Shown: positions 1 to 64,000 of the stretch, one piece after another | Layout: the number at the start of each line of letters is the position of its first letter | How positions within the stretch are numbered: position 1 is the first letter of the stretch | Virus record (IMG/VR): IMGVR_UViG_3300042673_001280 | Source of the DNA: a virus | Lineage: Duplodnaviria; Heunggongvirae; Uroviricota; Caudoviricetes | DNA length: 64,000 nt | Strand: one strand, 5' to 3' | Notes under the pieces: generated by a model | What the model was told of the DNA's origin: nothing | What the model saw: only the letters and a program-made list of their open reading frames with translations | The model's database searches: none | Position numbers and translations under genes: made by a program

Positions 1-244
1 GCCTACCTACCAAAAAGGTTTGCCATTACAATACTTAGTATCAGTAATTGGACCTTTCATGATTCTTCCAAACGTAGGCTTAAACGAATGGGGTCATACA
101 TTCTGGTTTATGGAAGAATTATTCGTAGCCCCTCTACATTACGGATTTGTATTCTTTGGTTGGGCTGCATTAGGTGTATTAGGTGTAGTAAACATTGAAG
201 TACAAGCAATCTCCAAATTGCTAAAACAAGACTTATCTGCTTAA
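1..244 (+). CDS. 3' end of a hydrophobic (membrane) protein gene that begins upstream of the window. The ORF-track start at 20 is a TTG, and the frame stays open back to position 2.
   Basis: Frame is open from base 2. The product is hydrophobic and Trp/Phe/Gly-rich. Stop codon at 242-244. Confidence 0.4.
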   Translation, partial: PTYQKGLPLQYLVSVIGPFMILPNVGLNEWGHTFWFMEELFVAPLHYGFVFFGWAALGVLGVVNIEVQAISKLLKQDLSA

Positions 245-270
245 TAAATATTAGTAGTTAAGTACTTTAC

Positions 271-300
271 GAAAGGGGACTTAGGTCCCCTTTCTTGTCT
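271..300 (+). terminator. rho-independent terminator
   Basis: Perfect 10-bp stem gaaaggggac / gtcccctttc with a ttag loop, followed by a T-rich tract. Confidence 0.7.
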
Positions 301-313
301 AAGGGAGAAAAGT

Positions 314-406
314 ATGGTTAACATAGCAGACGAATTTGGAGCAGTAATGGTTGCGATAATTTTTACAATTATAACATTGATGGTTTTACTAGATTGTGAC
401 GAATAA
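314..406 (+). CDS. candidate 30-aa single-pass membrane peptide (MVNIADEFGAVMVAIIFTIITLMVLLDCDE)
   Basis: ATG preceded by AAGGGAGAAAAGT (good SD). The peptide is one hydrophobic helix. Not in the ORF track (<60 aa). Confidence 0.3.
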   Translation: MVNIADEFGAVMVAIIFTIITLMVLLDCDE

Positions 407-410
407 TTAG

Positions 411-439
411 TTGACATTAATTGTTTATTGTTGTATAAT
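411..439 (+). promoter_or_regulatory. consensus sigma70 promoter (TTGACA-17-TATAAT) for the DNA ligase gene
   Basis: TTGACA at 411-416, 17-nt spacer, TATAAT at 434-439. AGGAG SD and ATG at 469 follow. Confidence 0.7.
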
Positions 440-468
440 AACATTTTTAATAATTACTAGGAGTACAC

Positions 469-1827
469 ATGATCACTACAATTTTACAAGAGTTAGCTAA
501 TGAACCAAAAACTAACAGCAAAATTGACATTCTTAAAAACAATAGCACTAATGAATTATTGAAAGATGTGTGCTTTTGTGCCACTAATAAATTACTTCCT
601 TTTAACATCAAAAAAATTCCTGATTATACTCCTAATACAGGAACACCTACAATGCTTCTTGACGAAGCAATTGTTCACTTACATGCATTAGCCGACCGTA
701 CTTATACAGGTCACGCAGGCATTGATCATCTTAAAAATATTTTAGAATCTGTAACAGAACGTGATGCACAAGTTGTTATCAAAGTTATAAATAAAGACTT
801 ACGTTGCGGTGTACAAGCATCTACAGTAAATAAAGTATGGAAAGGATTAATTCCAGAGTTTCCATATCAACGTTGCTCATTACCTAAACATGTTAAACTT
901 GATACTTGGCCATGGTCTAAAGGCGTGTATTCACAGTTAAAAGCAGATGGTATGTATATCAATGCTAACTTCTATGAAGACTTGTCTATTGAGTTATTAA
1001 GCAGAAGTGGTAACCCAATGCCATTAGAACCGTTTAAAAACATCATTGATTACATGCAACGTAAAATGCATTGTAATACACAAACACATGGTGAACTTGT
1101 TGTAAAGCGTGATGGTGTTATTTTGCCACGTGAAATAGGCAATGGTATCTTAAACAGTATAGCAGATGGCGGTTCGTTTTCTGAAAATGAAGAACCTTTA
1201 TTTTTAATATGGGATCAAATTCCATTATCAACTGCTGTACCAAAAGGTAAAGGCACTGTAGAATATGCTGATAGATACCATCCATTAAAAAATCAAGTTG
1301 CATCGCAAGCAGTAACTGATTATCAACATGTACAAATGATTGAAACAAAATTAGTGTTTTCATGGGAAGAAGCATTTAAACATTATCTTGAGTTAGTAGA
1401 ACAAGGACTTGAAGGTACTATTATTAAACGTCCAGATGCTAAATGGCGTGACGGTACAAGCAAAGATCAAGTTAAACTTAAACTTGAAGTAGATGTTGAT
1501 TTAGAAATTGTAGCATTTACAGAAGGTAATGGTAAGAATGCTGCATTGTTTGGATCTATTACATGTCAATCATCAGATAGCAAGTTAGTAGTTAACGTGT
1601 CAGGATTTACAGATGATTTACGTAAAGACATCTTTAATCGCAAAGATGAATTATATGGAACAATTGTAACAGTTAGATCCAACAACATTATGCCGCCAAC
1701 ATCAAGCAATCAATATTACAGTTTGTTTTTACCAAGATTTGTAGAATTCCGTAAAGACAAAACAGAAGCTGATTCATTAGAAAGAGTTCAGGATCAGTTT
1801 GATAGTGCAATGGGAAAGACTAAATGA
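469..1827 (+). CDS. ATP-dependent DNA ligase
   Basis: KxDG adenylation motif (LKADGMYINANF). Length and downstream OB-like region are typical of phage T4-type ligases. Confidence 0.85.
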   Translation: MITTILQELANEPKTNSKIDILKNNSTNELLKDVCFCATNKLLPFNIKKIPDYTPNTGTPTMLLDEAIVHLHALADRTYTGHAGIDHLKNILESVTERDAQVVIKVINKDLRCGVQASTVNKVWKGLIPEFPYQRCSLPKHVKLDTWPWSKGVYSQLKADGMYINANFYEDLSIELLSRSGNPMPLEPFKNIIDYMQRKMHCNTQTHGELVVKRDGVILPREIGNGILNSIADGGSFSENEEPLFLIWDQIPLSTAVPKGKGTVEYADRYHPLKNQVASQAVTDYQHVQMIETKLVFSWEEAFKHYLELVEQGLEGTIIKRPDAKWRDGTSKDQVKLKLEVDVDLEIVAFTEGNGKNAALFGSITCQSSDSKLVVNVSGFTDDLRKDIFNRKDELYGTIVTVRSNNIMPPTSSNQYYSLFLPRFVEFRKDKTEADSLERVQDQFDSAMGKTK

Positions 1828-2018
1828 CCACACAGTCATACGACGCAGTAACAGGAAACCAGTGTCCGCGTTGCGGCGCTGGGATGCTAATAATAGTATC
1901 TAGGGATATGTTTATATGCGTGGATTGCCACGTAGAGTTTATAAAAGAACCATACGTCCGACCTAAACCAGTTGGATGTGTTACACCAACCCTAACTAAA
2001 GACATTAAAAATGAATGA
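1824..2018 (+). CDS. small zinc-ribbon protein
   Basis: CPRCG ... CVDCH four-Cys motif. Its start overlaps the ligase stop. Confidence 0.5.
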   Translation: MTTQSYDAVTGNQCPRCGAGMLIIVSRDMFICVDCHVEFIKEPYVRPKPVGCVTPTLTKDIKNE

Positions 2019-2109
2019 AGAAGAATTGACAAGTATGCAAAGAGAATTTAAAATGTTAGAAGAATGCGCGTTAATATACTCAGCAATGGAACCGGAAGAT
2101 GATGATTGA
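2011..2109 (+). CDS. candidate 32-aa acidic micro-protein (MNEEELTSMQREFKMLEECALIYSAMEPEDDD)
   Basis: ATG overlaps the stop of the previous ORF, and its own stop overlaps the start of the next ORF (a coupling pattern). No strong SD. Confidence 0.2.
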   Translation: MNEEELTSMQREFKMLEECALIYSAMEPEDDD

Positions 2110-2296
2110 TATCATAATTGTGTTTGCAGCAATGTTGACATTTTTTATATACTTTGCTCCAACACTAATAGCAAGCGAACGCGGACATAATAACTTTATG
2201 CCAATTTTTATTTTTAACTTCTTAGCCGGCTGGTCTGTAGTAATATGGATTATTTGCTTAGGCTGGGCATTTTCAGACAACACTAGAAACAACTAA
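2099..2296 (+). CDS. small two-helix membrane protein
   Basis: Two hydrophobic segments (IIIVFAAMLTFFIYFAPTLIA and IFIFNFLAGWSVVIWIICLGWAF). Confidence 0.45.
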   Translation: MMIDIIIVFAAMLTFFIYFAPTLIASERGHNNFMPIFIFNFLAGWSVVIWIICLGWAFSDNTRNN

Positions 2297-2309
2297 TAAA
2301 AGGAAAACA

Positions 2310-2681
2310 ATGACAAACGTATTTACAGATCAAAAAACATTTATGATTGCCGGTGATCAAACAGTTGACAATTACAACGAATCACAATATAATATGTACT
2401 TAGACTTAATCAAAGAAGAAGTACAAGAACTACAGGACGCAGTTGATCAAGATGATAAAGTTGAACAACTTGATGCATTGATTGATATTTTAGTTGTAGT
2501 TGTAGGCGCGTTACATTCATTAGGTGCAGATGCCGAAGGTGCATGGAAAGAAGTAATTAGATCAAATATGTCTAAAGTAGATCCAGCTACTGGTAAAGTT
2601 ATTAAAAGGGAAGATGGCAAGGTTCTAAAACCAGCTACATATTCCGCTCCTGAACTAACACCATTTTTAACAAGAGGATAA
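2310..2681 (+). CDS. MazG-like nucleoside-triphosphate pyrophosphohydrolase
   Basis: All-alpha ~120-aa protein with the EExxE ... D ... D acidic pattern (LIKEEVQELQDAVDQDD, LDALIDIL), as in phage MazG/HisE-like NTP-PPases. Confidence 0.55.
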   Translation: MTNVFTDQKTFMIAGDQTVDNYNESQYNMYLDLIKEEVQELQDAVDQDDKVEQLDALIDILVVVVGALHSLGADAEGAWKEVIRSNMSKVDPATGKVIKREDGKVLKPATYSAPELTPFLTRG

Positions 2682-2685
2682 ACAA

Positions 2686-3486
2686 ATGAGAAGTAACTAT
2701 TGGTCATGCGGTGATTTTGCGGATTGGATCCGTGGTACAAAATATCCAGAATATGAGTCTAGTGAAGGGTGGGTCTCTATTCAAAAACTTGCAAAGGCTA
2801 CCCACCCACTTCGCTTTTGGATTGCAGAAGAACTACTTGATAAACTTCAAGATATTGTTATGTTTCCATCAGATACTTTTTACAATATTAAATATTATGT
2901 TGAAAACAGATGGGTTAGTCGTACACACGGGTTAACTGCACATACTAAAGACATTAAACCAGGTGACTGGTGTGATGTTGGTTATAGATTTTTACCTTGT
3001 ATGTTTAATGAACTAGTTGACTTTGTTGAAGTTGAACTTGCTTGGAGTTTTATTCGTTGGGATGATAAAGCACAATACGAAAAGTACAATGTTCCAAACT
3101 TTCATTGGAGATCATGGCGTAGTAAACAAGCCGGTTTAGATTACTTAGATTGGGCATCAGAGTTAGTTTACGAAAATAAAGATAAAACACATTACGATCT
3201 ATCTCCGCAAGCACTTGCTGCAATTGAAATGAAAACACTGTACTTATGGTGGACTGAAGAATATCCTAAACGTAAAGATCCAATAGACGAATCAGGACTT
3301 GGTGATTTTTACAATTACGAAGAAGAAAAGTATGGTACTATGTTTAACAATAACCGTACTAAAGAGGAAGAAGAAAAATCATTAAAATTATTACTGCTTA
3401 GTAATGCTATCGAAGTAGCACAAGAACAAGAAGACGAAGATATGATGATTAGACTCATTAAAGTTAGACATCACATGTGGACATAG
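2686..3486 (+). CDS. hypothetical protein (Trp-rich, acidic C-terminus)
   Basis: Long ORF tightly packed in the operon. No recognisable motif. Confidence 0.4.
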   Translation: MRSNYWSCGDFADWIRGTKYPEYESSEGWVSIQKLAKATHPLRFWIAEELLDKLQDIVMFPSDTFYNIKYYVENRWVSRTHGLTAHTKDIKPGDWCDVGYRFLPCMFNELVDFVEVELAWSFIRWDDKAQYEKYNVPNFHWRSWRSKQAGLDYLDWASELVYENKDKTHYDLSPQALAAIEMKTLYLWWTEEYPKRKDPIDESGLGDFYNYEEEKYGTMFNNNRTKEEEEKSLKLLLLSNAIEVAQEQEDEDMMIRLIKVRHHMWT

Positions 3487-3493
3487 GAATAAT

Positions 3494-4699
3494 ATGGCAC
3501 TTAAGAAAAAAACAAAAGTAACTTCAGTTACAATACGTGAAAATGCTAAAAAGGATAGCAGTCCTGTTTGGGACAACTGGGAAGATTGGACGCCTACTGA
3601 ATATAGAAAAAAATGGCATAACGCTATGCAATACTATAACCTGCAGTTTAGCGTAAAAGATTTAAAACCTGCAGTTGTTAAATGGATGACACTAAATGGC
3701 TGTAACACAGAATATATTAACACTTATAAAGCTACTAAAGATTGGCGCACAAGTACTACTATGGGTTCTATTGCTTCTTGTCTTATCAGAGGTATGCCAG
3801 CTGTTCATGACACTTTTAATAACGGAAGAGATGCGGCTGCTTGGTTAAGAGATGCCATTGCTGCTACAGTTGAAGCAGGTGAAGTAGACATTGAACCGGA
3901 TGAAGAAGGTGAAGTTAAAAAGCCAGCTGCAGTTATTAATATACAAGCTCGCGTAAAAGAAGCTGCAATTGGTATGACAGAAGTTATTGAAGACGCTGTA
4001 GACCAATGGATTACTAATGCAGCTACGTTTGATCCTAAAGCTATTAAAGTAATAAATGCGCTTAAAGCTAAGGAAGCAAAAGCAGCACATGCACGTATTA
4101 TTAAAGATATGTACTCGCGTAATTTGTTGGAATTAGAAGAGCTTGCAGCTGGCAAACCTGATGATGAAGAAAAGCACGATGCATACGAACAGTTACAAGA
4201 AGCTTATAAACATAGAAGTAAAAGAGAAATTAAAAATTTAATTGCATTTTATAAAGAAGTTGAATCTGCGTGTACTATGTTAATTGAAGAAAGTAAAGTT
4301 AACAAAGCACCACGTACTAAGAAAGCAGTACCAAAAGATAAGCTAGTTGAAAAATTAAAATATCTAAAAATATTTGAACCATTAAAACTTGTTTCTATTA
4401 ATCCTACAGATATTATTGGTGCTAAAGAGTTATGGGTATACAACACTAAGAATAGAAAACTTGGTAAATTTGTAGCTGATGAAATAACAGGACCGTTAAC
4501 TGTAAAAGGTGCTGCTATTTTAGGATATGATGAACATAAGAGTGTTCAAAAAACTATACGCAAGCCAGAAGAAACACTTAAAGAGTTTAAGTCTGCAAAT
4601 AAACTAATGTTACGAAAGTTTTTAGATGATATTAATTCAACCGATACTAAAATGTCCGGTCGAATTAATGAAGATACTATTTTATTAAAAATTGCTTAA
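3494..4699 (+). CDS. hypothetical protein
   Basis: Long ORF with a preceding GGAATAATATG start context. No recognisable motif. Confidence 0.4.
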   Translation: MALKKKTKVTSVTIRENAKKDSSPVWDNWEDWTPTEYRKKWHNAMQYYNLQFSVKDLKPAVVKWMTLNGCNTEYINTYKATKDWRTSTTMGSIASCLIRGMPAVHDTFNNGRDAAAWLRDAIAATVEAGEVDIEPDEEGEVKKPAAVINIQARVKEAAIGMTEVIEDAVDQWITNAATFDPKAIKVINALKAKEAKAAHARIIKDMYSRNLLELEELAAGKPDDEEKHDAYEQLQEAYKHRSKREIKNLIAFYKEVESACTMLIEESKVNKAPRTKKAVPKDKLVEKLKYLKIFEPLKLVSINPTDIIGAKELWVYNTKNRKLGKFVADEITGPLTVKGAAILGYDEHKSVQKTIRKPEETLKEFKSANKLMLRKFLDDINSTDTKMSGRINEDTILLKIA

Positions 4700-5604
4700 T
4701 CTATTGTAGTTTTTGCAGATTCAGCTAATTGAAGATTGATATAATCAACACCGGTATAATTAAAAAATTCTGTTAGCTGTTCTTCAGGAATACTTGATAA
4801 AAATGATAACCAATAGCTCATTGATCTATTTTGCAACTCATCAATACGATCTTGAGATATAACAGGGTCAACTCGTATCTTAGAAATGTAATTATGTGTG
4901 TCTCTTAAATGGTAAATGTGTACAGCAGTATGATGTAACAATTTATATCCATTTAAGAACGCATTTAATGTAGTATGATGTTCTTCACCAAACAAATACA
5001 TAAATGGGCATAACCCAACATGTCGAATAAAATCAGTGTGAGTAAAGAAATTTCCACCGTTTAAATGACGTGCTTTGACAACTTGTGTAGTTGGTTTTGG
5101 TCCAAACTTACCATGTGGTGTTGGCAATTTATTTGAATCAAATCCAAGATTTTTAAGAAATTTAACTGTAAGATACCCCATACCGTCTTCTTGTTCTTTA
5201 AACACATTACCGTTTTTATCAATTGTAAAAACTTTACATGCATTTGACAATGTAATTTTGTGAGTGTTATAAAACGTTGCTGCATTAAAAAACTCTTCAA
5301 GCAAATATTCATCCCAATTTTTATCAAATACTGAATGAGAATCAATTTGATAATAAAAATCTTCATCGTTTATATTTAAAGAATTAATATGCCTTGCCCA
5401 TCCAACACCGTTAGAATATTCTGGAGGCATTTGTTTATAAATTACAGATGGATGATCTTTATATTTACAATCAATAGTTGATTGATCAAATACTGAAATT
5501 GTTAGTTTATTATTGTTAGATTGCATTGATAATAATGATTCAATAGTAGTATCCAATAACGGATCTCTATACGACACTATACTTACAAAAATTGAACGAC
5601 TCAT
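4696..5604 (-). CDS. putative glycosyltransferase (GlcNAc-transferase-like family)
   Basis: N-terminal IFVSIVSYRDP motif resembles the signature start of the eukaryote/virus GlcNAc-transferase family. Recalled from memory, not searched. Confidence 0.4.
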   Translation of the reverse strand: MSRSIFVSIVSYRDPLLDTTIESLLSMQSNNNKLTISVFDQSTIDCKYKDHPSVIYKQMPPEYSNGVGWARHINSLNINDEDFYYQIDSHSVFDKNWDEYLLEEFFNAATFYNTHKITLSNACKVFTIDKNGNVFKEQEDGMGYLTVKFLKNLGFDSNKLPTPHGKFGPKPTTQVVKARHLNGGNFFTHTDFIRHVGLCPFMYLFGEEHHTTLNAFLNGYKLLHHTAVHIYHLRDTHNYISKIRVDPVISQDRIDELQNRSMSYWLSFLSSIPEEQLTEFFNYTGVDYINLQLAESAKTTID

Positions 5605-5611
5605 ATGTTAT

Positions 5612-5645
5612 CCTATAACGGTAAAGTATTATTTACCGTTATAGG
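5612..5645 (-). promoter_or_regulatory. perfect 14-bp inverted repeat (hairpin) that sequesters the SD of the glycosyltransferase gene
   Basis: cctataacggtaaa-gtatta-tttaccgttatagg. On the minus-strand mRNA the AGGA of the stem end is the only SD-like element, 7 nt before the AUG at 5604. Confidence 0.5.
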
Positions 5646-5685
5646 CGTTAACATACATTTAATCTAATAAGAAAACTGTAATAGG

Positions 5686-8600
5686 TTACTTAAGAAACGT
5701 AATAGATGCGCTCCCTGCAGTTCCGTAATATGCCGAAGTTGATTGACCTGTTCCGGATCCTCCTTTGCCACCAGTTCCTGGCGCATCAGTAGAAGTTGAT
5801 GAAACTACTGTAGAAGGTGCTGCAGTAATTGTTAACCCACCGGTATAATCTGAAGAAACAAACAATCCACCGGATACCCCAGCTCCAGCACTTGTAACGT
5901 TATCTTTACCTGCGATACCGCCTGTACCTGTAAACGTAGATTGGGTTGTTGTACAATAAGGTGCTCCACCGCCACCGCCACCTCCACCGTCAATTCCAGT
6001 AGCAGGCGTGTTGCCTGCTACGCCAACTGCTAAATCTGTAGATGCGCTAATATACGCAACACCTGGTAGGTTATATGGTGCCGCAGCTCCGCCAGTTTTT
6101 CCATTTGACCCGCCACCACCGCCACCGCCCCCGCCTGCAATTACAAGTTTACGCGATGTTGCACCGATCGTAGTAACTACAGTAGCGCCACCACCACCGC
6201 CGCCTCCGCCTGATGTACCAGTTGGCCCTGTGTTACCGCCGGTACCGCCTGCATATACACCGCCACCACCTGCACCGCCTCCACTAGCCTTTACTGCACC
6301 GTCTCCAGGTAAACCGCCCCCGCCAAGTGCTACACTTAACGATGTTGTTCCGGCTGGCAGACTATAAGTAGCGGTTATTCTAGGTGCACCTGCTCCTTTG
6401 TTACCGGCATTAGCATCAGAACCACCACCTGCACCGCCTCCGCCGCATGCAGCAATGATTACTTGAGTTGCATCCCACGGCACGGTTACTGATTGGGTTA
6501 CTGACGTTATTTGATTTGCAGAGACAACCGAAGCAGTTGATGCTAACAGACTAATAGCTGCTGATTCAACTTGACTCCATGATGCTACATTAGTTAAACC
6601 ACCGGTCGTTGCAGGACCTGTGCCTGGCATAAAATTAACTGCTAATACATAGTATGCAGTGTTTGGGCTTGTTAAACTAAGATACTGTTCAGTGTTTGTT
6701 AGGTAATAATCAGTTGAGAGCCATACTCCTATACCAGTTGTATCAGGTGGGGTAAATTTAGGAGAGCCATATGGACCTGTATTAGAAGGATTCCATGACT
6801 TATAGTAAAAATGTGTTGCACTTGTACACGTAGCAGTAAGTTTTACACCAAATGCGCCTGTTGCTGCAGTAACCGACACTTGACCAACTGCAGCTGGCGG
6901 TGTTGTATAATTAGCACTACTTGATAAAGTTGATGCTGCTGATGTTAACCCATTTGCAGTTCTCTTTGCAGTTGCAACAAAGTAATATTCGGTATTGTCA
7001 GCACCGAGCGTAACAGAAACTGCCTTTGGACTTGCATAAGTTCCTGCATCTGTGCCTGCAGATGTAGGCACAGATGTGCCATAACTATATAAAAATGCCG
7101 TAGCAGCTACTCCGCCTGATCCTGCTGTTATTGTTAATGTAACACTTCTGTCGCCTGCTTTTGCAGTTGACGTTAACGCAATAGTAGGCACTGCTGGCGC
7201 CGACGGGTATGTATATGCTGCAGTGCTTGCATCTGATGGTGCACCTACCCCGCCAAACGTTACGCCGTTGATTACTGTAGTATTGTCAGCTCTAACATAA
7301 TAGTAATACGGTGTTTCTGCAGTCAATGTTCCTGTATCAGCATACGACGTTCCGGATCCGGTTGTAGTAAGCCTGTTAGTAGAATCACTTAATCCTCCTC
7401 TATACACAGAATATGCTAAAGTTAATCCAGCTGGTGCAGTCCAATTAACTGTTAAACTTGTAGTCGATACTGAAGTTGTTGTACCTATTGTTACTTTAGG
7501 TGGTAACGTGATTGCAATCGTCGTTGCTGCAGTTGCACTATCACCACCACCATTGTTTGCAAATACAGCTACACCGTATTGTTTATTAGCAGAAAGACCG
7601 GTATTAACGCTTACTGATGTACTAGTTGGCGACGCTGTAAATACAGCAGTTGTAGTACCGTATTCTGTTACAGTTACTTTGTACGATGTAGCTGTTCCGG
7701 TTGTTGGTGCAGACCATGATGCAGTAAACGACGTAGTTGCTGCTAACGAAATAGTAATCATGCCCGGAGTTCCAGGTGGCTGATATGGAGTAGTAACTGA
7801 AACACTAACATCTGACATTGTACTCGAACCACCGTTATTAGCAGTTTTTACATAATACGTATACGCAGTGTTTTCTGTAACTGAACCTGATGCATTATCT
7901 ACAAATGTAACTGTACCTGTACCGCCGCTTGCAGCTAACGTAACATTGCCGGTTTTTATAATATCACCCGCTGCGGTACCGTTTCTATATATAGTATATG
8001 TCATTGGCGCATTGTAGTTAAACGTGGTTCCGTTGTGTGTTTCAACAGGTTGTGAAACATTACAACTAACGGTAATACTATTATATGTTACACTAGACGT
8101 AGTTGGAGTCGATGGTTTATTAGGTGCGTTTGCTAATGTAGCACCGGAAACTGATGTAGAAGCAGTACCATTTGGATTAGTGCTATATGCTGTTACTATA
8201 AAATTGAAAGTAGCATATGGATATAAGTTGTCAAACTTAAACGACGTAGCTGTCAAGTCGCCCGAAAAAACATAATAACCGTCAAATCCGTCACGACGTG
8301 CAATATATTTTACAACTGTTCCGCCCGATGCCGGTGCATCCCATGTTACTGTTATACTAGATGATGTAATACCAGTTGTTGCAACATTCCGAGGAGTACC
8401 TGGTACTAAATCCCAAGTAGTTACTGAATCACTAGCAGCTGATTCTATATCCGATTCACCACCTGTTGTAACTGAAGTAACGGTATATTGATACGCGGTT
8501 TTAACAGCTAATCCAGTATCTGAAAAACCTGATGTTTTAGTACCAAGTGGGGTTTTTCCAGGATACCTATATACTTTATAAGAATCTGCACCAGTTACTG

Positions 8601-11600
8601 CAACCCAAGATACTGTTATACTATCAGACGCAGTTACTGTAGCTGTTGGTTTAGCAGGTGCTAATACTTTATCTGCAAGAGTTGTAACTTTATTACTAAT
8701 TGGAGACTCTGCAGATGCACCTCCATTGTTGTTTGCAATTAACGTATACCAGTATTCTGTTTTAGCAACTACTGTATCAGTATATGGACTACTAGAAATT
8801 CCAGTTATTAAAGTACTTCCAGTTGATGTGTATCGTTTGAAATCATGCGATGTTGCACCTGCCTTCGTATTCCATGTTATTGTTAATGAAGTCTGTGCAG
8901 TAGCAGGTGATGTAACTATTGGAGCTGATGGTTGTGTTATCTTTGTTGTAAATGCTTTAGATGTACTAATACCAGTAATTGGACTAGCTTCATTATAAGT
9001 TGTAATAGTTACAGTATGCGCATTAGCTGAAGCTAACCCAGTAACATTAATTGATGTTGCAGTTGCAGATACGTTAGTGTTATCTAAATATGGCAGACCG
9101 TCAGTATCTTGTACAACTTTCACTCTATATTTTGTAACCTGTCCGGTTGCTTTTGTCCAGTTAATTGTTGCTCCAGTAGTTGTAATAGTTGCAAGAGGAA
9201 TAGTTATTCCAGTTACTACCGTTGGATCATCTGGTAAAGTTTGTACAGGGCTGCTATAGTCTGATGCAACTGACAGCCCGCCATCATTTACTGCAATTAA
9301 TGCATACTTGTAACTATCATAAGAAGTTAACCCTATACTAATATAGATTAATGTAGTAGTTCCAGAAGTAGTTACTCCGGTTAATGTTTCCGACGTACTA
9401 GTTGTAATATCGTACTTAATTAAATTATAACTCGTTGCACCTGTAATCGCACTCCATGAAACATTAAGTTTAGTTCTACCATCTGGCGGAGAAAGTGTAG
9501 TAACTGACGGACTTGATGGTTGTGTTATCTTTGTTGTAAATGCTTTAGATGTACTAATACCAGTAATTGGACTAGCTTCATTATAAGTTGTAATAGTTAC
9601 AGTATGCGCATTAGCTGAAGCTAACCCAGTAACATTAATTGATGTTGCAGTTGCAGATACGTTAGTGTTATCTAAATATATCTGACCGTTAGTATCTTGT
9701 ACAACTTTCACTCTATATTTTGTAACTTGACCAATTGCAGCTGTCCAGTTAATAGTTGCTCCAGTAGTTGTAATAGTTGCAAGAGGAATAGTTATTCCAG
9801 TTACTACCGTTGGATCATCTGGTAAAGTTTGTACAGAGCTGCTATAGTCTGATGCAACTGACAGCCCGCCATCATTTACTGCAATTAATGCATACTTGTA
9901 AATATCATAAGAAGTTAACCCTGTACTACTATAGGTTAATGTAGTAGTTCCAGAAGTAGTTACTCCGGTTAATGTTTCCGACGTACTAGTTGTATTATTG
10001 TACTTAATTAAATTATAACTCGTTGCACCTGTAATCGCACTCCATGAAACATTAAGTTTAGTTCTACCATCTGGCGGAGAAAGTGTAGTAACTGACGGAC
10101 TTGATGGTTTCTCTAACTTAGTTCTAAATGTTACATCTGATGTAGTTATAGAATTATTTTCATTAGTTGTTGTTACTGACACTGAATATAATCCATTTGC
10201 AGTTAACGTAGTAGTAAAAGGAGTTTGACCCATTGTTGCAGAAACTGACGTTCCGACATCTTTTGATTCTAATACTGTTCCACTTTGTTTAAGATTAACA
10301 GTATACTTTGTAACTTGACCAATTGCAGCTGTCCACGTTGCAGTTGCAGTAGACGATGTAATATTTGGCAATGTAACTGCTAAGTTAGTTACTACTGCTG
10401 CAGGTCCTGGCAATGTTCTTACAATATTACTAACCGGAGATGCAACTGACGACCCGCCTGCATTAACTGAAACTAATGTATATTTGTATTGATTATAACT
10501 TAGTAAATCAGTATCGAGATACGGTGATGTAACATTAGTTAGTGTTACTGATGCATTCCCTGGAGTAGTAACATCGTACCTAATTAAATTATAACTTGTA
10601 TGTCCGGTAACATTTTCAGTCCATGTAACAGTAAGTTGGTGTTGACCTAACGATGTATCAACTACACCTGTTACTACCGGAGCATTAACTGGAGCAGCTG
10701 TAGTTGTCCAAATATCTTCACTTGTTGATACAGGTAAATTATAGAATATAGATGATTCGTTTACTGTATACAATGTTGCTGTATATTTTGAAGTAGCAGC
10801 TAACCCTGTTGAAATTGTAATCGTATTAGTTGTATTTGTTACATCATTTTTTCTATATACTTCAGTAGTTGTTCCAAAATTTACTACTACAAGTTGATAA
10901 TAGTTAACTACTGGACTAGTTGACAATGTCCAATTAATAGTAAGGGTTGATACAGTTGAAGATGGTGTTGTAAACACTGCAGATATTGGAGCATCTGGTA
11001 ATGATCTTACAGAGTCACTTGTTGCCGACATCAGACTGTCTCCGCCTGTACTATGTCCTTTAACTGTATAGGTATGTGAGGTATACACACCAACAGTATC
11101 AACATATGGCATTGTAGAAACTGTAGCAGTCGGAGTACTTGCACCGTCTCTGTATATGTAATAAGTAGTTGCATAAGTTGATGCAGAATTTACACTTATT
11201 TGTGTAGAACTTTGTACTGTACCAACCGGTTTTGATGGAGTTAATGGTACATTTTCTAATGTTAATAAATCAACTGATGTAGTTTTAGTTGCTGACACAT
11301 TCTTAGCACTAACATCAACTCTATAGTTCTTAGTGTCTGAATGTACTGCTGATGCAATTAATCCTGTTATATTAGCCGATGATGCAGATTGCGCTAAGTT
11401 ACCAGAATCGTATACAACTGAACTATCAGATAACTTAGTTACTATTACCTGATAATTATCTACTTGACCGTCAATTACTAAACTTTGATAAGCCTTCCAC
11501 GTCACAGTTGCAGTAGTTTGCGTTATAGCTGATAGCACTACATTACTTGGCGGCATGATGTTAGATTTACCATGACCATTATGAAGTGATATAATAGTAC

Positions 11601-11730
11601 CACTTGTTCGAGAAACTTGAAATAAAATTCGAACATCGTCGTCATTTAACGAAATTGGTCCGGATGCTTTATTTAACTCTGTGCGAACTTGCCCCATTGA
11701 AATTGCATTGTATTCTAATGGCAATGTCAT
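5686..11730 (-). CDS. giant tail-fibre/adhesin protein (2014 aa): about 12 FN3/Ig-like repeats plus a C-terminal poly-glycine receptor-binding-like domain
   Basis: Recurrent ~95-aa modules with the LP.P ... V.W ... Y.Y pattern and extreme Thr/Ser content. Last ~280 aa contain G8-G10 runs separated by short variable segments. Confidence 0.7.
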   Translation of the reverse strand: MTLPLEYNAISMGQVRTELNKASGPISLNDDDVRILFQVSRTSGTIISLHNGHGKSNIMPPSNVVLSAITQTTATVTWKAYQSLVIDGQVDNYQVIVTKLSDSSVVYDSGNLAQSASSANITGLIASAVHSDTKNYRVDVSAKNVSATKTTSVDLLTLENVPLTPSKPVGTVQSSTQISVNSASTYATTYYIYRDGASTPTATVSTMPYVDTVGVYTSHTYTVKGHSTGGDSLMSATSDSVRSLPDAPISAVFTTPSSTVSTLTINWTLSTSPVVNYYQLVVVNFGTTTEVYRKNDVTNTTNTITISTGLAATSKYTATLYTVNESSIFYNLPVSTSEDIWTTTAAPVNAPVVTGVVDTSLGQHQLTVTWTENVTGHTSYNLIRYDVTTPGNASVTLTNVTSPYLDTDLLSYNQYKYTLVSVNAGGSSVASPVSNIVRTLPGPAAVVTNLAVTLPNITSSTATATWTAAIGQVTKYTVNLKQSGTVLESKDVGTSVSATMGQTPFTTTLTANGLYSVSVTTTNENNSITTSDVTFRTKLEKPSSPSVTTLSPPDGRTKLNVSWSAITGATSYNLIKYNNTTSTSETLTGVTTSGTTTLTYSSTGLTSYDIYKYALIAVNDGGLSVASDYSSSVQTLPDDPTVVTGITIPLATITTTGATINWTAAIGQVTKYRVKVVQDTNGQIYLDNTNVSATATSINVTGLASANAHTVTITTYNEASPITGISTSKAFTTKITQPSSPSVTTLSPPDGRTKLNVSWSAITGATSYNLIKYDITTSTSETLTGVTTSGTTTLIYISIGLTSYDSYKYALIAVNDGGLSVASDYSSPVQTLPDDPTVVTGITIPLATITTTGATINWTKATGQVTKYRVKVVQDTDGLPYLDNTNVSATATSINVTGLASANAHTVTITTYNEASPITGISTSKAFTTKITQPSAPIVTSPATAQTSLTITWNTKAGATSHDFKRYTSTGSTLITGISSSPYTDTVVAKTEYWYTLIANNNGGASAESPISNKVTTLADKVLAPAKPTATVTASDSITVSWVAVTGADSYKVYRYPGKTPLGTKTSGFSDTGLAVKTAYQYTVTSVTTGGESDIESAASDSVTTWDLVPGTPRNVATTGITSSSITVTWDAPASGGTVVKYIARRDGFDGYYVFSGDLTATSFKFDNLYPYATFNFIVTAYSTNPNGTASTSVSGATLANAPNKPSTPTTSSVTYNSITVSCNVSQPVETHNGTTFNYNAPMTYTIYRNGTAAGDIIKTGNVTLAASGGTGTVTFVDNASGSVTENTAYTYYVKTANNGGSSTMSDVSVSVTTPYQPPGTPGMITISLAATTSFTASWSAPTTGTATSYKVTVTEYGTTTAVFTASPTSTSVSVNTGLSANKQYGVAVFANNGGGDSATAATTIAITLPPKVTIGTTTSVSTTSLTVNWTAPAGLTLAYSVYRGGLSDSTNRLTTTGSGTSYADTGTLTAETPYYYYVRADNTTVINGVTFGGVGAPSDASTAAYTYPSAPAVPTIALTSTAKAGDRSVTLTITAGSGGVAATAFLYSYGTSVPTSAGTDAGTYASPKAVSVTLGADNTEYYFVATAKRTANGLTSAASTLSSSANYTTPPAAVGQVSVTAATGAFGVKLTATCTSATHFYYKSWNPSNTGPYGSPKFTPPDTTGIGVWLSTDYYLTNTEQYLSLTSPNTAYYVLAVNFMPGTGPATTGGLTNVASWSQVESAAISLLASTASVVSANQITSVTQSVTVPWDATQVIIAACGGGGAGGGSDANAGNKGAGAPRITATYSLPAGTTSLSVALGGGGLPGDGAVKASGGGAGGGGVYAGGTGGNTGPTGTSGGGGGGGGATVVTTIGATSRKLVIAGGGGGGGGGSNGKTGGAAAPYNLPGVAYISASTDLAVGVAGNTPATGIDGGGGGGGGAPYCTTTQSTFTGTGGIAGKDNVTSAGAGVSGGLFVSSDYTGGLTITAAPSTVVSSTSTDAPGTGGKGGSGTGQSTSAYYGTAGSASITFLK
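8928..10105 (-). repeat. two ~590-bp tandem copies (about 95 % identical) inside the fibre gene, each encoding a pair of FN3-like modules
   Basis: Long identical strings (e.g. ggttgtgttatctttgttgtaaatgctttagatgtactaataccagtaattggactagcttcattataagttgtaatagttacagtatgcgcattagctgaagctaa) occur at ~8930 and ~9517. The protein repeats KITQPSSPSVTTLSPPDGRTKLNVSWSAITGATSYNLIKY. Confidence 0.8.
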
Positions 11731-12359
11731 TATTTAATTCCTTTTAACTCGTCTATTTGAACTTGTTGTGCTTTAATACATTCAATTAACAATGGAATTA
11801 ATTTCTGATAATCAACAGCTAAAATGCCATTATCTCTTTCATGTACTGCTTCTGGTAGTACTTCAATTACTTCTTGAGCAATTACACCTACGTCATATTC
11901 TTTAAATAAAGATTGATTTTGAGTTGCATAATAATCTGCAGTCCATTTAAATGTATTGCCTGAAAGTGTTAGTAATTTCTCAAGTGGGTTAGCAATAGGA
12001 GTAATATTTTCTTTTAATCTTTTATCCGAACTATTGTAAGCAGTAATATTCTGCAACGCAGTAAGATCATGTTTACAATTTACTACACTACCAGCAGCTG
12101 TCGACCCAATGTTAACTATAGTTGCAGCTCCACCAATATTAAGAGTAGTTGCAGTAGTATTAATTAGATCAAAGCTTCCAACAACTGATGCAGATATAGA
12201 ATCTGTAAAAAGAGGAGCAGTTGCAAAAACTAACTTCCCAGTACCAGTAGTATCAACTGCACCGACATCAGCTAAATTAATGTAATCTAAATATGCTAAT
12301 CGACCTAAATCAGCATTAGTTGGTACTTGATGTGGTCTATTTCCTATAAAACTACTCAT
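11730..12359 (-). CDS. short fibre protein carrying a C-terminal intramolecular-chaperone (peptidase S74-like) domain
   Basis: C-terminal SDKRLKENI ... GVIAQEV ... VDYQKLIPLLIECIKAQQ matches the auto-processing chaperone of endosialidase/T5 pb1-type fibres. N-terminal Gly/Thr/Ala beta-rich stalk. Confidence 0.6.
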   Translation of the reverse strand: MSSFIGNRPHQVPTNADLGRLAYLDYINLADVGAVDTTGTGKLVFATAPLFTDSISASVVGSFDLINTTATTLNIGGAATIVNIGSTAAGSVVNCKHDLTALQNITAYNSSDKRLKENITPIANPLEKLLTLSGNTFKWTADYYATQNQSLFKEYDVGVIAQEVIEVLPEAVHERDNGILAVDYQKLIPLLIECIKAQQVQIDELKGIK

Positions 12360-12414
12360 TGTTGCAACCCTTTTAACGTTTTAGTTTTGTATGTTTGTTT
12401 CATTATTTATTCCC

Positions 12415-15400
12415 TTATTGCATTGTAAGTACTAACAATTCATTACCGCTTAATTGTTTTGCGTAATATGTAAATTTTGTAATGTATTGTGTACCGACTC
12501 CATTACCAAATTTTAACATATTAACATCAATTGGAGCTGCAAAATTGCTATCATCAACAGCCGCTGGCTGATTATTAAACGTATATGTTGCAGGAGATGT
12601 TGCAGGATTTAAACCATAACTAACTGCATGAGTTACAATTGTGTTTAACGTTGACGTTGTATAACCAGCAAAATCAAACTGAACAGTTGAGGTGTTAGTT
12701 TTACAAACCGAATTATATACAATGCTTCCGCTAGCCGAATTACATCCAACTTCAATGTACGATGTTACTGCAGGTGAAGTTTGAATTCTAGCACCGCCGT
12801 AATCAGCAAATCCGTCATTAATACCTAACGCAGTATGTGATAACACCATAGTACCTTGTGTCTTGCTATACCAACTAGAAAAATTAGTTCCAGTTACATT
12901 AACATCTTCTACAGTTCGAAGCACTGGTGCTTCGAGCGTAGGAATATAACTTGTCATATATTTACCATCTTCAAGTTGCGCTCCCCATAATACAACAGTA
13001 GTATCAGTAGATGCAAACTGTAAACTTATTTTATTTGTAGGTGGAGATTCAGTAAAGCTAAGTCGAACTAGCGATGAAATATCATATGTTGATTCATCTA
13101 TTACTGTCCAATTCATACTAGTTGAGAATTTATAACTTATTGCGCCAACTCCTGTAACTCGTTTAATCCATATTGAGAATGTTTTAAACCCACTACCCGT
13201 TGTCGAATCGTTAAACACTAATTCTGCATTAGCAGCATTGGCAGTAAATTGATATGCAAACCCTATACCATACGGAGTTAAAGTATTTGATGTTGCGCGT
13301 GTCATTAACGGATATGTCCATGACGAGAACGATTCAGATCTTGTTAAATAATTTGTTCTTGCTTCTTCAAGTAACAACCCTTTTGACTCTCTAGTAATTG
13401 GATCGTGATCAAACCTTGCGCAATTTGGATCAGCAACAACTAATAAACCGGTTGAATTATAATATGTTGCAATACTTGTTCTGCTAAACGTAATACGAGG
13501 ATCAAGTGTTTTACTATTAGCAAAATCAAACATAACTGATGGACGTATTGTTGGTCTTGTTGCAGTTGCAGTAATCCCTGTTGCAGACATTATTGAACTA
13601 CCTAATGTTAAGTCAATTCGGCTGTTTGTTGATAGTGCCCATTTTCCAGTTATAGTACCTTCAATAGTTGCATCACCAGTTGATAATGTTTTAGATTTTA
13701 ATACACTAGTAGCTGCAGTAACATCTAACGTACCTGTAATTGCTACATTAGTAGATGATGCCGCGCCACCCGATGCAACTATAAAATCAACGTTGCCAGG
13801 TGTAGTAAATTTAACTTGTCTGTTTGGATTAGTATCGTCAACATTATATGTATCAATGATAGTATAACCATCAACTTTTAAACCTTTAACATTAATAACA
13901 CCGTTAGTATCTGTCTGAACAATACTAGATGCTCCGCCAACTTGTGTATACGGAACTACTTCATATGCAGTTGCCTTACTGCTAACTACTGTTTTAACTG
14001 TCATTACACCAACTGATGTAAATGTTGCATTTTTAATACCGTCGCCATCAAGTACAATGTCACCTGTTGAAACTTCAGTAACTGCACCGGTTGCATTAGT
14101 ATAGTTACCTAACATTTTCTTAGCAGCAACATGTTTTATTTTAGAAATATCAATACCGTTAGCAGATGTTCCGGTTTCTAAATCAATCCACCCATTAGTA
14201 GATTTAAACACTGCACTATTATACGTTGATACACCTAAATCAGATTGCAGATTAGTTGATGCAGCTCTTGCCACTGCTTTAACTAAGTTTAACTTGCTTT
14301 GATCTATTTCAGCAGTTAAACTAACCATACTGTTAACAATTTTAGCAGCCCCAATAGTTGAAGTTAATGTAGCAGTAGAACCAACTACTACATACGCAAT
14401 AGTTACATCGCCAGTTAATGTTGAGTTAATCCATTTATTTGGTCCAAGTAACCCAGTGTTTCTTTGTACTAGTAATTGAGCATCAACTAATGTAGCAGAT
14501 GTTATTGATACATCTCCTAATTCTGATATTGCATTGTTACTAGCAATTAATCTATCAACATACCCTTTAGTTGCAGCATCTTTTGATTCAATATCAGGTT
14601 CTAAACTTGGTGTTTTAAGATTAGTAATTGCATTGTTACCCATTGATAAATCGCCAGACATAACAAGCGATCCGTTTAATGGTAAAAACCCTGGTCCAAT
14701 CCATGTAGAGAATGGAACTGCAGAACCACCGTGGTCTAAACCTAATCGTTTGTCAATATATCCACGTACTGCACTTTGTACTGGTACCGTGTCAGCAGCG
14801 TTGTTAGTTAATGAAGAGTCTGATGAAAATTCATTTACTACAACACCTCGACTAAATCCAAAACCTTCAATATTTGATAATGAAATCTTAGCACTAAATG
14901 TTACTGTTCCTGTACCTTGATCTACTGAGAAAAACCGCCCTACTCTAAATATACCGTCTTGGTTGGTTGAAACATAGAAACAACGACCTACGCCTTCGTC
15001 CAACGTCTCGCGTGATGCATTACGAGGTAAAGCAGGATCACCGTAAATTGAATATGGAATATTTGTTGTACTATATCCGCCTGTTCCAATATCGCAGAAA
15101 TCATGCCCAGTTGCACGACATGTACTAATACGTGTTGTTACTTGTGCAAGTGAATTAGATTGGTGTCCAATTTTTAATGTATACGACGAACTACGACTAA
15201 AAGGTTTACTAATACCTAAATTAGAACTAGTTCCAGATGCTAATGTATCTGTTATTAGCGTAGGATCTACTATATCAAAAACACCCGGATTATATGGATA
15301 AAATACAGTAGCACTTGTAGCTGTTGCAGATATTACACGAACAAATCCATTATATAATGCGTTAATGTTTCCTTCAACTTTAAGCCATGAATTGTCTGCT

Positions 15401-18400
15401 AGTGTTGTAGCTCTTGCATTAAATTGGAAAGTTACTGAATATCCGGTTGCGTTAGTTGACGAAGTTGGTAACGGAGATGTAAGTACTGTAGATGTAGTAC
15501 CTAAAATTTCAGCTCCCGGATTAACAGATTCTACAGGATCAGTTGGGTATAACACAGTTATTCTATTAACAGATACTCCTTCAGATGCAGTTGTATCTAC
15601 ATACACCGGAGTAGATAATTCAACTGATAAATCAGCAGGTGTTATAGGTTGAAGTTCATCTGGAAGATGTAAATTTAAATCCGGAATATTAATATATCCA
15701 GAACCACGATAAACAATTTTAATTTCAACAATTTTAGTATCAACAATCTTACATACTGCTTTTGCTTGTTTTGTATATCCTCCGCCATCGATTGTAATTG
15801 TCGTACCATCAGGATATCCAAGACCGCCATTTACAACAGTTATTGTTTTAACATTTGCCGCAGTTGATGCTCTAATTTGAGATCCTGCAGGAACCCAACA
15901 TGACGGACTAACTGTAATAGTATGATTTGGAATATCAACTTCTTGAATAATTGCACCAACGCCACTAATTGATTCTACTGCCGAGGTCACAACCATGCCA
16001 ACCTTAAATCCATTAGTTGAACTAATTGTTAACGTAGTTTGATCTAATACACCAACAACTTGATAAGAACCGTTATAGTCACTTAATGCGTTATCGTTAA
16101 CTGCAATATTAAGATAACCGTCAACTTTTGGTAACACATTATCTTTATTATACGGAACATCAAACGTTACGACTGTAGCAACTACGCTGCCGTCTTGCAA
16201 TGCCTTACTATGATACGACATTGCAGGTAATGTATAGTCGTCGGCACTATTATTTGTTATTGGAACACTTGAAATTTCAATATATCCGTTACGTGTAGAT
16301 CCAAATGTAACTGAGTAATTATTAATTGCAGTACCGACTGTATCTCTAACTGTTACAACTGCAATAGCCGGGTCTTCGCTATTAATTACTACATTATCAA
16401 CATACCCAGTAAGTGTGATAGTAGTTCCATTTTTTACTACAAAATAATCAGAAATATTAATTGTGCCTACAGTACCACTAACTGTTAGTATATTACCAAC
16501 ATAGCTAGTACATGTTCTACTAACTGCAGCAGTTGGTTGTACATATTGCAAAATTTGATGTATTCTACCATTCCATGCTGTAATATAGGTTTGTTTGTTA
16601 AGTTGATCTATTACTGCAATTTGTGTAATTGGAATTACTGCAAGTTTAGTATCACTTACTTTATACCCTTGGGTTGCATTTGTAAACGAAACTTCGCCTG
16701 ATGGTGTTACCGACGGTGCTGCCTCTAATGATGGTTCAACTGTTGTTAACACAATCTCAAATTTACCAGCATCTACACCTGTTTTTGCAACTACAGATTG
16801 GACTATTTGTCCAGCAAACCCAATACCAACAATTGTTTGACCTACTGCAATGGTAGTACCAGCTGCAACGTTATTAACGACAATCGTCGTACTTGATGTA
16901 CTACCTGATACAACAGTTGCAGTAATAGTGTTAGACGGATCGCCGTTGATGATATTAGTAGGATCGATCATAATATTGTAATATGCAAATGAATTATCAC
17001 TTTGTAAAATTGCAATATTTGGATCTAATAGCTCACCGGTTGATTCTGCTAAATTATAAGCAACGATACGATATACATCATTTAAGTTATCGTTATATTG
17101 CAATGCAGTAGACGGTCTAGTTGGTTTAACGTTATCAATGTTATTAAACTTAACATTTTTTAATACACGAATTGATACTACTTGTCCATCATACAACGCT
17201 TTTGCTAATCCTGAACTTGCAGTGTTATTATCGCCTGATGTACTTAAATTAAGTTTAATTACAATTATGTTGTTTACCCGAACAGTAGTATACTCAACTG
17301 ATGTAATAATATAGTTAGTAATAATACCACCGTTTGCACTATGGTCAATTTCTAATCCCGACCCGGTAGTTGGAATATACTCATACGCATGTACCCATAC
17401 TGCAACTGCAGGAGTAGTAGCAGTAGGCACCATCTCGTTAATAGTTTCACCTTGTTTATAAACTTTTGCAGTTTGCAACATATGATTTGCTAAGTTTGCA
17501 CTATCTGGTAATTCAGTAACATCAAACCCTGAAGCACGCATACCATAGTTACCAAATGTGTTTGAACACCCGACACCACGTAAATTACTACCGTTATTTG
17601 CCCAGAACCCGGTATGTGCATAATATGTAAATGTACACACTTGTTCAGTAAATGCACCGTTAGATGCTACTATACCATAACCTAAATCGTTAAACATTGC
17701 AAAGTCATTTGCTAACATTGAACGATTACCACCGGTTTCTAAATTAATTGTTAAATCTGCACCGTTGTTTAAAAAATCAGTTACTTGTTTAGCAATCCCA
17801 GTAGGACCTGTAATATCTAACCCAGTGTATGCAGTTGTATTAACATTACTTGGCAACGTAGGCCATTCTACTGTAGGTAAGGTTGATGCTACATTTGGAT
17901 TTGAATTTACATAATCAATTACTATATTAACTAGCGTAGTAAGGGTTAAATCAAATGTACTATCAGCAGCTAATGTTTGAATTTGATTTTCTTTATTGCC
18001 ACGGGTTGGAGTTACTTCAACACCTTTAACAATTGATGTTAAAATATTACGTAATCTTATGTATGCTGTTTGACATACTGATTGCACATCTCCATCTAAC
18101 AATACTGATTCATATAAATTTGAATTGTTTTTAGAAAATAACGACGTAGCATAATCAACTGTTTGGCTGTTACCGCCATAGAAAATATCATATGTAATTG
18201 CATCAACTAAATAGCCAACATCACGTTCACTCTTTTGTCTATTATAGTTAGGCAACGTGCTTAACACATAATTATCTGAAATATACGCAGTTATTTCAGC
18301 TTTAATAAACGGTTTATTAATTTGAAGAATATCACGAGCTTTATTTTCATTTAGTGTTTTAGATGCCCAAACAAAGTCTAATGTAGCACTTACACCGTTA

Positions 18401-21400
18401 ACTAACATACTTGTTATAAGTGTACTTGATAAAGTTAACCCGGGAATTTCAGCATTTGCTAATTCGATCGATTTCTCAATTCCTGCTTTAGTTAACCCTT
18501 GAAGCTCTCCAATTAACAAACTAGAAGATAGTCTTAAGAATGCTCTACCTGCATGTATTGCACGATAATTAGTACCTAATATCGCATCAGTAACTACTGC
18601 ATCAATTACATACCCTGCATCGCGTCGTGCCTTTACTTCATCGTACACTAAATTGTTTGATATTGGATTATACATATACGGCGTTGTAGTATCTAACGTT
18701 AACGTTACTGTTTGAGTAGCAGCATTAAATTCAACAATGTCGTCAATTTGATAACGCTTTCCTCTAACATAAAACGAACATGGCGGTTGTGGAGGTCTAA
18801 CATCAAGTCCGCTGCTTTGACCAAACACAATTTTACCAGACGGCGTACTATCTGCAACTGCACTTAATACCACTGTAGCATTAGTCGATGGCGCAACTGG
18901 TAACGTTACACTTACAACATATTGTCTACTTTCAAATCCAGTACCTGTAATTTTAACACCTGGTTTTAATCCAACAATGTTAACGATATTATTAACAACC
19001 ATAGTAGTTGATAATCGTCCGCCACTTACATATGTACCAACTGCACTAGTTGTACCTTGTACTTTAATTGTAAGACCTAAGTCAGTAATCTCTTTAATAG
19101 TGCCGTATACGCGACCTGCAAATCCGTCAATATATTGTCCACCTGCAAATCGTTTATAGTTGTTACTTTGTGAAAAACTAGAACATTCTTGAATGTACGG
19201 TGATTTAGTTTTAATGTTACCTTCTGGATCTAGAACCATTGCAAAGCCGCCTTGACCTTGGAACGTTACACCAATAATACGATTACCTTCATTACATAAG
19301 AATACGTCAATTTCTTTATTATTTTTAGCAGGACTTGTTACATCTAATGGATTAGTTAAATAATGACGTCCGTAGTTAATAGTGTCAAACAAGAACCAGT
19401 TGCCGGCTAGTTTAGTAAATGCAGTTTCAAACGGATAAATTACCGTACAGTTCATTGTGTTACCACTAACTGAATCAATAACTGCTTTTCCTCTTTTCTT
19501 ATTGCCACCAGCAGGTATAACATTATCAGTAAACACTTTACCTACCCAACTTAATAATGCTTGGTAATTATTACTTAACGTGATAATAATTTTACCACTA
19601 ACACCGTCAAGCGTAGCAGTAATACCTAAAGAGACTAACGGTGCCGAATTTGAAGCATAATCAATAAGACCTACTTCTAACGCATCAATAATTGCATCGC
19701 GATAGAAAAATACTCTACGCCACGGGCTTTGACTTTCTCTATCGATTGGACGAATAAGTGTTCTACGCATCTCGTCACCGCGAACTGAAACGTTTGCTGG
19801 AATTTTTAACGGAAAGTCTTCGTAATATATTCCGCTTTCTATAAATACTGAAAGATTTAAATCTCGTACTGTTTCACCAAATTCCAATTCTTCGCCTACT
19901 TTAAAGAAACCGGGTTTAGTTAATCGAACTTGTATTCTGTCTTTACCTGTTGATATTTCAGGTGTGTATTTTACAATGCTAGCATACGCCCCTGATGCAG
20001 TTAAATTAGTTGACACCCGGCCAACTCCGACAATTATCTTAGCAGGAAAAATATCATTGCTTTTTGGAGCACCTTGGTCAACATAACCCTTACCGCCGTT
20101 GTCAATATCAATATTCCAAATTGCAGTACCGTGCGACGGCGTGGCTGCAAAACTAACACCGTAACGGATTATGTCTAATACACTATCTAAACTATCAGTA
20201 AATATTGCAGTAGCTTCATCTGAAATTTCAGACAGATAGCTGCCAACTACTCCAATGCTACTTGATGGTAGTATTGCAGTTGATGAAAACGCAGTAAGCT
20301 GAGTTTCAGCTTGTTGGTATCGAACTGCTGTGTAACCTGTTAATACCTCTATACCTAAGTTTTTTGCAAATGCAATACCGTCAAAAGATTGAACATAATG
20401 TGTGCCAATTGCAACTGATTTCGCGCTTGAGTTTTTGTAAAAACTTTTACCTGCAGTTATTGATTGCCAGTTTCCACCGGTAATAATATCTATTGCGGCT
20501 GCATCAACTATTAGTCCAATATCGCGATAACATAACGATTCATCATAATTAAATCCACCGCCAAACGCAGTATTAACATAATCAATAGAGGTATTTTCAA
20601 TTACTTCGGCATTATTATTAATAATAACCTTTAAACTAATTGCATCAATGTATGTTCCACCAGTAAATATAGTGTCATCAACTGGGATACCCATATATAA
20701 GTCATTATCAATTGCAGTAGCTGCAGCTGTAAATTTTGTACCAATAAGGGTTGACGTTGCATTAGTATCATCGTCGTCGCTATGTCCGTTAACGATAGTT
20801 CTAGCGTATAACGAAGTTTTACTAATAACAGTTTTTGTAATAGCCGGCGTGCTAACTATTGTCATTTGATGTGCAGCTGCAACCGATGCTGCTGTCCCGC
20901 CGTACGTAATATCATAACATACTGAAATAATTAGTTTCCTTAAATCAACTGCTAATATAGCTAAAACATCTACGTCAGTGATACTTTCATCAATATCTAA
21001 ATATGAGTTAACATCATTAATAATACTAGTAATAGCAGCATTATCTAAACGATTACGTGCGTTACGAATCCAGCCATTTGGTAGCGGTTGTGTAGTGCCG
21101 CCAGTTACATATGAATTTACTTCAACATTAATATCTGGATATCTTGGTAACTCTGTCGGAAGTTCACCTGACTTAATTATTGTGTCAATTTCAACAAACA
21201 ACGCGTTAATTCTTTCTAAATAATTAGGATCGTTAATTACTGGGTAGAAGTGATCCATATACCATGATGCTGTAGTAGTAACATCTGAATTTGTGCCAAC
21301 AGTGTATATAGATTTATCTAATTCTAATGCTGTAAAAAATGTTATTAAATCAGGTGTCCCAGCAGCAGAATTTGGCAACTGGATAGCCGGAGTAGTATTA

Positions 21401-23922
21401 CGTTCTAATATATCTTTAATTGTTAATATGTTAGTATGTATTGAATTGACTGCGTTAATACCATTTATTAACGTATCGTTTCTATATTGTCTAACTGATT
21501 GTTGGTATTGTTTAGTAATTGAATCATTTTCAACAATTTTTTCTGCTAACTCACCTACCTGTGCAATTGCAGCCGCACATGCAGCACGATTAACATTTGA
21601 AACATTATTGCTAATATTAATATCCCAAAATCTTCTACCTACATATACTGATTGACTATTACCAGAATACATTAAGTCATATGCTAAACTCCAAATAATA
21701 TACTTAACATCTCGCATGCATAACTCTCTGTCATAAGTAACATCTGAATATTCTGCACTTAAAAATGCAATAATTTCAGCTTGTACAAATGGAATATTTG
21801 CTAACAACAAATCCTTTGCACTCGATCTTCCAACAGTATCATAACTGCTTATTGCTGCCGGAGCATATACTTTTGGCATAACTACTGCAGGTAATACACT
21901 ATCAGTTACAATTTTACTAATAATTGCTGCATTAGATCTAAATGATGCTTTTGCAGTATTATTAAGATCAGGTCTTAATAATAACATATTAATTAAATTT
22001 TTACGATCAAACGACCCATTAGACACGATATAAGTATCAGAAGCTAATGCTGAACTATTAAATATTTTAATTTCGTAATTAGAAGAAACTTGCACTTCAT
22101 ATGATATTATTACATCATCTTCAACAGATGTTAACGAAAACGGATCTCCACCAGTTGTTTCAGGAGTAAATGTGCCGTTAATTAAAATATGACTATATGG
22201 AGGAAATACATTAGAAATTTGAGTTGCAAATTTTAAAGTAATGTATTCAGCAGTAACTGCTACCGATTTAATGCTAATTGGATTAATTGTTAACATTGAT
22301 TCTAACTGAGTAGCATTTAAATTAGTTCCTGCGTTAGAAAATGCAATACCGGCCTGAATACTTTGGTAATTTGATTTATATATTAAGTCGTATCCTAACG
22401 AATTGATAACCTGGATTATATATGCTGATAACTCTGTAGTTGCATACGATAATTCAAGTAACTGTTTTTTAATAAATTCGATAGTTGACAACCATTGAAT
22501 CAACCCTTCATTAGTATTATTGCGATGTAAATACGAAATTGCAGCCCACTGTGAATTAAAATTTGTACCAGGAATACCTGTGATATCAAAATGTTCAGTG
22601 TTTACATTTTCAGTTCCGTTAGCGCCTAACCACAAGTCAGTTGCAATTGCAGTTAGCAATGATGAGTCGTGGTCAGTAGCAGTAAGCTTTAACGACGAGA
22701 TTTGTTTTCTAAAAGTAGTATCATCATATTCAAATTTATTAACATATTTTTTATTAATATATGCAATAGTTTCTGCTTGAATAAACGCTCGGTTTGCTTG
22801 CAATATGTTAAATGCAGCAATCATTCCTGCACTGTTATTATTATTTTCTACATTATTGACAGTATTTCCGCCTGTTAGTGCAACTGTTTGAATTGTAGAA
22901 AACGTTTGATCCGGCCCATCCGTCCATGATATACGTTGTTTATATGGTCCAGGCTCTTGGCTAGCTAACGAGATTAAAGACTCAGCGTGTAGCAGTGCTG
23001 CACCGATTGATCTAAACGCATAGTTCCAATATCTACCTTCGCGCCCTGCAGGTGTTTTAAGCTGAAGATCGTCGCCACTTGACGCTACATACAAATTAAC
23101 ATTACTTGAAAATGTTTTATTATCAACATAGAATGCAGTAGCTGCTTGTAAATCTTCTTTACTAGATGCACCAATTGTACCAGCTAAATTGTTAGGATGA
23201 TCATGCAAGTATAATGGGCCACGCATTGTATCTCCGCCGCGATATACTGCATCAACACGCGGCAATACTTCATTTGACAAATAATTACCAGTTAGGGTTG
23301 GATCATAATTAGGATTGCCAATAGGCGGCAAAGTAGGTTCGTCTCTTGCTTTTACTGGTCCTGGTACAATAATACCGTTTGCATCAGGTATACCTACGAT
23401 GCCATCTTCAGTTAACCTAACATAATTTGTATTAGCAAATCCAACAGTTACTGGTAGTTGATCCAATGTCGTTTGATCATCATGAACTAAGTTAAAATCT
23501 CTAACAGCTTGATCACTAGGCGATACTAATCGACCAATAGTAAATAACCCTGCATTTAACGGAGCTCCTAATGTTGGAAACTCTTCATTAACTAATTGTG
23601 CATCACTTCTTAATGAAATAACAATTGCGTCAAGTCCTGGATCAGATGGAGAATCTTGAATAATTCTCTGTTCAATTCGTATACCTGCACCTTCAACAAA
23701 TGATTTTGCAGTTAACCCGCCACTGCTGCTACCTACAATAATTTGCCCAATACCGTAGTCACACCCGTCGGATAAATCACTAAATCCAATAGTACCCTCA
23801 CCGCCTTTAAAGATACTATAAATTTCATTAAAATTGTCATTAACTTTACGAAACGAGTCGCGTATACTGTCGCCAGTACCGTCGTTTCCTTGAGCACCAA
23901 TGTCGATTATCTGTTTTGTCAT
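12415..23922 (-). CDS. giant virion/fibre-like structural protein (3835 aa)
   Basis: Uninterrupted 11.5-kb ORF. N-terminus (IDIGAQGNDGTGDSIRDSFRKVNDNF) resembles the conserved N-terminal motif of many phage fibre/spike proteins. Asn/Thr/Ser/Gly-rich beta-type composition. No catalytic motif recognised. Confidence 0.6.
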   Translation of the reverse strand: MTKQIIDIGAQGNDGTGDSIRDSFRKVNDNFNEIYSIFKGGEGTIGFSDLSDGCDYGIGQIIVGSSSGGLTAKSFVEGAGIRIEQRIIQDSPSDPGLDAIVISLRSDAQLVNEEFPTLGAPLNAGLFTIGRLVSPSDQAVRDFNLVHDDQTTLDQLPVTVGFANTNYVRLTEDGIVGIPDANGIIVPGPVKARDEPTLPPIGNPNYDPTLTGNYLSNEVLPRVDAVYRGGDTMRGPLYLHDHPNNLAGTIGASSKEDLQAATAFYVDNKTFSSNVNLYVASSGDDLQLKTPAGREGRYWNYAFRSIGAALLHAESLISLASQEPGPYKQRISWTDGPDQTFSTIQTVALTGGNTVNNVENNNNSAGMIAAFNILQANRAFIQAETIAYINKKYVNKFEYDDTTFRKQISSLKLTATDHDSSLLTAIATDLWLGANGTENVNTEHFDITGIPGTNFNSQWAAISYLHRNNTNEGLIQWLSTIEFIKKQLLELSYATTELSAYIIQVINSLGYDLIYKSNYQSIQAGIAFSNAGTNLNATQLESMLTINPISIKSVAVTAEYITLKFATQISNVFPPYSHILINGTFTPETTGGDPFSLTSVEDDVIISYEVQVSSNYEIKIFNSSALASDTYIVSNGSFDRKNLINMLLLRPDLNNTAKASFRSNAAIISKIVTDSVLPAVVMPKVYAPAAISSYDTVGRSSAKDLLLANIPFVQAEIIAFLSAEYSDVTYDRELCMRDVKYIIWSLAYDLMYSGNSQSVYVGRRFWDINISNNVSNVNRAACAAAIAQVGELAEKIVENDSITKQYQQSVRQYRNDTLINGINAVNSIHTNILTIKDILERNTTPAIQLPNSAAGTPDLITFFTALELDKSIYTVGTNSDVTTTASWYMDHFYPVINDPNYLERINALFVEIDTIIKSGELPTELPRYPDINVEVNSYVTGGTTQPLPNGWIRNARNRLDNAAITSIINDVNSYLDIDESITDVDVLAILAVDLRKLIISVCYDITYGGTAASVAAAHQMTIVSTPAITKTVISKTSLYARTIVNGHSDDDDTNATSTLIGTKFTAAATAIDNDLYMGIPVDDTIFTGGTYIDAISLKVIINNNAEVIENTSIDYVNTAFGGGFNYDESLCYRDIGLIVDAAAIDIITGGNWQSITAGKSFYKNSSAKSVAIGTHYVQSFDGIAFAKNLGIEVLTGYTAVRYQQAETQLTAFSSTAILPSSSIGVVGSYLSEISDEATAIFTDSLDSVLDIIRYGVSFAATPSHGTAIWNIDIDNGGKGYVDQGAPKSNDIFPAKIIVGVGRVSTNLTASGAYASIVKYTPEISTGKDRIQVRLTKPGFFKVGEELEFGETVRDLNLSVFIESGIYYEDFPLKIPANVSVRGDEMRRTLIRPIDRESQSPWRRVFFYRDAIIDALEVGLIDYASNSAPLVSLGITATLDGVSGKIIITLSNNYQALLSWVGKVFTDNVIPAGGNKKRGKAVIDSVSGNTMNCTVIYPFETAFTKLAGNWFLFDTINYGRHYLTNPLDVTSPAKNNKEIDVFLCNEGNRIIGVTFQGQGGFAMVLDPEGNIKTKSPYIQECSSFSQSNNYKRFAGGQYIDGFAGRVYGTIKEITDLGLTIKVQGTTSAVGTYVSGGRLSTTMVVNNIVNIVGLKPGVKITGTGFESRQYVVSVTLPVAPSTNATVVLSAVADSTPSGKIVFGQSSGLDVRPPQPPCSFYVRGKRYQIDDIVEFNAATQTVTLTLDTTTPYMYNPISNNLVYDEVKARRDAGYVIDAVVTDAILGTNYRAIHAGRAFLRLSSSLLIGELQGLTKAGIEKSIELANAEIPGLTLSSTLITSMLVNGVSATLDFVWASKTLNENKARDILQINKPFIKAEITAYISDNYVLSTLPNYNRQKSERDVGYLVDAITYDIFYGGNSQTVDYATSLFSKNNSNLYESVLLDGDVQSVCQTAYIRLRNILTSIVKGVEVTPTRGNKENQIQTLAADSTFDLTLTTLVNIVIDYVNSNPNVASTLPTVEWPTLPSNVNTTAYTGLDITGPTGIAKQVTDFLNNGADLTINLETGGNRSMLANDFAMFNDLGYGIVASNGAFTEQVCTFTYYAHTGFWANNGSNLRGVGCSNTFGNYGMRASGFDVTELPDSANLANHMLQTAKVYKQGETINEMVPTATTPAVAVWVHAYEYIPTTGSGLEIDHSANGGIITNYIITSVEYTTVRVNNIIVIKLNLSTSGDNNTASSGLAKALYDGQVVSIRVLKNVKFNNIDNVKPTRPSTALQYNDNLNDVYRIVAYNLAESTGELLDPNIAILQSDNSFAYYNIMIDPTNIINGDPSNTITATVVSGSTSSTTIVVNNVAAGTTIAVGQTIVGIGFAGQIVQSVVAKTGVDAGKFEIVLTTVEPSLEAAPSVTPSGEVSFTNATQGYKVSDTKLAVIPITQIAVIDQLNKQTYITAWNGRIHQILQYVQPTAAVSRTCTSYVGNILTVSGTVGTINISDYFVVKNGTTITLTGYVDNVVINSEDPAIAVVTVRDTVGTAINNYSVTFGSTRNGYIEISSVPITNNSADDYTLPAMSYHSKALQDGSVVATVVTFDVPYNKDNVLPKVDGYLNIAVNDNALSDYNGSYQVVGVLDQTTLTISSTNGFKVGMVVTSAVESISGVGAIIQEVDIPNHTITVSPSCWVPAGSQIRASTAANVKTITVVNGGLGYPDGTTITIDGGGYTKQAKAVCKIVDTKIVEIKIVYRGSGYINIPDLNLHLPDELQPITPADLSVELSTPVYVDTTASEGVSVNRITVLYPTDPVESVNPGAEILGTTSTVLTSPLPTSSTNATGYSVTFQFNARATTLADNSWLKVEGNINALYNGFVRVISATATSATVFYPYNPGVFDIVDPTLITDTLASGTSSNLGISKPFSRSSSYTLKIGHQSNSLAQVTTRISTCRATGHDFCDIGTGGYSTTNIPYSIYGDPALPRNASRETLDEGVGRCFYVSTNQDGIFRVGRFFSVDQGTGTVTFSAKISLSNIEGFGFSRGVVVNEFSSDSSLTNNAADTVPVQSAVRGYIDKRLGLDHGGSAVPFSTWIGPGFLPLNGSLVMSGDLSMGNNAITNLKTPSLEPDIESKDAATKGYVDRLIASNNAISELGDVSITSATLVDAQLLVQRNTGLLGPNKWINSTLTGDVTIAYVVVGSTATLTSTIGAAKIVNSMVSLTAEIDQSKLNLVKAVARAASTNLQSDLGVSTYNSAVFKSTNGWIDLETGTSANGIDISKIKHVAAKKMLGNYTNATGAVTEVSTGDIVLDGDGIKNATFTSVGVMTVKTVVSSKATAYEVVPYTQVGGASSIVQTDTNGVINVKGLKVDGYTIIDTYNVDDTNPNRQVKFTTPGNVDFIVASGGAASSTNVAITGTLDVTAATSVLKSKTLSTGDATIEGTITGKWALSTNSRIDLTLGSSIMSATGITATATRPTIRPSVMFDFANSKTLDPRITFSRTSIATYYNSTGLLVVADPNCARFDHDPITRESKGLLLEEARTNYLTRSESFSSWTYPLMTRATSNTLTPYGIGFAYQFTANAANAELVFNDSTTGSGFKTFSIWIKRVTGVGAISYKFSTSMNWTVIDESTYDISSLVRLSFTESPPTNKISLQFASTDTTVVLWGAQLEDGKYMTSYIPTLEAPVLRTVEDVNVTGTNFSSWYSKTQGTMVLSHTALGINDGFADYGGARIQTSPAVTSYIEVGCNSASGSIVYNSVCKTNTSTVQFDFAGYTTSTLNTIVTHAVSYGLNPATSPATYTFNNQPAAVDDSNFAAPIDVNMLKFGNGVGTQYITKFTYYAKQLSGNELLVLTMQ

Positions 23923-24002
23923 ATTAAGTTACACCCCTTATGTGAACATGTTGTTTTACGATATTTATCAAAAAAATTTTATAATCTTAATGTAAATACA
24001 AT

Positions 24003-24290
24003 ATGATTATCTCTACTCAATACATTACTACTGAATATACTCGTACTAGCAAATTAGGAGTTAACCATACATATATTCGAAAGAAAACTATTATTATGTT
24101 AAGATGCGACTGTTGCGGTTTGGAATTTAATAGATCTAAAGGATCAATGGCGCCTGCACGATTATCTAATCAAGTATACCATGTATGTAACATGTGTGAT
24201 GTAAAAGCGTTTGCACAGTCAAAAGGAGTTGAGACTAGAAATGTTTGGAATATGCCAGTTAGTAGTCTTAAGAATCTAACCAAATTATAA
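24003..24290 (+). CDS. small zinc-ribbon protein. The true start may be the internal Met at ~24096.
   Basis: CDCCG ... CNMCD four-Cys pattern. Confidence 0.4.
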   Translation: MIISTQYITTEYTRTSKLGVNHTYIRKKTIIMLRCDCCGLEFNRSKGSMAPARLSNQVYHVCNMCDVKAFAQSKGVETRNVWNMPVSSLKNLTKL

Positions 24291-24293
24291 ATA
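24286..24293 (+). promoter_or_regulatory. T4-type late promoter octamer TATAAATA
   Basis: Exact TATAAATA 16 nt upstream of the ATG at 24310, followed by a GGAG SD. Confidence 0.5.
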
Positions 24294-24309
24294 TGAAAAA
24301 GGAGATATT

Positions 24310-24654
24310 ATGTTTGAATTTATTAAATCATTATTTAGAAAAAATCGTCCTGAGGAGACTAACGCCGCATCAAAATGCCCGTTCCTTGGACATTCGTCAT
24401 ATACTGATGAAGAGGAAGTTGAGCCAGTTACTGTAATACCGGCTAAACCAAAAACAACTAAACCAAAAAAACTAAAAATAGTCGAACCTGCTGCTGAAAT
24501 TATTAATGTTACTCCGGCAATTGCAAAGGGTGTTAAACCGGCTGCTAAAAAAACTAAGAAACCTACAGTTAAAGCTGAGCCTGCAAATATTGTTCAATTT
24601 GTGCAACCTGCACCAGCTAAGAAAAAAGGTCGTCCTAAGAAAGACAAAGTATAA
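24310..24654 (+). CDS. Lys/Pro/Ala-rich basic protein with an AT-hook-like GRPKK motif (histone-like / DNA-binding)
   Basis: Composition and the KKKGRPKKDK C-terminus. Sits directly behind the late promoter. Confidence 0.45.
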   Translation: MFEFIKSLFRKNRPEETNAASKCPFLGHSSYTDEEEVEPVTVIPAKPKTTKPKKLKIVEPAAEIINVTPAIAKGVKPAAKKTKKPTVKAEPANIVQFVQPAPAKKKGRPKKDKV

Positions 24655-24656
24655 CA

Positions 24657-24689
24657 TTGCAAACTTTGCACAACTATGATATTATAATG
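24657..24689 (+). promoter_or_regulatory. candidate sigma70 promoter (TTGCCA-18-TATTAT)
   Basis: Immediately downstream of the stop at 24654. Together with the terminator at 24811 it delimits a ~130-nt transcription unit. Confidence 0.35.
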
Positions 24690-24715
24690 CTTTATATAAC
24701 TAAGAGGTGCTACTG

Positions 24716-24811
24716 TGAAAAAAATTGGCTTTGCTTGCAAGTATGTTGACAGAACTAAAACCGGGTTTGAACTGTTTGACCAGTATAAAGAAGAATTTAT
24801 GTAATCAATAA
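24716..24811 (+). CDS. candidate 31-aa micro-ORF (GTG start; VKKLALLASMLTELKPGLNCLTSIKKNLCNQ). Alternatively the unit is a small non-coding RNA.
   Basis: AAGAGG SD 7 nt before the GTG. Bounded by the promoter and the bidirectional terminator. Confidence 0.2.
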
Positions 24812-24837
24812 AAAAGGCAGCCTAAGCTGCCTTTTTT
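24811..24837. terminator. bidirectional rho-independent terminator
   Basis: aaaaa-GGCAGC-ctaa-GCTGCC-tttttt. Abuts the queD stop on the minus strand. Confidence 0.8.
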
Positions 24838-24838
24838 A

Positions 24839-25372
24839 TTATCCTGTATATCTACAATGGCTCTTCTTTGTTTCCCACAGCTCAACTGCAGTAACCTTTG
24901 CTACATCACCAATGCGTGATTGTGCATATTCAAACAAATACTTACAGATGTTTTCACTAGTTGGTACAAAATCTACTAGTACAAAACTGTTATAATGTAA
25001 CTGCTCACCTTCAGTTAATCCGACCCAGTTGCAAGTTCCTAAGTTAGTAAAGTTTGCAAATGGGTGTTCTGAATTCCTCCATTCGTTACCTGTAATTAAC
25101 TTAAAGTTTGGATCATTAATATCAATCATAAACTTATGATCTAGCACATCATCTACAAATTGTTTCATAAAGTTTAAATTCTTAAAGTCTGTAACCATTT
25201 CTGAATGATCTAAAGTATCAGAACCTAAAAATACTTTAATTGAATAGCTGTGTCCGTGTAAATGCTTGCAGGCACAGTCAGTTGAAATACTTAACTCAAC
25301 ATGATTTAATTTTTGTGCCCATACTCTGTGTCCCATTTCAAAATGAAACTCTTTATCTATTTCCCATTTCAT
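24839..25372 (-). CDS. queD: 6-carboxy-5,6,7,8-tetrahydropterin synthase (QueD/PTPS family)
   Basis: FHFEMGHRV, CACKHLHGHSYSIKV (Cx5HGH zinc motif) and LDHKFMID align with the three QueD signature blocks. It has a ~50-aa C-terminal extension relative to E. coli QueD. Confidence 0.8.
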   Translation of the reverse strand: MKWEIDKEFHFEMGHRVWAQKLNHVELSISTDCACKHLHGHSYSIKVFLGSDTLDHSEMVTDFKNLNFMKQFVDDVLDHKFMIDINDPNFKLITGNEWRNSEHPFANFTNLGTCNWVGLTEGEQLHYNSFVLVDFVPTSENICKYLFEYAQSRIGDVAKVTAVELWETKKSHCRYTG

Positions 25373-25399
25373 ATAATTGCCTGTCTATTAAAAAGCTAT

Positions 25400-25428
25400 A
25401 TTATATAATCATTGCTTCAAGAAGTCAA
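25400..25428 (-). promoter_or_regulatory. near-consensus sigma70 promoter (TTGACT-17-TATAAT) for queD
   Basis: Reverse complement of 25400-25428 gives TTGACT, a 17-nt spacer and TATAAT, 28 nt upstream of the queD ATG. Confidence 0.6.
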
Positions 25429-25429
25429 C

Positions 25430-25819
25430 CTACTTCTTCATATCAGCACAACTATCTACTGCTGGACAATCGTTGCATATGTTGCCAGCTGTTTCTTTAC
25501 AATTCACAATAATCCTTATTTGGTCAAGATCTGATGTAATCTCAGTTAATATTTGATATTCAGAATGCACAGCCCTGACTATTTTACCAATTGCACTAAC
25601 TGTCCAATACCACCAATTTATACTAACTATTAAACTAACCGAAATAATTCCCCACCAAATTAAATTATTATCAAGACTAGAAAGATAAAACCAACTAATA
25701 ATCATACCAATAACTGCTACTACTACTAACGAACTAGCATATAACCATAATCTACGCTGACGATAGATCACTTCTAACTCGTCAGTATGGTCTTTAATTT
25801 TTCTAGTATTGTCGTCCAT
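25430..25819 (-). CDS. membrane protein (3 TM helices) with a C-terminal CxxC...C cluster
   Basis: Hydrophobic helices plus a CNDCPAVDSC tail. Confidence 0.45.
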   Translation of the reverse strand: MDDNTRKIKDHTDELEVIYRQRRLWLYASSLVVVAVIGMIISWFYLSSLDNNLIWWGIISVSLIVSINWWYWTVSAIGKIVRAVHSEYQILTEITSDLDQIRIIVNCKETAGNICNDCPAVDSCADMKK

Positions 25820-25869
25820 TCAATATCCTTAAATTATATACTTCAATTATATTTATGCATCTATCAATG

Positions 25870-25877
25870 TATAAATA
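25870..25877 (+). promoter_or_regulatory. T4-type late promoter TATAAATA
   Basis: Exact octamer 18 nt upstream of the ATG at 25896. Confidence 0.5.
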
Positions 25878-25895
25878 CTACACACGAGAACGATT

Positions 25896-28208
25896 ATGTC
25901 ATTAACTGTCTGGAACAAACAATCTGGCCTGCTTGCAACTATCCAAGAAGGCAACGCTATTAATATTCAATTGCCGGCTAATCATCATAGCAATATTCAT
26001 TATGCTATTATTTCTGGTAAGTTACCACCAGGTACTTGGATTGATAAAAATTATATAAAAGGAACACCGTACGAAGTTTCAAGAGAAACTACTTTCTCAT
26101 TTTGCATCCGTGCGTCTCAACAAAATTATGGAATTTCAGATCGAACATTTTCACTAATAGTCAACGGGGCAGATGCTCCTGTTATTGTAACACCAACTGG
26201 ATTGCTTGATATTGGACCTAAAAAACAATTATATGTTATAGATAATACATTTGTTAACTATCAAATTCGTGCAATAGATTCTGATACTAGTACTGGTCAA
26301 AAACTAACCTACTATATAGATCCAGCGTACGGCATACTACCGCCTGGGTTATCTCTTACTAAAGATGGAATAATATACGGTGTAGTTGATGCAGTAACAT
26401 CGTTAACTCCAAATGACGGCACAGGTGCCTACGACAACGGTTTATTTGACGTTTCACCGTACGACTTTGCAAATATTCAACAACAAAATGGATTTGACGT
26501 ATATCCATACGACAAACCAGGTTACGATTTTACAATTACATTAAAACCTAAAAAACTAAACCGACATTATCGATTTAGAGTATTTGTAACTGATAGTGAG
26601 ACAGCAACACCTCCAAGTAGAGAATTTGAAATATTTGTAGTAACTGATTCATTTTTTAGAGCAGATGCAGACGCACTTATTTCTGATTTAAAACCGTTTA
26701 CTGCCGATGTAACGTATTTGTCGCAGCCAATCTGGATAACACAATCTAACTTAGGTATATATCGTGCAAATAATTATATTACGTTAATGTTAGATGTATA
26801 TGATACAGGATTAATATACTACACATTAGGAAATACTACTACTAGATGGGCCGCTAATACAGTGTATCTAGTGGACGATTTAATTTATGAAACTCCTAAA
26901 ATATCTTATATTTGTAGAGTTGCTCACACATCTGGAAGTTCATTAAATTTAGCTAACTGGGCAAGATACGGATTGCCGCCTGGCATGGAATTTGATGACA
27001 AAACCGGTGAAGTATTTGGTAAAGTGCCGGCCCAACCTGCAGTAACTACTACCTACACTTTTTCAGTAACTGCTACACGGCACGGCGATGAAGATACTAC
27101 TGAGATTGCAAAAACATTAAAAACATTTACTGTTAGTATTATTGGTGAGATCGAAAGTGCAATATCATGGGTAACGCCGTCCGAGTTAGGAACAATTGAT
27201 GCAGGATACGCATCGTCGTTGTTTGTTCGTGCAAATAGTAGTTACTACAATGCAGTTGTTACTCACACTATTATTGACGGTAACTTACCGCCCGGACTGT
27301 CGTTAATGAGCGACGGTGAGATTGTTGGAGTTATATCTCAATTCTCAACTTCAATTGCGTTTGATCGAAATACTACTACGTTTACATCTACAACATTTGA
27401 TCAAACTAATAAAACTTATGGGTTAACTACATTTTCAAACAACTATGCTAGTAAAACTAGAACTACGTTTGATAACAATACTACGTCATTTAATCGTAAA
27501 TTTACATTTACAGTTAAGGCATCTGACCAATCATACTATAGTGCAACTGAACGCACCTTTACTATAACTGTTAAAACTCCTAATTTAATTCCATACAGTA
27601 ATATTAGAGTACAACCGTTCCTTAGTCCTAATCATGTTACATTATGGAAAACATTTATTACCTCAAACGTTTTTAACATCGATGACATTTATAGACCGTA
27701 TGACCCTGCATTTGGAATTCAAGATAACCTATCAATGCTTATCTTTGAAGGTATTGAAACTCGCAGTTATGGATCATATATATTAGGGTTTAATCATAAA
27801 ACTAAACACTTTCGATTTGGTAATATTAAAAAAGCAGCTGCAATCTTACCTGGAACTAAAACTGCATTATACGAAGTAGTGTATATTGAAATGATTGAAA
27901 CAACATTATCTAATAGTGTTGAAGAGTGGAGATACGAGTTTAGCAGTATTAGCCAACCTAAGTACGACTTTTTGCCATTATGGATGCGCTCTGTTCAACC
28001 TACTTACAGAAAAGAATTAGGATTTATTTTAGCAGTACCAATCTGTTTCTGTAAAGTCGGCACTGCAGACAACATAATGTTAAAAATTAAATATAGCGAT
28101 TTTGATTTTAAACTCATTGATTACCAAATTGATCGATTCATAATCAATGCCGTAACAGGATCACATACCGATAAATATATAATATTCGATAACAAGGAAA
28201 CACAATGA
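25896..28208 (+). CDS. virion structural protein with cadherin/Ig-like (LPPGLSL...DG.I.G) repeats, probably baseplate or fibre associated
   Basis: Three copies of the LPPGLSLT/MSDGEIVGV-type putative-Ig-domain motif. Late promoter upstream. Confidence 0.5.
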   Translation: MSLTVWNKQSGLLATIQEGNAINIQLPANHHSNIHYAIISGKLPPGTWIDKNYIKGTPYEVSRETTFSFCIRASQQNYGISDRTFSLIVNGADAPVIVTPTGLLDIGPKKQLYVIDNTFVNYQIRAIDSDTSTGQKLTYYIDPAYGILPPGLSLTKDGIIYGVVDAVTSLTPNDGTGAYDNGLFDVSPYDFANIQQQNGFDVYPYDKPGYDFTITLKPKKLNRHYRFRVFVTDSETATPPSREFEIFVVTDSFFRADADALISDLKPFTADVTYLSQPIWITQSNLGIYRANNYITLMLDVYDTGLIYYTLGNTTTRWAANTVYLVDDLIYETPKISYICRVAHTSGSSLNLANWARYGLPPGMEFDDKTGEVFGKVPAQPAVTTTYTFSVTATRHGDEDTTEIAKTLKTFTVSIIGEIESAISWVTPSELGTIDAGYASSLFVRANSSYYNAVVTHTIIDGNLPPGLSLMSDGEIVGVISQFSTSIAFDRNTTTFTSTTFDQTNKTYGLTTFSNNYASKTRTTFDNNTTSFNRKFTFTVKASDQSYYSATERTFTITVKTPNLIPYSNIRVQPFLSPNHVTLWKTFITSNVFNIDDIYRPYDPAFGIQDNLSMLIFEGIETRSYGSYILGFNHKTKHFRFGNIKKAAAILPGTKTALYEVVYIEMIETTLSNSVEEWRYEFSSISQPKYDFLPLWMRSVQPTYRKELGFILAVPICFCKVGTADNIMLKIKYSDFDFKLIDYQIDRFIINAVTGSHTDKYIIFDNKETQ

Positions 28209-28831
28209 CCACAAAAATCAATACATCTACAATTGATGAAACTTTTCCAATACCAGGAGAGGACAACGATACTTCGGGATTTCGAACTAACTTTGAACAA
28301 ATTAACATTCAACTAAACCAAGCCGGCACTGAAATTACTGAATTGCAAAATTATGCCATGCTATCCGGCACAATTGATAATAACACTACCCCGGTTACTA
28401 ACAACTTACGCAGTAGTACTATAACTAACGGAACATACGCAAATTTTCACGGAGCAGTAGTTAGTCAAAATAACGAATCTGGATCAATTGAAATTAACGT
28501 CGCTAATGGTAATTTTCAAGCATTGCGATTATCAGTTGACGCTACCCTGTCTTTTACAAATTGGCCAAATCCAACGTATTATTCATCACGGTATGCAACT
28601 GTTAGAATACACTTAACTACTAGCCCAACGGCTCCTTCGACTGGTGTAACCATTCTTGGTTACACAAGTGCAGGCGTAATTAACGCAACTGGTAGATTTA
28701 AGTCTACTAATTTTCCAACTGTGCATATTAACCCCGGTTCAACTGTAGTTATTGACGCATGGAGCCACAACGGCGGCAATACCTTTTTTCTAAACTACAT
28801 AGGTGAATTTAATGCATCCCCTGGTTCTTAA
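28205..28831 (+). CDS. structural (fibre/baseplate-like) protein
   Basis: Start overlaps the upstream stop. Thr/Asn/Ser-rich beta-type composition. Confidence 0.4.
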   Translation: MTTKINTSTIDETFPIPGEDNDTSGFRTNFEQINIQLNQAGTEITELQNYAMLSGTIDNNTTPVTNNLRSSTITNGTYANFHGAVVSQNNESGSIEINVANGNFQALRLSVDATLSFTNWPNPTYYSSRYATVRIHLTTSPTAPSTGVTILGYTSAGVINATGRFKSTNFPTVHINPGSTVVIDAWSHNGGNTFFLNYIGEFNASPGS

Positions 28832-29042
28832 TTTAGAGTCTCTTAAAAACGCTGAAATTGAATCTAAAATAAATGATTTAACTAAAAAATATTTTATGAC
28901 GTCAAACTACGATGTGCAAAGTCAAATTGCAGCAGTGTTAGATGTTTACAAAGAAGAGCTGTCTACTCGACAACGTGCAGAATGGCAAAAAACTATGGAA
29001 TCTCGCGATAAAGGACTTGACAAACTCATAAATGTAAGTTAA
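28803..29042 (+). CDS. hypothetical small protein
   Basis: ORF only. Confidence 0.3.
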   Translation: MNLMHPLVLNLESLKNAEIESKINDLTKKYFMTSNYDVQSQIAAVLDVYKEELSTRQRAEWQKTMESRDKGLDKLINVS

Positions 29043-29053
29043 AATATACACAT

Positions 29054-29563
29054 ATGAGACTAGACCAATTTAACAATCCTATTTTTAATGAAACTGATAT
29101 CTTTGATGCCTTATACTTAGGGCATCAGTCAGTACTACCAAATATACTAGCCGAACAAACAATAGAGATTGCAAATTTAGAAAAATTTGCAGAATTTAAA
29201 TTTGCCACGTTAGATCCATTAATCTGTAATCTATCAATTGAAGAATACGACAAACAACTACAAGCTGATTGGTTTATGCCTCCTGAATACTACACGATTG
29301 ATATAGAGATGTATTGTATATCTAGATGTAAGTTGGACATAGAGAAATCTCGTGTGTTAGAAGAACTTGCTGAATATAAAACACGAGGAATGCAACCGTT
29401 ATTACAATGGTTAATATACTTTGTAGATACATGTAAAAAAGATAAGATTGTATGGGGAGTTGGTAGAGGATCAAGTGTGTCAAGTTTTGTATTGTATCTT
29501 TTAGAAGTTCATAAGATTCATAGCATTAAATATAATTTAGATTGGCGCGATTTTTTAAGATAA
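29054..29563 (+). CDS. hypothetical protein
   Basis: ORF only. Confidence 0.35.
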   Translation: MRLDQFNNPIFNETDIFDALYLGHQSVLPNILAEQTIEIANLEKFAEFKFATLDPLICNLSIEEYDKQLQADWFMPPEYYTIDIEMYCISRCKLDIEKSRVLEELAEYKTRGMQPLLQWLIYFVDTCKKDKIVWGVGRGSSVSSFVLYLLEVHKIHSIKYNLDWRDFLR

Positions 29564-29584
29564 GTACACACAACGGAGAATAAA

Positions 29585-29929
29585 ATGAGTATTATACACA
29601 AAACAGCTAAAGGAAAACCAGTAGACATGAATAAACTGGTTACACAAAATGAACTTACTGTTGCAGTAAGTAATGTTAGAATTAATGCAAGAGGTGATGA
29701 GTTAGGACCAGGTGGTCAAATTATTCACAAAAACGTTGAACCTGTTCATACCGGAGTGCCTGTTCAGCAGCAATCAATCCGTGAAGTTGCTACCCCCGTT
29801 AAACCTGCAGCTCCTAAACCTGCAGCTCCTAAACCTACGTTTTCACCAGTAACTGATTCACCAAATGCACTGTTACAACCTGCACCTGAATCAAAAGACG
29901 CTGATAAACAACCTAAAGGTAAACAATGA
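29585..29929 (+). CDS. hypothetical protein with a Pro/Ala-rich (PAAPKPAAPKP) C-terminal half
   Basis: ORF with a GGAGAATAAAATG start context. Confidence 0.4.
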   Translation: MSIIHKTAKGKPVDMNKLVTQNELTVAVSNVRINARGDELGPGGQIIHKNVEPVHTGVPVQQQSIREVATPVKPAAPKPAAPKPTFSPVTDSPNALLQPAPESKDADKQPKGKQ

Positions 29930-30309
29930 TAGTTGACGGTACTTTAGATACTATTCATGATAACGTATTAATTACTGACATGAATTTTGATGAGCAAGTA
30001 ACTGCTGGCGGTATTATAGTCGGCAGCGATAATGGGAAAACAGAAGGTATTAAACCCCGATGGGGTAAAGTATACAAAGTAGGTCCTGATCAACACGATA
30101 TTACAATTGGTGATTGGATTTTAATAGAACACGGTCGATGGACTCGTGGTATTCAAATTAAAGACGATAACGGCAACGTTGTTACTGTTAGACGAGTAGA
30201 AACTAAGGCAATATTAGCAGTCTCAGATCATCAACCTACTGATATTAATCTAGGTAGATCAAACGCATCAACTGTACAAGAGTTTGACTTTAGTCAACCT
30301 ATGTACTAA
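29926..30309 (+). CDS. GroES-like co-chaperonin (T4 gp31-type)
   Basis: AGGIIVG ... GKVYKVG ... IGDWILI pattern of the Cpn10 fold with an extended mobile-loop region. Its start overlaps the preceding stop. Confidence 0.55.
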   Translation: MIVDGTLDTIHDNVLITDMNFDEQVTAGGIIVGSDNGKTEGIKPRWGKVYKVGPDQHDITIGDWILIEHGRWTRGIQIKDDNGNVVTVRRVETKAILAVSDHQPTDINLGRSNASTVQEFDFSQPMY

Positions 30310-30317
30310 TCAACATG

Positions 30318-30359
30318 AGTAATGGAGAACTTGACATTCTCCATTACTTACTATATAAT
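30318..30359 (+). promoter_or_regulatory. 11-bp inverted repeat (agtaatggaga / tctccattact) overlapping a perfect sigma70 promoter (TTGACA 30331-36, 17-nt spacer, TATAAT 30354-59)
   Basis: The -35 hexamer lies in the loop of the hairpin. Position suits both a terminator after the GroES-like gene and an operator/promoter for the clamp-loader gene. Confidence 0.6.
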
Positions 30360-30391
30360 ATACTTTTTAAACACAACAAAAAGGCATTTAA

Positions 30392-31312
30392 ATGGCAACA
30401 ACATCGTTATGGGTTGAAAAATATCGTCCAAATACAATAGATAGCTACGTATTTAGAGATCAGCAGCAAAAAAATCAAATAGACGGATGGATTAAACAGC
30501 AAAGCATTCCACATTTACTGTTTAGTGGTAGTGCTGGTATTGGTAAAACTACACTTGCAAAAATATTGTTTAATGAACTAGATATTGAACCATTAGACAT
30601 TTTAGAAATTAACGGATCACGAACTAACTCAGTCGACGACGTTCGTAACTTAATCACTAACTTTGTACAAATGATTCCGTTTGGTGACTTTAAAGTTGTA
30701 TTGTTAGACGAAGCAGATTACTTATCAGTGAATGCACAAGCAGCATTACGTGGGGTTATGGAAGAATATCATAACACTGCAAGATTTTTACTTACATGTA
30801 ACTATCCGCATAAAATTATTCCTGCTATACATTCAAGATGTCAAGGATTTCATATTGAAAAAGTTGATGTTGTAGAATTTACTGCAAGAGTAGCTACTAT
30901 TTTAGTAGAAGAAAACGTAGAATTTGAGTTAGATACGCTTGACACGTTTGTTAAAGCAACTTATCCAGATTTAAGAAAATGCATCAACACTGTACAGATG
31001 AATAGTTTAAGTGGTACACTTTCAACTCCGTCACAAAGTGATACAGGAAGTAGTGACTATAAAGTAGAAATGGTTGAGCTATTTAAAGCAGGCAAGATAT
31101 CCGATGCTCGTAAGCTATTATGTTCGCAAGCACGACCAGAAGAGATGGAAGAAATCTACAGATGGTTATATGACAATATTAGTATATTTGGTGACGAAGC
31201 TACTCAAAATAAAGCTATTCTAATTATTAAACAAGGACTAGTTGATCATACTATTATTGCAGATGCAGAGATTAACTTATCTGCTACATTAATACGATTA
31301 GGTAATCTATAA
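30392..31312 (+). CDS. clamp-loader ATPase subunit (RFC small-subunit / T4 gp44-like)
   Basis: WVEKYRP RFC box, Walker A GSAGIGKT, DEAD Walker B (LLDEAD), SRC motif (HSRCQ). Confidence 0.85.
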   Translation: MATTSLWVEKYRPNTIDSYVFRDQQQKNQIDGWIKQQSIPHLLFSGSAGIGKTTLAKILFNELDIEPLDILEINGSRTNSVDDVRNLITNFVQMIPFGDFKVVLLDEADYLSVNAQAALRGVMEEYHNTARFLLTCNYPHKIIPAIHSRCQGFHIEKVDVVEFTARVATILVEENVEFELDTLDTFVKATYPDLRKCINTVQMNSLSGTLSTPSQSDTGSSDYKVEMVELFKAGKISDARKLLCSQARPEEMEEIYRWLYDNISIFGDEATQNKAILIIKQGLVDHTIIADAEINLSATLIRLGNL

Positions 31313-31341
31313 ACTTGCATTGATACAGTTAATATAGTATA
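31313..31341 (+). promoter_or_regulatory. sigma70-like promoter (TTGCAT-17-TATAAT)
   Basis: Immediately after the clamp-loader stop and before the ATG at 31374. Confidence 0.45.
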
Positions 31342-31373
31342 ATATGTTTTTATTTAATTATTAAGGAGCAACT

Positions 31374-31583
31374 ATGTTGTTAATTTATTTTAAGGTGCTA
31401 GCTGTATTATTATTTTTTCTACTACAGTTTATTTTTGTACTACCGTACTACATGTCATCAGCTGAATGGTGGGAATTTACATTAGGTTGGTTTATTTTAT
31501 TAATCATTGATCCAATTGTAATTTACAAATTATGGAAGGATGCAGTTAAACCCGTTGACGAACTTTTTAAGGATGTGAAATAA
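31374..31583 (+). CDS. small two-helix membrane protein, a possible NfeD-like partner of the SPFH protein
   Basis: Two TM helices. Its stop overlaps the downstream start. Confidence 0.35.
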   Translation: MLLIYFKVLAVLLFFLLQFIFVLPYYMSSAEWWEFTLGWFILLIIDPIVIYKLWKDAVKPVDELFKDVK

Positions 31584-32434
31584 TGAATAAATTACTATTA
31601 GTTGCAGCAATGGCTACTGTACTTTCTGGCTGTTCAAATGTTAATGTAGGCGAAGTAGGCATTAAAGTACATTTACTAGGCGGTGATAAAGGTGTTGACA
31701 CTGAGCAATTAACTCCAGGACGTTATTGGATTGGTATAAATGAACAACTGTATACGTTCCCAACATTTATGCAAAACTATACATGGACTAGATCTCGTGC
31801 TGAAGGTCGTAACGAAGATGAGTCAATTACATTCCAAACTAAAGAAGGCCTTTCTGTAAACGCTGATATTGGTATTACTTACACATTACAACCAGATAAA
31901 ATTCCAGTTTTATTCCAAAAATATCGCAAAGGTATTGATGAAATTACACACGTTTATTTGCGTAATTTAGTGCGTGATGCAATTAACACCGAGTCATCTA
32001 CTAAGTCAATTGACTCTGTTTACGGTGAAGGTAAATCGGATTTAATTAAAGCTGCTGAACATCGTGTTCGTGCTGAAGTTGAATCATACGGTATTGTGTT
32101 AGATCACTTATCTTGGGTTGGTGATATTAGATTGCCAGAGACTGTAACTGCTGCAATTAATGAAAAGATTGGTGCATCGCAACAAGCAATTACACGTCAG
32201 AACCAAGTTGAAACTGCTAAAGCACAAGCTGCAATTGCTATTGCACAAGCAGATGGTGAAGCTCAATCACGCCTACTCGTAGCTGAAGCTGAAGCCAAAG
32301 CTATTCATTTAAAGGGCGAAGCTGTTAAAAACAACCCAGGAGTTGCTGAATTAAATGCAATTGAAAAATGGAACGGTGTCTTACCAGTTACAATGTTACC
32401 AAACAGTTCAGTGCCGATGATTAATATAAAATAA
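31583..32434 (+). CDS. SPFH/band-7 (prohibitin/HflKC-like) lipoprotein
   Basis: Signal peptide with lipobox LSGC. Band-7 core, then a coiled-coil Ala/Glu-rich region (AQAAIAIAQADGEAQSRLLVAEAEAKA). Confidence 0.6.
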   Translation: MNKLLLVAAMATVLSGCSNVNVGEVGIKVHLLGGDKGVDTEQLTPGRYWIGINEQLYTFPTFMQNYTWTRSRAEGRNEDESITFQTKEGLSVNADIGITYTLQPDKIPVLFQKYRKGIDEITHVYLRNLVRDAINTESSTKSIDSVYGEGKSDLIKAAEHRVRAEVESYGIVLDHLSWVGDIRLPETVTAAINEKIGASQQAITRQNQVETAKAQAAIAIAQADGEAQSRLLVAEAEAKAIHLKGEAVKNNPGVAELNAIEKWNGVLPVTMLPNSSVPMINIK

Positions 32435-32443
32435 AGGAATTAC

Positions 32444-34084
32444 ATGACTAACACTGATTGGGCAACTAATGTTGCCCTATCATCTTATACAGATGATGAA
32501 TTTAATTTAGGTATTTGTGGATCGCATGACGCCTCAATTGCAATATCAAAAGGGAATAAAATCTTAGAAGTAGTTGAGATTGAAAAATTCACTGGAGAAA
32601 AACATGCTAATTTAATATTTAATACTGAAACACAAAAAGATATTAATAGCCACATTATTACCGAAGTATTAACTTACTTTAGACGCAAGTATCAAGCTAA
32701 CACATATAACACTGTTTTTTGGAACTTGGTCTGTTACCACAACCAATGGTTAATGGATGACTTACCTACAGAAATTAAAAACTTGTTCCCTTCGCGGAAT
32801 TTTAAAAGATTTAGCCATCACTTATCACACGCATCAAGTGCATTTTATCAATCGCCGTATAATCGAGCATTAATTATAACATTTGACGGCGGAAGCGATG
32901 AAGGATTATTAAATGTATATATCGGTAATGGAACTGACGATTTAATTCATTTATATAGTAATACTCGTAATTACTGTGTTCCTTATGCAGTAATAGGCCA
33001 TTTCATTTACGAGATTAAAAATGAACCAATCTATCAAATGGGGCAATTTACGTATCCGGGTAAAATGATGGGATTAGCCGGGGACGGAGAAGTAGCTGAC
33101 GATATTGAGCAAAATTTTACAAACTATTTCGAAGAAGTTGCAACTGCTAACTTACAAATACCTGAATTAATAGATTGCTTTGCAAAACATATGAATATTT
33201 CAAATTCAGTACAGGCGAGTAAAAATACTGCAAAAACATTTGCCGCCACTGCTCAAGTAGTATTTGAAAAATTGCTACATGAAGAAATTGGTGGGTTCTT
33301 AAAGGCATCACACGGGTTGCCGATTGTGTTGTCAGGCGGTGGTGCATTGAACATTATAAACAATTCAAGAATAGCAAAATCTCATAAAGTATTTGTTCCG
33401 CCTAATCCGAATGATTCAGGGATTGCAATAGGATTGTTATGCAATGGTATTCGACCAAAAGAAAAGATAGATTGTGCATACCTTGGTCCAGACGCATTAG
33501 ATAGCAGTACGTTAGAAGATGTTGTAGCGTTACGTAACGGCACTACTGTTGATCTAAATAAGCTTGCTGATAATATCATTGCAGGTAAAATTTATGGCGT
33601 AGTCCGAGGCCGATCTGAATGTGGGCCAAGAGCATTAGGTAATCGAAGTTTGATATGTAGTGCAATTATTCCTGAAATGAAAGATATCTTAAATTCTAAA
33701 ATTAAAAATAGAGAAAGTTTTAGACCGTTTGCACCAGTTGTAAGATTAGAAGATGTTCACACATATTTTAAAAGTAAAGATGAATTAAGATTTATGTCAT
33801 TTAATGTTGAAATTCATAAACAGTATGAATCACTATTATATGCAGTATCAAGTTCAGACAATACTGCTAGGGTACAAACAATTACTCGAGAACAAAATGA
33901 ATTCTTATACGATTTATTAACACTATTAGATAAAAAAGTCGGACATGGTATTTTGCTAAACACATCGTTTAATCTTGATGGAAAACCGATTTTAAACAAA
34001 TATGCCGATGCATTAGACGTATTAGACACTAAAGATATAGACGGTGTAATCTTTGAAAATTATCTTATTGAAAAATCAAAATGA
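32444..34084 (+). CDS. carbamoyltransferase of the NodU/CmcH/TobZ family
   Basis: N-terminal LGICGSHDASIAI motif on an ASKHA/Kae1-like fold. ~550-aa length with a C-terminal YrdC-like half, typical of O-carbamoyltransferases. Confidence 0.65.
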   Translation: MTNTDWATNVALSSYTDDEFNLGICGSHDASIAISKGNKILEVVEIEKFTGEKHANLIFNTETQKDINSHIITEVLTYFRRKYQANTYNTVFWNLVCYHNQWLMDDLPTEIKNLFPSRNFKRFSHHLSHASSAFYQSPYNRALIITFDGGSDEGLLNVYIGNGTDDLIHLYSNTRNYCVPYAVIGHFIYEIKNEPIYQMGQFTYPGKMMGLAGDGEVADDIEQNFTNYFEEVATANLQIPELIDCFAKHMNISNSVQASKNTAKTFAATAQVVFEKLLHEEIGGFLKASHGLPIVLSGGGALNIINNSRIAKSHKVFVPPNPNDSGIAIGLLCNGIRPKEKIDCAYLGPDALDSSTLEDVVALRNGTTVDLNKLADNIIAGKIYGVVRGRSECGPRALGNRSLICSAIIPEMKDILNSKIKNRESFRPFAPVVRLEDVHTYFKSKDELRFMSFNVEIHKQYESLLYAVSSSDNTARVQTITREQNEFLYDLLTLLDKKVGHGILLNTSFNLDGKPILNKYADALDVLDTKDIDGVIFENYLIEKSK

Positions 34085-34512
34085 AACAAAAGTTTAAACA
34101 TGCTTTTATGAAAACGGCTTATACATTTGCGGAATTAAGTTCCGCAGTTAAGCTCAAAGTTGGTGCTGTTGTAGTTAAAGACGATAGAATTATTAGTCTT
34201 GGCTACAACGGTACACCTACCGGATGGGATAATACATGTGAACTTGAAATTATTAACTTTCAGGATGGATCTGTTCAACTTAAAACTAAATCAGAAGTTA
34301 TTCATGCAGAAATGAATGCACTTATGAAATTAGCAAGTTCATCTGAATCTGGTAAAGGTGCAGCTATTTTTATTACACATTCGCCTTGCATGGAATGTGC
34401 TAAAGGAATATACCAAACTGGTATAACTGAAGTATACTACACTGAAGCATATCGTAATGTAGATGGTATTGAATTTTTACAAAAATGTGGTATAACTGTC
34501 GAAAAATTATAA
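34081..34512 (+). CDS. dCMP deaminase (cytidine/deoxycytidylate deaminase family)
   Basis: HAEMNA and PCMECA zinc-binding motifs. Its start overlaps the carbamoyltransferase stop. Confidence 0.8.
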   Translation: MKQKFKHAFMKTAYTFAELSSAVKLKVGAVVVKDDRIISLGYNGTPTGWDNTCELEIINFQDGSVQLKTKSEVIHAEMNALMKLASSSESGKGAAIFITHSPCMECAKGIYQTGITEVYYTEAYRNVDGIEFLQKCGITVEKL

Positions 34513-34514
34513 AA

Positions 34515-34540
34515 ATAGCAGCTGATTCCTCAGCTGCTAT
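34515..34540. terminator. bidirectional terminator between convergent genes
   Basis: 11-bp stem atagcagctga / tcagctgctat, loop ttcc. An A-tract upstream gives a U-tract for the minus-strand phoH transcript. Confidence 0.65.
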
Positions 34541-34555
34541 ATTCAGTTGTAACTT

Positions 34556-35287
34556 CTAACTTTCCCCGTAGAGTGCCAAAACCTCTTTTACTGCGTTATG
34601 GCGTTCAATATCTTTATGCGTAAAATACGCAACATCAATATGGCTTAATGCCGTTTTATTGTTATCTAATCTATCGATAAATTCTAATAAACCGTTATCA
34701 TGCAAGCGATCAGCTTGTGCTAAATCCCCTGTTACAACCATACGTGAATTTTCCCCTAATCTAGTAAGAGCCATCTTCATTTGATTAGGAGTTGTATTTT
34801 GAGCTTCATCAAAAATGATATACGCATTTTTGAAAGTTCTCCCTCTCATATAACTTAGTGGACTAATTTCAATATCACCCTCAGCTAGAAATTTTGCAAT
34901 GTCTGTCTGATGGTAATACTCGCCGAATACATCAAAAATAGGTCTTGTCCATGGCGCCATCTTTTCATTTAATGTGCCTGGTAAGAACCCTAATTCTTCA
35001 TCTACCGATACTGCTGGTCTAGTTACAATAATCTTATCTATTAACCCTTCCTGAAATAATTTAATCCCATTTTGAACTGCTAACATCGTTTTCCCTGTAC
35101 CTGCTGGTCCAACTGCAAACACAATGCTAGTATCTTCATCTTGTAGCATTGCGACATATTCTTTCTGACTTTGGTTGCGTGGGTTTAATGTTACGCTGTA
35201 TCTTTTTGGTTTAATCAATTTTGGTTGTTGAAACTCAACTATGTTAACTTGCGATGTGAAACGTTTTTGTACTCGTTTTTGGGCCAT
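34556..35287 (-). CDS. phoH: PhoH-like ATPase
   Basis: Walker A GPAGTGKT, IIFDEAQN, LSYMRGRTF signature. Confidence 0.9.
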   Translation of the reverse strand: MAQKRVQKRFTSQVNIVEFQQPKLIKPKRYSVTLNPRNQSQKEYVAMLQDEDTSIVFAVGPAGTGKTMLAVQNGIKLFQEGLIDKIIVTRPAVSVDEELGFLPGTLNEKMAPWTRPIFDVFGEYYHQTDIAKFLAEGDIEISPLSYMRGRTFKNAYIIFDEAQNTTPNQMKMALTRLGENSRMVVTGDLAQADRLHDNGLLEFIDRLDNNKTALSHIDVAYFTHKDIERHNAVKEVLALYGES

Positions 35288-35437
35288 ATAGTGTAACTCC
35301 TAGTTTTTTGTTAGAATGGTAGTAACCACAGCGACATGGATACTACACAGTTATTTAATGAAAGGGAGTCAAATACAAAGAAATACCGGTTGATTTTAAA
35401 CCAGGATAAATAAGTGTAAACGTTTTAGGATATTATT

Positions 35438-36049
35438 ATGGCTACAGATGTATTAGATATTATTAAAAACATTCAAAATCTATATGAGAACAATTCAAGT
35501 CTAGCAGTGTTAAAAGATTTTGAAAGAGTACTCGACGAACTAGATTTGTATGTTTACAAAAACTGGGAAGATGGCGAATTAGCGTATGGACCAAAAGTTG
35601 ACCGTCATTGGATTACTGTTGGGTTTATGTGGCCAAGAGATAACATGCCAGATCCAGCAGGCGGCAAACGATTAGCAGATTTAGGATGCAAAGTTAAGTA
35701 TCAAAAATCACATATGGTTGAACCGCGACCAATTAAAACACCTGAAGATATTCGCCCAGGCACTAAAAAAGGTAAATTAGACCGACATCCAATTTGGATT
35801 GTAGAAATACAAATGCCAAAAAAATTAGCCTTTGATATGTATAAAGGTTATATGGATAAGCTAAAAAATGAAAACATAGAACCGCCAAAAGAACCAGCAC
35901 AACCTGCGGCTGCCCCGGCAGCAGGCGGAATGCCTCCAGCACCGGGCGGAATGGGCGGCGGAATGCCTCCGGCACCGGGCGGAATGGGCGGCGGAATGCC
36001 TCCAGCACCGGGCGGAATGGGCGGCGGAATGCCTCCGGCACCGATGTAA
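35438..36049 (+). CDS. hypothetical protein with a C-terminal (GGMPPAPGGMGG)n tail
   Basis: ORF. The last ~45 aa are encoded by a 36-bp tandem repeat. Confidence 0.45.
   Translation: MATDVLDIIKNIQNLYENNSSLAVLKDFERVLDELDLYVYKNWEDGELAYGPKVDRHWITVGFMWPRDNMPDPAGGKRLADLGCKVKYQKSHMVEPRPIKTPEDIRPGTKKGKLDRHPIWIVEIQMPKKLAFDMYKGYMDKLKNENIEPPKEPAQPAAAPAAGGMPPAPGGMGGGMPPAPGGMGGGMPPAPGGMGGGMPPAPM
35924..36046 (+). repeat. 36-bp coding tandem repeat x3.4 (ggcggaatgcctccRgcaccgggcggaatgggc)
   Basis: Direct reading of the sequence. Copies differ only at one wobble position. Confidence 0.85.
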
Positions 36050-36051
36050 GG

Positions 36052-36786
36052 ATGACTATGATTACAGAAAGTTTACACGCACACGATCTTAAACACTTAA
36101 TAAAGAAAGTTTTTGAAATTGATTCATATAGAAGTAAAATAGGCGACGATCAAGATGTAGTTGTTGTGTCGTTTACTGTGGATCAAGAAGATCCTGCAAA
36201 AGATTTAGAAAATTTTGTAGAAATGGGTTATGATTTTGTTTTAGATGCAGATGTTAGCCCAGGTGAAACAGATGACGGGAATTATAAAGTTTTTATTGAA
36301 CTAGAAAGAAGCAGACATGCGGCTGAACAAATTCTTGAACTAATGGATGGCATTGAACAACTAACCGGAATGTCTGATATGAGATTTCGGTATTTTAAAA
36401 GTTTTAAAAGCCAAGATGCAAATTTAGAAAATTTAACTGCAGCAATACCTGTCGATAAAGATGCATACGACATTGCAACCAAACGAGACAAATTAGACAA
36501 CTTTAGTAATTTCTTTTCAAATAGTTTTTCAGACGATGTTAGTGTTACTAACGAATCAATTACATTTAAAAGAATTTGGACTGATCCGTTATCATTTGAG
36601 ATAATTACTAGTGGTCCTAAACAAACAGTTTATAACACAATACAAGGTCCAATTATGTTGGAAGGTAGTGATATTGCAGAAGTAATGTACTTTACAAAAT
36701 GCATAGGTAACTACAATATTACCAAGGTTGGTAATACATTTATATTTGAAAACAGCGGATGGGCTGTTGCATTGGAGAAAAAATAA
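36052..36786 (+). CDS. hypothetical acidic protein
   Basis: ORF. Its stop overlaps the endolysin ATG (ATAATG). Confidence 0.4.
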   Translation: MTMITESLHAHDLKHLIKKVFEIDSYRSKIGDDQDVVVVSFTVDQEDPAKDLENFVEMGYDFVLDADVSPGETDDGNYKVFIELERSRHAAEQILELMDGIEQLTGMSDMRFRYFKSFKSQDANLENLTAAIPVDKDAYDIATKRDKLDNFSNFFSNSFSDDVSVTNESITFKRIWTDPLSFEIITSGPKQTVYNTIQGPIMLEGSDIAEVMYFTKCIGNYNITKVGNTFIFENSGWAVALEKK

Positions 36787-37406
36787 TGGCATTCACATTT
36801 ACAGAAGCACACTTAGCAAAAATTATTCCAGGTAATTCATACATTTCAGAATGGTATGACGCATTATCATCTATCTTACCAGAATACGATATTAACACAC
36901 CAGAACGCGTTGCAGCATTCCTTGCTCAAACCGCTCACGAAAGCGGCAACTATACTGCATTAAAAGAAAACTTAAATTACAAAGCTGTAACATTGCAAAA
37001 AGTGTTTCCTAAATACTTTCCAACTGCAGCGTTAGCAGAATCATATGCCGGTAAACCAGAAAAAATTGCTAGCAAAGTATACGGCGGACGTATGGGCAAC
37101 GGTGACGAATCTACAGGCGAAGGATACAAATTCTGCGGTCGTGGACTTATCCAATTAACAGGTAAAGACAACTATACACGTTTTGCTGAAAGTTTAGAAA
37201 TGGAAATTGATGAAGCTATTGAATACTTAGAAACATTTGAAGGTGCTGTACAAAGTGCTTGCTGGTTTTGGGAAACTAATAACTTAAACCAATGGGCAGA
37301 TAAAGGTGACATCATTACACTTACAAAAAGAATTAATGGCGGAACTATTGGAATTGAAGACCGTAAACATCACTATGCTAACGCAATCAAAGTATTGAGT
37401 GCATAA
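36786..37406 (+). CDS. endolysin, glycoside hydrolase family 19 (chitinase-like lysozyme)
   Basis: AAFLAQTAHESG and YKFCGRGLIQLTGKDNY GH19 catalytic blocks. The ORF-track start 36759 is probably an over-extension; the ATG at 36786 overlaps the upstream stop. Confidence 0.8.
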   Translation: MAFTFTEAHLAKIIPGNSYISEWYDALSSILPEYDINTPERVAAFLAQTAHESGNYTALKENLNYKAVTLQKVFPKYFPTAALAESYAGKPEKIASKVYGGRMGNGDESTGEGYKFCGRGLIQLTGKDNYTRFAESLEMEIDEAIEYLETFEGAVQSACWFWETNNLNQWADKGDIITLTKRINGGTIGIEDRKHHYANAIKVLSA

Positions 37407-37906
37407 TGTTTATCTTACATTTCCTCCCTGATTCATATTTACTTTGGGCGGTTAACACAATCCTGCTATTAGGTGCTATTGGTACTATAGCAGGATTTTT
37501 TATTAAGTTTATTCCATTTTTAAATCATTACAAACTATTGTTAAATATACTGTCAACATTTTTACTAGTTGTAGGAGTTTACTTTAAAGGTGGTTATGGT
37601 GTTGAGATGGAGTGGCGTAACCGTGTAGCAGAACTTGAACAAAAAATAGCGATAGCAGAAGCCCAATCAAAAGAGGTTAATATCCAAATTGAAACTCGTG
37701 TGGTGGAAAAAGTAAAAGTTATTAAGGAAAAAGTATATGCAACCAAAAAAATTATTCAAGAACACAAAGAGATTATTAACGCTGATTGTACTGTTCCTGA
37801 TGTTGCAAGGGTGCTCTACAACAGTGCCGTTAACAATGAGCTTCCCGCAGGTACCTCCGTCCTTGATGGAGCCAGCACCAACGTTAAAGACATTATCTCA
37901 AACTAA
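37406..37906 (+). CDS. i-spanin-like protein (N-terminal membrane anchor plus periplasmic coiled-coil), possibly with a holin-like second TM helix
   Basis: Two hydrophobic helices, then RNRVAELEQKIAIAEAQSKE coiled-coil. Begins at the endolysin stop. Confidence 0.45.
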   Translation: MFILHFLPDSYLLWAVNTILLLGAIGTIAGFFIKFIPFLNHYKLLLNILSTFLLVVGVYFKGGYGVEMEWRNRVAELEQKIAIAEAQSKEVNIQIETRVVEKVKVIKEKVYATKKIIQEHKEIINADCTVPDVARVLYNSAVNNELPAGTSVLDGASTNVKDIISN

Positions 37907-38036
37907 ACCAGAACTAAGTGATATATTAGAAAATGCTAGTGAGAATTACGGTTCTTACTATGAACTACGAGAACGATATCTTGCATGGCAAGATTGGTAC
38001 AAACAACAAACGAAAATATATGAGGACGTAAAATGA
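37737..38036 (+). CDS. o-spanin-like Pro-rich outer-membrane lipoprotein, overlapping the i-spanin gene in another frame
   Basis: Signal peptide ending LMLQGC (atypical Q at -2), then a Pro-rich segment. The 170-nt out-of-frame overlap with the 3' end of the previous gene is the classic Rz/Rz1 arrangement. Confidence 0.4.
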   Translation: MQPKKLFKNTKRLLTLIVLFLMLQGCSTTVPLTMSFPQVPPSLMEPAPTLKTLSQTKPELSDILENASENYGSYYELRERYLAWQDWYKQQTKIYEDVK

Positions 38037-38437
38037 AAAGAGTATTAGCAGTTATTTTACTTAGTATGCTATCTGGTTGCGCAGCAATGGATGCGTATTT
38101 TATGGCAAAATTTGATCAAAACGAATATCAATTAATCAATGACGTTCGGAGTCTTTCGCAAATAGGATCAGAGTTTTGTAGTAATCAACAACAAATGGTT
38201 CCTATTGTAGATCGTATATATTTAAAAAGTATTGAATTTAAAAACTATGCTGAATTTATACCAGAAAACAAAGTAACTATGAAACTATCAGAATCATTAA
38301 TGGATTTAACAGAACCATTACATGTACGATATCATAAAACAGAAAAAATAAGTGAAGCATATTGTAAACAAAAAATGGATATTTTAACAAAAGCGGCAAC
38401 TACAATTGCCCAAACTATAGGGAGTAAACCACGATGA
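38033..38437 (+). CDS. lipoprotein (signal peptide with lipobox LSGC)
   Basis: MKRVLAVILLSMLSGCAA N-terminus. Confidence 0.55.
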   Translation: MKRVLAVILLSMLSGCAAMDAYFMAKFDQNEYQLINDVRSLSQIGSEFCSNQQQMVPIVDRIYLKSIEFKNYAEFIPENKVTMKLSESLMDLTEPLHVRYHKTEKISEAYCKQKMDILTKAATTIAQTIGSKPR

Positions 38438-38703
38438 GTACACAAGATATTTTAAATAGTTTAAGCGGATACGATACTGTTAAAAGTCACGCTCTTGCAG
38501 ATGCAGCAGCAGAACTTAAAGGATTAACTGAAGACTTTCAAAACGGTGTAATTAGCGCGTCTGAATATGAAGAACTATTACAAGATATTTCTACAACTGG
38601 AATTATCATCGAAGATGCGGCAGCACTTAACGCACAAACTGAATTAAACAAAATTATAAACACTGCAATCACAATTGCATCAACCGCTGCAAAAGCAATT
38701 TAA
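38434..38703 (+). CDS. small hypothetical protein
   Basis: ORF with overlapping stop and start. Confidence 0.35.
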   Translation: MSTQDILNSLSGYDTVKSHALADAAAELKGLTEDFQNGVISASEYEELLQDISTTGIIIEDAAALNAQTELNKIINTAITIASTAAKAI

Positions 38704-38718
38704 ATACAAGGAACGTAA

Positions 38719-39168
38719 ATGGAAGAAAACAAAGAGGATTTTATGACAAAATATTGGCGCCCAATGATGGCAATGACATACATGGCAACATGTTTGTTTG
38801 ACTTTATTGTAGGACCGATTCTATACAACGTATTACAATACTATAACCCCGGTCAAAACTTAGACATGTGGCAACCATTAACATTACAAGGTGGTGGACT
38901 TTATCACATTGCAATGGGTGTTGTATTAGGTATTTCGGCACACGGTCGTACACAAGAAAAAATTAACACACCGTCTTTACCTGGAATGGGTAGTTTCATG
39001 CCAGCACCGCAAGAATCACCAGCTCCGACTCCAGTTTATGCACCTGCGCCTGCACCGGTATATGTACCGCCAGCACCTGCGCCTGCACCGGTAGTTGAAG
39101 AAGCTCCTGCACCTGTTAGAAAAAGACCGATGGCAAAACCAATTCCAAAATCAGATGAACCAATTTAA
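38719..39168 (+). CDS. membrane protein with a Pro/Ala-rich C-terminal tail
   Basis: Two TM helices, then a PAPTPVYAPAPAPVYVPPAPAPAPVVEEAPAP stretch. Confidence 0.45.
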   Translation: MEENKEDFMTKYWRPMMAMTYMATCLFDFIVGPILYNVLQYYNPGQNLDMWQPLTLQGGGLYHIAMGVVLGISAHGRTQEKINTPSLPGMGSFMPAPQESPAPTPVYAPAPAPVYVPPAPAPAPVVEEAPAPVRKRPMAKPIPKSDEPI

Positions 39169-39177
39169 GGAAACATT

Positions 39178-39414
39178 ATGAAAAAACTATTATCATTAAT
39201 TATAATTGGCATGTTGGCAGCTTCACCAGTTGCATATGCTAACCATGAAGAAGGGCATGTTGGCCCAACTACTAAAGAAGTTTGCAAAACTGTAAAAGGT
39301 AAGAAACAATGCAAAACTATCAAAGTTCATAAGAAATTTGAAGGTAAAAAAGTTCCACCTAAAAAGGCAGTTGTAAAACCAGCTCCAAAAAAAGTAGTTA
39401 AAAAACGTAAGTAA
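39178..39414 (+). CDS. small secreted Lys-rich protein
   Basis: Signal peptide (MKKLLSLIIIGMLAASPVAYA) and a lysine-rich mature part. Confidence 0.45.
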   Translation: MKKLLSLIIIGMLAASPVAYANHEEGHVGPTTKEVCKTVKGKKQCKTIKVHKKFEGKKVPPKKAVVKPAPKKVVKKRK

Positions 39415-39424
39415 TCAAAATATT

Positions 39425-39453
39425 GACAGGTCAGGCATTGTATAGTATAATTA
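39425..39453 (+). promoter_or_regulatory. consensus sigma70 promoter (TTGACA-17-TATAAT) for the J-domain gene
   Basis: Exact hexamers with a 17-nt spacer. Lies inside the ORF-track start of the next gene, arguing for the later ATG. Confidence 0.65.
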
Positions 39454-39488
39454 CTATACAAACTGACCTTTTTTATGAGAAATTAACC

Positions 39489-40313
39489 ATGACAGACTTT
39501 TATTCAAAATTAGGTGTGTCCCAAGACGCATCACAAGACGATATTAAAAAAGCATATCGTTCATTAGCAAACCGCCATCATCCCGATAAAGGAGGTGACC
39601 AAGCTGCATTTAAAGATATTTCTGTAGCATACGATACTCTAAGTGATCCGCAAAAACGTGCAGAGTATGATAATCAACAACACGGACATCAGTTTGGGGG
39701 TGGACAACATTTCCATTTTGATATGAATGACATATTTGGACAACACGCACATTTTACTAATATGTTTGGAAATGGATTTAGACAACAACAACGCAACAAA
39801 GATTTAAACTTACAAGTACAAGTAACCCTTGTTGAATCTTTTAAAGGTAAACAAGTAGATGCATCATTTACATTGCCTAGTGGAAAACCGCAAACTGTTT
39901 CTATTAATGTACCAGCTGGCATTGATCACGGTGACACTATACGATACCAAGGATTAGGTGACGATTCTATTCCAAATATTGCTCGTGGAAATCTTAATGT
40001 AACAATTCACGTTATTCCGGATTATATATTTAGACGTGAAGGAAATGACGTGTTTGCTACATTAGAAATTAATCCAATTGAGGCAATGCTTGGCTGTATT
40101 AAATCGGTTAAAACTATTACTGGTGAAATAAAAAATGTAAGTATTAGAGCCGGAGTTGAAACTGGCACACACTATGCTTCTGGACCGGGATTTACTAATT
40201 TACATAGTAAACAAACTGGACAATTTATTTCAGTTATTAAAATTAAAGTTCCTACAATTACTGATCCTGCACTAATTGCACAATTACAAGCAATAAACAG
40301 TCAATTAAATTGA
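39489..40313 (+). CDS. DnaJ-like J-domain co-chaperone (J domain plus Gly/Phe-like linker plus C-terminal beta domain; no zinc-finger CxxCxGxG repeats)
   Basis: DFYSKLGVSQDASQDDIKKAYRSLANRHHPDKGG with the HPD motif. Start placed at the Met after the promoter (ORF track gives 39423). Confidence 0.8.
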   Translation: MTDFYSKLGVSQDASQDDIKKAYRSLANRHHPDKGGDQAAFKDISVAYDTLSDPQKRAEYDNQQHGHQFGGGQHFHFDMNDIFGQHAHFTNMFGNGFRQQQRNKDLNLQVQVTLVESFKGKQVDASFTLPSGKPQTVSINVPAGIDHGDTIRYQGLGDDSIPNIARGNLNVTIHVIPDYIFRREGNDVFATLEINPIEAMLGCIKSVKTITGEIKNVSIRAGVETGTHYASGPGFTNLHSKQTGQFISVIKIKVPTITDPALIAQLQAINSQLN

Positions 40314-40338
40314 CTTTTATGTAAAATAGTGTATAATA
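40311..40338 (+). promoter_or_regulatory. sigma70-like promoter (TTGACT-16-TATAAT) for the ClpA-like gene
   Basis: Overlaps the J-domain gene stop. Confidence 0.45.
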
Positions 40339-40369
40339 TAACTTTACTTAACAACTACAAGGAACTACT

Positions 40370-42670
40370 ATGGTCGAACCAAGCGAAAAACTACAAGCAA
40401 TTTTTGACAAAGCTATTGCCGCAGCAAAAAACATGCATCATGAGTATGTAACACTTGAGCACGTATTGTTTTCAATGCTCATGGAAGATGAAGGATTTAC
40501 AAGTTCTTTACAGCATTTTGGTGCCGACACTACATTTTTAAAGAATACTGTACTAGATCATTTACAAACAAAATGTCAAGAAATTACTACAGTTGACGTA
40601 GTAGTTAAACCTAAAAAAACTCAAGCTGTAGAACGCTCTTTAAATAGAGCGTTTACACAAGTGTTGTTTAACGGTGGCAATCGTATCGAACCAGCTGATT
40701 TTTTCTTAGCAATGCTAGGCGAGAAACGGTCATGGGCGTTTTATTATGTTGCACAGGTAAACATCACTAAAGAAAAGTATGCCGAGTATATACAAAATGT
40801 TACATCTGACGATGATGATGCAACAACAAGTTCAGTTAAACCTGGCTCACAAACACACAAAGCATTACAGGCGTACACTACTAATTTAAACGAAGAAGTT
40901 AAAAATAACAAGATTGACCCAGTTATTGGTCGTGTAGACGAATTAGAACATATTGCGCTTGCGTTAGGACGTCGTAGTAAAAACAACGTTATTATGGTAG
41001 GTGATCCGGGTGTAGGTAAAACTGCAATTGCCGAAGGTCTTGCATATAACATTGTTAACGGTTCGGTTCCTGAATTTTTAATAGATTACACTGTTTACAA
41101 TTTAGATATTGCTGCTATGTTGGCAGGTTCTAAATACAGAGGCGACTTTGAAGAACGATTTAAACAAGTAATTAAGTCGTTACAGAAACTTGGTAAATGT
41201 GTACTATTCATTGACGAGGCCCATATGATTAGTGGTGCAGGTGCATCTGGTAATTCTTCTAATGATTTAGCTAATATGATGAAGCCTGCACTTAGTAAAG
41301 GTAACATTAAAGTTATTGCAAGTACTACATGGGACGAATACCGTAAACACTTTGAAAAAGATCGTGCGTTAATGCGTAGATTCCAACGTATTACAGTTGA
41401 CGAACCTACACAAGAAATGACTTTACAAATTCTTAAAGGTATTAAGAAGTACTACGAAGGTCATCACAAACTTAAAATTAAGGACGAAGCATTACAAGCG
41501 TCAATTAAATTATCTGTAAAATATCAAGCAGATAAAAAATTACCCGATAAAGCTATTGACTTAATTGATTGTGCTTGCTCACGGTTTAACTTAAAACTTG
41601 CAGATCAACGTGTAGTTACAGAAGCTGATATTCAGTTTGAATTAGCTAAAATGGTTAACATGCCAGTTGAACAGATCATGCAAACTGAAACTAGTTCGCT
41701 AATTACATTGCAAGAAAAACTTGAAGCTGAAGTATTTGGTCAAGATACTGCATTAACTGAAATTGTTGACAAAATTATGGTTGCACAAGCAGGATTAAAA
41801 CCAGAAAACAAACCAATTGGTAGCTTTGTGTTTATGGGACCAACAGGGTGTGGTAAAACTGAAACAGCTAAAGCACTTGCTAAACATTTAAATACTAAAT
41901 TGTTACGTTTTGATATGTCAGAATATCAAGAGAAACACAGTATTAGCAAACTAATTGGCAGTCCTCCAGGTTATGTAGGTTTTGAAGACAATGCAGGTTT
42001 GTTGATTACACAAATTCAAGAAAATCCAAATGCGGTATTGTTATTTGATGAGATTGAAAAATCACATCCTGATGTATCTACAGTGTTGTTACAAATGATG
42101 GACAACGGCTTTATTACAGGCTCAAATGGTAAACAAGCTGATTGCCGCCATATTGTATTAATTCTAACTACTAATGCCGGTGCGCAATCTGCAGAAAAAA
42201 ATCAAATTGGGTTTGGCTCTCAAGAAAAAGACTATTCAGATACTGATCTTAAGAAGTTTTTATCGCCTGAGTTCCGCAACAGACTAGATGGTGTTATTAC
42301 GTTTAATAAGTTAGGAAAAGACACTATGGTTAAAGTTGTAAACAAGTTTATTGACGAAGTGCGTGAACAAGTTAAAGAAAAAGGCATTAAGATCAAAATT
42401 GATAAAGCTGCAACTAATTGGTTGTTAGACAACGGATTTGATGCTAAAATGGGTGCTAGACCATTACATCGCATTATTGATAAAGAGATCAAACGTGATC
42501 TTGCTAAAATGATGTTGTTTGGTGATCTTAAATTAGGAGGATGGTTAACAGTAACAGTTGCAGATGATAAAATTGTACTTGTTTCTAAACCTAAAGCACT
42601 TAAAGTACCGTTACTTACTACAAAAGAAGTGTTAACATCAGACAACTTGTTTATTGAAGATGCTGATTAA
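40370..42670 (+). CDS. clpA: ClpA-type double-AAA+ unfoldase (ATP-dependent Clp protease ATP-binding subunit)
   Basis: Clp N-domain. Two Walker A boxes (GDPGVGKTAIAEGLA and GPTGCGKTETAKALA). No ClpB middle coiled-coil domain. QIGFGS loop aligned with the ClpP-docking IGL/IGF loop of ClpA. Confidence 0.85.
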   Translation: MVEPSEKLQAIFDKAIAAAKNMHHEYVTLEHVLFSMLMEDEGFTSSLQHFGADTTFLKNTVLDHLQTKCQEITTVDVVVKPKKTQAVERSLNRAFTQVLFNGGNRIEPADFFLAMLGEKRSWAFYYVAQVNITKEKYAEYIQNVTSDDDDATTSSVKPGSQTHKALQAYTTNLNEEVKNNKIDPVIGRVDELEHIALALGRRSKNNVIMVGDPGVGKTAIAEGLAYNIVNGSVPEFLIDYTVYNLDIAAMLAGSKYRGDFEERFKQVIKSLQKLGKCVLFIDEAHMISGAGASGNSSNDLANMMKPALSKGNIKVIASTTWDEYRKHFEKDRALMRRFQRITVDEPTQEMTLQILKGIKKYYEGHHKLKIKDEALQASIKLSVKYQADKKLPDKAIDLIDCACSRFNLKLADQRVVTEADIQFELAKMVNMPVEQIMQTETSSLITLQEKLEAEVFGQDTALTEIVDKIMVAQAGLKPENKPIGSFVFMGPTGCGKTETAKALAKHLNTKLLRFDMSEYQEKHSISKLIGSPPGYVGFEDNAGLLITQIQENPNAVLLFDEIEKSHPDVSTVLLQMMDNGFITGSNGKQADCRHIVLILTTNAGAQSAEKNQIGFGSQEKDYSDTDLKKFLSPEFRNRLDGVITFNKLGKDTMVKVVNKFIDEVREQVKEKGIKIKIDKAATNWLLDNGFDAKMGARPLHRIIDKEIKRDLAKMMLFGDLKLGGWLTVTVADDKIVLVSKPKALKVPLLTTKEVLTSDNLFIEDAD

Positions 42671-43265
42671 GACTACTAAAAAGTTATATAAAGGCAAATA
42701 CCAGTACAATATTGTGCTGGTATGCGCATTTTCTGTTGTGTTTAGAGGAAATGATCTTAATGTTACTGCTCGTAAAATTGACAATGAAGAAAAATTAGTA
42801 GACACAAAATGGGCGTGGAAAAATCCATTAGAGTTTGCGTATGCTAAAGAACTTTACAATATGCTAATTACCATGGACGATTTTTCCATTAGAGTTGAAT
42901 CTCCAACTATTACATGTTATACTAACAACTACAGTGATATTATTGCATTAAGAGAAATAGACATTTCAAAAGTTCGTAGAATTAGTGTTCCAATGGTTAC
43001 ATTAACTGAAGACTCTGTATACATGCCAGAGATAGATTACGAGTTTCGTGTTACTATCGGAGGCACTAAACACCAATATTTAGATTTTTTAGAATGGGCA
43101 GATGCTATTGACAAATTACGAATTACTAATAGCTGTAGAGAAATGTTATCACAACGCAGTAGTTATGGCGGGGGTCACTTTTATGTAAATGGTGAAAACA
43201 TGTTATTAATGTGTAGGATGCAATTAGCTGGTATAAATCTTACAGTCCACCGTATAGTACATTAA
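42654..43265 (+). CDS. hypothetical protein, translationally coupled to the ClpA-like gene (17-nt overlap)
   Basis: ORF only. Confidence 0.35.
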   Translation: MKMLIKTTKKLYKGKYQYNIVLVCAFSVVFRGNDLNVTARKIDNEEKLVDTKWAWKNPLEFAYAKELYNMLITMDDFSIRVESPTITCYTNNYSDIIALREIDISKVRRISVPMVTLTEDSVYMPEIDYEFRVTIGGTKHQYLDFLEWADAIDKLRITNSCREMLSQRSSYGGGHFYVNGENMLLMCRMQLAGINLTVHRIVH

Positions 43266-43266
43266 G

Positions 43267-43274
43267 TATAAATA
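43267..43274 (+). promoter_or_regulatory. T4-type late promoter TATAAATA
   Basis: Exact octamer 23 nt upstream of the ATG at 43298. Confidence 0.45.
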
Positions 43275-43297
43275 TATTAATAACACGGAATTTAACT

Positions 43298-43672
43298 ATG
43301 CGTATCACAGATTTATTAGAAAATGCTCACTTTAAAAGTGAAGAATTTGTTAAACAAACTGACGACGGTAACGAGATTGATTTTGATCTAACCGAGGATT
43401 TAGTTTTCTTTTTAAACAACAATGACGATGCATATCGCCGTCACCTGTTGCCCGCAGTACATAAGTTTATTGATACACAAAAAGCAGGCAATGAACCCAA
43501 ATATACTATTTTTAAAACTGCAGTTGCAGATGGTTATAAACAATACACTCAGCAATATCCAATGCGTGAATTGCCGGATGAAATAGATAAGAAAACTTGG
43601 AAAACAACTTGTAAAAATTTGTTTGATCAAATTTCTAAAGATATGGAAGACGGTCATTACGATCACACTTAA
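43298..43672 (+). CDS. hypothetical acidic protein
   Basis: ORF behind the late promoter. Confidence 0.4.
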   Translation: MRITDLLENAHFKSEEFVKQTDDGNEIDFDLTEDLVFFLNNNDDAYRRHLLPAVHKFIDTQKAGNEPKYTIFKTAVADGYKQYTQQYPMRELPDEIDKKTWKTTCKNLFDQISKDMEDGHYDHT

Positions 43673-43696
43673 CATTTTTATTATATAGGTAACAAT

Positions 43697-45397
43697 ATGG
43701 CAGGAATAGCACACCCTGAAGATCTTATCATTACTGAAGGATCTAACGGTGCCCTTCAAGCAGTTAATGAATTAACTAATCTTTCAACATTAACTATTAA
43801 ATGGGACGGCTTTCCTGCAATAGTTTTTGGTCGAGATAAAAATGGAACATTAGTGCTTGTTGATAAGCACATGTTTAAACAAGTTGCTAACGGCAATCTT
43901 GAATTTACTTCAATTAGAGAATACGATTTAACCCGTAATATAAATCGTAACGACTTATGGGATAAAGAAGACATTCTCCGTCCTGCATTAGACAAAATAA
44001 TTCCAAATATAACTGACACTTACTACATGGGCGATTTGCTATGGGTTAATACCCCTGTTAGTGTTGGAGATTCATATGTTTTTAAACCAAATACTGTCAA
44101 ATATCATGTTGATCACAATAGTGAGTTAGGTAAATCAATTGCTAATAGTGTTGGGGGTATTGCAGTACATACGTTTATTCCAGGGTTAACTGCAGAAGAC
44201 GAACCAATTAATGGTTTTGATGTGTTTGCAGAGTGTAAAGACATTACGTTTATTGCAACTGAGATGAAACAGCCAAATATTGTTATAAACACTGCATTAT
44301 TAAACGCTGTACAAACTACAATTGCTACATATTCCAGCGATGTAGACGCTGTTATTGCTAAATTAACTGAGTTAAAATGTAAAAGTGTAATTACTGCAAT
44401 GGGACCGTTTATTACTAGTATGATTAACAGTGAAGATCTATCTACTAACATTGTTCCAAGATTTATTGATTTTTTTACGCTAAGACTTACAAAACCTGCT
44501 CACGCTAAACTGTTTTTACCAAATGGAAAACTACGTAACGACATTTACACTGGTATTAATGGTTTATGGAGTATATGGAGTGCAATTTCTAATCTCAAAT
44601 TAGACATTAAACGTCAAATTGATGAACAACAACTGCACAGTGCAGTGCAACCTGTAATAAATAGTATTATAAGTCACGAAGGCTATGTATGCGGCAGCGG
44701 TATTAACAAAATAAAAATTATAAATCGGTTAGAATTTAGCCGTGCTAACTTTTCCAAATACAATGTAACTGCAGAGGAAATTGCCGCAAAAAGTAACATG
44801 CCAATGGCAACTTTTTGTTTTGGTAGAATGAATCCTCCAACAGTTGGACATAAAAGAGTTATACAACAAACAGTAGCACTTGGAAAAGAACATGCATATA
44901 TTTTTGCAAGTAATAAACATGATCCTAAAAGTGACCCATTAGAGTACGACGTTAAAACTGAATTTATTAAAAAAATTCATCCTGATTATTCTAACTTTAT
45001 GGTAACCGAATATGTTAGAGATCCATGGCAAGCTGCATGTTGGTTATATGATAGAGGTTATAGACACATGACATTTGTTGCAGGCAGTGATAGACTAGGT
45101 AATAGTACTAGAAGTTTAGAAACTGCACTTAACAATTGGAATAGTGGTCCATCTCGCACTTCTGATTATGCTCGCGGACCAAATGGTAGAGAACATGTAG
45201 TATTAAAATTTGTTAGTAGTGGAGATCGCACAGATGAAACTAATAACGCTAGCAGTACATTAGCACGTGAATACGCTAAAATAGGTGACAAGATTAATTT
45301 CCAACTAATAACTGGTGTAAGTGAAGATATTACAGTATGTGGTAAAACCTTATATGAAGCTACTAGGGAGGGAATGAATGTACAACGGAATGAATAA
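43697..45397 (+). CDS. two-domain nucleotidyltransferase: N-terminal ligase-like KxDG domain fused to a C-terminal NMN/NaMN-adenylyltransferase-like (HxGH ... ISST) domain
   Basis: TIKWDG (motif I-like) and VFKPNTVKY in the first half. FGRMNPPTVGH plus ASSTLAR, characteristic of the cytidylyl/adenylyltransferase superfamily, in the second half. Confidence 0.45.
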   Translation: MAGIAHPEDLIITEGSNGALQAVNELTNLSTLTIKWDGFPAIVFGRDKNGTLVLVDKHMFKQVANGNLEFTSIREYDLTRNINRNDLWDKEDILRPALDKIIPNITDTYYMGDLLWVNTPVSVGDSYVFKPNTVKYHVDHNSELGKSIANSVGGIAVHTFIPGLTAEDEPINGFDVFAECKDITFIATEMKQPNIVINTALLNAVQTTIATYSSDVDAVIAKLTELKCKSVITAMGPFITSMINSEDLSTNIVPRFIDFFTLRLTKPAHAKLFLPNGKLRNDIYTGINGLWSIWSAISNLKLDIKRQIDEQQLHSAVQPVINSIISHEGYVCGSGINKIKIINRLEFSRANFSKYNVTAEEIAAKSNMPMATFCFGRMNPPTVGHKRVIQQTVALGKEHAYIFASNKHDPKSDPLEYDVKTEFIKKIHPDYSNFMVTEYVRDPWQAACWLYDRGYRHMTFVAGSDRLGNSTRSLETALNNWNSGPSRTSDYARGPNGREHVVLKFVSSGDRTDETNNASSTLAREYAKIGDKINFQLITGVSEDITVCGKTLYEATREGMNVQRNE

Positions 45398-45801
45398 TGA
45401 AACGATATACAAATGAAGATATACGGGAATTTGAGATTGCCGTAAATGAGATGCAGCATAGCCTAATCCGTGAAGGTAAACTTCGTCAAGGTGTCCGAGA
45501 TGCAGTTCCCGGATTAAATGCATGGCCTGCATTAAACAATAATAACAATCCATACAACGCTTATAGATTTGGCATTGCAATGGCAGGTGCCCCTGATTTT
45601 AAAACTGATAAAAAAGGGCCAAACGGTGGGGACTTTATGACAATGTCATACACTAGTGGCGACGACGAAATATTAAACTCTGCTGCAAAACAAATGGGTG
45701 TAAAAAGTTCATCAATTGCAGCAAAAAAATCTAAAGAAACTGATGATGTTCATAAAGTTAGTCCAGTTGCTAATAAAAAACGTAACAGGTACGGTATATG
45801 A
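45397..45801 (+). CDS. hypothetical protein, paralogue A of a tandem pair
   Basis: Shares YRFGIAMAGAPD ... SPVANKKRNRYG blocks with the next ORF. Confidence 0.4.
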   Translation: MKRYTNEDIREFEIAVNEMQHSLIREGKLRQGVRDAVPGLNAWPALNNNNNPYNAYRFGIAMAGAPDFKTDKKGPNGGDFMTMSYTSGDDEILNSAAKQMGVKSSSIAAKKSKETDDVHKVSPVANKKRNRYGI

Positions 45802-46202
45802 AAATTTTAGAAATCATTACCGAATCAGAAGCTGGTAATACTGATGCTACACAAAACGCCAGCAACACTAAAAAGTCCGGAAAAATGCATGACAATTTTA
45901 AGTCTTCAATAAAAGGAATGCATACATATCCTGGCAATCATACGTATTACGATATGTATAGATTTGGTGTTGATATGGCAGGTAGCCCAGATGATCATAA
46001 CGAGTACGACCCGTCAAGTCCAGTTGCAAACCAGTTAGTAACACTGTCATATTCTGATGCTGATCAAAAAATTATTGATAAAAGTAAAAAGAAAATGGGG
46101 TTTAACAGTAAACAGTTAACTTCGGATAATAGTACAGAACCATCTGAAACACATACCTCAAGTCCTGTAGCTAAAATAAAAAGAAATAAATATGGGGTGT
46201 AA
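45798..46202 (+). CDS. hypothetical protein, paralogue B of a tandem pair
   Basis: YRFGVDMAGSPD ... SPVAKIKRNKYG. Same length (134 aa) as paralogue A. Confidence 0.4.
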   Translation: MKILEIITESEAGNTDATQNASNTKKSGKMHDNFKSSIKGMHTYPGNHTYYDMYRFGVDMAGSPDDHNEYDPSSPVANQLVTLSYSDADQKIIDKSKKKMGFNSKQLTSDNSTEPSETHTSSPVAKIKRNKYGV

Positions 46203-46205
46203 ATT

Positions 46206-46463
46206 GTGAAACAATATAGAATAACATCCGAGCATATACTACAAGACAGCCCAGACGACTGTTTTCTTGCGCCCGACGATCCAATACAAGAATTGAAAAT
46301 TGCACATCATTTAGGCGGACTGGGTGCAGATGCACGCCTACACGAGTATCGCGCACAACAAATACAACAACCGTTTAGTGATGAACGCGGAAAATATCAG
46401 CGTGAAAATAATATTAGACCCGGTACTCCTGCATGGTTTGAATTATGGGGTAACAAATTATGA
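46206..46463 (+). CDS. hypothetical small protein
   Basis: ORF (GTG start). Confidence 0.3.
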   Translation: MKQYRITSEHILQDSPDDCFLAPDDPIQELKIAHHLGGLGADARLHEYRAQQIQQPFSDERGKYQRENNIRPGTPAWFELWGNKL

Positions 46464-46756
46464 GAATTAGAGAAATTATTTCAGAAATGGCATCAACAGG
46501 TGCAACAAGTGCGTCAAGTGTTGGAACTAACATTGCAAATTATGACCTAGGTAATAATAAAGGTAATAAAAAATATACAGGGTCACCAGGTAAAAGTGGT
46601 ACACATGTAAACCAAGTTAAAACAGTATCAATAAAAAATAAAAACGGTACTGTAAAGAACGCACTAGATATAAAAGGAAAAAAAGGTAATTTATTTGGCA
46701 CAGTTGTAGGTGAAGGCGGAGACTTATTTACCGGCGGAACTATCAAAAGAGGCTAA
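46460..46756 (+). CDS. hypothetical Gly/Lys-rich small protein
   Basis: ORF only. Confidence 0.3.
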   Translation: MRIREIISEMASTGATSASSVGTNIANYDLGNNKGNKKYTGSPGKSGTHVNQVKTVSIKNKNGTVKNALDIKGKKGNLFGTVVGEGGDLFTGGTIKRG

Positions 46757-46778
46757 ATATACAATAACGGAGTTTACC

Positions 46779-48605
46779 ATGACACAAAGAAAAAAACTTT
46801 CAGAATTTGCAGAACTCGAGCTAGAGTTACCAAAGATTGATTTACCATCACCAGAATTAGATATTTCATCAGGCGAATTACAACATGACACTCATGATAT
46901 GAACGCAGACGACGAAGGTGCAATGGTTAAAGCTGATTTATATAAATTAGCAAAATATAGCGTTAAATTATTTAAGAAAATTGAAGACGAAGATCAGTTC
47001 GAATCTTGGGTTCAAGCTAAAATTACCAAAGCTGCAGATTATATTTCTTCAGTTTACCATTATTTAGAATACGAAATGAAGTTCAGCGAATACGGCGATA
47101 AGATAGAGAATAGTGATATGTACTCAGAAAGTCAAAAAAGACAAATGAAAAATGCGTTAATGGAAGCAAAGAAAACTCTTGCTGCCCTTAAAATTGATCA
47201 AGCTGATAAACTTGACAAAACTAAAACAGTTAAAGAAGGTGTGTCTCACACATGCGGTGAATGCGGCGGAACTGGTATGGTTGAAAAAGCACTTCCAGAA
47301 AAAACTAAAACCTTAGTAAACAAACACAGAATTTTACGTAACTTTGTTCAATCAAAAATTGATTCAGATGGCGATAGTATCCCAGATGATGAAGAATTGC
47401 CAGGTCACAAATTTACACCAGATGTAGCTCCAGGCAAATCAAAATCTAAAAAATCTTCACCATTTGAAAAAAAAAATGATGACGAAAAAGACGATGTAAC
47501 ATCTAAAAAACCTGCTAAAAAATCATCACCGTTTGATAAAAAAGATGATTCTAAAAAAGATGATTCTAAAAAAGATGATAGCAACGGTAGTAACCCGTTT
47601 GCTAAAAAATCAGCTCCTAAAAAAGACAGCGGTGATGATTCTAAATCAAAAAAATCAGCTCCTAAAAAAGAAAAAGATGATTCTAAAACAGAAGGCATTT
47701 TTGGTGGATCAGTTTACGGCGAATCTGTAACTCCTGTTAAAAAACCAAGTAGTGTAGCTGACAAAAAAAGCAACAATCCTTTTGCTAAAAAAGATGATAA
47801 AAAAGACGGTGGTAAAGAATTTGGCAAAGCATTAGAAAAAGCCAGAGCAGATATTAACGAATCTTCTAAAAAAGCTAAAAAAGATTATGACAAAGATGGC
47901 AAAATTGAAACCGGTGAAGAAGAACACAAAGGTGCAGTTGATAATGCTATTAAAGCATCTAAAGAAAAAGATTGTAAGAACGAGTCTGCAGAATTTAATG
48001 CAATTATGAGAAACAGTGGCTTAAATGAATTCAAAGACGATATGGGTTACGATATTTCACCTGAAGAATATGCAGCTCAAGAAAAGCAAAACGCAAAATG
48101 GGCACCTTCATCGCAAGAGCCGATGCCAAAAGGCGGAAAAGCATTAACACCTGCACAACTAAAAGCTGCTGCAATAACTCATCCATTTGTATTTGGTCCT
48201 GAAGCTGACAAACGCATGAATGCAATGTTACAAAAGCTTGATGATCAAGCTAACAAACGGGATGACGAAGATCATGCTAGATGGTCAAAACAACTTGATC
48301 AATCTGCCGATCGGTGGCAACAACAGCTAGACACTAAATATGCAGCAGACCAAGCAGCAGAACAAGATGCAGCTGCAAAAAGAGCATACTACTCAACACA
48401 CCCTGATGAATTAGCTAATACCATTTCAGCTCAACAACAAGGTCAAGATATGATGAACAATCCGCAAATTGCAGTTGATCGTGCGCAAGCTGCTCGTACA
48501 CAGGCAGATCACCAACGTTATTTAGATCAACAAAATCAAGGATGGTTCCAAGAATCAACTGAATTAGATCGTTTAAAAATGATTACAGAAAGAGTTATTA
48601 AGTAA
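46779..48605 (+). CDS. highly charged Lys/Asp/Glu-rich protein with SPF(E/D/A)KK repeats (candidate internal/ejected virion protein)
   Basis: Start placed at MTQRKK, which follows an ACGGAG SD (ORF track gives 46710). Five copies of the [KS]SPF.KK.DD-type repeat. Coiled-coil Gln/Ala-rich C-terminus. Confidence 0.45.
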   Translation: MTQRKKLSEFAELELELPKIDLPSPELDISSGELQHDTHDMNADDEGAMVKADLYKLAKYSVKLFKKIEDEDQFESWVQAKITKAADYISSVYHYLEYEMKFSEYGDKIENSDMYSESQKRQMKNALMEAKKTLAALKIDQADKLDKTKTVKEGVSHTCGECGGTGMVEKALPEKTKTLVNKHRILRNFVQSKIDSDGDSIPDDEELPGHKFTPDVAPGKSKSKKSSPFEKKNDDEKDDVTSKKPAKKSSPFDKKDDSKKDDSKKDDSNGSNPFAKKSAPKKDSGDDSKSKKSAPKKEKDDSKTEGIFGGSVYGESVTPVKKPSSVADKKSNNPFAKKDDKKDGGKEFGKALEKARADINESSKKAKKDYDKDGKIETGEEEHKGAVDNAIKASKEKDCKNESAEFNAIMRNSGLNEFKDDMGYDISPEEYAAQEKQNAKWAPSSQEPMPKGGKALTPAQLKAAAITHPFVFGPEADKRMNAMLQKLDDQANKRDDEDHARWSKQLDQSADRWQQQLDTKYAADQAAEQDAAAKRAYYSTHPDELANTISAQQQGQDMMNNPQIAVDRAQAARTQADHQRYLDQQNQGWFQESTELDRLKMITERVIK

Positions 48606-49204
48606 TGGATATGAAACAAATTCTACAGGCGATGGATTCAGTTAAAACATCTGCTCCTATAGAAAATGCAGACGACATGAAGAAATTCATGTCGATTGTT
48701 ACAGAAGGGTCAAATCCGCATAAAGTTGCATTGCCTGTACAAATGGCAATGCAGCATTATGCTGTACCTACTGAAGAAACACCTGTTGAACAAAAACCAG
48801 TTAGAACATCGTTACTTAAACAATATATGGCAGAAGCATCTGCAGAAAAAGAAGCAGTACAATACAATAAAGCGTTAGACCTTAAAATGTATGCTCAAAA
48901 AATTGCATATAAAGTAATGGGCGAAAATGCAATCCCTGGACACTCTCCTGGTTTTACAGGCGGAGTTGGTCCCGGAATGGAAGTGCAACCGTACGAATCT
49001 GCAGAAAATCCACAAGATGTTGTTACAATGGACATCCCACTACTTATTCGGTTGCTTGAATATTCTAGAGAAGATGCAAAAACAGATATGGATTTACACA
49101 ATGTCACTGAAATGCTAATTAAGTTAAGTACAACAGGAAACGTACTATCTATGGCCCATTACGATCGTATTGTAAATAATCAGAGGACTAATAATGAACT
49201 TTAG
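48605..49204 (+). CDS. hypothetical protein
   Basis: ORF. ATGGATATG overlaps the upstream stop. Confidence 0.35.
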   Translation: MDMKQILQAMDSVKTSAPIENADDMKKFMSIVTEGSNPHKVALPVQMAMQHYAVPTEETPVEQKPVRTSLLKQYMAEASAEKEAVQYNKALDLKMYAQKIAYKVMGENAIPGHSPGFTGGVGPGMEVQPYESAENPQDVVTMDIPLLIRLLEYSREDAKTDMDLHNVTEMLIKLSTTGNVLSMAHYDRIVNNQRTNNEL

Positions 49205-50666
49205 AGATTTAATGACTACGCTAGAGCAGATTGATAAACCGATCTTATCAGAAGCGTTAACCCTTTCGGCAATTATTGCGTTAACATCAGGTTACGAACA
49301 AGACGATAAAGTTCGTATTCCTAAGTTAGCAGATCTTGCTAAACAAAACAACCTTGAAGGATTAGTTGATCCGGTTACTGGAAAATACGTATCTAACGAA
49401 GGCGACGAGGATGACGAAGTACCATTTGAGATTGCTGAAAAATTATCAGCAGCAGGGTTACTTCCAACAAATGCAAAACTTCCACAAGCTGGTTGGTTTG
49501 ATAACAATCGGGTATTTGATACAGCTAACAAAAATTTGTTAAGTCAAAGTTCAAGCGTTGCAGACCGCCATGAACTTATAATGGCAAAGTTACAATTACT
49601 TCGAGACCTTGCTAAACAAATAGTAGCGTTTCGTGATAAACGTGCTACTACAAAAATGCAAGATATGATTGGCGAAAAACCAATATTACCGTCAAATGCA
49701 CCATCACCTGAATTAGCAAGACTAACTCCTACTTTTCCATCTCAAACAATGGCAGGTATAAATGAGTCAGCTGGACTAGCAGATGCACTCATGGAGTCTT
49801 TTGAATACTTATATGAAGATTTAAAAGATCAAGAATGGTCATTTCGTCGTCCAGAAGTAGCCCAATCGTCACTACCTGCAGATGAATTCTACCGGTCTCG
49901 CCGTAATCCAGAATTAAGAAATTCTGCTAATACTGCAATAAGTGATTTACGTCAACCTACTACTAAATCGTTGCCAGGTGGCGAATATAATGCATCAAAT
50001 ATAGATAAACCAACGTCATCATCAAGTGTTTCAGATACTGCTGCTCCTAAAACAGCACCTAAATCAGGGGTAATGGATGTAAATAAATTTGGTAACCAAG
50101 CTGATAGAGACTTTGGAAAACTTAAAGGTATTCCACTTGCTAAAGAATTAGGTAGTAGGTTTGTTAAAAAAGAAGCAAATAGGATTGTACCAATCTTAGG
50201 AACTGCATGGGGGCTAGCCGACGGCGCAAGACGATTCTCACAAGGTGATTATACTGGGGTAGGACTTGATGCAGCATCGGCTATTGCGTCAAATATCCCC
50301 CATCCTGCTGCACAAATTGGTGCAGCAGGATTAGATGCATATAACATCTATCGAGATTACGACGCTGCTAAAACAGCAGATGAAGAAGATGCAGCTGCTA
50401 AAGAAGCACCGGCAGTAGAACCTAATAAAGAAGCACCGGCAGTAGAACCTAATAAAGAAGCACCGGCAGTAGAACCAACTAAAGAAACTCCACCAGTTAA
50501 ATCTACACGCAATGATCCTGTTACTAGTACTAAAAACTTTCAAACATACTTAAAATCGTTAGGTGCTAATTTAGGAAAAACTGGTCCAAATCGAGACGGA
50601 ATTGACGGAGTAGTTGGACCACTAACTAAAGCTGCAATTGCAAAATACATTTTAAATGGAAGATGA
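49194..50666 (+). CDS. protein with a C-terminal peptidoglycan-binding (PG_binding_1-like) domain and a 3x KEAPAVEPN repeat
   Basis: C-terminal FQTYLKSLGANLGKTGPNRDGIDGVVGPLTKAAIAKY matches the L..LG ... DG..G..T..A three-helix PG-binding motif. Confidence 0.5.
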   Translation: MNFRDLMTTLEQIDKPILSEALTLSAIIALTSGYEQDDKVRIPKLADLAKQNNLEGLVDPVTGKYVSNEGDEDDEVPFEIAEKLSAAGLLPTNAKLPQAGWFDNNRVFDTANKNLLSQSSSVADRHELIMAKLQLLRDLAKQIVAFRDKRATTKMQDMIGEKPILPSNAPSPELARLTPTFPSQTMAGINESAGLADALMESFEYLYEDLKDQEWSFRRPEVAQSSLPADEFYRSRRNPELRNSANTAISDLRQPTTKSLPGGEYNASNIDKPTSSSSVSDTAAPKTAPKSGVMDVNKFGNQADRDFGKLKGIPLAKELGSRFVKKEANRIVPILGTAWGLADGARRFSQGDYTGVGLDAASAIASNIPHPAAQIGAAGLDAYNIYRDYDAAKTADEEDAAAKEAPAVEPNKEAPAVEPNKEAPAVEPTKETPPVKSTRNDPVTSTKNFQTYLKSLGANLGKTGPNRDGIDGVVGPLTKAAIAKYILNGR

Positions 50667-51570
50667 TATCATGAAATCAAAAACAGTAGCGGAATCAATT
50701 GCAGAATTAAGAGATCGATTAACATCAATCGACTGTACTCCTGCTAATACAACCTTAAATGAAAGTGCCCAATCGTTAAATAGTTTGCAAGAACACATGC
50801 AACAAGTTGAACAAGACTATCTATTTGAAAAAGGTTCACCCGGCCACAAAGGATCAATTGGCAACTGGATATATAATGCTAAACGAGGATTGTATGGGGA
50901 GAAAACCGCTAAACCCGGACTTGAGAAAATTCCCGGAACTGACAATTATGGCGCTACTGGCCCGTTAACAAAAGGCGACAAAGGTGCTTGGGAAGTTGGT
51001 AAAGGTATTCGTCGAAGCGTTGGTGGCGGCATTGTAGGAGCCGGGTTAGGCGGTGCTGCAAGCCTAGATCATAAACTCACTACTGGCAACTGGCTACCTG
51101 GCGGTAACACAAATGATACAACAGATGGTAAAATAAATGGCCAACTAGATGGCGGAGATCCAAAACCGCGCACTAATCCTAACTATGATGAAAAAACTGC
51201 ACACTTACAACAATGGTTACTTGATCAAGGTGCTGACTTAGGCACTACTGGTCCTAACGGTGACGGCGTAGACGGTGTTATGGGAGAGAAAACTAGACAA
51301 GCTGCAAAAGATCATCATGTTGCTGGGTACGAAGACTCAACTCCACCAGTAACTCAAAACGCGCCACCAGTAACTCAAAACGCGCCACCTGTTACTCAAA
51401 ACGCGCCACCTGTTACTCAAAACGCGCCACCTGCAGGTAACAGTAATGCCGAGTTTCAATCTATTGTAGATAAATTTGAAAAAACTTTTAGAGAACTTGA
51501 AGGTTTGACAAAAGGCGACCCAGAAGCACAACGTGAATTAGAACAAATTAGACGTAGTGCAGGATATTAA
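50656..51570 (+). CDS. second protein with a PG_binding_1-like domain and a 4x PPVTQNA repeat
   Basis: LQQWLLDQGADLGTTGPNGDGVDGVMGEKTRQAAK motif. Gly-rich middle. Confidence 0.5.
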   Translation: MEDDIMKSKTVAESIAELRDRLTSIDCTPANTTLNESAQSLNSLQEHMQQVEQDYLFEKGSPGHKGSIGNWIYNAKRGLYGEKTAKPGLEKIPGTDNYGATGPLTKGDKGAWEVGKGIRRSVGGGIVGAGLGGAASLDHKLTTGNWLPGGNTNDTTDGKINGQLDGGDPKPRTNPNYDEKTAHLQQWLLDQGADLGTTGPNGDGVDGVMGEKTRQAAKDHHVAGYEDSTPPVTQNAPPVTQNAPPVTQNAPPVTQNAPPAGNSNAEFQSIVDKFEKTFRELEGLTKGDPEAQRELEQIRRSAGY

Positions 51571-51584
51571 CAATACGCTATTCT

Positions 51585-51612
51585 AAAAAAGGCAGCGTGT
51601 CTGCCTTTTTTT
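51585..51612. terminator. bidirectional rho-independent terminator
   Basis: aaaaaa-GGCAG-cgtgt-CTGCC-ttttttt. Confidence 0.75.
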
Positions 51613-51633
51613 ACCTTCATTTTACCAAGTCAG

Positions 51634-51662
51634 TTGACACACTGAACAAACGAATATATAAT
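51634..51662 (+). promoter_or_regulatory. consensus sigma70 promoter (TTGACA-17-TATAAT)
   Basis: Exact hexamers. Precedes the ATG at 51694. Confidence 0.65.
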
Positions 51663-51693
51663 ATATACATATTAACACAAAGGAGAAGCACTA

Positions 51694-51948
51694 ATGAGTA
51701 GAGCATATGGTCCAGAAGAAAAAGCTAAACTTGAAAAATTAATTACTGAAGGTTCTTTAGTTTTAAGAGAAGTTGAAGACTTACAAGCCGGTTTAAAAGA
51801 TACTGTAAAAGCAGTAGCAGAAGAATTGCAAGTTAAACCTGCAGTTATAAATAAGGCTATCAAGATAGCACATAAAGGTAATTGGCAAGATCATAATGAA
51901 GATTGGGAAGAAGTTGAAGCAATCTTAGACATTACAAAACGCATTTAA
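51694..51948 (+). CDS. small acidic helical protein
   Basis: ORF behind the consensus promoter. Confidence 0.4.
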   Translation: MSRAYGPEEKAKLEKLITEGSLVLREVEDLQAGLKDTVKAVAEELQVKPAVINKAIKIAHKGNWQDHNEDWEEVEAILDITKRI

Positions 51949-51991
51949 TAAGTAGTTTATTGAGAACGGCAGGCAGGCCATAAGCTGCAAA

Positions 51992-52207
51992 ATGGTATTT
52001 GTGAGCCACAAGTCACATAAACTGAGATACAATATGGAAGAATTTAAAATCTGTACGGAATGTATTCGTCCGGAGATATGTTTATCAAGATGTGAATGTA
52101 GTATCATTGTTAATAGCGAAGAAGCTGTTGCAAGATTACGTGACGAAGAATCATTCATGTCATGGATTAACGAACACGCAACTAATCGCGATAGAGGTGA
52201 AGCATGA
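51992..52207 (+). CDS. small Cys-rich (CTEC ... C ... CEC) protein, coupled to the polymerase gene. The real start is probably the internal MEEFK.
   Basis: Its stop overlaps the polymerase ATG. Confidence 0.35.
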   Translation: MVFVSHKSHKLRYNMEEFKICTECIRPEICLSRCECSIIVNSEEAVARLRDEESFMSWINEHATNRDRGEA

Positions 52208-54867
52208 GTTATGTAGATGCTTACTTTGATCGTGATAACGATGTTATTAAAATTGTAGAAAGAAATTCAAAAGGTGAACGGGAATACAAAGATATTGCCG
52301 TTAAACACACATTATATTATACAGACCCGAAAGGGAAATATCAATCAATTTACGGAGACCCCGTATCAAAAGTAATTTGTAACAATACAAAAGAGTTCCG
52401 CAAAGAACTTTCAATACACGGTAATAAAAAGCTGTTTGAAGCAGATATTAATCCAATTTTTAAATGCTTATCAGATAACTATCTTAATCACGACGCGCCT
52501 AAATTAAATATTGCGTTTTATGATATTGAGGTTGATTTCGATCCAGAACGCGGGTATGCATCACCCGATGATGCGTTTATGCCTATTACTGCTATTGCAG
52601 TGTATTTACAATGGTTAGATACTCTTATTTGTTTAGCAATACCTCCAAAGACATTAACTATGGATCAAGCTAAAGAACAAATTAGAGATATTCCAAATAC
52701 TATTCTTTTTAACACAGAAGCAGAGATGTTAGATACATTTTTAACACTGCTTGAAGATGCTGATATTATTAGCGGCTGGAATAGTGAAGGATTTGATATA
52801 CCATACACTGTAAATCGTGTTACAAAAGTTCTATCAAAAGATGATACACGCAGATTTTGCTTGTTTAATCAATTACCAAAAAGACGTGAATATGAAAAGT
52901 ACGGCAAAGCTGCAGTAACATACGACTTTGTAGGACGTGTGCATTTAGATAGTTTACAATTATATCAAAAGTACACATATGAAGAAAGACATAGTTTTAG
53001 ACTTGATGCTATTGCTGAATATGAGTTAGGTGATCGTAAAACACAGTACGAAGGTACGCTTGATCAGTTATACAACAATGACTTTAGAACGTTTATTGAG
53101 TACAACCGTCAAGATACTATGCTATTACACAGACTTGATACAAAATTAAAGTTTATTGACCTAGCTAATACACTTGCACACGAGAACACTGTATTACTAC
53201 AAACTACTATGGGTGCGGTTGCTGTAACAGAACAAGCAATTATTAACGAATCACATCACAGAGGGTTTGTTGTACCTAACAGAAAAGGTAAAGCAGAACC
53301 AATTCAAGCTGCAGGCGCGTATGTTGCGTATCCTAAAGAAGGAATTCATGACTGGATTGGCTCGCTAGATATTAACTCTCTGTATCCAAGTGCCATTAGA
53401 GCATTAAATATGGGTCCGGAGACTATTGTAGGACAACTAAGACCAATCGTAACTGACGAATACATAGGCTTACAACTAGCTAAAGGTAAATCGTTTGCTT
53501 CTGCATGGGAAGGTTTGTTCGGTACACTTGAATATACGTCTGTTATGAATGAAGAAATAGGTACTGATATTACAATTGACTGGGAAAATGGCGATACTGA
53601 TATATTAAGTGCTGCTGAAGTATACAGATTGATATTTGAAAGTAATCAGCCATGGGTTATGTCAGCTAATGGAACTATCTTTTCATATGAAACAGAAGGT
53701 ATTATTCCTGGATTACTAAAGCGATGGTATGCAGAACGTAAGGATATGCAGAAAAAGCTAAAAGAAGCTATTAATGCAGGTAATAAGATTGAAGAAGAAT
53801 ACTGGGATAAACGTCAGCTGGTTAAGAAGATTAACCTAAATAGTTTATATGGTGCTATTCTTAATCCTGGATGTAGGTTCTTTGATAAACGTATTGGGCA
53901 ATCAACTACGTTAACTGGTAGACAAATTGCTAAACACATGGCAGCTAAAGTAAATGAGATTATAACCGGCGAATACAATCACACAGGTAAGTCTATTATT
54001 TACGGTGACACTGACTCTTGTTACTTTTCAGCGTATCCTACACTTAAACGTGAAATAGATAATGGTAGTTTACCATGGTCTAAGGAAACTGTTGTTCAAT
54101 TATATGATCAAATTAGTGATCAAGTTAATGGTACATTTCAACAGTTCATGCTTGATGCATTTCATTGCCCTAAATCGCGTGGTGAAGTAATTAAAGCTGG
54201 TCGTGAGATTGTTGGTAGTAAGAGCTTATTCATTACTAAAAAACGTTATGCAGTACTAGTATACGATAAGGAAGGTAAACGTAAGGATACACTTGGTAAA
54301 AACGGTGAAATTAAAGCTATGGGCTTAGACTTAAAGCGTAGTGATACACCTGAATTTATTCAAGACTTCTTATCACAAGTATTAGAAATGGTATTAGGTG
54401 GTGATACTGAACAGCATGTACTAGATTACATCAGTAAGTTTAGGATATCGTTTAAAGCTAGACCAGGTTGGGAAAAAGGTTCGCCTAAACGCGCTAATAG
54501 CATTACGTCTTATTTAGAAAAAGAAGCTAAACAAGGCAAAGTTAATATGCCCGGACATGTTAGAGCAAGTTTAAACTGGAATACACTAAAACGTATGTAT
54601 GATGACAAGTATTCAATGTCTATTACAGACGGTGCAAAGGTAATTGTATGTAAACTTAAACAAAACCCATTAGGGTTTACAAGTGTTGCGTACCCAGTAG
54701 ATGAATTACGCTTACCACAATGGTTTAAAAACCTACCATTTGATCATAATGGAATGGAAGATACTATTATTGATAACAAACTTGATAACTTGATTGGCAT
54801 TTTGAACTGGAAGTTAGCTGATACGTCAGATAGAAACACATTTAACAGTTTATTTGAATTTGAATAA
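52204..54867 (+). CDS. family-B DNA polymerase (T4 gp43-type replicase)
   Basis: Exo I FYDIEVD. Motif A DINSLYPSAI, motif B KINLNSLYGAIL, motif C YGDTDS. Confidence 0.9.
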   Translation: MSYVDAYFDRDNDVIKIVERNSKGEREYKDIAVKHTLYYTDPKGKYQSIYGDPVSKVICNNTKEFRKELSIHGNKKLFEADINPIFKCLSDNYLNHDAPKLNIAFYDIEVDFDPERGYASPDDAFMPITAIAVYLQWLDTLICLAIPPKTLTMDQAKEQIRDIPNTILFNTEAEMLDTFLTLLEDADIISGWNSEGFDIPYTVNRVTKVLSKDDTRRFCLFNQLPKRREYEKYGKAAVTYDFVGRVHLDSLQLYQKYTYEERHSFRLDAIAEYELGDRKTQYEGTLDQLYNNDFRTFIEYNRQDTMLLHRLDTKLKFIDLANTLAHENTVLLQTTMGAVAVTEQAIINESHHRGFVVPNRKGKAEPIQAAGAYVAYPKEGIHDWIGSLDINSLYPSAIRALNMGPETIVGQLRPIVTDEYIGLQLAKGKSFASAWEGLFGTLEYTSVMNEEIGTDITIDWENGDTDILSAAEVYRLIFESNQPWVMSANGTIFSYETEGIIPGLLKRWYAERKDMQKKLKEAINAGNKIEEEYWDKRQLVKKINLNSLYGAILNPGCRFFDKRIGQSTTLTGRQIAKHMAAKVNEIITGEYNHTGKSIIYGDTDSCYFSAYPTLKREIDNGSLPWSKETVVQLYDQISDQVNGTFQQFMLDAFHCPKSRGEVIKAGREIVGSKSLFITKKRYAVLVYDKEGKRKDTLGKNGEIKAMGLDLKRSDTPEFIQDFLSQVLEMVLGGDTEQHVLDYISKFRISFKARPGWEKGSPKRANSITSYLEKEAKQGKVNMPGHVRASLNWNTLKRMYDDKYSMSITDGAKVIVCKLKQNPLGFTSVAYPVDELRLPQWFKNLPFDHNGMEDTIIDNKLDNLIGILNWKLADTSDRNTFNSLFEFE

Positions 54868-54875
54868 ACTACTTA

Positions 54876-54904
54876 TTGACAAATTGATACAAATATAATA
54901 TAAT
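54876..54904 (+). promoter_or_regulatory. consensus sigma70 promoter (TTGACA-17-TATAAT) for the operon containing dpdA
   Basis: Exact hexamers. AGGAG SD and ATG at 54926 follow. Confidence 0.65.
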
Positions 54905-54925
54905 ATATAAAACTAGGAGATATAC

Positions 54926-55663
54926 ATGAAAGACTTTTTACAAGATTTAGTAGCACATACACATACATTAACCGTTTTACCATTAGTTAAAGTAACTGCA
55001 ACTGCAGAAAATGCAGTGATTGAATCAGTAGCAGAAGATAGATCAGTAATGCTGTACGCAACTACACATACGCCAGTTAATGGTCTCGAACCATGCATCT
55101 TTGGTATGCCAAATTTAAACAAATTAGACTTACATCTTAAATGTCCAGAATATAAAACTGATGCAACTATTAAAGTTGTACAAGAAACTAGAGATGGTGT
55201 AAAAATCCCAACAGGGTTACACTTTACTAATGCAACTGGTGATTATGAAAATGATTATAGATTTATGAATGAAGAAATCGTTAGTGCAAAAGTAAAAAGA
55301 CCAAAACTTAAAGTAGAAATAGTGTATGATTTAGATTTTATTCCAACAGGTGTAAGTATTCAAAGATTAAAACATCAAGCTGCTGCACATACTGAAGAAA
55401 CTGTATTTCAACTAGTAACAGTTGATAACGACTTAGTATTTAGATTCGGTGATGCTAGTACACACGCAGGCTCATTTGTATTCCATCATAACATTAATAC
55501 TACATTAAAAAATACATGGTCATGGCCAATTACTCCAATTTTAAGTATTTTAAACTTAAATGGTAACTTAACTATGAAAGTTTCAGATCAAGGTTCGTTA
55601 CAAATTATAGTTGACAGTGGTATTGCAGTTTATAACTACACTATTCCAGCATATACAAAATAA
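54926..55663 (+). CDS. hypothetical protein (first gene of the dpdA operon)
   Basis: ORF only. Confidence 0.4.
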   Translation: MKDFLQDLVAHTHTLTVLPLVKVTATAENAVIESVAEDRSVMLYATTHTPVNGLEPCIFGMPNLNKLDLHLKCPEYKTDATIKVVQETRDGVKIPTGLHFTNATGDYENDYRFMNEEIVSAKVKRPKLKVEIVYDLDFIPTGVSIQRLKHQAAAHTEETVFQLVTVDNDLVFRFGDASTHAGSFVFHHNINTTLKNTWSWPITPILSILNLNGNLTMKVSDQGSLQIIVDSGIAVYNYTIPAYTK

Positions 55664-56079
55664 TGATAGACATTAGAAAAGCATTAAAATTATTAGATAT
55701 CATATATGTAAACGACAACGAGAGCATTAAATCGTCAGTTGATAAACTAACAATGTTAGCGCAATTAGATATGCCATCTTATGCTATGCCAGGACCGTTT
55801 GAACAGTTTTATGTTGATTACGAATACATGAAACAACGTGTGCAAGGACTTGAATCGAGATTAACCACACTTGAAGATTATAATCGAAACCCATATACAA
55901 ATTACACTGTTAATTCGCATATAGTTGGCCATGTTACTACAAGTCCGCAGTTTGTAAGTGCATTTAACAGAATTACACAATTAGAAACTGAATTACAAGT
56001 TACTAAAACGTTACTTAGTAAGTTATTAACCCCAGAACAGGAAGAAGATGAATCGGAACTTAACAGCAACACAGAATGA
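55663..56079 (+). CDS. hypothetical coiled-coil protein
   Basis: ORF only. Confidence 0.35.
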   Translation: MIDIRKALKLLDIIYVNDNESIKSSVDKLTMLAQLDMPSYAMPGPFEQFYVDYEYMKQRVQGLESRLTTLEDYNRNPYTNYTVNSHIVGHVTTSPQFVSAFNRITQLETELQVTKTLLSKLLTPEQEEDESELNSNTE

Positions 56080-57943
56080 TTATGCTGTATTCCTACCAGC
56101 AACGTCGGGTTTTTACTCAACGTTTGTCGGAAAACAACGTTACGGCAATTATGTTGAACCTTCACGTATTCCTGCATCATTTAAAGCAGGCGTAGAAGGT
56201 CTTAATTACTTAGAACCAGAAAAAGGTGAATTTTATTACAGATGGTGTTTGTATTCAGCAGGGCATGCAAACTTAGACTTGACTAAGCCTGACGAAAGCG
56301 AAGACATGTTTCGTAATAGAGATAGAAGCACTAGTTGGGTATTAGGTGACTCGGGCGGTTTCCAGATTGGTAAAGGCGTATGGGAAGGCGAATGGAGAGA
56401 TCCTAACAGTGCAATAGTACAAACAACCATGGCTGATTGCATTGCTAAAGGTATTGAAACTGTTCCTGTACTTGACTCAACAGGAAACCCAGTAGTTAAC
56501 AAAAAAGGTGTTCCTAAAACTACTAAAATTGATCACGTTAAACTATATCAAGCTCGGTTAGATGCTGCTCAAAAGAAAAGAGAGCAAGTATTAGCATGGA
56601 TGGATACGTTAATGGATTACGGAATGGTACTTGATATTCCGGCATGGGTCGAACGAAGTCCTGCAGGTAAACTTGCAACTGGTATTACAAGTTATGACGA
56701 AGCAGTTGATGCTACAATTTATAACAATGAATACTTTATGAAACACCGCAATGGTAACTGTAAATTCTTAAACGTATTACAAGGTGAAACCCATACACAA
56801 GCTGACGATTGGTATAGTAAGATGAAAGACTTTTGTGATCCTGCTATATATCCAGATACACACTTTAACGGGTGGTCAATGGGTGGTCAAAATATGTGTG
56901 ATGCCGAACTAGTACTTAAACGTGTAGTAACATTAAAATTTGACAACTTGTTACAAGAAGGCAAACATGATTGGATGCATTTCTTAGGAACCAGTAAATT
57001 AGAATGGGCATGCTTTTTAACTGATGTACAACGTGCAGTGCGTAAATATGTTAATCCAAAATTTACTATTAGTTATGATTGTGCTAGTCCGTTTTTAGCT
57101 ACTGCAAATGGACAGGTGTATATTACTACTGAATTAGACGATAGATCTAAATGGGTATATCGAATGGTGCCAAGCGTTGACGATAAAAAATATGCACAGG
57201 ATTCTAGACTATTTAAAGATGCAGTAATACAAGATGGTATTTTTAGTGTGTTTGATCCAAGTCCATTAATTGATCAAGTAGCAATTAAAGACGTGTGTAT
57301 ATACGGTCACGGTGTTCCTAATTGGACAGAAGTTAATAACGATAATGTTGATCATGCTAACCTATTTACAGATCCAAAATATTTAAATGATCCTAAATAC
57401 TGGATAACATTAGGCGATGCAAATAAAATTAACAAGATTGGTAAAACTAGTTGGGATAGTTTTAGCTATGCTATTTTAATGGGGCATAATGTGTGGAGTC
57501 ACGTTAATGCTGTACAAAAAGCAAATGAAGCTTACGACAACGGTATAATTCCTCGAATGTTAATAGGCGAAAAAACTCAACCGTATGTTGTTAGAGATAT
57601 TATTGACCGGATTATTGCGTGTGATGATAGAACCGTTGCTATTAAGATGATTGAAGATCTTGAAAAGATATGGATGGCTATTCCGGGCACTAGAGGTAAC
57701 ACTGGCAAAAACATAGTTAACAACGAAACTACTACTACTACTAATTATGTAGCCGAATCAATTATTACAGAAAAAGTTGAAAAAATTAGAAAAGTGTTAT
57801 TAACAGATCTTACATCACAAGTTAACAACTTATTTGATTTTGATGACAATATTACAGAAGAAGTAGAATCCGATGACTATGAGTTTTCTGAAGAAGACGA
57901 ACTTACCTTATCTAACCTAGAAGATAGCATTAAACATGAATAG
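56048..57943 (+). CDS. dpdA: tRNA-guanine-transglycosylase-family DNA 7-deazaguanine transglycosylase (DpdA-like) with a ~240-aa acidic C-terminal extension
   Basis: LGDSGGFQIG aligns with the TGT catalytic-Asp block (TDSGGFQ). YDCASPFLATANGQVY aligns with the second catalytic block (MFDCVLPTR.ARNG). No CxCxxC...H zinc site, as is usual for phage DpdA. Confidence 0.7.
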   Translation: MNRNLTATQNDYAVFLPATSGFYSTFVGKQRYGNYVEPSRIPASFKAGVEGLNYLEPEKGEFYYRWCLYSAGHANLDLTKPDESEDMFRNRDRSTSWVLGDSGGFQIGKGVWEGEWRDPNSAIVQTTMADCIAKGIETVPVLDSTGNPVVNKKGVPKTTKIDHVKLYQARLDAAQKKREQVLAWMDTLMDYGMVLDIPAWVERSPAGKLATGITSYDEAVDATIYNNEYFMKHRNGNCKFLNVLQGETHTQADDWYSKMKDFCDPAIYPDTHFNGWSMGGQNMCDAELVLKRVVTLKFDNLLQEGKHDWMHFLGTSKLEWACFLTDVQRAVRKYVNPKFTISYDCASPFLATANGQVYITTELDDRSKWVYRMVPSVDDKKYAQDSRLFKDAVIQDGIFSVFDPSPLIDQVAIKDVCIYGHGVPNWTEVNNDNVDHANLFTDPKYLNDPKYWITLGDANKINKIGKTSWDSFSYAILMGHNVWSHVNAVQKANEAYDNGIIPRMLIGEKTQPYVVRDIIDRIIACDDRTVAIKMIEDLEKIWMAIPGTRGNTGKNIVNNETTTTTNYVAESIITEKVEKIRKVLLTDLTSQVNNLFDFDDNITEEVESDDYEFSEEDELTLSNLEDSIKHE

Positions 57944-58460
57944 ACAGTATAATAACATAACTACTAACACTGCTAAGTTTTTTGTTGGCAACGAAGTAGA
58001 ACACACACCAGCATATAGTTTAAAAACATTGTTTGTTGTTGGCGCGCAAACTACAGAAGCAATCCATTATCGGTTAGATGCTGAAGAAGATATTACACAT
58101 ATCTTCTTTGGTGCAAACCATAGTTTTAATCCAAATACACCAGGTGCATGGCTCAATTGGAATAACATTATCGAGCACTTTTTAAAATTAGGCAAACAGT
58201 GTTCATTAGATATTCCATTTACAGTAGTAAACGATTTTAATAATAAAACTAATTTATGTTCATATGCAAATTTTATTCCTCAAATTAGAATTCCGGTTGC
58301 AAATATTAAAGATTGGAGTTATAATACAATGATAAAATTAGATGACATAGATTTTAACGCAACTAATCCCGGGGTGTGGACACATAACTTAAAAGCATTG
58401 CAAAATGACGATGTGTTTACTAGCTGGACTGACTATAACAACGACAATATAATTAAATGA
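57936..58460 (+). CDS. hypothetical protein (possible Rossmann-like fold)
   Basis: KTLFVVGAQ ... IFFGANHSF pattern. ATGAATAG overlap with the dpdA stop. Confidence 0.3.
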   Translation: MNRQYNNITTNTAKFFVGNEVEHTPAYSLKTLFVVGAQTTEAIHYRLDAEEDITHIFFGANHSFNPNTPGAWLNWNNIIEHFLKLGKQCSLDIPFTVVNDFNNKTNLCSYANFIPQIRIPVANIKDWSYNTMIKLDDIDFNATNPGVWTHNLKALQNDDVFTSWTDYNNDNIIK

Positions 58461-58816
58461 CAGATACACAAATGATATGGGTTTCTTTTAAGAAAGAAGG
58501 AATTCACCATTACCCTGATGCATTAACTAACCCTAACTTAATAGATGTATCTTTTTTAGGACATCCACATAGACATATATTTCATTTTAAAGTATGGATA
58601 GAAGTTACGCATTCTGACAGAGACATTGAGTTTATACAATTTAAACGATGGTTAGAATCATTGTATATTAGTTCAACATTATCATTAGATAACAAAAGTT
58701 GTGAAATGATAAGTAATGATTTATCATTAACAATTAGAAATGAATACCCTAATAGGGCAATTTGGATTGAAGTTTCTGAAGACGGCGAAAACGGATCATT
58801 TATTAAGTATTTGTAA
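58457..58816 (+). CDS. hypothetical His-rich small protein (LGHPHRHIFHF)
   Basis: ORF only. Weak resemblance to T-fold metal-site motifs. Confidence 0.3.
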   Translation: MTDTQMIWVSFKKEGIHHYPDALTNPNLIDVSFLGHPHRHIFHFKVWIEVTHSDRDIEFIQFKRWLESLYISSTLSLDNKSCEMISNDLSLTIRNEYPNRAIWIEVSEDGENGSFIKYL

Positions 58817-58817
58817 T

Positions 58818-59030
58818 ATGAAACATTTTGTCTCAAAAGCTATGCTTGAACAACAGATTAATCGGTTACGCCAAGAGATATCAGACTTTGAAATCCAACA
58901 TATGAAATCAGTTAACCCTAAACTTAAAAACGTATTACACATTAAACAATTAAGAAATCAACTGTACGATTTGAAGGAACAACTGCTAATTCGTACTAAA
59001 CAAACTATATTAAAAAACGGAAGAAAATAA
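58818..59030 (+). CDS. small coiled-coil protein
   Basis: The ATG directly after the upstream stop is the likely start (ORF track gives 58740, overlapping the previous gene). Confidence 0.35.
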   Translation: MKHFVSKAMLEQQINRLRQEISDFEIQHMKSVNPKLKNVLHIKQLRNQLYDLKEQLLIRTKQTILKNGRK

Positions 59031-59031
59031 A

Positions 59032-59286
59032 ATGGCTAAAAATTACAAAACATTCTCATACTTAGAATCACGTCCAGATGTTGTTAAAATCTTTGAAGAT
59101 TTAGAAGCATTCCATGACTTTTGCAGAATTGAGTTACGTAAATTTGATCCAGCAGATTTATATCGTAAAGATAGTAAATCATACGGTGCTTACATTGCTA
59201 GTAAACGCCCTCGTAAACCATATCAAGGTAATAAACCTTGGCCAAACGGTGTTAGACCCAAAAACACATATCAAAAAAAATCTTAA
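59032..59286 (+). CDS. small basic protein
   Basis: ORF only. Confidence 0.35.
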   Translation: MAKNYKTFSYLESRPDVVKIFEDLEAFHDFCRIELRKFDPADLYRKDSKSYGAYIASKRPRKPYQGNKPWPNGVRPKNTYQKKS

Positions 59287-59300
59287 TCTTATTTTTAACT

Positions 59301-59320
59301 GAAAGCCCTACGGGGCTTTC
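59301..59320 (+). other. GC-rich 8-bp stem-loop (gaaagccc-tacg-gggctttc) without a U-tract
   Basis: Perfect complementarity. Intergenic, between the dpdA operon and the glycosyltransferase gene. Confidence 0.5.
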
Positions 59321-59335
59321 ACCGCAGGACATATT

Positions 59336-60433
59336 ATGAAATTAAAACCTACTATTTGGATATTTGCTATTGAACCATTAGATACTCGATATACTAAACA
59401 ATGGATCGAGCATATTCCATCACAACTTAAAGAACACGTTGGTGATTACAACATTGTACAAATTACTGGTGATCAACAAGACTCAGAAGTAACACCGGGT
59501 GCATTTTTAAACTTTATAGATACTAACATTTGGAAAGGATCACAGCTTGTTGGTTTTTTAAAAAACTATAATAAATCTTCAACTAATGATCATTTCTTAT
59601 TTACAGATGCATGGAATCCGGCAATTATAAACTTAAAGTACATTAAAGACTTAATGAGATTAAATTGGACATTTCACGGGTTGTGGCACGCAGGTAGTTA
59701 TGATAAACACGACTTTCTAGGTGCTATTGATCACGGGTGGGTTAAACTAGCTGAAAAGAGTTATTATGCAGCATTTGATCATAATTACTTTGCAACTGAA
59801 TTCCACGTGCGTATGTTTATGGAACAATTATTAAACAACGGAATGACTAGTGAAAATCCGTGGTTTGAAGAAGATTGGGATGAACGTTACGACGATGGTA
59901 AAATTGTACGCACTGGTTGGCCAATGGAATACTTAGCAGACGAACTAGCGCCGTATGCTAATAAAGAGAAACGTGATTTAATTGTATTTCCACATAGAGT
60001 TGCTAGCGAAAAACAAGTTGATATTTTTAAAGCATTAGCTCATCAATTACCACAATACGACTTTGTTGTATGTCAAGAACAAAAGCTAAGTAAAGATGAA
60101 TATCACAACCTGTTAAGCGAAGCAAAGATCGTGTTTAGTGCTAACTTACAAGAAACATTAGGCATTAGTTGTTATGAAGGTGCGTTACTTGGTGCTATTC
60201 CAATGGTTCCTGATAGATTAAGTTATAAAGAAATGTATATGTATCATTTTAAATATCCATCAGAATGGACTGCTAGTTATGCAGACTACGAATCACACAG
60301 TTATGATTTGTGTAACAAAATTATCCATTACATAGAAAACTATAATGATATTGTACCATATGTTAAACAACAAGCCGATTACTTAGCACTGGAATTTTTT
60401 AATGCAGGAGATTTATATGACAAGTTTAAATGA
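59336..60433 (+). CDS. GT-B-fold glycosyltransferase-like protein
   Basis: C-terminal FPHRVASEKQVDIF ... IVFSANLQETLGISCYEGALLGAIPMVPD resembles the E-x7-E retaining-GT motif region. Confidence 0.4.
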   Translation: MKLKPTIWIFAIEPLDTRYTKQWIEHIPSQLKEHVGDYNIVQITGDQQDSEVTPGAFLNFIDTNIWKGSQLVGFLKNYNKSSTNDHFLFTDAWNPAIINLKYIKDLMRLNWTFHGLWHAGSYDKHDFLGAIDHGWVKLAEKSYYAAFDHNYFATEFHVRMFMEQLLNNGMTSENPWFEEDWDERYDDGKIVRTGWPMEYLADELAPYANKEKRDLIVFPHRVASEKQVDIFKALAHQLPQYDFVVCQEQKLSKDEYHNLLSEAKIVFSANLQETLGISCYEGALLGAIPMVPDRLSYKEMYMYHFKYPSEWTASYADYESHSYDLCNKIIHYIENYNDIVPYVKQQADYLALEFFNAGDLYDKFK

Positions 60434-60836
60434 TACAATAACAACATCATCTGGGTGTGATACAATTACATTTAATATGGATGGAGATCCAACACGTTAC
60501 AGTATACCAGCTTTTGATACTATTACACTTAGTGACTATGTATCTAGTTCAACTGCTAGCGGAATATACAATGGAACAATGCATGGTACTGCTCCGTACA
60601 CAATTAGTAATTCTTCTACTATTGGAATTAATGGGGGGTCATCTTATTACACCGGCACTGGTGGTTATTGGAATCAATCATATAACGGTAAACCATTTGA
60701 AGATAACTTTCCAGAATGGAATGCATTTAGAGAGTTGTGTGATGAATATCCAGGATTAGAAAGAGCATATCAAAACTTAAAAACTTTTTATACTATGTGC
60801 CATGCAGATAGTTTATTACCAAAGGACGATAAATGA
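60402..60836 (+). CDS. Ser/Thr/Gly-rich hypothetical protein
   Basis: ORF overlapping the end of the GT gene. Start uncertain. Confidence 0.3.
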   Translation: MQEIYMTSLNDTITTSSGCDTITFNMDGDPTRYSIPAFDTITLSDYVSSSTASGIYNGTMHGTAPYTISNSSTIGINGGSSYYTGTGGYWNQSYNGKPFEDNFPEWNAFRELCDEYPGLERAYQNLKTFYTMCHADSLLPKDDK

Positions 60837-61363
60837 AAGTAGTAAAATACAGTTGGAAACAATTAGAAGGCGCAGCATTGGAGATTGCACGTCAAATACA
60901 AAAAGATAACTGGAAACCAGATTACATTGTTGGAATTACACGCGGTGGACTTATTCCTGCAAACTTACTTAGTCAGTATCTTGGAGTTAAGATGTTAACA
61001 TTACACGTTAGTTTACGTGATCATCCGGATGATAACGAACACAATGCATGGATGGCATGTGATGCATTTGGAATTACTGATGACGAACTAGCAAGTACCG
61101 GACAAGCTAAAAACATCTTAATTGTTGATGACATAAATGACTCAGGTGCAACCCTTGATTGGATTAAAGAAGATTGGAAATCATTGTGTTTACCAAATGA
61201 CATAAGATGGAAACACGATGTATGGCATAAGAATGTAAGATTTGCTACAATATTTGATAATAGTGCTAGTAATGCACATGTTGATTATTGTGCAGAAGAA
61301 TTTGATAACCGAGACGATCCAATTTGGATTGACTTTCCATGGGAAAACTACTGGAAGAAATAA
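60833..61363 (+). CDS. type-I phosphoribosyltransferase (purine/HGPRT-like)
   Basis: PRPP-binding motif ILIVDDINDSGATL. ~175-aa size. Confidence 0.7.
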   Translation: MKVVKYSWKQLEGAALEIARQIQKDNWKPDYIVGITRGGLIPANLLSQYLGVKMLTLHVSLRDHPDDNEHNAWMACDAFGITDDELASTGQAKNILIVDDINDSGATLDWIKEDWKSLCLPNDIRWKHDVWHKNVRFATIFDNSASNAHVDYCAEEFDNRDDPIWIDFPWENYWKK

Positions 61364-61695
61364 TGGAACTACATTCAATAGCTAAGAAACACGGTATACG
61401 AAGCATAGACGTTGAACAATTTTATGCTGCAGGTGATAACTATTCGTTAGATTGGTCAAGATCAAACCTACCAAGCGAAAGAGCAAACGTTACACGGTCA
61501 TTAACTGTTAAAATACACGAGAACGATTTTATAAAGTTAATTGACAAAGCTGAAAAGTGTGAAGACTGGAATAAAAAATATTATGAAGATATGTATGTTA
61601 GAGATTCTAATCCAACTGTAAAAGCAGCATACGAAAAATATCAAATGTTTTTAGAAATAGCAAGATCGGAAGTACACAATGACAGACTTAACTAA
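61339..61695 (+). CDS. hypothetical protein
   Basis: ORF only. Confidence 0.35.
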   Translation: MGKLLEEIMELHSIAKKHGIRSIDVEQFYAAGDNYSLDWSRSNLPSERANVTRSLTVKIHENDFIKLIDKAEKCEDWNKKYYEDMYVRDSNPTVKAAYEKYQMFLEIARSEVHNDRLN

Positions 61696-61839
61696 AGAAG
61701 AACTACAAGAAAAGATTTTACAAGTAAAACGTGATATTTCTAAACATAGCGATTCAAGTAATCCACGTATATTATTAGGCCTTCAAGAATATGTAAATTA
61801 TTTAGAAGACGAATTAAAAACATTGACAAATAAACAGTA
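61678..61839 (+). CDS. candidate 53-aa coiled-coil micro-protein (MTDLTKEELQEKILQVKRDISKH ...)
   Basis: GGAAG SD 6 nt before the ATG. Fills an otherwise empty 180-bp gap. Its 3' end carries the -35 of the folE promoter. Confidence 0.3.
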
Positions 61840-61851
61840 GTGTTGTATAAT
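61823..61851 (+). promoter_or_regulatory. consensus sigma70 promoter (TTGACA-17-TATAAT) for folE
   Basis: Exact hexamers 27 nt upstream of the folE ATG. Confidence 0.65.
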
Positions 61852-61877
61852 ACACACTTACAACTAGGAAATTATAT

Positions 61878-62549
61878 ATGAGCTTTAATAAAACAAAAAC
61901 CGATTCAGAATTAGGTTTAGAAATACACAATCATTTAGTAAGTTTAGGAGTAGAAACTCCGGTAACTGAAAAAATATTAACATCATCAGAAAAGATTAAT
62001 ATCATTCAGGACAAGTTTTATGATATTATGGTAACTTTAGGTTTAGACTTAACAGATGACAGTTTAGCAGACACTCCTAAACGTGTTGCAAAAATGTTTG
62101 TCAACGAAATATTTTGGGGTCTTGATTATGATGCGTTTCCCAAATGTACTACTATTCAAAATAAGATGGGATACAATGAAATGTTAATTGAACGCAACAT
62201 TAACGTACAAAGTAACTGCGAACATCACTTTGTAGTAATTGACGGGTTTGCAACAGTAGGTTACATTCCAAAAGATGTTGTACTTGGATTAAGCAAAATT
62301 AATCGCGTAGTTGAATACTTTGCAAAACGTCCACAAGTACAAGAAAGATTAACAGAACAAGTATTCCATGCACTGGAATACATTTTAGATACTGATAATA
62401 TTGCAGTAGTAATTGATGCAAAACACTATTGTGTTGCTGCAAGAGGTGTAGAAGATACAGGTAGCACTACTATTACTAGTAAGTTAGGTGGTGCATTTAA
62501 AAACGATCCAACTACTCGTGCAGAATTTATGAGTATTGTAAACAAATAA
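61878..62549 (+). CDS. folE: GTP cyclohydrolase I
   Basis: CEHH, GLSKINRVVEYFAKRPQVQERLTEQ blocks conserved with bacterial FolE. Confidence 0.9.
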   Translation: MSFNKTKTDSELGLEIHNHLVSLGVETPVTEKILTSSEKINIIQDKFYDIMVTLGLDLTDDSLADTPKRVAKMFVNEIFWGLDYDAFPKCTTIQNKMGYNEMLIERNINVQSNCEHHFVVIDGFATVGYIPKDVVLGLSKINRVVEYFAKRPQVQERLTEQVFHALEYILDTDNIAVVIDAKHYCVAARGVEDTGSTTITSKLGGAFKNDPTTRAEFMSIVNK

Positions 62550-62557
62550 GGAGAGTT

Positions 62558-63010
62558 ATGAAAGACTTAAAACCACAAATTCCAGCAGTAGGCATTATGA
62601 AAACAAGTGACTGGGGTAACAGTAAAATGTATAAAATTCAATGCACATGCGGCAACGACGATGACAATATTGAGTTTATGATTGAGGCAGATGATCTTAA
62701 TATGATTACTGTAACTACATTTACAACACAAAAAACTGCGTACTGGGATAGACCATTTGATGTTTCGAACACATACAAAATTAAAAATTCGTTTTTAAGC
62801 AGTATTGCATACGAAACATTGAGCTTTCTTAACGGGTTTCAGCATCGTATTAAAATGACATGGAATTTGTGGTTTAATGGTTATCTTAAATATCAGCAAT
62901 CAACTATAATGACTGAACAACAGACATTAAACTATGCAGAAACATTGAAGGCTGCAGTTAATGATTGCAAAGATTTTCGTAAACAAGATAGGGCAACTAA
63001 TCTTAAATGA
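62558..63010 (+). CDS. hypothetical protein with a CxC pair (CTCGNDDD)
   Basis: ORF only. Confidence 0.35.
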   Translation: MKDLKPQIPAVGIMKTSDWGNSKMYKIQCTCGNDDDNIEFMIEADDLNMITVTTFTTQKTAYWDRPFDVSNTYKIKNSFLSSIAYETLSFLNGFQHRIKMTWNLWFNGYLKYQQSTIMTEQQTLNYAETLKAAVNDCKDFRKQDRATNLK

Positions 63011-63031
63011 GGTAGTTTTAAACCCTTAACA

Positions 63032-63039
63032 TATAAATA
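63032..63039 (+). promoter_or_regulatory. T4-type late promoter TATAAATA in front of the homing-endonuclease-like gene
   Basis: Exact octamer 17 nt upstream of the ATG at 63057. Confidence 0.45.
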
Positions 63040-63056
63040 AGTGTAGAGGAACTATT

Positions 63057-63707
63057 ATGAACTACTTAATGATTAAAAAATGTATGAATACCGGACTTAA
63101 ATATCTGTGTAAAACAAGCGGTAACAAAAATCCTTATTTATATACCGGATCCGGAGTTAGATGGTTGCACCATATTAAGAAACACAAATCACATATTATA
63201 ACTTGTATAATAGGTGAATATAATACTAAAGAAGAATTGCAAGAAGCAGGTCTGCATTATTCTAAATTATATAATGTAGTAAAAGATTACACCTGGGCAA
63301 ATTTAACAGAAGAAAAAGGCGACGGTGGATTAATAGGTAACGGACAATTAGGTAAAACTTGGAAAATTAAAGATACATCTAATATGAATAAACCAAAAAC
63401 TAAAACAGATGCTTGGTATGAAGGTAAAAAAAAGACTGCTGGTAAAAACAACTATCAATTTAAAGGTCAAATAAAGACCCCATGGGGTCTTTTTGATACA
63501 GGTTTAGATGCTATTACAGAAGGCAAACGATTAAGAGAATTAGGAAATACAGAAGTAATTACAGATGGCAATACTTTAAGAAAGTATTTACATTCGTTAG
63601 ATACTGTGTTAAACTTACAAGGCAGGCGAACTCCAAAAACTTGGAGAGGTAAAACGCCAAGAGAAATAGGTTTTGAAATAATAAAGGATACAGATGTCAA
63701 AAATTAA
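63057..63707 (+). CDS. GIY-YIG-type homing-endonuclease-like protein (Seg-like)
   Basis: N-terminal YLMIKKCMNTGLKYLCKTSGN ... RWLHHIKKH fits the GIY-10/11-YIG ... R ... H catalytic module. Basic Lys-rich C-terminal DNA-binding-like half. Inserted between folE and queE. Confidence 0.4.
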   Translation: MNYLMIKKCMNTGLKYLCKTSGNKNPYLYTGSGVRWLHHIKKHKSHIITCIIGEYNTKEELQEAGLHYSKLYNVVKDYTWANLTEEKGDGGLIGNGQLGKTWKIKDTSNMNKPKTKTDAWYEGKKKTAGKNNYQFKGQIKTPWGLFDTGLDAITEGKRLRELGNTEVITDGNTLRKYLHSLDTVLNLQGRRTPKTWRGKTPREIGFEIIKDTDVKN

Positions 63708-64000
63708 GATATCAGAAATATTTTACTCTCTACAAGGAGAGGGTAGATTTATGGGAGTGCCAAGTGTGTTCCTTAGAACGTTTGGGTGCAATTTTTCTTG
63801 TAGAGGGTTTGGAATGCCAGCAGGTGAACTAAGTGTACAAGCAGATGCGATTGCTAATAATGGTATACAATATCATTCATATGATGAACTACCATTAGTA
63901 ACTACTGGCTGTGACAGTTATGCAAGTTGGCATCCAAAGTTTAAACATCTAAGTCCAGCGATGTCAATAGACGAAGTTGCAGCTAAAATGATTGAGCTGT
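63694..64000 (+). CDS. queE: 7-carboxy-7-deazaguanine synthase (radical-SAM QueE), 5' part. The gene runs off the window.
   Basis: EIFYSLQGEGRFMGVPSVFLRTFGCNFSC aligns with the QueE N-terminus (F.TLQGEG ... GVP..F.R..GC...C). Not in the ORF track because no stop occurs inside the window. Confidence 0.7.
   Translation, partial: MSKIKISEIFYSLQGEGRFMGVPSVFLRTFGCNFSCRGFGMPAGELSVQADAIANNGIQYHSYDELPLVTTGCDSYASWHPKFKHLSPAMSIDEVAAKMIEL

Follow-up and report, generated by a model that had tools for sequence, protein, structure and literature searches.

The C-terminal end of a 2014-aa tail appendage protein probably belongs, in fold and in family, to the widespread and structurally solved ALK/LTK-GRD / Gly_rich_2 group of glycine-rich domains. 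The protein is encoded by a complete open reading frame, free of internal stops, at positions 5686..11730 on the minus strand of the window, by which we mean the whole stretch of 64,000 nucleotides of viral DNA that was analysed. It is a long FN3-rich fibre that carries the glycine-rich module in cis at its C-terminus, as had been proposed in the initial annotation. The domain comprises aa 1744-2014 (5689..6501, minus strand) and is predicted to form a TNF-like β-sandwich with polyglycine hairpins between the strands, of the Gly_rich_2 / ALK_LTK_GRD type. Its bounds were derived from homology and from the structural model, and they agree with the region that had been marked out from the sequence. 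The family assignment of the tip is corrected here from gp38-like to ALK/Pam3-type GRD. This gives a fold and a probable role to the terminal part of a giant jumbo-phage protein that otherwise lacks annotation, and adds one example to a domain family with solved structures and hundreds of viral members. Since this family is already solved and widespread, the understanding of such domains is unchanged.

The glycine content of the fibre rises sharply at its end. As far as aa 1750, each 50-aa window contains 1-8 Gly, and from there to the C-terminus the successive windows contain 11, 27, 14, 16, and 12, so that 82 Gly residues (30%) are found in the C-terminal 270 aa. Runs of G8, G9, and G8 and three G4 runs lie within the last ~271 aa. 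The glycine-run tip described initially is therefore real, and the claimed G8 and G9 runs were found; a G10 run is absent, the longest being G9. When the C-terminal 270 residues were shuffled with their composition kept (n = 200,000), at least one run of at least 8 Gly appeared in 1.0% of the shuffles, and three such runs appeared in none. The codons of the runs are mixed (GGT/GGC/GGA/GGG; the first G8 reads GGC GGA GGC GGC GGT GGT GGT GGC), and no DNA repeat was found at the runs by Tandem Repeats Finder. DNA slippage as their source was rejected on these two grounds. As the initial annotation held, the tip is not made of collagen-like G-X-Y triplets: the longest (G-nonG-nonG)n stretch has 3 triplets, and Pfam gave no Collagen match. 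The GC content of the tip DNA is 53% vs 35% for the window. Taken together, the mixed codons, the missing DNA repeat, the missing G-X-Y periodicity, the shuffles, and the GC content indicate selection on the protein level. The 119-aa antisense ORF at 6008..6367 on the plus strand lies wholly within the fibre ORF and is not a gene. Its Pro-rich translation, with PPPPPPPPP opposite the Gly runs, is the mirror of the Gly codons, and here the initial reading was right.

The relatives of the tip were reached by profile and exhaustive searches. Alone, the tip matches Pfam Gly_rich_2 (PF21722) at E 0.006 and 17 bits, below the 24.3 gathering threshold, over profile positions 4-220 of 226. Its membership consequently rests on transitive homology and predicted structure. 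A word-indexed protein search returned two matches only, the candidate list being swamped by poly-Gly words, so an exhaustive phmmer search was needed; it yielded 85 homologues at E<1e-3. These relatives keep the Gly runs nearly unchanged and differ in the sequence and length of the intervening segments. An alignment of the window tip with 26 of the phmmer homologues (A1, 27 members) contains 12 members that match PF21722 (best 2.2e-7) and two that match PF12810 ALK_LTK_GRD. The A1 profile detected the solved ALK/LTK GRDs 7lir (2.8e-10), 7nx0 (9.1e-8), and 7n00 (6.4e-7), with its poly-Gly motifs, at the G8 and G9 run positions, in register with GGGGGGGGATYVF and IIAAGGGG of ALK. Polyglycine-II (PPII) helices have been assigned in ALK at 816-824 and 841-848 (PMC13243192, Table 1). 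Given the numbering of the 648-1025 construct, the alignment suggests that G8 would correspond to the former helix and G9 to the latter. Searches of GenBank phages with the tip by megablast and tblastn found nothing, to which the BLAST low-complexity filter may contribute; the single-sequence PDB search gave spurious poly-Gly matches only, and no NCBIfam model corresponded to the tip. Of the 85 homologues, 43 carry the domain N-terminally, only 11 C-terminally, and 12 internally, and in 19 it makes up nearly the whole protein, which marks it as a mobile module that is not always a distal tip.

The members of A1 share one order of elements. Strand TVPxGVTsI runs into GGGGGGGG.D and is followed by a second strand pair and VGGGG..G. 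Then come GGxGGNAGxxGxSGGGGGGGGAT, a strand pair ending in VAGGGGGGGGGG, and a variable insert. The order is closed by DGGGGGGGGGG, further Gly-rich segments, and the last strand GYxxIxY, which is ASITF in the window. In the fibre, all elements being on the minus strand, the first G4 (aa 1763-1766, 6433..6444, in IIAACGGGGAGGGSD) stands directly behind strand SVTVPWDATQVIIAA and is aligned to ISGYGAAGGKGGKN of ALK. The second G4 (aa 1803-1806, 6313..6324, in SVALGGGGLPGDG) and the third (aa 1821-1824, 6259..6270, in SGGGAGGGGVYAGGTGGNTG) precede the first G8 (aa 1841-1848, 6187..6210, in SGGGGGGGGATVV), which is aligned to GGGGGGGG of ALK; its columns in the family alignment have an entropy of 0.39 bits and a Gly majority of 91%, and its pLDDT is 94. 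The G9 run (aa 1866-1874, 6109..6135, in VIAGGGGGGGGGSNG) is aligned to ALK IIAAGGGG, with a column entropy of 0.47 and pLDDT of 91-92. The second G8 (aa 1915-1922, 5965..5988, in IDGGGGGGGGAPY) is the family motif DGGGGGGGGGG (entropy 0.32, Gly majority 94%). Between the G9 and this run lies the first variable loop (aa 1875-1914, 5989..6108, SNGK...ATGID), with an entropy of 2.55 bits, a length of 28-50 aa across the family, and pLDDT of 67-85; it is a candidate ligand-contacting surface. The second variable loop (aa 1972-2006, 5713..5817), which precedes the last β-strand ASITFLK, shows 54% gaps in the family alignment and pLDDT of 47-50, the lowest conservation and confidence of the segments. 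Across the family, the inter-run loops thus stand at ~2.5 bits, with lengths of 28-50 aa and 46-92 aa, vs 0.3-0.5 bits for the Gly-run columns.

The AlphaFold2 model computed with A1 has a mean pLDDT of 81.4, a pTM of 0.82, and about ten β-strands, and its core is a TNF-like jelly-roll β-sandwich. Within it, the Gly runs reach pLDDT >90, and DSSP places them in no helix or strand, which is what polyglycine-II segments should give. The model is uncertain only at aa 1721-1730 and in loops lying within 1881-1900 and 1972-2000. A search of BFVD matched the tip fold to 184 viral models at E<=1e-3. The best matches are cyanomyophage virion structural proteins (TM ~0.6, E 1e-14), and the others include several proteins of Caulobacter phages that carry the label 'receptor protein-tyrosine kinase', minor tail proteins of mycobacteriophages, 'glycine-rich domain-containing proteins' of giant viruses, and a Goslar tail fibre repeat protein. 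Foldseek global TM-scores of the tip model against solved structures are low, at 0.34-0.39. The tip probably folds, and the data support a conserved structural role of the Gly runs over a reading as low-complexity filler. The analysis shows the sequence features, the homology to the family and to the ALK/LTK GRD, and a confident predicted fold; we infer the polyglycine-II geometry of the runs, the presence of the protein in the virion, its oligomeric state, and the binding of a receptor by the variable loops.

The greater part of the fibre is an array of ~17 tandem FN3-like β-sandwich domains (aa 58-1700; 6631..11559, minus strand). It was delineated with an iterated HMM built from the fibre's own repeats, which found 13 significant and 4 weak copies; Pfam fn3 matches the fibre at E 8.9e-57 in 10 stretches. 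Within the array, a two-FN3 unit of 196 aa is duplicated in tandem (aa 542-737 and 738-933; DNA repeat 8902-9789), the two copies being identical at 184 of 196 residues, with DNA copies 93% identical at a spacing of 588 nt. The metagenomic fibre P0003 (1818 aa) equals the window fibre minus exactly one such unit, which reflects either copy-number variation in fibre length or assembly collapse. Variation of another kind was seen in the pre-tip domain and linker (aa 1621-1743; 6502..6870, minus strand), which differ between the window and its closest metagenomic relative, P0001. Here, in the compared stretch aa 1618-1703, aa 1618-1686 are identical at 53 of 69 positions (~77%) and are followed by a 6-aa indel, and from aa 1730 to 2014 the two proteins are 100% identical. 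Because the glycine-rich domain is identical and the domain preceding it has diverged, no hypervariable loops are visible at this short evolutionary range. For the N-terminal anchor of the fibre, PHROGs gave a weak family of unknown function, and tblastn against phages and the word-indexed search gave nothing.

The module closes a long protein at its C-terminus, and the neighbouring genes place that protein in a tail-gene cluster. Upstream of the fibre and on the same strand, a 209-aa protein (11730-12359, minus strand) consists of a short N-terminal part and a stand-alone Peptidase_S74 chaperone domain (E 6.8e-16). Its stop codon overlaps the fibre ATG by one base, and many tail fibre PHROGs match it with their C-termini; 209 aa is unusually small for a Peptidase_S74 carrier. 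Nothing supports cleavage of the tip by an intramolecular chaperone protease, as Peptidase_S74 is absent from the fibre ORF and present in this separate protein. Also upstream is a giant 3835-aa tail protein (12415-23922, minus strand) without a Pfam match, but with a C-terminal third similar to tail protein and tail fibre families of PHROGs (E 1.5e-52 and 3.6e-41); this protein may be the phage's main fibre or be associated with the baseplate. Immediately downstream of the Ser/Thr-rich fibre, in the same orientation, a 302-aa GlcNAc-type glycosyltransferase is encoded (4696-5604, minus strand; PF11397, E 4.9e-27), and this synteny is kept in the metagenomic contig L001. The glycosyltransferase might glycosylate the fibre. 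From the fibre stop (5686-5688) to the glycosyltransferase start (5604-5602) runs a spacer that holds a hairpin in the minus-strand RNA (5603-5656), with a perfect 14-bp stem (5612-5645) and an outer stem of 8 bp in which the A and U of the downstream AUG are paired. Its energy is -26.5 kcal/mol (z -4.4), and none of 200 shuffles was as stable. Having no U-tract behind it, the hairpin does not qualify as a classical terminator; it could hold back glycosyltransferase translation or make the fibre mRNA more stable. The hairpin is identical in L001, which leaves no covariation to assess. The window further encodes a T4-type ligase, a clamp loader, and a family-B polymerase closest to those of the jumbo phages Phosso (49% identity) and Atu_ph07 (45%), and from these matches it derives from a jumbo myophage without a close sequenced isolate. 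PHROG matches were also obtained for a QueD-like 6-pyruvoyl-tetrahydropterin synthase (24839-25372, minus strand), a Nol-like carbamoyltransferase (32444-34084, plus strand), and a 766-aa ATP-dependent protease (40370-42670, plus strand); such auxiliary genes would suggest roles in base modification and in other jumbo-phage functions.

The tip had been read initially as a T-even gp38-type adhesin, with a PGII sandwich, Gly-rich motifs, and hypervariable segments, fused to the fibre. We now regard this as very improbable, and the relationship was rejected after direct comparison with S16 gp38; every discriminating test of membership in the gp38 family failed. The pattern on which the reading was built stands: gp38 and the tip both alternate Gly-rich motifs with variable segments, as the entropies given above show for the tip, and in both a Cys-ended strand is followed by poly-Gly (AACGGGGAGGG in the fibre tip, WICGGGGGGGGF in S16 gp38). 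Moreover, the PGII arrays of gp38, Pam3 gp24, and Bxb1 gp33 are locally alike (PMC9608196; PMC13243192), the figure given for this likeness being 2.7 Å over 52 Cα atoms (PMC9608196). The alternation of motifs and segments is, however, found in the GRD family as well and cannot tell it apart from gp38. No sequence, profile, or global fold similarity of the tip to gp38 was detected. With S16 gp38 taken from NC_020416, hhalign gave a probability of 1.35% and BLASTP an E of 0.92; Pfam gave no gp38 match at E<=0.1, and the PDB profile search brought up none of the gp38 chains at E<=10. S16 gp38 (PDB 6F45) is a separate 249-aa protein docked on the tip of gp37, with an attachment domain, a β-helix, and a three-layer PGII sandwich and with no TNF-like sandwich (PMC9608196), whereas the tip is part of the fibre ORF and its model lacks this global fold. 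What may remain of the likeness is a functional analogy, in which a rigid polyglycine-II array holds out variable loops at the fibre end, a point also made by the published Pam3 gp24 structure (PMC9608196). The AlphaFold2 model bears on the reading of the Gly runs as a disordered low-complexity or collagen-like spacer without a defined fold. Homopolymeric Gly is usually predicted to be disordered, and two loops of the tip have pLDDT <50; against this, the runs themselves were modelled with the confidence reported above and show no G-X-Y periodicity. Both the collagen-like and the disordered-linker versions were rejected, and we give this reading next to no weight. Structure prediction had been put forward as the check on the initial annotation; it bore out a confident fold, neither disordered nor collagen-like, and the predicted fold is the TNF-like sandwich instead of that of gp38.

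As to its role, the domain is most likely the host-surface-binding end of a long flexible appendage, by analogy with what was proposed for Pam3 gp24 and TFP_Y, and we hold this less firmly than the fold and family. In the mechanism we propose, the jelly-roll sandwich of about ten strands would anchor long Gly-rich hairpins between its strands, and extended PGII segments would pack side by side by main-chain hydrogen bonds. The G runs would be invariant because such packing is possible with glycine alone. The turns and inserts (aa 1875-1914 and 1972-2006) would be free to vary and, being exposed, could bind a component of the host envelope, and the string of FN3 domains would give the tip reach and flexibility. 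These two segments are therefore named as targets for host-range engineering or binding studies. The same fold could also serve an accessory role, as a dispensable whisker or brush with weak, reversible adhesion to surface glycans. This main alternative is unlikely in our estimate, and so, to the same degree, is its corollary that the primary receptor binder lies elsewhere, for example in the 3835-aa neighbour. A precedent exists in Bxb1, in which gp33 is carried on a dispensable wing (PMC12646305), so a domain of this kind can be present without acting as the primary receptor binder. On the other side, genetic evidence shows that this type of domain determines host range in the Klebsiella phage fibre TFP_Y, where host-range mutations map to the Gly-rich domain (PMC12671077), and in Pam3 the domain is the sole fibre tip (PMC9608196). 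Rather less probable still is that the protein is a monomeric tentacle of ~17 FN3 domains and not a trimeric fibre, with the ALK-type tip as an accessory glycan or LPS binder and the adjacent GlcNAc-type glycosyltransferase, its start codon partly enclosed in the strong, conserved hairpin, decorating the tentacle. If true, this would give a known domain, in jumbo phages, both a new architecture and a new regulatory pairing. Coupled to it, and carrying the same slight weight, is the wider idea that phage GRDs mark the pool from which the ligand-binding domain of metazoan ALK/LTK arose.

One of the closest known systems is Pam3 gp24 (PDB 7YPX/7YFW). There, a TNF-like and a Gly-rich domain with 12 Gly-rich motifs in a four-layer lattice stand in cis at the distal end, and the protein resembles S16 gp38 locally and the ALK GRD more extensively (PMC9608196). 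The chain of the window fibre likewise ends, at its C-terminus, in a TNF-like and Gly-rich domain; the PDB profile search gave no sequence-level match to Pam3 gp24. The two proteins differ in size and assembly. Pam3 gp24 is a short fibre with modelled chains of 250-280 residues, vs 2014 aa in the window. It trimerises by an N-terminal α-helical bundle and needs the chaperone gp25 (PMC9608196), whereas the window domain sits behind ~17 FN3-like domains with no adjacent coiled coil predicted and no helical shaft in the model, and the gene downstream of the fibre is the glycosyltransferase. In Bxb1, gp33 is a 'tail wing brush' with a 230-residue chain (PDB 9D93), held on the accessory wing via gp30 and gp31, and a subdomain of the gp29 tail spike (PDB 9D93) is grouped with it as a related system; the host is a Gram-positive-type mycobacterium. 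The ALK/LTK GRD (PF12810; 7LRZ, 7NX3, 7N00, 7NX0, and 7LIR) belongs to a metazoan receptor, binds ALKAL cytokines, and drives dimerisation. It adjoins an EGF-like module and a transmembrane kinase, while the phage domain has other loops and no such partners. The Gly_rich_2 proteins of phages, giant viruses, and bacteria have the same conserved motifs as the tip (TVPxGVTsI..GGGGGGGG.D, GGxGGNAGxxGxSGGGGGGGGAT, and VAGGGGGGGGGG). Fusion in cis is normal for the Gly_rich_2/ALK_LTK_GRD family, in which most relatives have the domain at the N-terminus, and the long FN3 array with a Gly-rich domain seen in the window is one architecture among many.

Follow-up and report, generated by a model that had tools for sequence, protein, structure and literature searches.

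A 209-aa protein that ends in a chaperone domain is encoded between two giant genes in the window, the whole 64,000-nucleotide stretch of phage DNA analysed here. What can so short a protein do at this position? The initial annotation offered two answers, a short whisker-like fibre or a trans-acting trimerisation chaperone for the neighbouring giants.

Location and reality of the mini-fibre gene

The gene and its surroundings are laid out as follows.

11730..12359, minus strand: mini-fibre gene (209 aa, 22.5 kDa; coordinates include the stop codon; from the ORF list and translation)
12360..12414, minus strand: spacer between the giant gene and the mini-fibre gene (55 nt, with AAAAGGG 9 nt before the mini-fibre ATG; from the sequence)
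12415..23922, minus strand: 3835-aa giant fibre gene (phrog_677 at the N-terminus, phrog_5939 at the C-terminus)
11728..11732, minus strand: TAATG, the mini-fibre stop overlapping the start of the 2014-aa gene (from the sequence)
5686..11730, minus strand: 2014-aa protein, a proposed adhesin (ISL domain, at least 7 FN3 domains, poly-Gly C-terminal region; Pfam fn3)
4696..5604, minus strand: 302-aa GlcNAc-type glycosyltransferase, at the end of the same-strand cluster (Pfam PF11397, E 4.9e-27)

The 209-aa mini-fibre gene is real. Its ORF begins with ATG and its translation contains the peptides quoted earlier, and the claim of a stand-alone short protein between two giant genes held at the exact coordinates, in a frame of its own and with a conserved gene order. 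A 209-aa homologue with 97% identity (P0001) was observed on other metagenome contigs with the gene order unchanged, and at least three sequence variants, each from another sample, keep the ORF whole (the window; P0001/L005/L006; L013). A stop lies 7 codons before the conserved Met, and the reading frame differs from that of the upstream 3835-aa giant, so the mini-fibre is not a read-through tail of the giant. A read-through or frameshift fusion with the giant gene was rejected on these two grounds and on the layout shared by relatives. BLASTP of the mini-fibre against both giants and the glycosyltransferase gave no significant match, which rules out a fragment split off from one of the giants, and neither S74 nor the N-terminal motif, which occurs once, has a second copy within the window. 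An overlap with the first codon of the 2014-aa gene had been ascribed to the start of the mini-fibre gene; because the genes lie on the minus strand, it is the stop codon that overlaps.

Megablast of positions 4000-25000 against 50,697 phage records returned only one 44-nt match, and thus no cultured close relative, and papers on 'moraphages' and pmoC-phages held nothing on these fibre genes. The NCBIfam search gave nothing useful. A promoter and terminator scan of 4500-24400 found no terminator-like site beside the mini-fibre gene, and the counts of promoter- and terminator-like sites in this region equalled those in shuffles (chance level).

The C-terminal chaperone domain

11733..12029, minus strand: S74 intramolecular chaperone domain, residues 111-209 (99 aa, 11.2 kDa; Pfam PF13884, PDB matches, AF2)
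12012..12029, minus strand: predicted autocleavage site and catalytic residues S111-D-K-R114-L-K116 (conservation in 121 homologues; PMC3742443)

The C-terminus of the mini-fibre is a bona fide S74 or intramolecular chaperone domain. This had been proposed with a profile search named beforehand as the test, and Pfam PF13884 (Peptidase_S74) placed it there at E 6.8e-16 and 58.8 bits, well above the gathering cutoff of 22, with profile positions 1-58 of 58 covered at residues 111-173; the catalytic dyad is present and the fold agrees with known structures. A total of 39 PHROG tail-fibre families match the protein via their C-termini. PDB sequence matches were 6f45_A (S16 gp37; the best, E 2.2e-10, aligned over the IMC), 8jov and 7dc3. 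AF2 with a 17-sequence alignment reached a mean pLDDT of 50, while with a 121-sequence alignment only the IMCD became confident (pLDDT ~87-94, about 90, over residues ~120-209). Foldseek matches in the PDB with E < 0.1 were limited to 7dc3, 3gw6 and 3gud, all IMCD/ICA structures (the MYRF ICA domain, endosialidase K1F and GA-1 gp12, respectively), and TM-scores against known IMCD/ICA structures were low (0.26-0.40), since the comparison used a monomer model for what is an intertwined trimer.

Counted from the cleavage Ser, the C-part of 99 aa equals the median of 105 homologues. The domain lies at the extreme C-terminus, and the 50 residues preceding it match a fibre repeat. It shares its Pfam family with the IMCDs of endosialidase K1F (3GW6), GA-1 gp12 (3GUD), T5 pb1 and the ICA of MYRF (7DC3), and all are alike in Ser-Lys spacing, helix-rich fold and long C-terminal helix. 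The difference lies in the cargo, since the K1F, GA-1 gp12 and T5 pb1 domains end large enzymes, spikes or fibres (and that of MYRF a transcription factor), whereas the mini-fibre cargo is only 110 residues.

A Ser/Lys dyad with a spacing of 5, and a C-terminal fragment that begins at the Ser, are documented for this domain (PMC3742443). The mini-fibre carries S-D-x-R-x-K at the start of the domain, with Ser111 and Lys116 five residues apart; S111 and D112 do not vary among 121 homologues, in which R114 and K116 are each conserved to 90% or more. Cleavage is expected between S110 and S111, and the strict conservation of the dyad implies release of an N-terminal product. Such conservation bears on the proposal that the mini-fibre is a non-structural S74 trimer which, before or after self-cleavage, assists the folding or assembly of the downstream glycine-rich adhesin or of the upstream giant and is afterwards shed, in the manner of Tfa-type tail-fibre chaperones. 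Both giants lack an S74 domain of their own (Pfam), as a chaperone acting in trans would suggest, but strict conservation of the cleavage Ser, Lys and Arg would be pointless if the N-terminal product were irrelevant.

The N-terminal motif and stalk

12261..12359, minus strand: conserved N-terminal motif MSSFIGxKPxQVPTNxDLGRLAxLDY, residues 1-33 (conservation in alleles; putative attachment anchor)
12030..12260, minus strand: Thr/Ala-rich stalk, residues 34-110 (one 'DTTGTGKLVF' unit and one 'FDLINTTATTLNIGGAATIVNIGS' fibre repeat; ends ...NITAYNS)

The part preceding the cleavage Ser had been described as ~120 aa of Gly/Thr/Ala-rich stalk. Its actual length is 110 aa (11.2 kDa), and the composition was right for Thr (17%) and Ala (14%) and not for Gly, at only 9%. 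Residues ~60-105 match a repeat found up to 27 times in proteins of 600-2800 aa, and PHROG tail-fibre families align to the mini-fibre from residue ~54 on; the N-part amounts to one or two copies of a repeat that forms long fibres elsewhere. Residues 1-33 may serve as an attachment anchor, for which AF2 gave just one short helix (15-26) at low confidence, the monomer model being of low confidence over residues 1-110 as a whole (pLDDT 47-79).

A fibre repeat joined to an N-terminal motif that this locus also has in its fibre alleles of 323-1501 aa fits the short-fibre option of the initial annotation and counts against a chaperone acting in trans. We regard it as quite likely that the mini-fibre is a cis-acting, self-cleaving short fibre protein. 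Such a protein might work on its own, as a short side fibre or whisker whose processed 110-aa trimer is separate from the 2014-aa protein and has its own weak binding or spacing role, the gene adjacency then reflecting operon organisation. The anchor, stalk and IMCD architecture common to all S74 fibres would suit an independent fibre of this kind, but the 77-residue stalk has no distal domain and nothing obvious for binding.

Allelic variability, deletion and recombination

11990..12100, minus strand: recombination breakpoint at the stalk/chaperone junction (approximate; nucleotide identity, window versus L005)

By sequence comparison, the mini-fibre gene is the shortest allele of a hypervariable gene ranging from 209 to 1501 aa. 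This gene directly follows the giant fibre gene throughout the freshwater pmoC-carrying jumbo phage clade, a position resting on those 323-1501-aa alleles whose context was looked up (675 aa in L010, 1501 aa in L012, 487 aa in L007 and 363 aa in L001), and the 33-aa N-terminal motif is common to alleles of 209 and 323-1501 aa. A domain of ~115 aa after the motif is present in all other alleles and missing from that of the window. Relative to alleles of 325-363 aa, this internal deletion of ~115 aa maps between mini-fibre residues 34 and 35, and what remains is the motif, a fibre-repeat part of about 77 aa and the chaperone domain; on this alignment the allele in the window derives by deletion from longer ones (325-1501 aa). 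Should attachment in fact depend on the lost domain, the stub might not be bound to the virion. Longer alleles carry distal domains of their own and some lack S74, which is in keeping with an independent side fibre, while L007 has two tandem short S74 genes without the N-terminal motif, with predicted mature parts of only ~63 and ~90 aa, which would favour a chaperone acting in trans.

Nucleotide identity between the window and L005 is 99-100% upstream through mini-fibre codon 83; it drops to 84% inside the chaperone domain and is 63-89% where the 2014-aa gene begins. The codon changes between the two (37 synonymous, 7 non-synonymous) all fall from codon 84 on, i.e. in the last stalk codons and the chaperone domain, and the synonymous excess in the IMCD may date from longer alleles, before the recombination. 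We propose that recombination uses the conserved DNA of the chaperone domain as its joint.

The absence of a domain held by every other allele could also mean that the gene is a decaying remnant, a fibre inactivated by the deletion whose ORF persists only because the event is recent or because its translational coupling with the 2014-aa gene has to be preserved. The window and L005 do not differ in the N-terminal 83 codons, which therefore give no information on selection and leave room for decay. Yet the ORF has stayed intact in the variants listed above, even after recombination replaced its 3' half, the catalytic and core residues are all kept, and short S74 genes of similar size stand before ISL genes in unrelated phages. 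We consider decay very improbable.

The downstream protein and the ISL family

11557..11730, minus strand: ISL domain, residues 1-58 of the 2014-aa protein (three pseudo-repeats; alignment A3)
5689-6468, minus strand: poly-Gly region, residues ~1755-2014 of the 2014-aa protein (G8-G10 runs)

The initial annotation had called both neighbours giant fibres, a term that does not suit the downstream one, an FN3 array with a poly-Gly end and not a classical trimeric fibre. Pfam fn3 matched it in 7 stretches (E 8.9e-57), and its PDB matches were FN3 domains of titin and receptor phosphatase. The ISL domain contains pseudo-repeats with ISM at 10-12, ISL at 26-28 and ISL at 47-49, then GKS (invariant columns in alignment A3), and has no Trp at conserved positions. 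It matches phrog_26817 (E 4.4e-6), with a wider family also found by profile, and the PHROGs entry for this type of N-terminal domain gives its function as unknown.

Our searches do not establish the 2014-aa protein as a homologue of gp38. Pfam GP38 (PF05268) had no match in it, and its C-terminus had no meaningful PDB or Pfam match, 6f45_D (S16 gp38) included; against a local Gly-rich ISL model the C-terminus scored above all 300 shuffles (z about 4), yet the score was negative. Neither its N- nor its C-terminus had a BLASTP match to a 333-aa protein of L009 annotated as GP38, and hhalign of the ISL alignment with a GP38-annotated L021 protein gave a probability of 13.5%. Precomputed Pfam GP38 labels on P0271 and the 333-aa protein were also checked by hmmscan at E up to 10, which found nothing; as the GP38 labels (P0271, L009, L021) were not reproduced where retested, we treat them as leads only.

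The ISL domain family comprises 372 IMG/VR loci, mostly encoding ~320-aa glycine-rich, gp38-like proteins. Its smaller members match Pfam Gly_rich_2 (E 1e-19) and reach 17.5 bits for Pfam GP38, below the cutoff of 25, and the sole PDB match of the L043 member was 6f45_D (S16 gp38, E 0.0043).

In every relative examined, the S74 gene stop overlaps the ISL gene start or is separated from it by a gap of at most 4 nt. This was determined by coordinates or sequence for the window, L003-L007, L010/11 and L013-L017, and for L001/2 via the identity of their S74 gene with that of L003/4; L012, whose allele has no S74, is missing the ISL gene too. The 1-nt overlap is kept across alleles of 189-684 aa. 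Inside the jumbo-phage clade this adjacency may reflect common ancestry alone. Across 58 unique ISL genes from IMG/VR, an S74-terminated ORF ends within 40 nt of the start of 27 and lies within 3 kb upstream of 10 more, whereas none has an S74 gene downstream on the same strand (37 upstream versus 0). About half of the ISL genes have no S74 gene before them. In other phages the gene before an ISL gene encodes a long S74-terminated fibre (ORFs of 416 to at least 998 aa, several of which run off the 3-kb flank) as often as a short one, which indicates that the association is with fibre tips; two unrelated contigs (L038, L042) carry short S74 genes of 262 and 224 aa directly before Gly-rich ISL proteins.

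The retained overlap and the one-sided gene order both argue against an independent side fibre and, even with half of the ISL genes elsewhere not beside an S74 gene, we judge such a fibre unlikely. For a chaperone acting in trans, the translational coupling of a short, stand-alone gene to a poly-Gly protein is suggestive, as is the Pam3 study, which reports that the stand-alone chaperone gp25 resembles intramolecular chaperones in overall architecture and has a glycine-rich fibre as its client (PMC9608196). The mini-fibre is like the Tfa-type chaperones (Pam3 gp25, Mu Tfa) in being a small stand-alone protein beside a glycine-rich receptor-binding protein, but differs from them in its conserved self-cleavage site, its fibre-repeat N-part and its position upstream of the putative client, and it has no Pfam or PHROG match to Tfa or gp38-chaperone families. 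Known chaperones that act in trans are encoded downstream of their client. Long S74 fibres before ISL genes likewise speak against this function, and the proposal of a trimerisation chaperone for the giants gained no support, given the lack of similarity to either giant, a downstream neighbour built as beads-on-a-string FN3 domains and the conserved cleavage dyad; we rate it improbable. The mini-fibre is instead probably tied functionally to its downstream neighbour, as a docking stalk and not a folding chaperone.

The upstream giant and the end of the cluster

23800-23922, minus strand: N-terminal 41 aa of the giant, tail-fibre/baseplate connector motif (phrog_677, E 3.3e-12, residues 1-41)
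12424-13548, minus strand: C-terminal ~375 aa of the giant, conserved 'tail protein' domain (phrog_5939, E 1.5e-52, residues 3333-3833)

The C-terminus of the giant is 29% identical (E 3e-35) to a 459-aa protein of L038 encoded two genes upstream of the short S74 gene, and the 3835-aa protein had no match in the PDB sequence search. At the other end of the cluster, the relative L001 is without the glycosyltransferase, and its FN3 gene is directly followed by a convergent 401-aa gene.

Proposed mechanism and relation to the S16 fibre tip

That the chains trimerise and are cleaved, that the product is part of the virion and that both docking contacts form are inferences, which we envisage as follows. 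The S74 domain (residues 111-209) would bring three mini-fibre chains together and fold, in cis, the ~77-residue Thr/Ala-rich beta-stalk just N-terminal of it. It would then cut itself off via Ser111/Lys116, leaving a trimer of the 110-residue (11.2 kDa) N-terminal fragment. This fragment would attach by its 33-residue N-terminal motif. Its likely partner is the 3835-aa giant, the C-terminal domain of which accompanies this module in other phages too. The distal tip bared by the cleavage could form a dock for the ISM/ISL/ISL domain of the translationally coupled 2014-aa FN3/poly-Gly protein.

The closest model is the S16/T2-type fibre tip (6F45), in which gp37, with a C-terminal intramolecular chaperone, is capped by the monomeric glycine-rich adhesin gp38. 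A gp38 monomer docks on the gp37 trimer and is attached by three Trp-tipped helices (PMC6851490). In both systems an adhesin gene follows an S74-ended gene whose product is a trimer (here putatively so); the best PDB match of the mini-fibre is to gp37 itself, over the IMC, and the 2014-aa protein resembles gp38 in its small N-terminal domain and poly-Gly C-terminus. The differences are considerable: the carrier here is 110 aa once processed whereas that of S16 is the terminal part of a gp37 longer than 700 aa, the 2014-aa adhesin contains an FN3 array and has no Pfam GP38 match, its N-domain has three Trp-free Ile-Ser-Leu/Met pseudo-repeats in place of three Trp-tipped helices, and the phage is a jumbo pmoC-type, not a T-even. 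That the mini-fibre carries the 2014-aa protein is plausible but falls somewhat short of probable on its own. Taken as a whole, our analysis leans towards a minimal self-processing trimeric fibre stub carrying the 2014-aa adhesin, in the manner of S16 gp37-gp38.

A broader and more tentative suggestion is that short S74 stubs might commonly serve as docks for monomeric adhesins of a large family not yet described. The adhesins would attach by their N-terminal domain of ~55 residues, with the ISL pseudo-repeats, one per trimer subunit, as a Trp-free counterpart of the gp38 domain, and the chaperone-domain DNA joint would let carrier and adhesin swap independently. The gp37-gp38 tip principle would then reach beyond T-evens to aquatic phages in their hundreds, among them a pmoC-type jumbo phage in which the adhesin has grown to 2014 aa.

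Implications

Taken alone, the mini-fibre is an unremarkable representative of a familiar domain family, apart from its unusually small size. It matters more widely for the recurring three-part host-recognition module that it reveals, in which a conserved 'tail protein' domain and a short fibre that cleaves itself accompany an adhesin whose N-terminal attachment domain has no earlier characterisation. The module is observed in small phages and, much enlarged, in a methanotroph-associated jumbo phage. If the carrier-adhesin pairing is true, it would provide a simple rule for finding the receptor-binding proteins of uncultured aquatic phages, a minimal system of 110 residues in which to study what an intramolecular chaperone requires for folding, and a defined joint for engineered fibre swaps.

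The S74 domain of the 209-aa protein

11730..12359, minus strand: open reading frame encoding the 209-aa protein quoted in the initial annotation

The initial annotation assigned the C-terminus of this protein to the S74 intramolecular chaperone family and staked that claim on a profile search, which placed it there: the complete Pfam model Peptidase_S74 (PF13884) matched residues 111-173 with 58.8 bits (gathering cutoff 22). Thirty-nine PHROG families (tail fiber, long-tail-fiber distal subunit and baseplate wedge) matched the protein through their C-terminal ends, and a profile of its close homologues matched three solved proteins in a sequence search, namely S16 gp37 (6f45_A, E 2.2e-10), a putative tail fiber (8jov) and the MYRF ICA domain (7dc3). 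The AF2 model, built on a 121-sequence alignment, had a pLDDT of about 90 over residues 121-209, and its only Foldseek matches in the PDB with E better than 0.1 were the MYRF ICA domain, the endosialidase chaperone 3gw6 and the GA-1 chaperone 3gud. The stretch S111-D-K-R114-L-K116 holds a Ser/Lys dyad spaced as described for the family (PMC3742443), with S111 and D112 invariant across the 121 sequences.

Other parts of the annotation required correction. The stalk before the serine is 110 aa (11.2 kDa), not about 120 aa, and is Thr/Ala-rich rather than Gly-rich. The overlap with the gene for the downstream 2014-aa protein (5686..11730, minus strand) was attributed to the start of the 209-aa gene; it is the stop codon that overlaps the downstream ATG (TAATG). 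The 2014-aa product, described as a giant fiber, is an FN3 array.

Neither the S74 domain nor its chemistry is new, and metagenomes commonly contain short S74 proteins; the part preceding the chaperone domain was 130 aa or less in 43 of 105 close homologues with the cleavage motif, some of which may be truncated calls. In the cultured phages whose matches were inspected, the match sits at the end of a long fiber.

Phage context

2..244, plus strand: last 80 residues of a PmoC/AmoC-family protein, 78 of the 80 identical to the AmoC-annotated gene of the related contig L012

The DNA polymerase of the window shares 45-49% identity with the polymerases of Sinorhizobium phage Phosso and Agrobacterium phage Atu_ph07 (genomes of 470-490 kb), and metagenome contigs syntenic with the window measure 355-372 kb. 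The AmoC-annotated gene of L012 (368 kb) adjoins a ligase gene, and L001 (355 kb) has at its edge a gene fragment that Pfam likewise labels AmoC. Polymerase kinship, the size of the syntenic contigs and the PmoC/AmoC fragment together place the window in a freshwater jumbo phage of the pmoC-phage kind described in PMC7674155. No close relative was found in the cultured-phage collection. Elsewhere the window has genes for a Clp/ATP-dependent protease-like protein of 766 aa (40370..42670, plus strand; phrog_4871, E 1e-245) and for a Nol-like carbamoyltransferase (32444..34084, plus strand; phrog_1601, E 2e-98).

A hypervariable fiber locus

All relatives carry a gene for a product of 3835-4385 aa followed by a second gene whose product starts MSSFIGxKPxQVPTNxDLGRLAxLDY. 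The 3835-aa giant of the window begins with a tail-fiber/baseplate-connector motif (phrog_677, E 3e-12) and ends with a 'tail protein' domain (phrog_5939, E 1.5e-52).

Length of the second-gene product in the window and its relatives
Window, L005, L006, L013: 209 aa
Close homologues: 325-363 aa
L007: 487 aa
L010: 675 aa
L012: 1501 aa

The C-termini of these products also differ, with S74 in some and unrelated distal domains in others, and the 209-aa gene is one allele of a hypervariable locus. A domain of ~115 aa (VPTI...NGGQITLIP...KWYPSY) follows the N-terminal motif in every allele but that of the window, where residues 34 and 35 flank a clean internal gap in the alignment, which makes the 209-aa form a deletion derivative. 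Left between the motif and the cleavage site are one 'DTTGTGKLVF' unit and one copy of a ~45-residue stalk repeat, which reached 27 copies in proteins of 600-2800 aa in a search of 1.8 billion representatives. That the gene is a decaying remnant of a fiber gene appears very unlikely, as the reading frame is intact in three sequence variants and similar short S74 genes occur elsewhere.

The N-terminal motif (NQVPTNxDLGxLAY) was also observed internally in a 2121-aa repeat fiber (P0121, residues ~1336-1360, as NQIPLNQYLGSMAFQ) and twice in a 126-aa protein (P0235), so it may be a general fiber junction motif rather than solely an N-terminal anchor.

4696..5604, minus strand: GlcNAc-type glycosyltransferase at the end of the fiber gene cluster (PF11397, E 4.9e-27)

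The glycosyltransferase gene is missing from the corresponding position in L001; its product could glycosylate the fibers.

Recombination and selection

Compared with its 97%-identical relative L005, the window shows 99-100% nucleotide identity over the 10 kb upstream and codons 1-83 of the 209-aa gene, falling to 84% over the chaperone domain and 63-89% at the start of the 2014-aa gene. This drop places a recombination joint at the stalk/chaperone boundary. Codon differences in the replaced segment number 37 synonymous to 7 non-synonymous, a sign of purifying selection, although some of that history may belong to longer alleles. In comparisons of more distant relatives, no stretch of the locus is as well conserved at the DNA level as the chaperone domain (80%, versus about 70% or unalignable elsewhere), which fits a role as a site of homologous recombination.

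The ISL domain family

The 2014-aa protein starts with a domain of ~58 aa (ISL domain; 11557..11730, minus strand), whose invariant positions form three pseudo-repeats (I10-S-M, I26-S-L, I47-S-L) followed by GKS. Outside the clade the consensus is MALPSSGxISLSQVNVELG..ISLND..VR.LFG..ISMSD.GKS (phrog_26817/26746, listed as function unknown). The domain occurs widely: 372 loci were confirmed in IMG/VR. The best 80 of these (L024-L103) yielded 63 unique proteins with a median length of 318 aa, and 48 of the 59 complete proteins had runs of at least five glycines. Their distal parts are swapped, and include Gly_rich_2 (Pfam, E 1e-19), gp38-like, FN3 with lectin-like Lcl_C, and propeller-like forms. 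Two stand-alone 62-aa proteins consist of the ISL domain alone; one gene (L020 1755..1943) overlaps the end of an S74-terminated fiber of at least 588 aa, while the other (L018 5001..5189) lies two genes after a 469-aa S74 fiber. These might cap the docking site proposed below or compete for it.

Within the gp38-like group, S16 gp38 was the sole PDB match of L043 (E 0.0043), and L025 reached 17.5 bits with the Pfam GP38 model, short of the cutoff. Tests of the 2014-aa protein did not establish homology to gp38; compared with a local model of Gly-rich ISL proteins, its Gly-rich C-terminus outscored every one of 300 shuffles, yet the score itself was negative. Precomputed Pfam GP38 labels on the protein P0271 and on L009 13104..14105 were not reproduced, as hmmscan against current Pfam (E up to 10) found nothing. 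Another sequence with this label (L021 434..1486) had S16 gp38 as its only PDB match, below threshold (E 0.34).

Pairing of S74 and ISL genes

12424..13548, minus strand: C-terminal ~375 aa of the 3835-aa giant, a self-contained domain found as a separate 459-aa protein in L038

In every clade relative examined the ISL gene comes directly after an S74-terminated gene, the two either overlapping at stop and start or lying at most 4 nt apart, independent of the size of the S74 protein (189, 209, 357-363, 675 or 684 aa). The L012 allele lacks S74, and the downstream ISL gene is missing too. In L007 the protein with the N-terminal motif (487 aa) and a short motif-less S74 protein (189 aa) are encoded separately, and it is the S74 gene that adjoins the ISL gene. 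Across IMG/VR, 27 of 58 unique loci had an S74-terminated reading frame ending no more than 40 nt from the ISL start, and 10 more had one within 3 kb upstream; none was seen downstream on the same strand. The upstream S74 proteins range from long fibers (reading frames up to at least 998 aa, a length capped by the 3-kb flank) down to short proteins of 262 aa (L038) and 224 aa (L042).

The unrelated viral contig L038 (31 kb) encodes, two genes before its short S74 gene, a 459-aa protein (509..1888) that is homologous over its whole length to the last 375 residues of the giant (29% identity, E 3e-35); here, too, an ISL adhesin gene lies downstream. Together with the S74-ISL adjacency, this identifies in the window an enlarged version of a module with three parts: tail-protein domain, S74 fiber and ISL adhesin.

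Two short S74 genes (193 and 189 aa) stand in tandem in L007 (9410..10570), between the 487-aa fiber gene and an ISL/FN3 gene; both products lack the N-terminal motif and would mature to just ~63 and ~90 aa. Such tiny proteins would fit a trans-acting chaperone that assists the folding of a neighbor instead of being structural, and a stand-alone chaperone of IMCD-like architecture does exist for a glycine-rich fiber (Pam3 gp25; PMC9608196). We nevertheless consider this role unlikely for the 209-aa protein, since its cleavage site is conserved, its N-terminal part is made of fiber repeat and shares its motif with other alleles, and ISL genes are equally associated with long S74 fibers.

Proposed model

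The S74 domain trimerizes, folds the beta-structure just N-terminal to it and then cleaves itself at the conserved serine (PMC3742443). By analogy with the family, the mature 209-aa product would be a trimer of residues 1-110. In S16, one gp38 adhesin makes three equivalent contacts with the base of the trimeric tip of gp37 (PMC6851490). This single adhesin on an IMC-type trimer tip, together with the adjacency statistics, leads us to propose that the processed stub likewise carries the 2014-aa ISL/FN3/poly-Gly protein, with the three ISL pseudo-repeats as putative contacts to the trimer. The N-terminal motif would attach the stub to the giant fiber. It is doubtful that the protein is instead a whisker, a short appendage in its own right.

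We found no description of S74-ISL adhesin pairing in the literature searched, a search that was not exhaustive. New here are a minimal S74 architecture as an allele of a variable fiber locus, a recombination joint inside the 209-aa gene, and the recurrent pairing of an S74 fiber with an adhesin family that uses an uncharacterized putative attachment domain.

Follow-up and report, generated by a model that had tools for sequence, protein, structure and literature searches.

A phage-encoded J-domain protein, and a ClpA-type unfoldase and ClpP predicted to form a self-contained ClpAP protease, in jumbo pmoC-phages

Introduction

Which peptidase would a phage ClpA serve if no ClpP gene lies next to its own? 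The question is raised by a stretch of DNA of about 64 kb (IMG/VR record IMGVR_UViG_3300042673_001280, hereafter the window), in which a gene for a DnaJ-like protein is followed by one for a ClpA-like ATPase and by a small open reading frame of no assigned function. The original prediction for this locus, made from the window alone, was that the ATPase feeds substrates into the ClpP chamber of the host and so diverts proteolysis there, defence proteins being one possible target.

The element was rightly taken to be a phage. The window covers less than one-fifth of a jumbo pmoC-phage genome of about 355-372 kb, and the phage, which is of the PA5oct / Atu_ph07 kind ('group 2.2'), probably infects a gammaproteobacterial methanotroph. 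Near-identical DNA was absent from the INPHARED phage collection, and a relative of the ClpA gene is encoded on 477 IMG/VR stretches. The pmoC, Cpn10, DnaJ, ClpA, p201 and p124 genes of the window and the promoters located below are on the plus strand.

Results

The ATPase is ClpA-type and has a docking loop

The 766-aa protein encoded at 40370..42670 was matched by the NCBIfam ClpA model TIGR02639 in one uninterrupted stretch (residues 5-729, 734-position model, 852.9 bits), which confirms the expectation of a ClpA-class Hsp100 unfoldase, rather than a ClpB or ClpV, with a Clp-N domain, two AAA+ modules (D1 and D2) and no M-domain. The ClpB, ClpV, ClpK and ClpG models matched in two stretches, those of ClpB and ClpV skipping the M-domain, the absence of which separates the protein from ClpB, ClpC and ClpV. 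The Clp_N domain (PF02861) was found at residues 17-65 (33.6 bits, cut-off 20.7), and the alignment to E. coli ClpA begins at residue 4. Among solved structures, E. coli ClpA matched best (1ksf, E = 2.8e-194), and PHROG 4871, 'ATP-dependent protease', matched over the full length (818.7 bits). The scores for the ClpA equivalogs fell below the cut-offs (TIGR02639, 852.9 versus 993.15 bits; PRK11034, 711.8 versus 1350). By sequence, the protein is placed on a divergent phage branch that is ClpA-type but not the bacterial equivalog.

The motifs GDPGVGKT, LFIDEAH, KYRGDFE, RALMRRFQ, GPTGCGKT, LLFDEIEK, GYVGF, EFRNRLD and GARPL are all present and aligned. Both AAA+ modules have intact Walker A and Walker B motifs (D1, 41000-41023 and 41204-41224; D2, 41837-41860 and 42038-42061) and arginine fingers, and the KYR pore loop of D1 (41132-41152) and the GYVG pore loop of D2 (41969-41983) are in place. 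The protein is predicted to be a complete, catalytically intact double-ring unfoldase.

Careful alignment upheld the proposed counterpart of the ClpA IGL/IGF loop: in the 1ksf alignment, an IGF tripeptide (residues 613-615, 42206..42214) falls exactly on IGL 617-619 of E. coli ClpA, in the loop that docks onto ClpP. The IGF was invariant in the metagenomic relatives at the lineage loci examined (86/86). Its equivalents elsewhere are IGF in phages Atu_ph07, PA5oct and Phosso, VGF in XaC1, IGV in Vibrio phage 2.275.O and LGL in E. coli phage A4. That the tripeptide is held constant while other genes diverge to 27-60% identity points to selection on ClpP docking, and argues that the phage ClpA is a working protease component, beyond the assembly chaperone that the literature suggests.

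Relatives carry a phage ClpP gene just outside the window

As the original prediction had it, the window itself contains no ClpP gene: tblastn with E. coli ClpP as query gave no match there at E <= 10. A 208-aa open reading frame (28205-28831) was considered as a divergent ClpP and rejected, having no match by either Pfam or tblastn. Outside the window, an IMG/VR scan for ClpP seeded with the PA5oct, Atu_ph07, Phosso and E. coli proteins gave 80 loci, but none of the contigs concerned had by then been linked to the ClpA lineage. Homologues of window genes did lie next to several of these loci, and this prompted a scan with a 401-aa window protein (3494-4699), by which a ClpP gene upstream of the DNA ligase gene was located.

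The window opens inside phage pmoC, of which it holds the 3' end (last 80 codons, 2..244), and continues into the DNA ligase gene (469-1827). Eight independent contigs from seven samples in JGI, ENA, NCBI and Logan assemblies match the window start at 89-98% identity and carry a canonical ClpP gene directly upstream of pmoC, in the order ClpP - pmoC - (variable endonuclease ORF) - DNA ligase. All related contigs that read across this junction have the ClpP gene 819-1406 nt before window base 1. The contig L181, for instance, is 98.07% identical to window positions 303-7877 and has a 195-aa ClpP open reading frame at 3918-4505. The same phage context in eight contigs and seven samples, together with a promoter of the phage's own type, led us to reject host contamination as the source of this gene.

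The 195-aa product is a full-length match to the Pfam CLP_protease family (PF00574, 254.5 bits) and to E. coli ClpP (60% identity). Its Ser-His-Asp triad is intact, with GQACSMG, MIHQP and ERDCF aligned on the E. coli Ser, His and Asp motifs. The alignment also shows two differences from E. coli, Y60S and F112K, at positions that we take to line the docking pocket, which count against a firm prediction of partner specificity.

ClpP and ClpA occur together in one genome on two contigs. On the 355,155-bp JGI contig Ga0453714_0000003, ClpP (13,798-14,385) is encoded ~41 kb from, and on the same strand as, DnaJ (53,783-54,616), ClpA (54,675-56,969) and p201, the small protein that follows ClpA (56,959-57,564); both ClpA and ClpP are likewise present on the 98-kb IMG/VR contig 3300012667_000244. 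For the window's own molecule, we infer a ClpP gene from relatives that are 89-98% identical. No contig 100% identical to the window was found to span base 1, by an exact 72-nt pattern in IMG/VR and JGI metagenomes or by look-ups of the ligase and PRA-PH proteins; assemblies probably break at this base due to the variable endonuclease insertions in pmoC.

The DnaJ-like gene encodes a class-B J-protein

The gene at 39489..40313 encodes a 274-aa protein with a J-domain (Pfam DnaJ, 1.6e-21), a G/F-rich linker and DnaJ_C substrate-binding domains (2.5e-27), the full set of features of a class-B (type II) J-domain co-chaperone. The HPD motif (residues 31-33, nt 39579-39587) and the lack of a zinc finger had both been called correctly; no zinc-finger domain was matched, and the protein has one Cys in total. 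The 274-aa frame is counted from an ATG. A longer, 296-aa open reading frame begins with a TTG at 39423, which we rejected as the start codon because it belongs to the -35 hexamer of a perfect promoter. The best PDB matches were Thermus DnaJ2 (6psi/4j80) and 3lz8. The NCBIfam model for the curved-DNA-binding protein CbpA (PRK10266) gave a full-length, single-stretch match, but at 118.5 bits versus a cut-off of 403, so that the protein was rejected as a CbpA equivalog.

The other chaperone gene in the window encodes a 127-aa Cpn10 (GroES / T4 gp31-type co-chaperonin) at 29926..30309, where it had been predicted; Pfam Cpn10 (PF00166) scored 30.1 bits against a cut-off of 21.1, and PHROG matches were to 931, 'head morphogenesis', and 3188, 'co-chaperonin GroES'. 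The family and structure matches of DnaJ, ClpA and Cpn10 are all far beyond chance. DnaK, ClpS, ClpX, Hsp20 and FtsH were not seen in the lineage DNA examined. For ClpS, tblastn gave no match within the window, and among the more than 566 loci from an IMG/VR scan there was no contig that could be tied to the window's lineage.

Promoters predict early expression

The promoter before DnaJ is a perfect sigma-70-type site, TTGACA-N17-TATAAT (39423..39451), 38 nt upstream of the start codon, and is kept in most related loci. Seven such perfect sites occur on the plus strand of the window, versus ~0.03 expected, as estimated from base composition. ClpA has a near-consensus site of its own, TTGACT-N16-TATAAT (40310..40337), 33 nt upstream of its start codon; almost every related locus has a site scoring 11/12 or 12/12 in the same place. 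The off-window ClpP gene also has its own consensus sigma-70 promoter. With consensus or near-consensus sites before each of clpP, dnaJ and clpA, early expression is predicted for all three, presumably through early transcription by host RNA polymerase.

p201 follows ClpA but resembles no known adaptor

The open reading frame after clpA had been described as a 203-aa protein translationally coupled to the clpA 3' end and a possible adaptor. That length corresponds to a TTG start at 42654; gene callers use the ATG at 42660, giving a 201-aa protein (p201, 42660..43265). The overlap stands in the window, where it is 11 nt from the ATG to the clpA stop, but is not conserved: in many more distant relatives it is replaced by a gap of ~5-40 nt, the short overlap being kept in some. 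A second protein of no assigned function, p124 (124 aa, 43298..43672), always comes after p201 in the relatives.

An adaptor or regulator of phage ClpA that is specific to this lineage is an unlikely role for p201, and perhaps p124. In its favor, p201 lies directly 3' of clpA in about 75 of the 80 IMG/VR loci, overlaps clpA in the window and evolves fast. Against it, besides the loss of the overlap, p201 is missing from five loci (L062, L064, L067, L074 and the end-truncated L254), and PA5oct and Atu_ph07 have unrelated genes at its position. We found no family match for p201, no likeness to a solved fold and none to ClpS by sequence or fold, and a ClpS-type adaptor was accordingly rejected. 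The structure model was poor when AF2 was given 19 sequences (pLDDT 58) and became usable after homologues of 35-47% identity were added; it consists of tandem ferredoxin-like alpha/beta modules, a fold that is confident but uninformative.

Discussion

The locus is probably the DnaJ-ClpA part of a group of proteostasis genes that a jumbo pmoC-phage expresses early, and the machine most likely to be formed is a self-contained phage ClpAP protease. The conserved IGF loops of the phage ClpA would dock on a ClpP tetradecamer, and the phage itself would supply that ClpP, from a gene that lies ~41 kb before clpA, beyond the edge of the window. As the lineage DNA examined yielded no Hsp70 gene, host DnaK is the most likely partner of the class-B J-protein; that of Cpn10 is most likely host GroEL. 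The substrates may be proteins under quality control during the intense synthesis and assembly of phage proteins, host proteins to be removed, or both. The phage ClpA might also bind host ClpP, alongside the phage ClpP or in its place, or work on its own.

The original prediction, with host ClpP as the main docking partner of the ATPase and host proteolysis redirected as a result, now looks improbable. In its favor are the conserved IGF loop and the lack of clpP in the window, and the 60% identity between phage and E. coli ClpP makes mixed phage/host assemblies conceivable. The genome search for a phage ClpP that it proposed has, however, found one, under its own consensus promoter, ~1 kb before the window begins; a 355-kb contig carries it together with ClpA. 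The prediction itself named such an outcome as the mark of an ordinary self-contained protease rather than a hijack of host ClpP. Furthermore, all examined annotated phages with a DnaJ-ClpA pair also encode ClpP.

A more specialized function for the same proteins would be the dedicated degradation of host proteins, such as defence or regulatory factors, by separately promoted, early-expressed ClpA, ClpP and J-protein, with p201 and p124 as lineage-specific specificity factors and the conserved DnaJ(-PDF)-ClpA linkage reflecting a hand-off from Hsp70/J-protein to a ClpA-type protease. We regard this as speculative and doubtful; to our knowledge, such a hand-off has not been described in bacteria. 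It is very improbable that ClpA dispenses with ClpP and, with DnaJ, host DnaK and Cpn10 as partners, acts as a stand-alone unfoldase, a translocase or an assembly chaperone, while ClpP serves host or phage ClpX or virion maturation: translocase or virion-assembly roles have been proposed for jumbo phages by Iyer et al. (PMC7824862), clpA adjoins chaperone genes and not clpP, and the PHROG label for ClpP-like proteins is 'head maturation protease', but the docking tripeptide is strictly invariant among relatives and the ClpP is a full-length, orthologue-grade match, not a divergent prohead protease.

The self-contained protease has clear counterparts. A DnaJ-ClpA pair and a separate phage ClpP are annotated in PA5oct, Atu_ph07 and Phosso (PMC6102473; PMC7824862). 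PA5oct (DnaJ EST35_0297, ClpA EST35_0298, ClpP EST35_0272) shares the order Cpn10 - clamp-loader-like AAA - PhoH(-) - DnaJ - ClpA; its ClpA keeps the IGF, and its ClpP is encoded separately, 13 kb upstream. It differs in that its ClpA is only 40.9% identical to that of the window, the catalytic His of its ClpP is followed by an insertion absent from the ClpP described here, the gene after clpA is a different one, and ClpX, ClpS, Hsp20 and FtsH are encoded nearby, whereas the DNA examined from the window's lineage showed none of these four. Atu_ph07, whose set comprises ClpA (gp292), DnaJ (gp293), ClpP (gp676), ClpS, ClpX and ClpB (PMC6102473), has its DnaJ gene directly before that of ClpA, both on one strand, an IGF loop and its own canonical ClpP far off in the genome. 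Its differences are a ClpA of 38.5% identity, a 490 kb genome, an alphaproteobacterial host and more Clp paralogues.

The J-protein shares its J-domain with HPD, G/F linker, C-terminal substrate-binding domains and absence of a zinc finger with E. coli CbpA, Thermus DnaJ2 and Rki, the J-protein of phage RB43 (PMC12619734), although it scores far under the CbpA equivalog cut-off. With E. coli ClpAP (ClpA 1ksf, 6w1z), the phage ClpA has its architecture and its catalytic and pore-loop motifs in common, and the phage ClpP its intact triad. Unlike the E. coli system, the ClpA is phage-encoded and under the NCBIfam equivalog cut-off (853 versus 993 bits), no clpS was found beside its gene, and the phage ClpP has no propeptide, its start falling where mature E. 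coli ClpP begins. We know of no biochemically characterized phage ClpAP. The DnaJ-ClpA region is an instance of the already known self-contained chaperone and protease kit of giant phages, not a new class of mechanism, and with it a very abundant freshwater pmoC-phage lineage joins the jumbo phages that have their own ClpA, ClpP, J-protein and Cpn10.

ClpA-type unfoldase and its docking loop

A single unbroken match (853 bits) to the NCBIfam ClpA model runs through the whole of the ATPase encoded at 40370-42670 (+ strand, 766 aa). The ClpB, ClpV, ClpK, and ClpG models each split into two pieces on it, and the protein therefore has no M-domain. The Walker A and B motifs, arginine fingers, and sensor are intact, as are both pore loops (KYR and GYVG). 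Among PDB structures, E. coli ClpA matches best (E = 2.8e-194), and the printed alignment sets 'aeknqIGFgsqekdys' over 'terksIGLihqdnstd', so that IGF 613-615 corresponds to E. coli IGL 617-619. These results bear out the original prediction of a ClpA-class protein with two AAA+ modules, no M-domain, and a loop aligning with the ClpP-docking loop of ClpA.

The IGF tripeptide is unchanged in 86 of 86 metagenomic ClpA relatives, while over the same loci identity falls to ~50% for DnaJ and ~27-40% for p201, the 201-aa ORF 3' of clpA; the equivalent tripeptide in other jumbo-phage ClpAs is IGF, VGF, IGV, or LGL. The retained tripeptide thus reads as a signature of selection for ClpP docking. In IMG/VR, 477 stretches encode relatives of the window ClpA, the best 80 of which are 75-100% identical to it.

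A phage ClpP upstream of the window start in related contigs

Neither ClpP nor ClpS was detectable inside the 64-kb window, in agreement with the original prediction as regards ClpP. That prediction had called for a genome search for a phage ClpP, and the search located one just upstream of the window in related contigs. A ClpP-seeded IMG/VR scan gave many jumbo-phage ClpP loci adjoining homologues of window genes, notably a 401-aa protein (3494-4699) and DNA ligase. A scan with the 401-aa protein then returned the metagenomic contig L181, which shares 98.07% identity with window 303-7877. L181:5324 is the counterpart of window base 1, and a 195-aa ORF at L181:3918-4505 lies 819-1406 nt upstream of that base. 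Given 60% identity to E. coli ClpP over the full length, aligned Ser, His, and Asp motifs, and 254.5 bits against Pfam CLP_protease, this ORF encodes a genuine ClpP.

The identical ClpP protein occurs on 43 contigs. Inspection of gene order covered eight ClpP contigs, drawn from JGI, ENA, NCBI, and Logan assemblies. In seven of them, whose identity to the window start is 89-98%, the order is IF-1, phosphatase, HTH, ClpP, pmoC, a variable endonuclease ORF, and ligase; the eighth (L266) stops within pmoC, and megablast gave no match between it and the window. On the 355,155-bp JGI contig Ga0453714_0000003, ClpP (13,798-14,385), DnaJ (53,783-54,616), ClpA (54,675-56,969), and p201 (56,959-57,564) all lie on one strand, with ~41 kb between ClpP and ClpA. 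ClpP is likewise present on a 98-kb IMG/VR contig whose ClpA is 76% identical. No contig both 100% identical to the window and crossing base 1 was found among the metagenome contigs; assembly apparently breaks there because different strains carry different endonuclease-type ORFs in the pmoC 3' end. That the window's own molecule carries ClpP is almost certain, a strong inference from related contigs rather than a direct reading.

The original prediction had deduced from the absence of ClpP that phage ClpA docks on host ClpP and redirects host proteolysis. That deduction has lost its basis, since a phage ClpP lies 819-1406 nt upstream and on the same 355,155-bp contig as ClpA.

A large jumbo-phage ClpP family in IMG/VR (L101-L180, members 70-99% identical to each other) has 10 residues inserted behind the catalytic His ('MIHRVSSGTxGTxGSVHVQEL'), as does the jumbo phage PA5oct; ClpP of the window's own lineage is free of the insertion and resembles bacterial ClpP. 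Just upstream of clpP, the relatives have genes for a homologue of translation initiation factor IF-1, for a parvulin-type PPIase, and for a DUF2828/TROVE-like protein (L261:8208-8426, 2561-2836, and 3428-4840).

J-protein and genes flanking clpA

The J-protein (39489-40313, + strand) has 274 aa counted from ATG. A longer ORF could start from the TTG at 39423, but this position is the -35 hexamer of a perfect promoter (TTGACA-N17-TATAAT), which makes 274 aa the correct length. Pfam detects a J-domain and DnaJ_C with no zinc-finger domain; HPD (residues 31-33) is followed by a G/F-rich stretch, and there is one cysteine in all, as expected from the earlier description of a zinc-finger-less DnaJ-like protein with HPD. 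Among NCBIfam models, only those for zinc-finger-less DnaJ or CbpA-type proteins give single-stretch, near full-length matches, all far under cut-off, and the closest solved structures are Thermus DnaJ2 and a CbpA-like protein. This combination marks it, at the sequence level, as a class-B J-protein. Relatives at a greater distance, with ClpA 75-79% identical, have a gene for peptide deformylase between dnaJ and clpA (L040:9520-10008 and the same position in 34 other loci), an arrangement also found in Sinorhizobium phage Phosso; the window and close relatives have none there.

The ORF coupled to the clpA 3' end does overlap the clpA stop, by 11 nt, but has 201 aa from ATG 42660 (+ strand) rather than 203. 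Its proposed role as an adaptor is conceivable but unsupported: sequence-family searches gave no family match, no ClpS likeness was seen, and the overlap is not kept in more distant relatives, a few loci missing the gene altogether. An AF2 model with 28 homologues (pLDDT 90.3) has ferredoxin-like alpha/beta modules. Directly after p124, the 124-aa ORF following p201, a 566-aa fusion of DUF6267 and a cytidylyltransferase-like domain (43697-45397, + strand) is kept in close relatives and strongly diverged in distant ones.

Phage identity

The gene content points to a T4-like or jumbo myovirus: gp44-type clamp loader, PolB, Phage_DsbA, Imm, PhoH, holin-like protein, GH19, ThyX, a MoxR-vWA pair, and giant fn3 proteins. 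The GroES-like Cpn10 gene at 29926-30309 is confirmed as real. Many metagenomic contigs encode the exact window ClpA protein, and one of them matches window 30370-52670 at 100% identity. Contigs of 372,173 and 345,369 bp are among the best 80 of the 477 ClpA-relative stretches, a further scan gave one of 372,016 bp, and protein look-up the one of 355,155 bp; the window is therefore less than one-fifth of the genome.

The window opens inside pmoC, whose 3' end occupies 2-244 (+ strand). The full PmoC ORF of relatives has as its best match the pMMO PmoC subunit of PDB 6cxh (456 bits), which is from Methylotuvimicrobium. The host is probably a gammaproteobacterial methanotroph. Chen et al. 2020 (PMC7674155) described large freshwater pmoC-phages, and the PmoC 3' end places the window with them; the same authors also noted fragmented phage pmoC. 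ORFs that carry GIY-YIG/NUMOD3 or DUF7487 zinc-finger domains interrupt the pmoC 3' end of related strains, in two distinct places (L263:10895-11560; L261 and L262 around 10895-12150); pmoC is uninterrupted in the window.

Fn3/Ig-type repeats occur in two giant ORFs, 5686-11730 (- strand, 2014 aa) and 12415-23922 (- strand, 3835 aa). Identity of the 2014-aa protein falls to ~60% in L181, against 98% for the rest of L181 and the window; the gene is hypervariable and probably encodes a fibre or adhesin. About 5-7 kb past the window end, L094:15118-17466 encodes a pair made up of a MoxR-type AAA+ ATPase and a DUF2201 (vWA/metallopeptidase) protein, a chaperone pair that according to Iyer et al. 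is typical of group 2.2 jumbo phages.

Promoters and proposed mechanism

Perfect TTGACA-N17-TATAAT promoters precede clpP (L181, L261, L263) and dnaJ, and the clpA site matches the consensus at 11/12 or 12/12 positions; all three are kept across the lineage. The window + strand has seven perfect sites (411-439, 2365-2393, 30331-30359, 39423-39451, 51634-51662, 54876-54904, and 61823-61851) versus ~0.03 estimated by chance, most lying 22-40 nt ahead of start codons of replication-type genes. This pattern suggests a large early-gene set transcribed by host sigma-70 RNA polymerase.

DnaK, ClpS, and ClpX were not found in the ~95 kb of lineage DNA examined. Scanning IMG/VR for ClpS gave more than 566 loci, none of them on a contig that could be linked to the lineage. 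On the best reading of the gene set, phage ClpA and phage ClpP would form a self-contained ClpAP protease, the J-protein would recruit host DnaK, and Cpn10 would recruit host GroEL.

Comparison with known systems

The DnaJ-ClpA-ClpP set is already known from other jumbo phages and had not previously been pointed out in the pmoC-phage lineage. ClpA, ClpP, ClpS, ClpX, and DnaJ are catalogued in group 2.2 jumbo phages (PMC7824862), ClpA-DnaJ adjacency with a separate ClpP is described for Atu_ph07 (PMC6102473), freshwater 'moraphages' have ClpA among their core genes (PMC12619734), and PHROG 4871 includes the window's ClpA family; the pmoC-phage and amoC-phage papers make no mention of Clp genes. 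As in the window, dnaJ lies directly upstream of clpA in PA5oct and Atu_ph07, while in Phosso a peptide deformylase gene intervenes. All three phages have a true ClpP elsewhere in the genome, 46-64% identical to that of E. coli, and PA5oct shares with the window the order Cpn10 - AAA - PhoH(-) - DnaJ - ClpA.

Follow-up and report, generated by a model that had tools for sequence, protein, structure and literature searches.

Phage genes for 7-deazaguanine DNA modification, with a divergent candidate transglycosylase and three conserved partner genes

We analyzed a 64-kb stretch of DNA (64,000 nucleotides, "the window") from an uncultured phage that carries genes for making a 7-deazaguanine and for placing it in DNA. 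The genes and promoters that matter here are as follows.

24839..25372, minus strand: queD (6-carboxytetrahydropterin synthase), 177 aa; Pfam PTPS 1.5e-28, PHROG QueD-like 8e-36
25400..25428, minus strand: near-consensus sigma-70 promoter of queD, TTGACT-17-TATAAT, 11/12, ending 27 nt before the queD ATG
54876..54904, plus strand: perfect TTGACA-17-TATAAT promoter (exact consensus) heading the gene run with the dpdA-like gene
56048..57943, plus strand: dpdA-like DNA-guanine transglycosylase candidate, 631 aa; TGT-like fold and motifs
57936..58460, plus strand: conserved partner ORF, 174 aa; homolog in phage ACP17
58457..58816, plus strand: dpdL (QueD paralog; predicted 7-carboxy-7-deazaguanine decarboxylase), 119 aa; homology and motif
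59336..60433, plus strand: GT-B fold, GT4-type glycosyltransferase, 365 aa, conserved cluster partner; fold
60833..61363, plus strand: type I purine phosphoribosyltransferase (PRTase; Gpt/XPRT-like), 176 aa; Pfam Pribosyltran 1.1e-16
61823..61851, plus strand: perfect TTGACA-17-TATAAT promoter of folE, ending 26 nt before folE
61878..62549, plus strand: folE (GTP cyclohydrolase I), 223 aa; Pfam GTP_cyclohydroI 2.3e-60, NCBIfam FolE equivalog
63694..64000, plus strand: queE (7-carboxy-7-deazaguanine synthase), 5' part only, truncated at the end of the window; NCBIfam QueE models

The four ORFs named in the original prediction, queD, dpdA, folE and queE, are all present where it placed them, and queD is indeed about 30 kb away from the other modification genes. 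FolE scores 315.6 bits with the NCBIfam FolE equivalog, whose cut-off is 202. The queD product has the CxxxHGH motif (here C-KHL-HGH) and scores 68.8 bits, below the NCBIfam QueD cut-off of 89.25 because of an internal insertion. The 102-aa queE fragment matches five QueE models in NCBIfam, the best at 1.7e-9. Full-length QueE (280 aa) is found on an identical metagenome contig (L007:7078-7920), and its five best NCBIfam matches are all QueE models, yet below their cut-offs. With FolE, QueD, QueE and a TGT-family enzyme, the window holds a real phage 7-deazaguanine DNA-modification gene set. The homing endonuclease proposed at 63057-63707 found no support in any profile library searched, Pfam and PHROG included.

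The window contains 7 copies of the exact sequence TTGACA-N17-TATAAT where 0.06 would be expected, so these sites are real signals; just two of the seven belong to the proposed set. A perfect early promoter of its own, previously proposed for every gene of the set, belongs to folE only: that of queD matches at 11 of 12 positions, queE has none (best nearby match 9/12), and the best site near the dpdA-like gene is 10/12. The promoter at 54876-54904 instead precedes a clamp-like gene, with 1.1 kb and two genes separating it from the dpdA-like gene downstream. Behind it, the clamp-like gene, a 138-aa ORF, the dpdA-like gene, the 174-aa ORF and dpdL abut or overlap and appear to form one operon.

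DpdL has the exact LxxxHRHxF signature (L-GHP-HRH-I-F), a motif defined in PMC10516641, where QueD has CxxxHGH. It is 56% identical to DpdL of Acidovorax phage ACP17 (tblastn, 3e-38), 52% to that of Pseudomonas jumbo phage PA5oct and 32% to that of Cellulophaga phage phiST (tblastn, 4e-8), and it matches PHROG 17812 at 2.7e-34. Missed by the original prediction, dpdL is the most informative gene of the set.

A tblastn search for QueC, QueF, Gat and YhhQ found none of them in the 64-kb window plus 10 kb downstream, and the earlier report that QueC, QueF and an amidotransferase are absent holds for this span. QueC could lie elsewhere, as the genome measures 174 kb or more, of which ~74 kb were inspected. 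We consider it probable that this large T4-like or PA5oct-like phage has a QueC-less ("CDG branch") 7-deazaguanine DNA-modification system with the following pathway. FolE would convert GTP to dihydroneopterin triphosphate, QueD would form 6-carboxytetrahydropterin, and the radical-SAM enzyme QueE would form 7-carboxy-7-deazaguanine (CDG), three steps that are established biochemistry of those families. DpdL, a QueD paralog with the catalytic Cys replaced by Leu, would then decarboxylate CDG to 7-deazaguanine, as predicted by Cui et al. 2023 (PMC10516641). Finally, the 631-aa TGT-fold protein would swap guanine in DNA for 7-deazaguanine with D344 as the nucleophile, a role suggested by its fold, motifs and context. 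The dpdA-like gene lies directly behind DNA polymerase and clamp-like genes, follows a consensus early promoter and encodes an acidic tail; base exchange thus appears to be coupled to replication, and it may affect most, if not all, of the G residues.

The final base, which the original prediction held could not be inferred, becomes predictable once the overlooked dpdL is added to the missing QueC, because DpdL marks the QueC-less branch that gives 2'-deoxy-7-deazaguanosine (dDG) in phiST. That phage, with FolE, QueD, QueE and DpdL and without QueC, has 100% dDG by LC-MS (PMC10516641). The window phage follows the same logic: both have CDG synthesis genes, a DpdL with LxxxHRHxF, a TGT-like enzyme and a PRTase homolog, and no QueC. 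Plain 7-deazaguanine is therefore the most likely guanine-replacing base as judged from the genes, with dDG the expected product in DNA by analogy. If made, dDG would shield phage DNA from restriction enzymes that recognize G, an anti-restriction strategy already known. The two phages also differ. The phiST genes are contiguous, whereas queD of the window phage lies 30 kb away; phiST has neither the GT4 nor the 174-aa partner; and its transglycosylase is a 259-aa DpdA3, compared with which the 631-aa protein is distant (hhalign to gp042, E 2.6e-3, probability 12%). DpdL of phiST or ACP17 together with DpdA produced no dDG in E. coli (PMC10516641).

Three parts make up the 631-aa protein: a core with the TGT fold, an insert specific to its clade (about residues 113-172) and an acidic C-terminal tail that is disordered. 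It has no match in Pfam, NCBIfam, PHROGs or PDB sequences. Two methods gave the TGT fold, and the top structural matches of the model are TGT superfamily structures only; the model is of moderate quality (pLDDT 63, falling below 50 in the DSGGFQ region). By profile comparison, its DpdA-like family is linked to DpdA2 (E 5.8e-12) and DpdA2 to E. coli TGT (E 4.9e-7). Through the DpdA2 profile, DSGGFQ (D101) aligns with D89 of E. coli TGT, and a direct alignment pairs the YDCAS block with FDCV, the TGT block that contains D264. Both blocks singled out in the original prediction thus align with TGT catalytic residues; its dpdA stands as an ORF with TGT-like fold and motifs, although no curated TGT model matches it. 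Bacterial Tgt and bacterial DpdA (PDB 7ui4) share with the 631-aa protein the TIM-barrel TGT fold and the DSGGFQ, (F/L)D, QG, LG and (F/Y)DC motifs in the same order, so base exchange via a covalent Asp-ribosyl intermediate is expected. Compared with them, it has ~250 extra residues, divided between a single insert and a long extension of the C-terminus, and lacks the CxCxxC...H zinc site. Unlike Tgt, it is undetectable by the Pfam PF01702 or NCBIfam tgt models. From fold, motifs and context, we infer that it is a candidate DNA-guanine transglycosylase.

An alternative is that this protein does not act on DNA and instead modifies tRNA or protein, like the TGT-like Cap10 of CBASS, or serves as a non-catalytic replication accessory, with the deazaguanine genes feeding queuosine or tRNA metabolism. 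In its favor, the zinc site is missing, Cap10 and the non-catalytic QTRT2 are among the top structural matches, and some DpdA-like members sit in a polymerase-clamp module on a short contig (L017) that shows no deazaguanine gene. We regard this as very improbable. The catalytic aspartates and DSGGFQ are invariant across the DpdA-like family, which argues against a dead scaffold; the protein has neither a PUA domain nor any other domain for tRNA binding; DpdL is known solely from DNA-modification contexts; and the modification genes are linked to replication genes, not tRNA genes. Moreover, PA5oct DNA, which is demonstrably G-modified, resists cutting at several G-containing restriction sites and is attacked by nucleases specific for modified G (PMC12191111). 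Relatives also favor the proposed pathway: all four cultured-phage lineages with the DpdA-like family also encode 7-deazaguanine synthesis genes: PA5oct-like phages have queE, Vibrio 2.275.O has queF, queC and folE, and Phosso has dpdL, folE and queE ~170 kb from its dpdA-like gene. A distant metagenomic member of the family directly adjoins a queE homolog.

The closest cultured relative of the locus is EST35_0311-0325 of PA5oct (Wroclawvirus), where all genes but queE are annotated "hypothetical." Its order is that of the window (DNA polymerase, clamp-like, small ORF, DpdA-like, GT4, DpdL, PRTase-like, QueE, RNase H), with identities of 34% for the DpdA-like protein and 44% for GT4; it adds an epimerase-like ORF and has no detectable 174-aa homolog. 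The ACP17 cluster, also replication-linked, comprises queD, folE, a 174-aa-like ORF, dpdA, GT4, dpdL and queE (identities: FolE 62%, GT4 36%, 174-aa ORF 27%). The ACP17 transglycosylase (424 aa) groups with proteins of nt-1, VH7D and KVP40, the DpdA2 of Cui et al., and is related to the 631-aa protein at the profile level only, BLASTP being not significant. For ACP17, neither a search of its 18-kb cluster locus nor one of the phage collection gave a PRTase match.

The GT4 enzyme, the 174-aa ORF and the PRTase recur beside dpdA/dpdL in unrelated phages, among them PA5oct-like phages and ACP17. The original prediction had a glycosyltransferase, now confirmed by fold, and a PRTase, confirmed by Pfam, merely interleaved with the modification genes; both are in fact conserved members of such clusters. 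The GT4 enzyme has an intact EX7E motif; 17 of the 22 records with homologs in the phage collection are DpdL-carrying phages, and in six lineages the homolog lies within a few kb of dpdL/dpdA. The 174-aa ORF has no profile match (Pfam, PHROG and NCBIfam among the libraries searched), but a homolog directly upstream of ACP17 dpdA (tblastn 5e-14; blastp 2e-17 when the start of the ACP17 ORF is extended), and its N-terminus weakly resembles same-position small ORFs of Xanthomonas BUDD and Burkholderia BCSR5. The PRTase exceeds the Pfam cut-off, and its best NCBIfam model is xanthine PRTase (1.6e-16); homologs occur in the DpdL-carrying phages BUCT-ZZ01, phiST, phi13:1 and phi19:2, and in PA5oct (EST35_0321) next to queE. 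By sequence comparison, these are three conserved cluster genes that belong to the system, which differs from the known kind in having them beyond the published pathway and in its very divergent candidate insertion enzyme. Our best guess is that the PRTase would recycle released guanine to GMP and then GTP, and that the glycosyltransferase would add a further decoration.

Since the glycosyltransferase and the PRTase are conserved yet unneeded for plain dDG, the real product or route may differ. One possible, if unlikely, reading is that the final base is a sugar-bearing 7-deazaguanine derivative, glycosylated before or after insertion by the GT4 enzyme, perhaps with the 174-aa protein. The near-confinement of GT4 homologs to DpdL phages fits this, as do a weak PIG-L-like deacetylase match in the BUDD and BCSR5 clusters, the PA5oct epimerase-like ORF and the precedent of HuiG, which glycosylates a 7-deazapurine from UDP-GlcNAc. 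In E. coli, ACP17 DpdL and DpdA yielded no product on their own, and further enzymes may be needed according to the authors (PMC10516641); nucleases that have been described as sensors of hypermodified DNA target PA5oct (PMC12191111). On the other hand, 7-deazaguanine offers no obvious hydroxyl acceptor, the searchable literature yielded no glycosylated 7-deazaguanine in DNA, and phiST makes dDG without a GT4-type enzyme. The PIG-L and epimerase matches are both weak, and the glycosyltransferase could act on something unrelated, for example a different base, a protein or the envelope of the host.

The PRTase bears on the route. It might couple PRPP with CDG or 7-deazaguanine, in the manner of TubE from tubercidin synthesis, with DpdL decarboxylating the base or nucleotide to give 7-deaza-GMP. 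Kinases and ribonucleotide reductase would then yield 7-deaza-dGTP for the phage polymerase, a MazG-like pyrophosphohydrolase would trim the dGTP pool, and the TGT-like enzyme would be auxiliary, for instance patching remaining G. A MazG/PRA-PH-like pyrophosphohydrolase is encoded in the window (2310-2681) and another adjoins dpdL in phiST, complete G replacement in phiST would be easier via the nucleotide pool, and unrelated lineages of DpdL phages (the phiST group, BUCT-ZZ01, PA5oct and the window phage) all have PRTase homologs. We nevertheless think this route distinctly doubtful. Every phage known to have 7-deazaguanine in DNA encodes DpdA, and Cui et al. place insertion after replication (PMC10516641). 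Several DpdL phages have no PRTase match, the best PRTase profile (xanthine/guanine) makes plain guanine salvage an equally good explanation, and no dedicated kinase or dGTPase was identified here. In favor of the route, the repertoire up to the 7-deaza-GMP analog equals the tubercidin front end (TubC/A/B = FolE/QueD/QueE; TubE, a CDG-specific PRPP transferase; TubF, a decarboxylase), with a purine-type PRTase, a decarboxylation step and no QueC in both (PMC6112128). The tubercidin decarboxylase is of the UbiD family, in contrast to the T-fold DpdL; that pathway has no TGT, and its product is a free nucleoside antibiotic rather than DNA.

The window, with a G+C content of 35%, is part of a large tailed phage. 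It encodes a family-B DNA polymerase, a clamp loader, a ligase, PhoH, a dCMP deaminase, and proteins of the baseplate and tail fibres. Two metagenome contigs, of 133 kb and 174 kb (the longer being JGI 3300035190, Ga0335006_0000005), carry this phage too, giving a genome of at least 174 kb. A megablast search with a 9-kb region against 50,697 phage records returned no DNA-level match to a cultured phage. FolE, QueD and QueE, the set that makes 7-carboxy-7-deazaguanine (CDG) and preQ0 in phage 7-deazaguanine systems (Hutinet 2019; Cui 2023), are all encoded, and every open reading frame named in the original prediction is present where it was placed. The genes considered here are as follows.

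Pathway genes and their candidate partners
24839-25372, minus strand: queD (Pfam PTPS and PHROG QueD matches; QueD signature CxxxHGH kept)
54926-55663, plus strand: clamp-like protein, 245 aa (PHROG 12062), between the DNA polymerase gene and dpdA
56048-57943, plus strand: dpdA, DpdA-like protein of the TGT superfamily, 631 aa
57936-58460, plus strand: 174-aa ORF
58457-58816, plus strand: dpdL, QueD paralog, 119 aa; second gene past dpdA, overlapping the 3′ end of the 174-aa ORF
59336-60433, plus strand: glycosyltransferase (GT4), 365 aa
60833-61363, plus strand: phosphoribosyltransferase (PRTase), 176 aa
61878-62549, plus strand: folE (NCBIfam FolE, 315.6 bits against a curated cut-off of 202)
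63057-63707, plus strand: 216-aa ORF overlapping the queE start, with four hypothetical-protein matches in Vibrio phages
from 63694, plus strand: 5′ part of queE, extending on an identical contig to a 280-aa radical-SAM protein

The top five NCBIfam matches of the full-length 280-aa QueE are all QueE models, but they fall under the model cut-offs. The ORF overlapping the start of queE had been called a homing endonuclease, a label that we neither confirm nor reject: it has no Pfam or PHROG match and shows no presence/absence polymorphism. It is identical in four near-identical related metagenome contigs, where gene-call starts alone vary, and mobility is thus unsupported. Searches by tblastn with QueC, QueF, Gat, YhhQ, PAPS-reductase-like, PIG-L-like, epimerase-like, and MazG/ATPase queries (the last from the Cellulophaga phage phiST) found none of these in the window and the 10 kb downstream of it, within a genome of at least 174 kb, which agrees with the reported absence of QueC, QueF and an amidotransferase.

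The final base had been described as impossible to infer, a view that overlooked dpdL and that we revise here. The 119-aa product, a QueD-like T-fold protein, shares 56% identity with DpdL of phage ACP17 (3e-38) and 32% with that of phiST (4e-8), and it carries the exact DpdL signature LxxxHRHxF in the form L-GHP-HRH-I-F, where the QueD counterpart is CxxxHGH. DpdL was named, and its motif defined, by Cui et al. 2023 (PMC10516641), who reported that phiST, with FolE, QueD, QueE and DpdL and without QueC, has its dG fully replaced by 2′-deoxy-7-deazaguanosine (dDG). The decarboxylase role of DpdL is so far a prediction for the founding members as well; DpdL and DpdA of phiST or ACP17 yielded no dDG when tried in E. 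coli, and "other unknown enzymes" were invoked for this failure (PMC10516641). Because DpdL is encoded, and QueC, QueF, an amidotransferase and YhhQ are not detectable in the window and the adjoining 10 kb (less than half of the genome), the final base becomes predictable and by analogy with phiST is most likely dDG. FolE, QueD and QueE would convert GTP to CDG, DpdL would convert CDG to 7-deazaguanine, and the DpdA-like enzyme would put this base in place of G in the phage DNA, probably near replication forks, yielding restriction-resistant dDG-DNA. We consider this route by DpdL and base exchange to be likely.

The 631-aa protein has no match in Pfam (including PF01702, with E up to 10), NCBIfam (including the tgt models) or PHROGs, so the original dpdA call rested on two short motifs. 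Against PDB sequences, both the single sequence and the family profile gave only chance-level matches to unrelated proteins (E ~1), and a profile of the published subfamily DpdA2 was also unsuccessful. The TGT relationship was revealed solely by structure and profile-profile comparison. The structure predicted by AlphaFold with 34 homologs has a moderate pLDDT of 63 and shows a TGT-type TIM-barrel fold; generic TIM barrels rank below TGT-superfamily structures among its matches, and the top 50 of an independent Foldseek search with the model are TGT entries only. An hhalign comparison of the family profile with that of ACP17-type transglycosylases gave a probability of 97.5% and an E value of 5.8e-12 over 202 columns of the catalytic core. 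ACP17-type transglycosylases are homologous to the Vibrio nt-1, VH7D and KVP40 proteins, which Cui et al. 2023 named DpdA2 (PMC10516641), and the ACP17 protein was assigned to DpdA2 from its likeness to the nt-1 and VH7D proteins. The DpdA2 profile matches E. coli Tgt with an E value of 4.9e-7.

All members of the DpdA-like family, those of PA5oct, Phosso and Vibrio included, keep three aspartates: D101 (DSGGFQ), D196 (LDIP) and D344 (ISYDCASPF). D344 aligns directly to D264 of E. coli Tgt, the nucleophile, and D101 and D196 align via the DpdA2 profile to D89 and D143; this numbering was confirmed on the E. coli Tgt sequence. Failure of the DSGGFQ and DCAS blocks to align with TGT catalytic residues had been proposed as grounds for rejecting the original prediction, and both blocks align, D101 through the DpdA2 profile and D344 directly. 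The TGT zinc site CxCxxC...H is absent from the protein, in which C417 is the sole invariant cysteine after D344. The modeled fold, the profile links and the aligned aspartates together point to a TGT-fold enzyme with a complete catalytic residue set. A TGT-family DpdA is thus encoded as judged by fold and motifs, and by no curated sequence model.

BLASTP between the 631-aa protein and the ACP17 protein was not significant, and tblastn with the 631-aa protein retrieved no DpdA2 phage. In view of this absence of BLAST-level similarity, the protein cannot be assigned to DpdA2, and we read its family as a sister of DpdA2 rather than a member. Its similarity to phiST gp042, of the published subfamily DpdA3, is marginal (E 2.6e-3 and a probability of 12% by hhalign with a single-sequence target, with collinear motifs; BLASTP not significant) and does not permit assignment to DpdA3 (phiST CGPG_00065 and Campylobacter phages) either. 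The family is treated here as a distinct DpdA-like subfamily. It is abundant in metagenomes and comprises 1,076 clusters at 50% identity (E <= 1e-3) and more than 7,500 at 90% identity, none with a Pfam annotation, on contigs that reach ~350 kb.

Genes for 7-deazaguanine synthesis accompany the family in all four cultured-phage lineages. PA5oct-like Pseudomonas jumbo phages have queE; Vibrio phage 2.275.O carries queF, queC and folE together with genes for an amidohydrolase and a YhhQ-like transporter; and Sinorhizobium phage Phosso has dpdL, folE and queE ~170 kb distant from its DpdA-like gene. A distant metagenomic member directly adjoins a queE homolog. The related PA5oct resists restriction, which is the sole indirect evidence for a 7-deazaguanine nucleoside in virion DNA; its G modification is known only from restriction patterns, and a nuclease directed against phages with modified G also acts on it (PMC12191111). 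This genomic context supports a role on DNA for the DpdA-like protein, and that it should be a TGT-like protein acting on something other than DNA is highly improbable. A 426-aa member also lies on a 172-kb contig of a bacterial assembly (locus L018; GCA_002007545.1, MRWG01000095.1, 10001-11281), near capsid and portal genes; deazaguanine synthesis genes are not evident in the surrounding 10 kb, and the locus looks like a prophage.

The DpdA-like gene lies shortly 3′ of the DNA polymerase gene and a clamp-like gene in the window, PA5oct, Vibrio 2.275.O, and the related loci L014/L015 and L017. The PA5oct homolog of the clamp-like protein is annotated as "structural protein" (detected by MS), and the Phosso gene at the equivalent position is annotated as "sliding clamp beta"; the product in the window is probably the phage sliding clamp. 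The C-terminal tail of the DpdA-like protein (residues ~545-631) is disordered, acidic and of low confidence in the model, and its terminal motif F(T/S)E...L..LE is conserved and common to PA5oct. Such a tail resembles a peptide that docks onto a partner in the replisome. From the position after polymerase and clamp-like genes and the acidic tail with its L..LE motif, we infer that the DpdA-like protein may be coupled to the replisome. A ~60-residue insert (~113-172) is well modeled and occurs only in the closest relatives. The polymerase gene 5′ of the DpdA-like gene is split by a homing-endonuclease ORF in PA5oct (locus L001, 1608-6834), carries an intein in L017 (2934-6384), and is uninterrupted in the window (887 aa).

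The glycosyltransferase and PRTase genes had been described as interleaved with the pathway genes, which does not fit the recurrence of their homologs with dpdL, dpdA or queE in other phages. We conclude that GT4, the 174-aa ORF and the PRTase belong to the modification system, and all three are outside the published pathway. The 365-aa protein has a two-Rossmann-domain GT-B fold and an EX7E motif, the motif of GT4 retaining glycosyltransferases, with E273 and E281 invariant in 34 homologs; it has no match in Pfam (including Glycos_transf_1), NCBIfam or PHROGs. Homologs occur in 22 records of the phage collection, 17 of which also have DpdL. The gene is no further than ~2 kb from dpdL, from dpdA or from both in Phosso, the PA5oct-like phages, ACP17 and Xanthomonas phages BUDD and X1, and in Burkholderia phage BCSR5 it abuts dpdA, ~3 kb from dpdL. 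A homolog of the 174-aa ORF is directly upstream of ACP17 dpdA. The 370-aa gene that follows the DpdA-like gene of Vibrio 2.275.O was considered as a GT4 counterpart and rejected, being not homologous to the window glycosyltransferase.

The three rivals to the main explanation, among them the non-DNA role of the TGT-like protein considered above, are not mutually exclusive. Another is that GT4 makes a sugar-bearing 7-deazaguanine derivative. A precedent is HuiG, which glycosylates a 7-deazapurine with UDP-GlcNAc; a literature search found no report of glycosylated 7-deazaguanine in DNA; we regard this outcome as rather unlikely. The neighbours in the DpdL/GT4/DpdA clusters of BUDD (locus L011, 6383-7956) and BCSR5 (locus L012, 7161-8999) include an ATP pyrophosphatase resembling PAPS reductase (8e-13) and a deacetylase of PIG-L/LmbE-like type (4.7e-5, under the cut-off). 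A GT4 and PIG-L pair makes glucosamine conjugates in bacillithiol and mycothiol synthesis, an analogy that hints at an amino-sugar derivative.

The PRTase, of the type I purine class, matches Pfam PF00156 with 61 bits (gathering score 26.3), is closest to xanthine/guanine PRTases, and has the PRPP-binding loop ILIVDDINDSGATL. Its homolog adjoins queE in PA5oct, and others occur in Synechococcus phage BUCT-ZZ01 and the dDG phages phiST, phi13:1 and phi19:2. A precedent comes from tubercidin biosynthesis, where TubE acts as a PRPP transferase specific for CDG, in a pathway without QueC where decarboxylation comes afterwards (PMC6112128). A nucleotide-pool route via the PRTase is the third rival and would be unlikely. 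More broadly, an undescribed 7-deazaguanine base or route, glycosylated via GT4 and/or made as nucleotide-level dDG by a TubE-like CDG phosphoribosyltransferase, with an unnamed replisome-linked DpdA subfamily inserting or patching, is a tentative and somewhat doubtful reading for the widespread group of large phages formed by the window phage, PA5oct-like phages, Phosso, ACP17, Xanthomonas BUDD/X1 and Burkholderia BCSR5.

Under the preferred reading of DpdL-dependent dDG-DNA, the system is of a known type, and the variant is new in three respects, part of which may already be catalogued: a DpdA-like subfamily without a curated model, whose members in PA5oct, Phosso and Vibrio 2.275.O have no annotation beyond "hypothetical"; a conserved accessory set of GT4, the 174-aa ORF and the PRTase beyond the published dDG pathway; and a conserved position in the replication module. 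Replacement by 7-deazaguanine ranks among the main phage defences against cleavage by restriction enzymes and CRISPR, and it hinders sequencing and engineering of therapeutic phages. Many phage genomes that look unmodified would be marked as G-modified once the DpdA-like family is recognised. The three accessory genes are concrete candidates for the "other unknown enzymes" of Cui et al., and they make post-replicative versus nucleotide-pool routes to complete G replacement testable.

Exact TTGACA-N17-TATAAT sequences occur seven times in the window against 0.06 expected, all on the plus strand.

411, 2365, 30331, 39423, 51634, 54876 and 61823, plus strand: exact promoter sites, co-oriented with plus-strand genes

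We take these to be genuine consensus sigma-70 promoters of the phage, which plausibly act early. The claim that each pathway gene has its own perfect promoter is true of folE (12/12) and almost so of queD, with an 11/12 match. It does not hold for dpdA, one of a closely spaced series of genes that would share the perfect promoter at 54876, situated 1.1 kb before dpdA, nor for queE, whose best match is at most 9/12. We rejected these promoters as a special feature of the pathway, as five of the seven are unrelated to it and they are general, plausibly early, promoters of the phage. Early expression of the modification system is plausible. The perfect promoter at 2365-2393 falls inside the MazG/PRA-PH-like ORF as called.

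Other genes of the window
2310-2681, plus strand: MazG/PRA-PH-like nucleotide pyrophosphohydrolase (Pfam 3e-12)
5686-11730, minus strand: giant ORF, 2,014 aa
12415-23922, minus strand: giant ORF, 3,835 aa
32444-34084, plus strand: NodU/CmcH-type carbamoyltransferase, 546 aa (Pfam Carbam_trans_N and Carbam_trans_C 5e-54; PHROG "Nol-like carbamoyltransferase" 1.6e-98)

A MazG-like gene adjoins dpdL in phiST, and the MazG/PRA-PH-like enzyme of the window may help shape the dGTP pool. Another ORF of ~2,600 aa, with faint Calx-beta matches, lies past the window end; like the two giant ORFs, it probably encodes a fibre or adhesin-like virion protein. A PHROG cytidylyltransferase match is located somewhere between 39 and 62 kb in the window; this protein and the carbamoyltransferase are sugar- or small-molecule-tailoring enzymes and could be related to DNA or surface modification.
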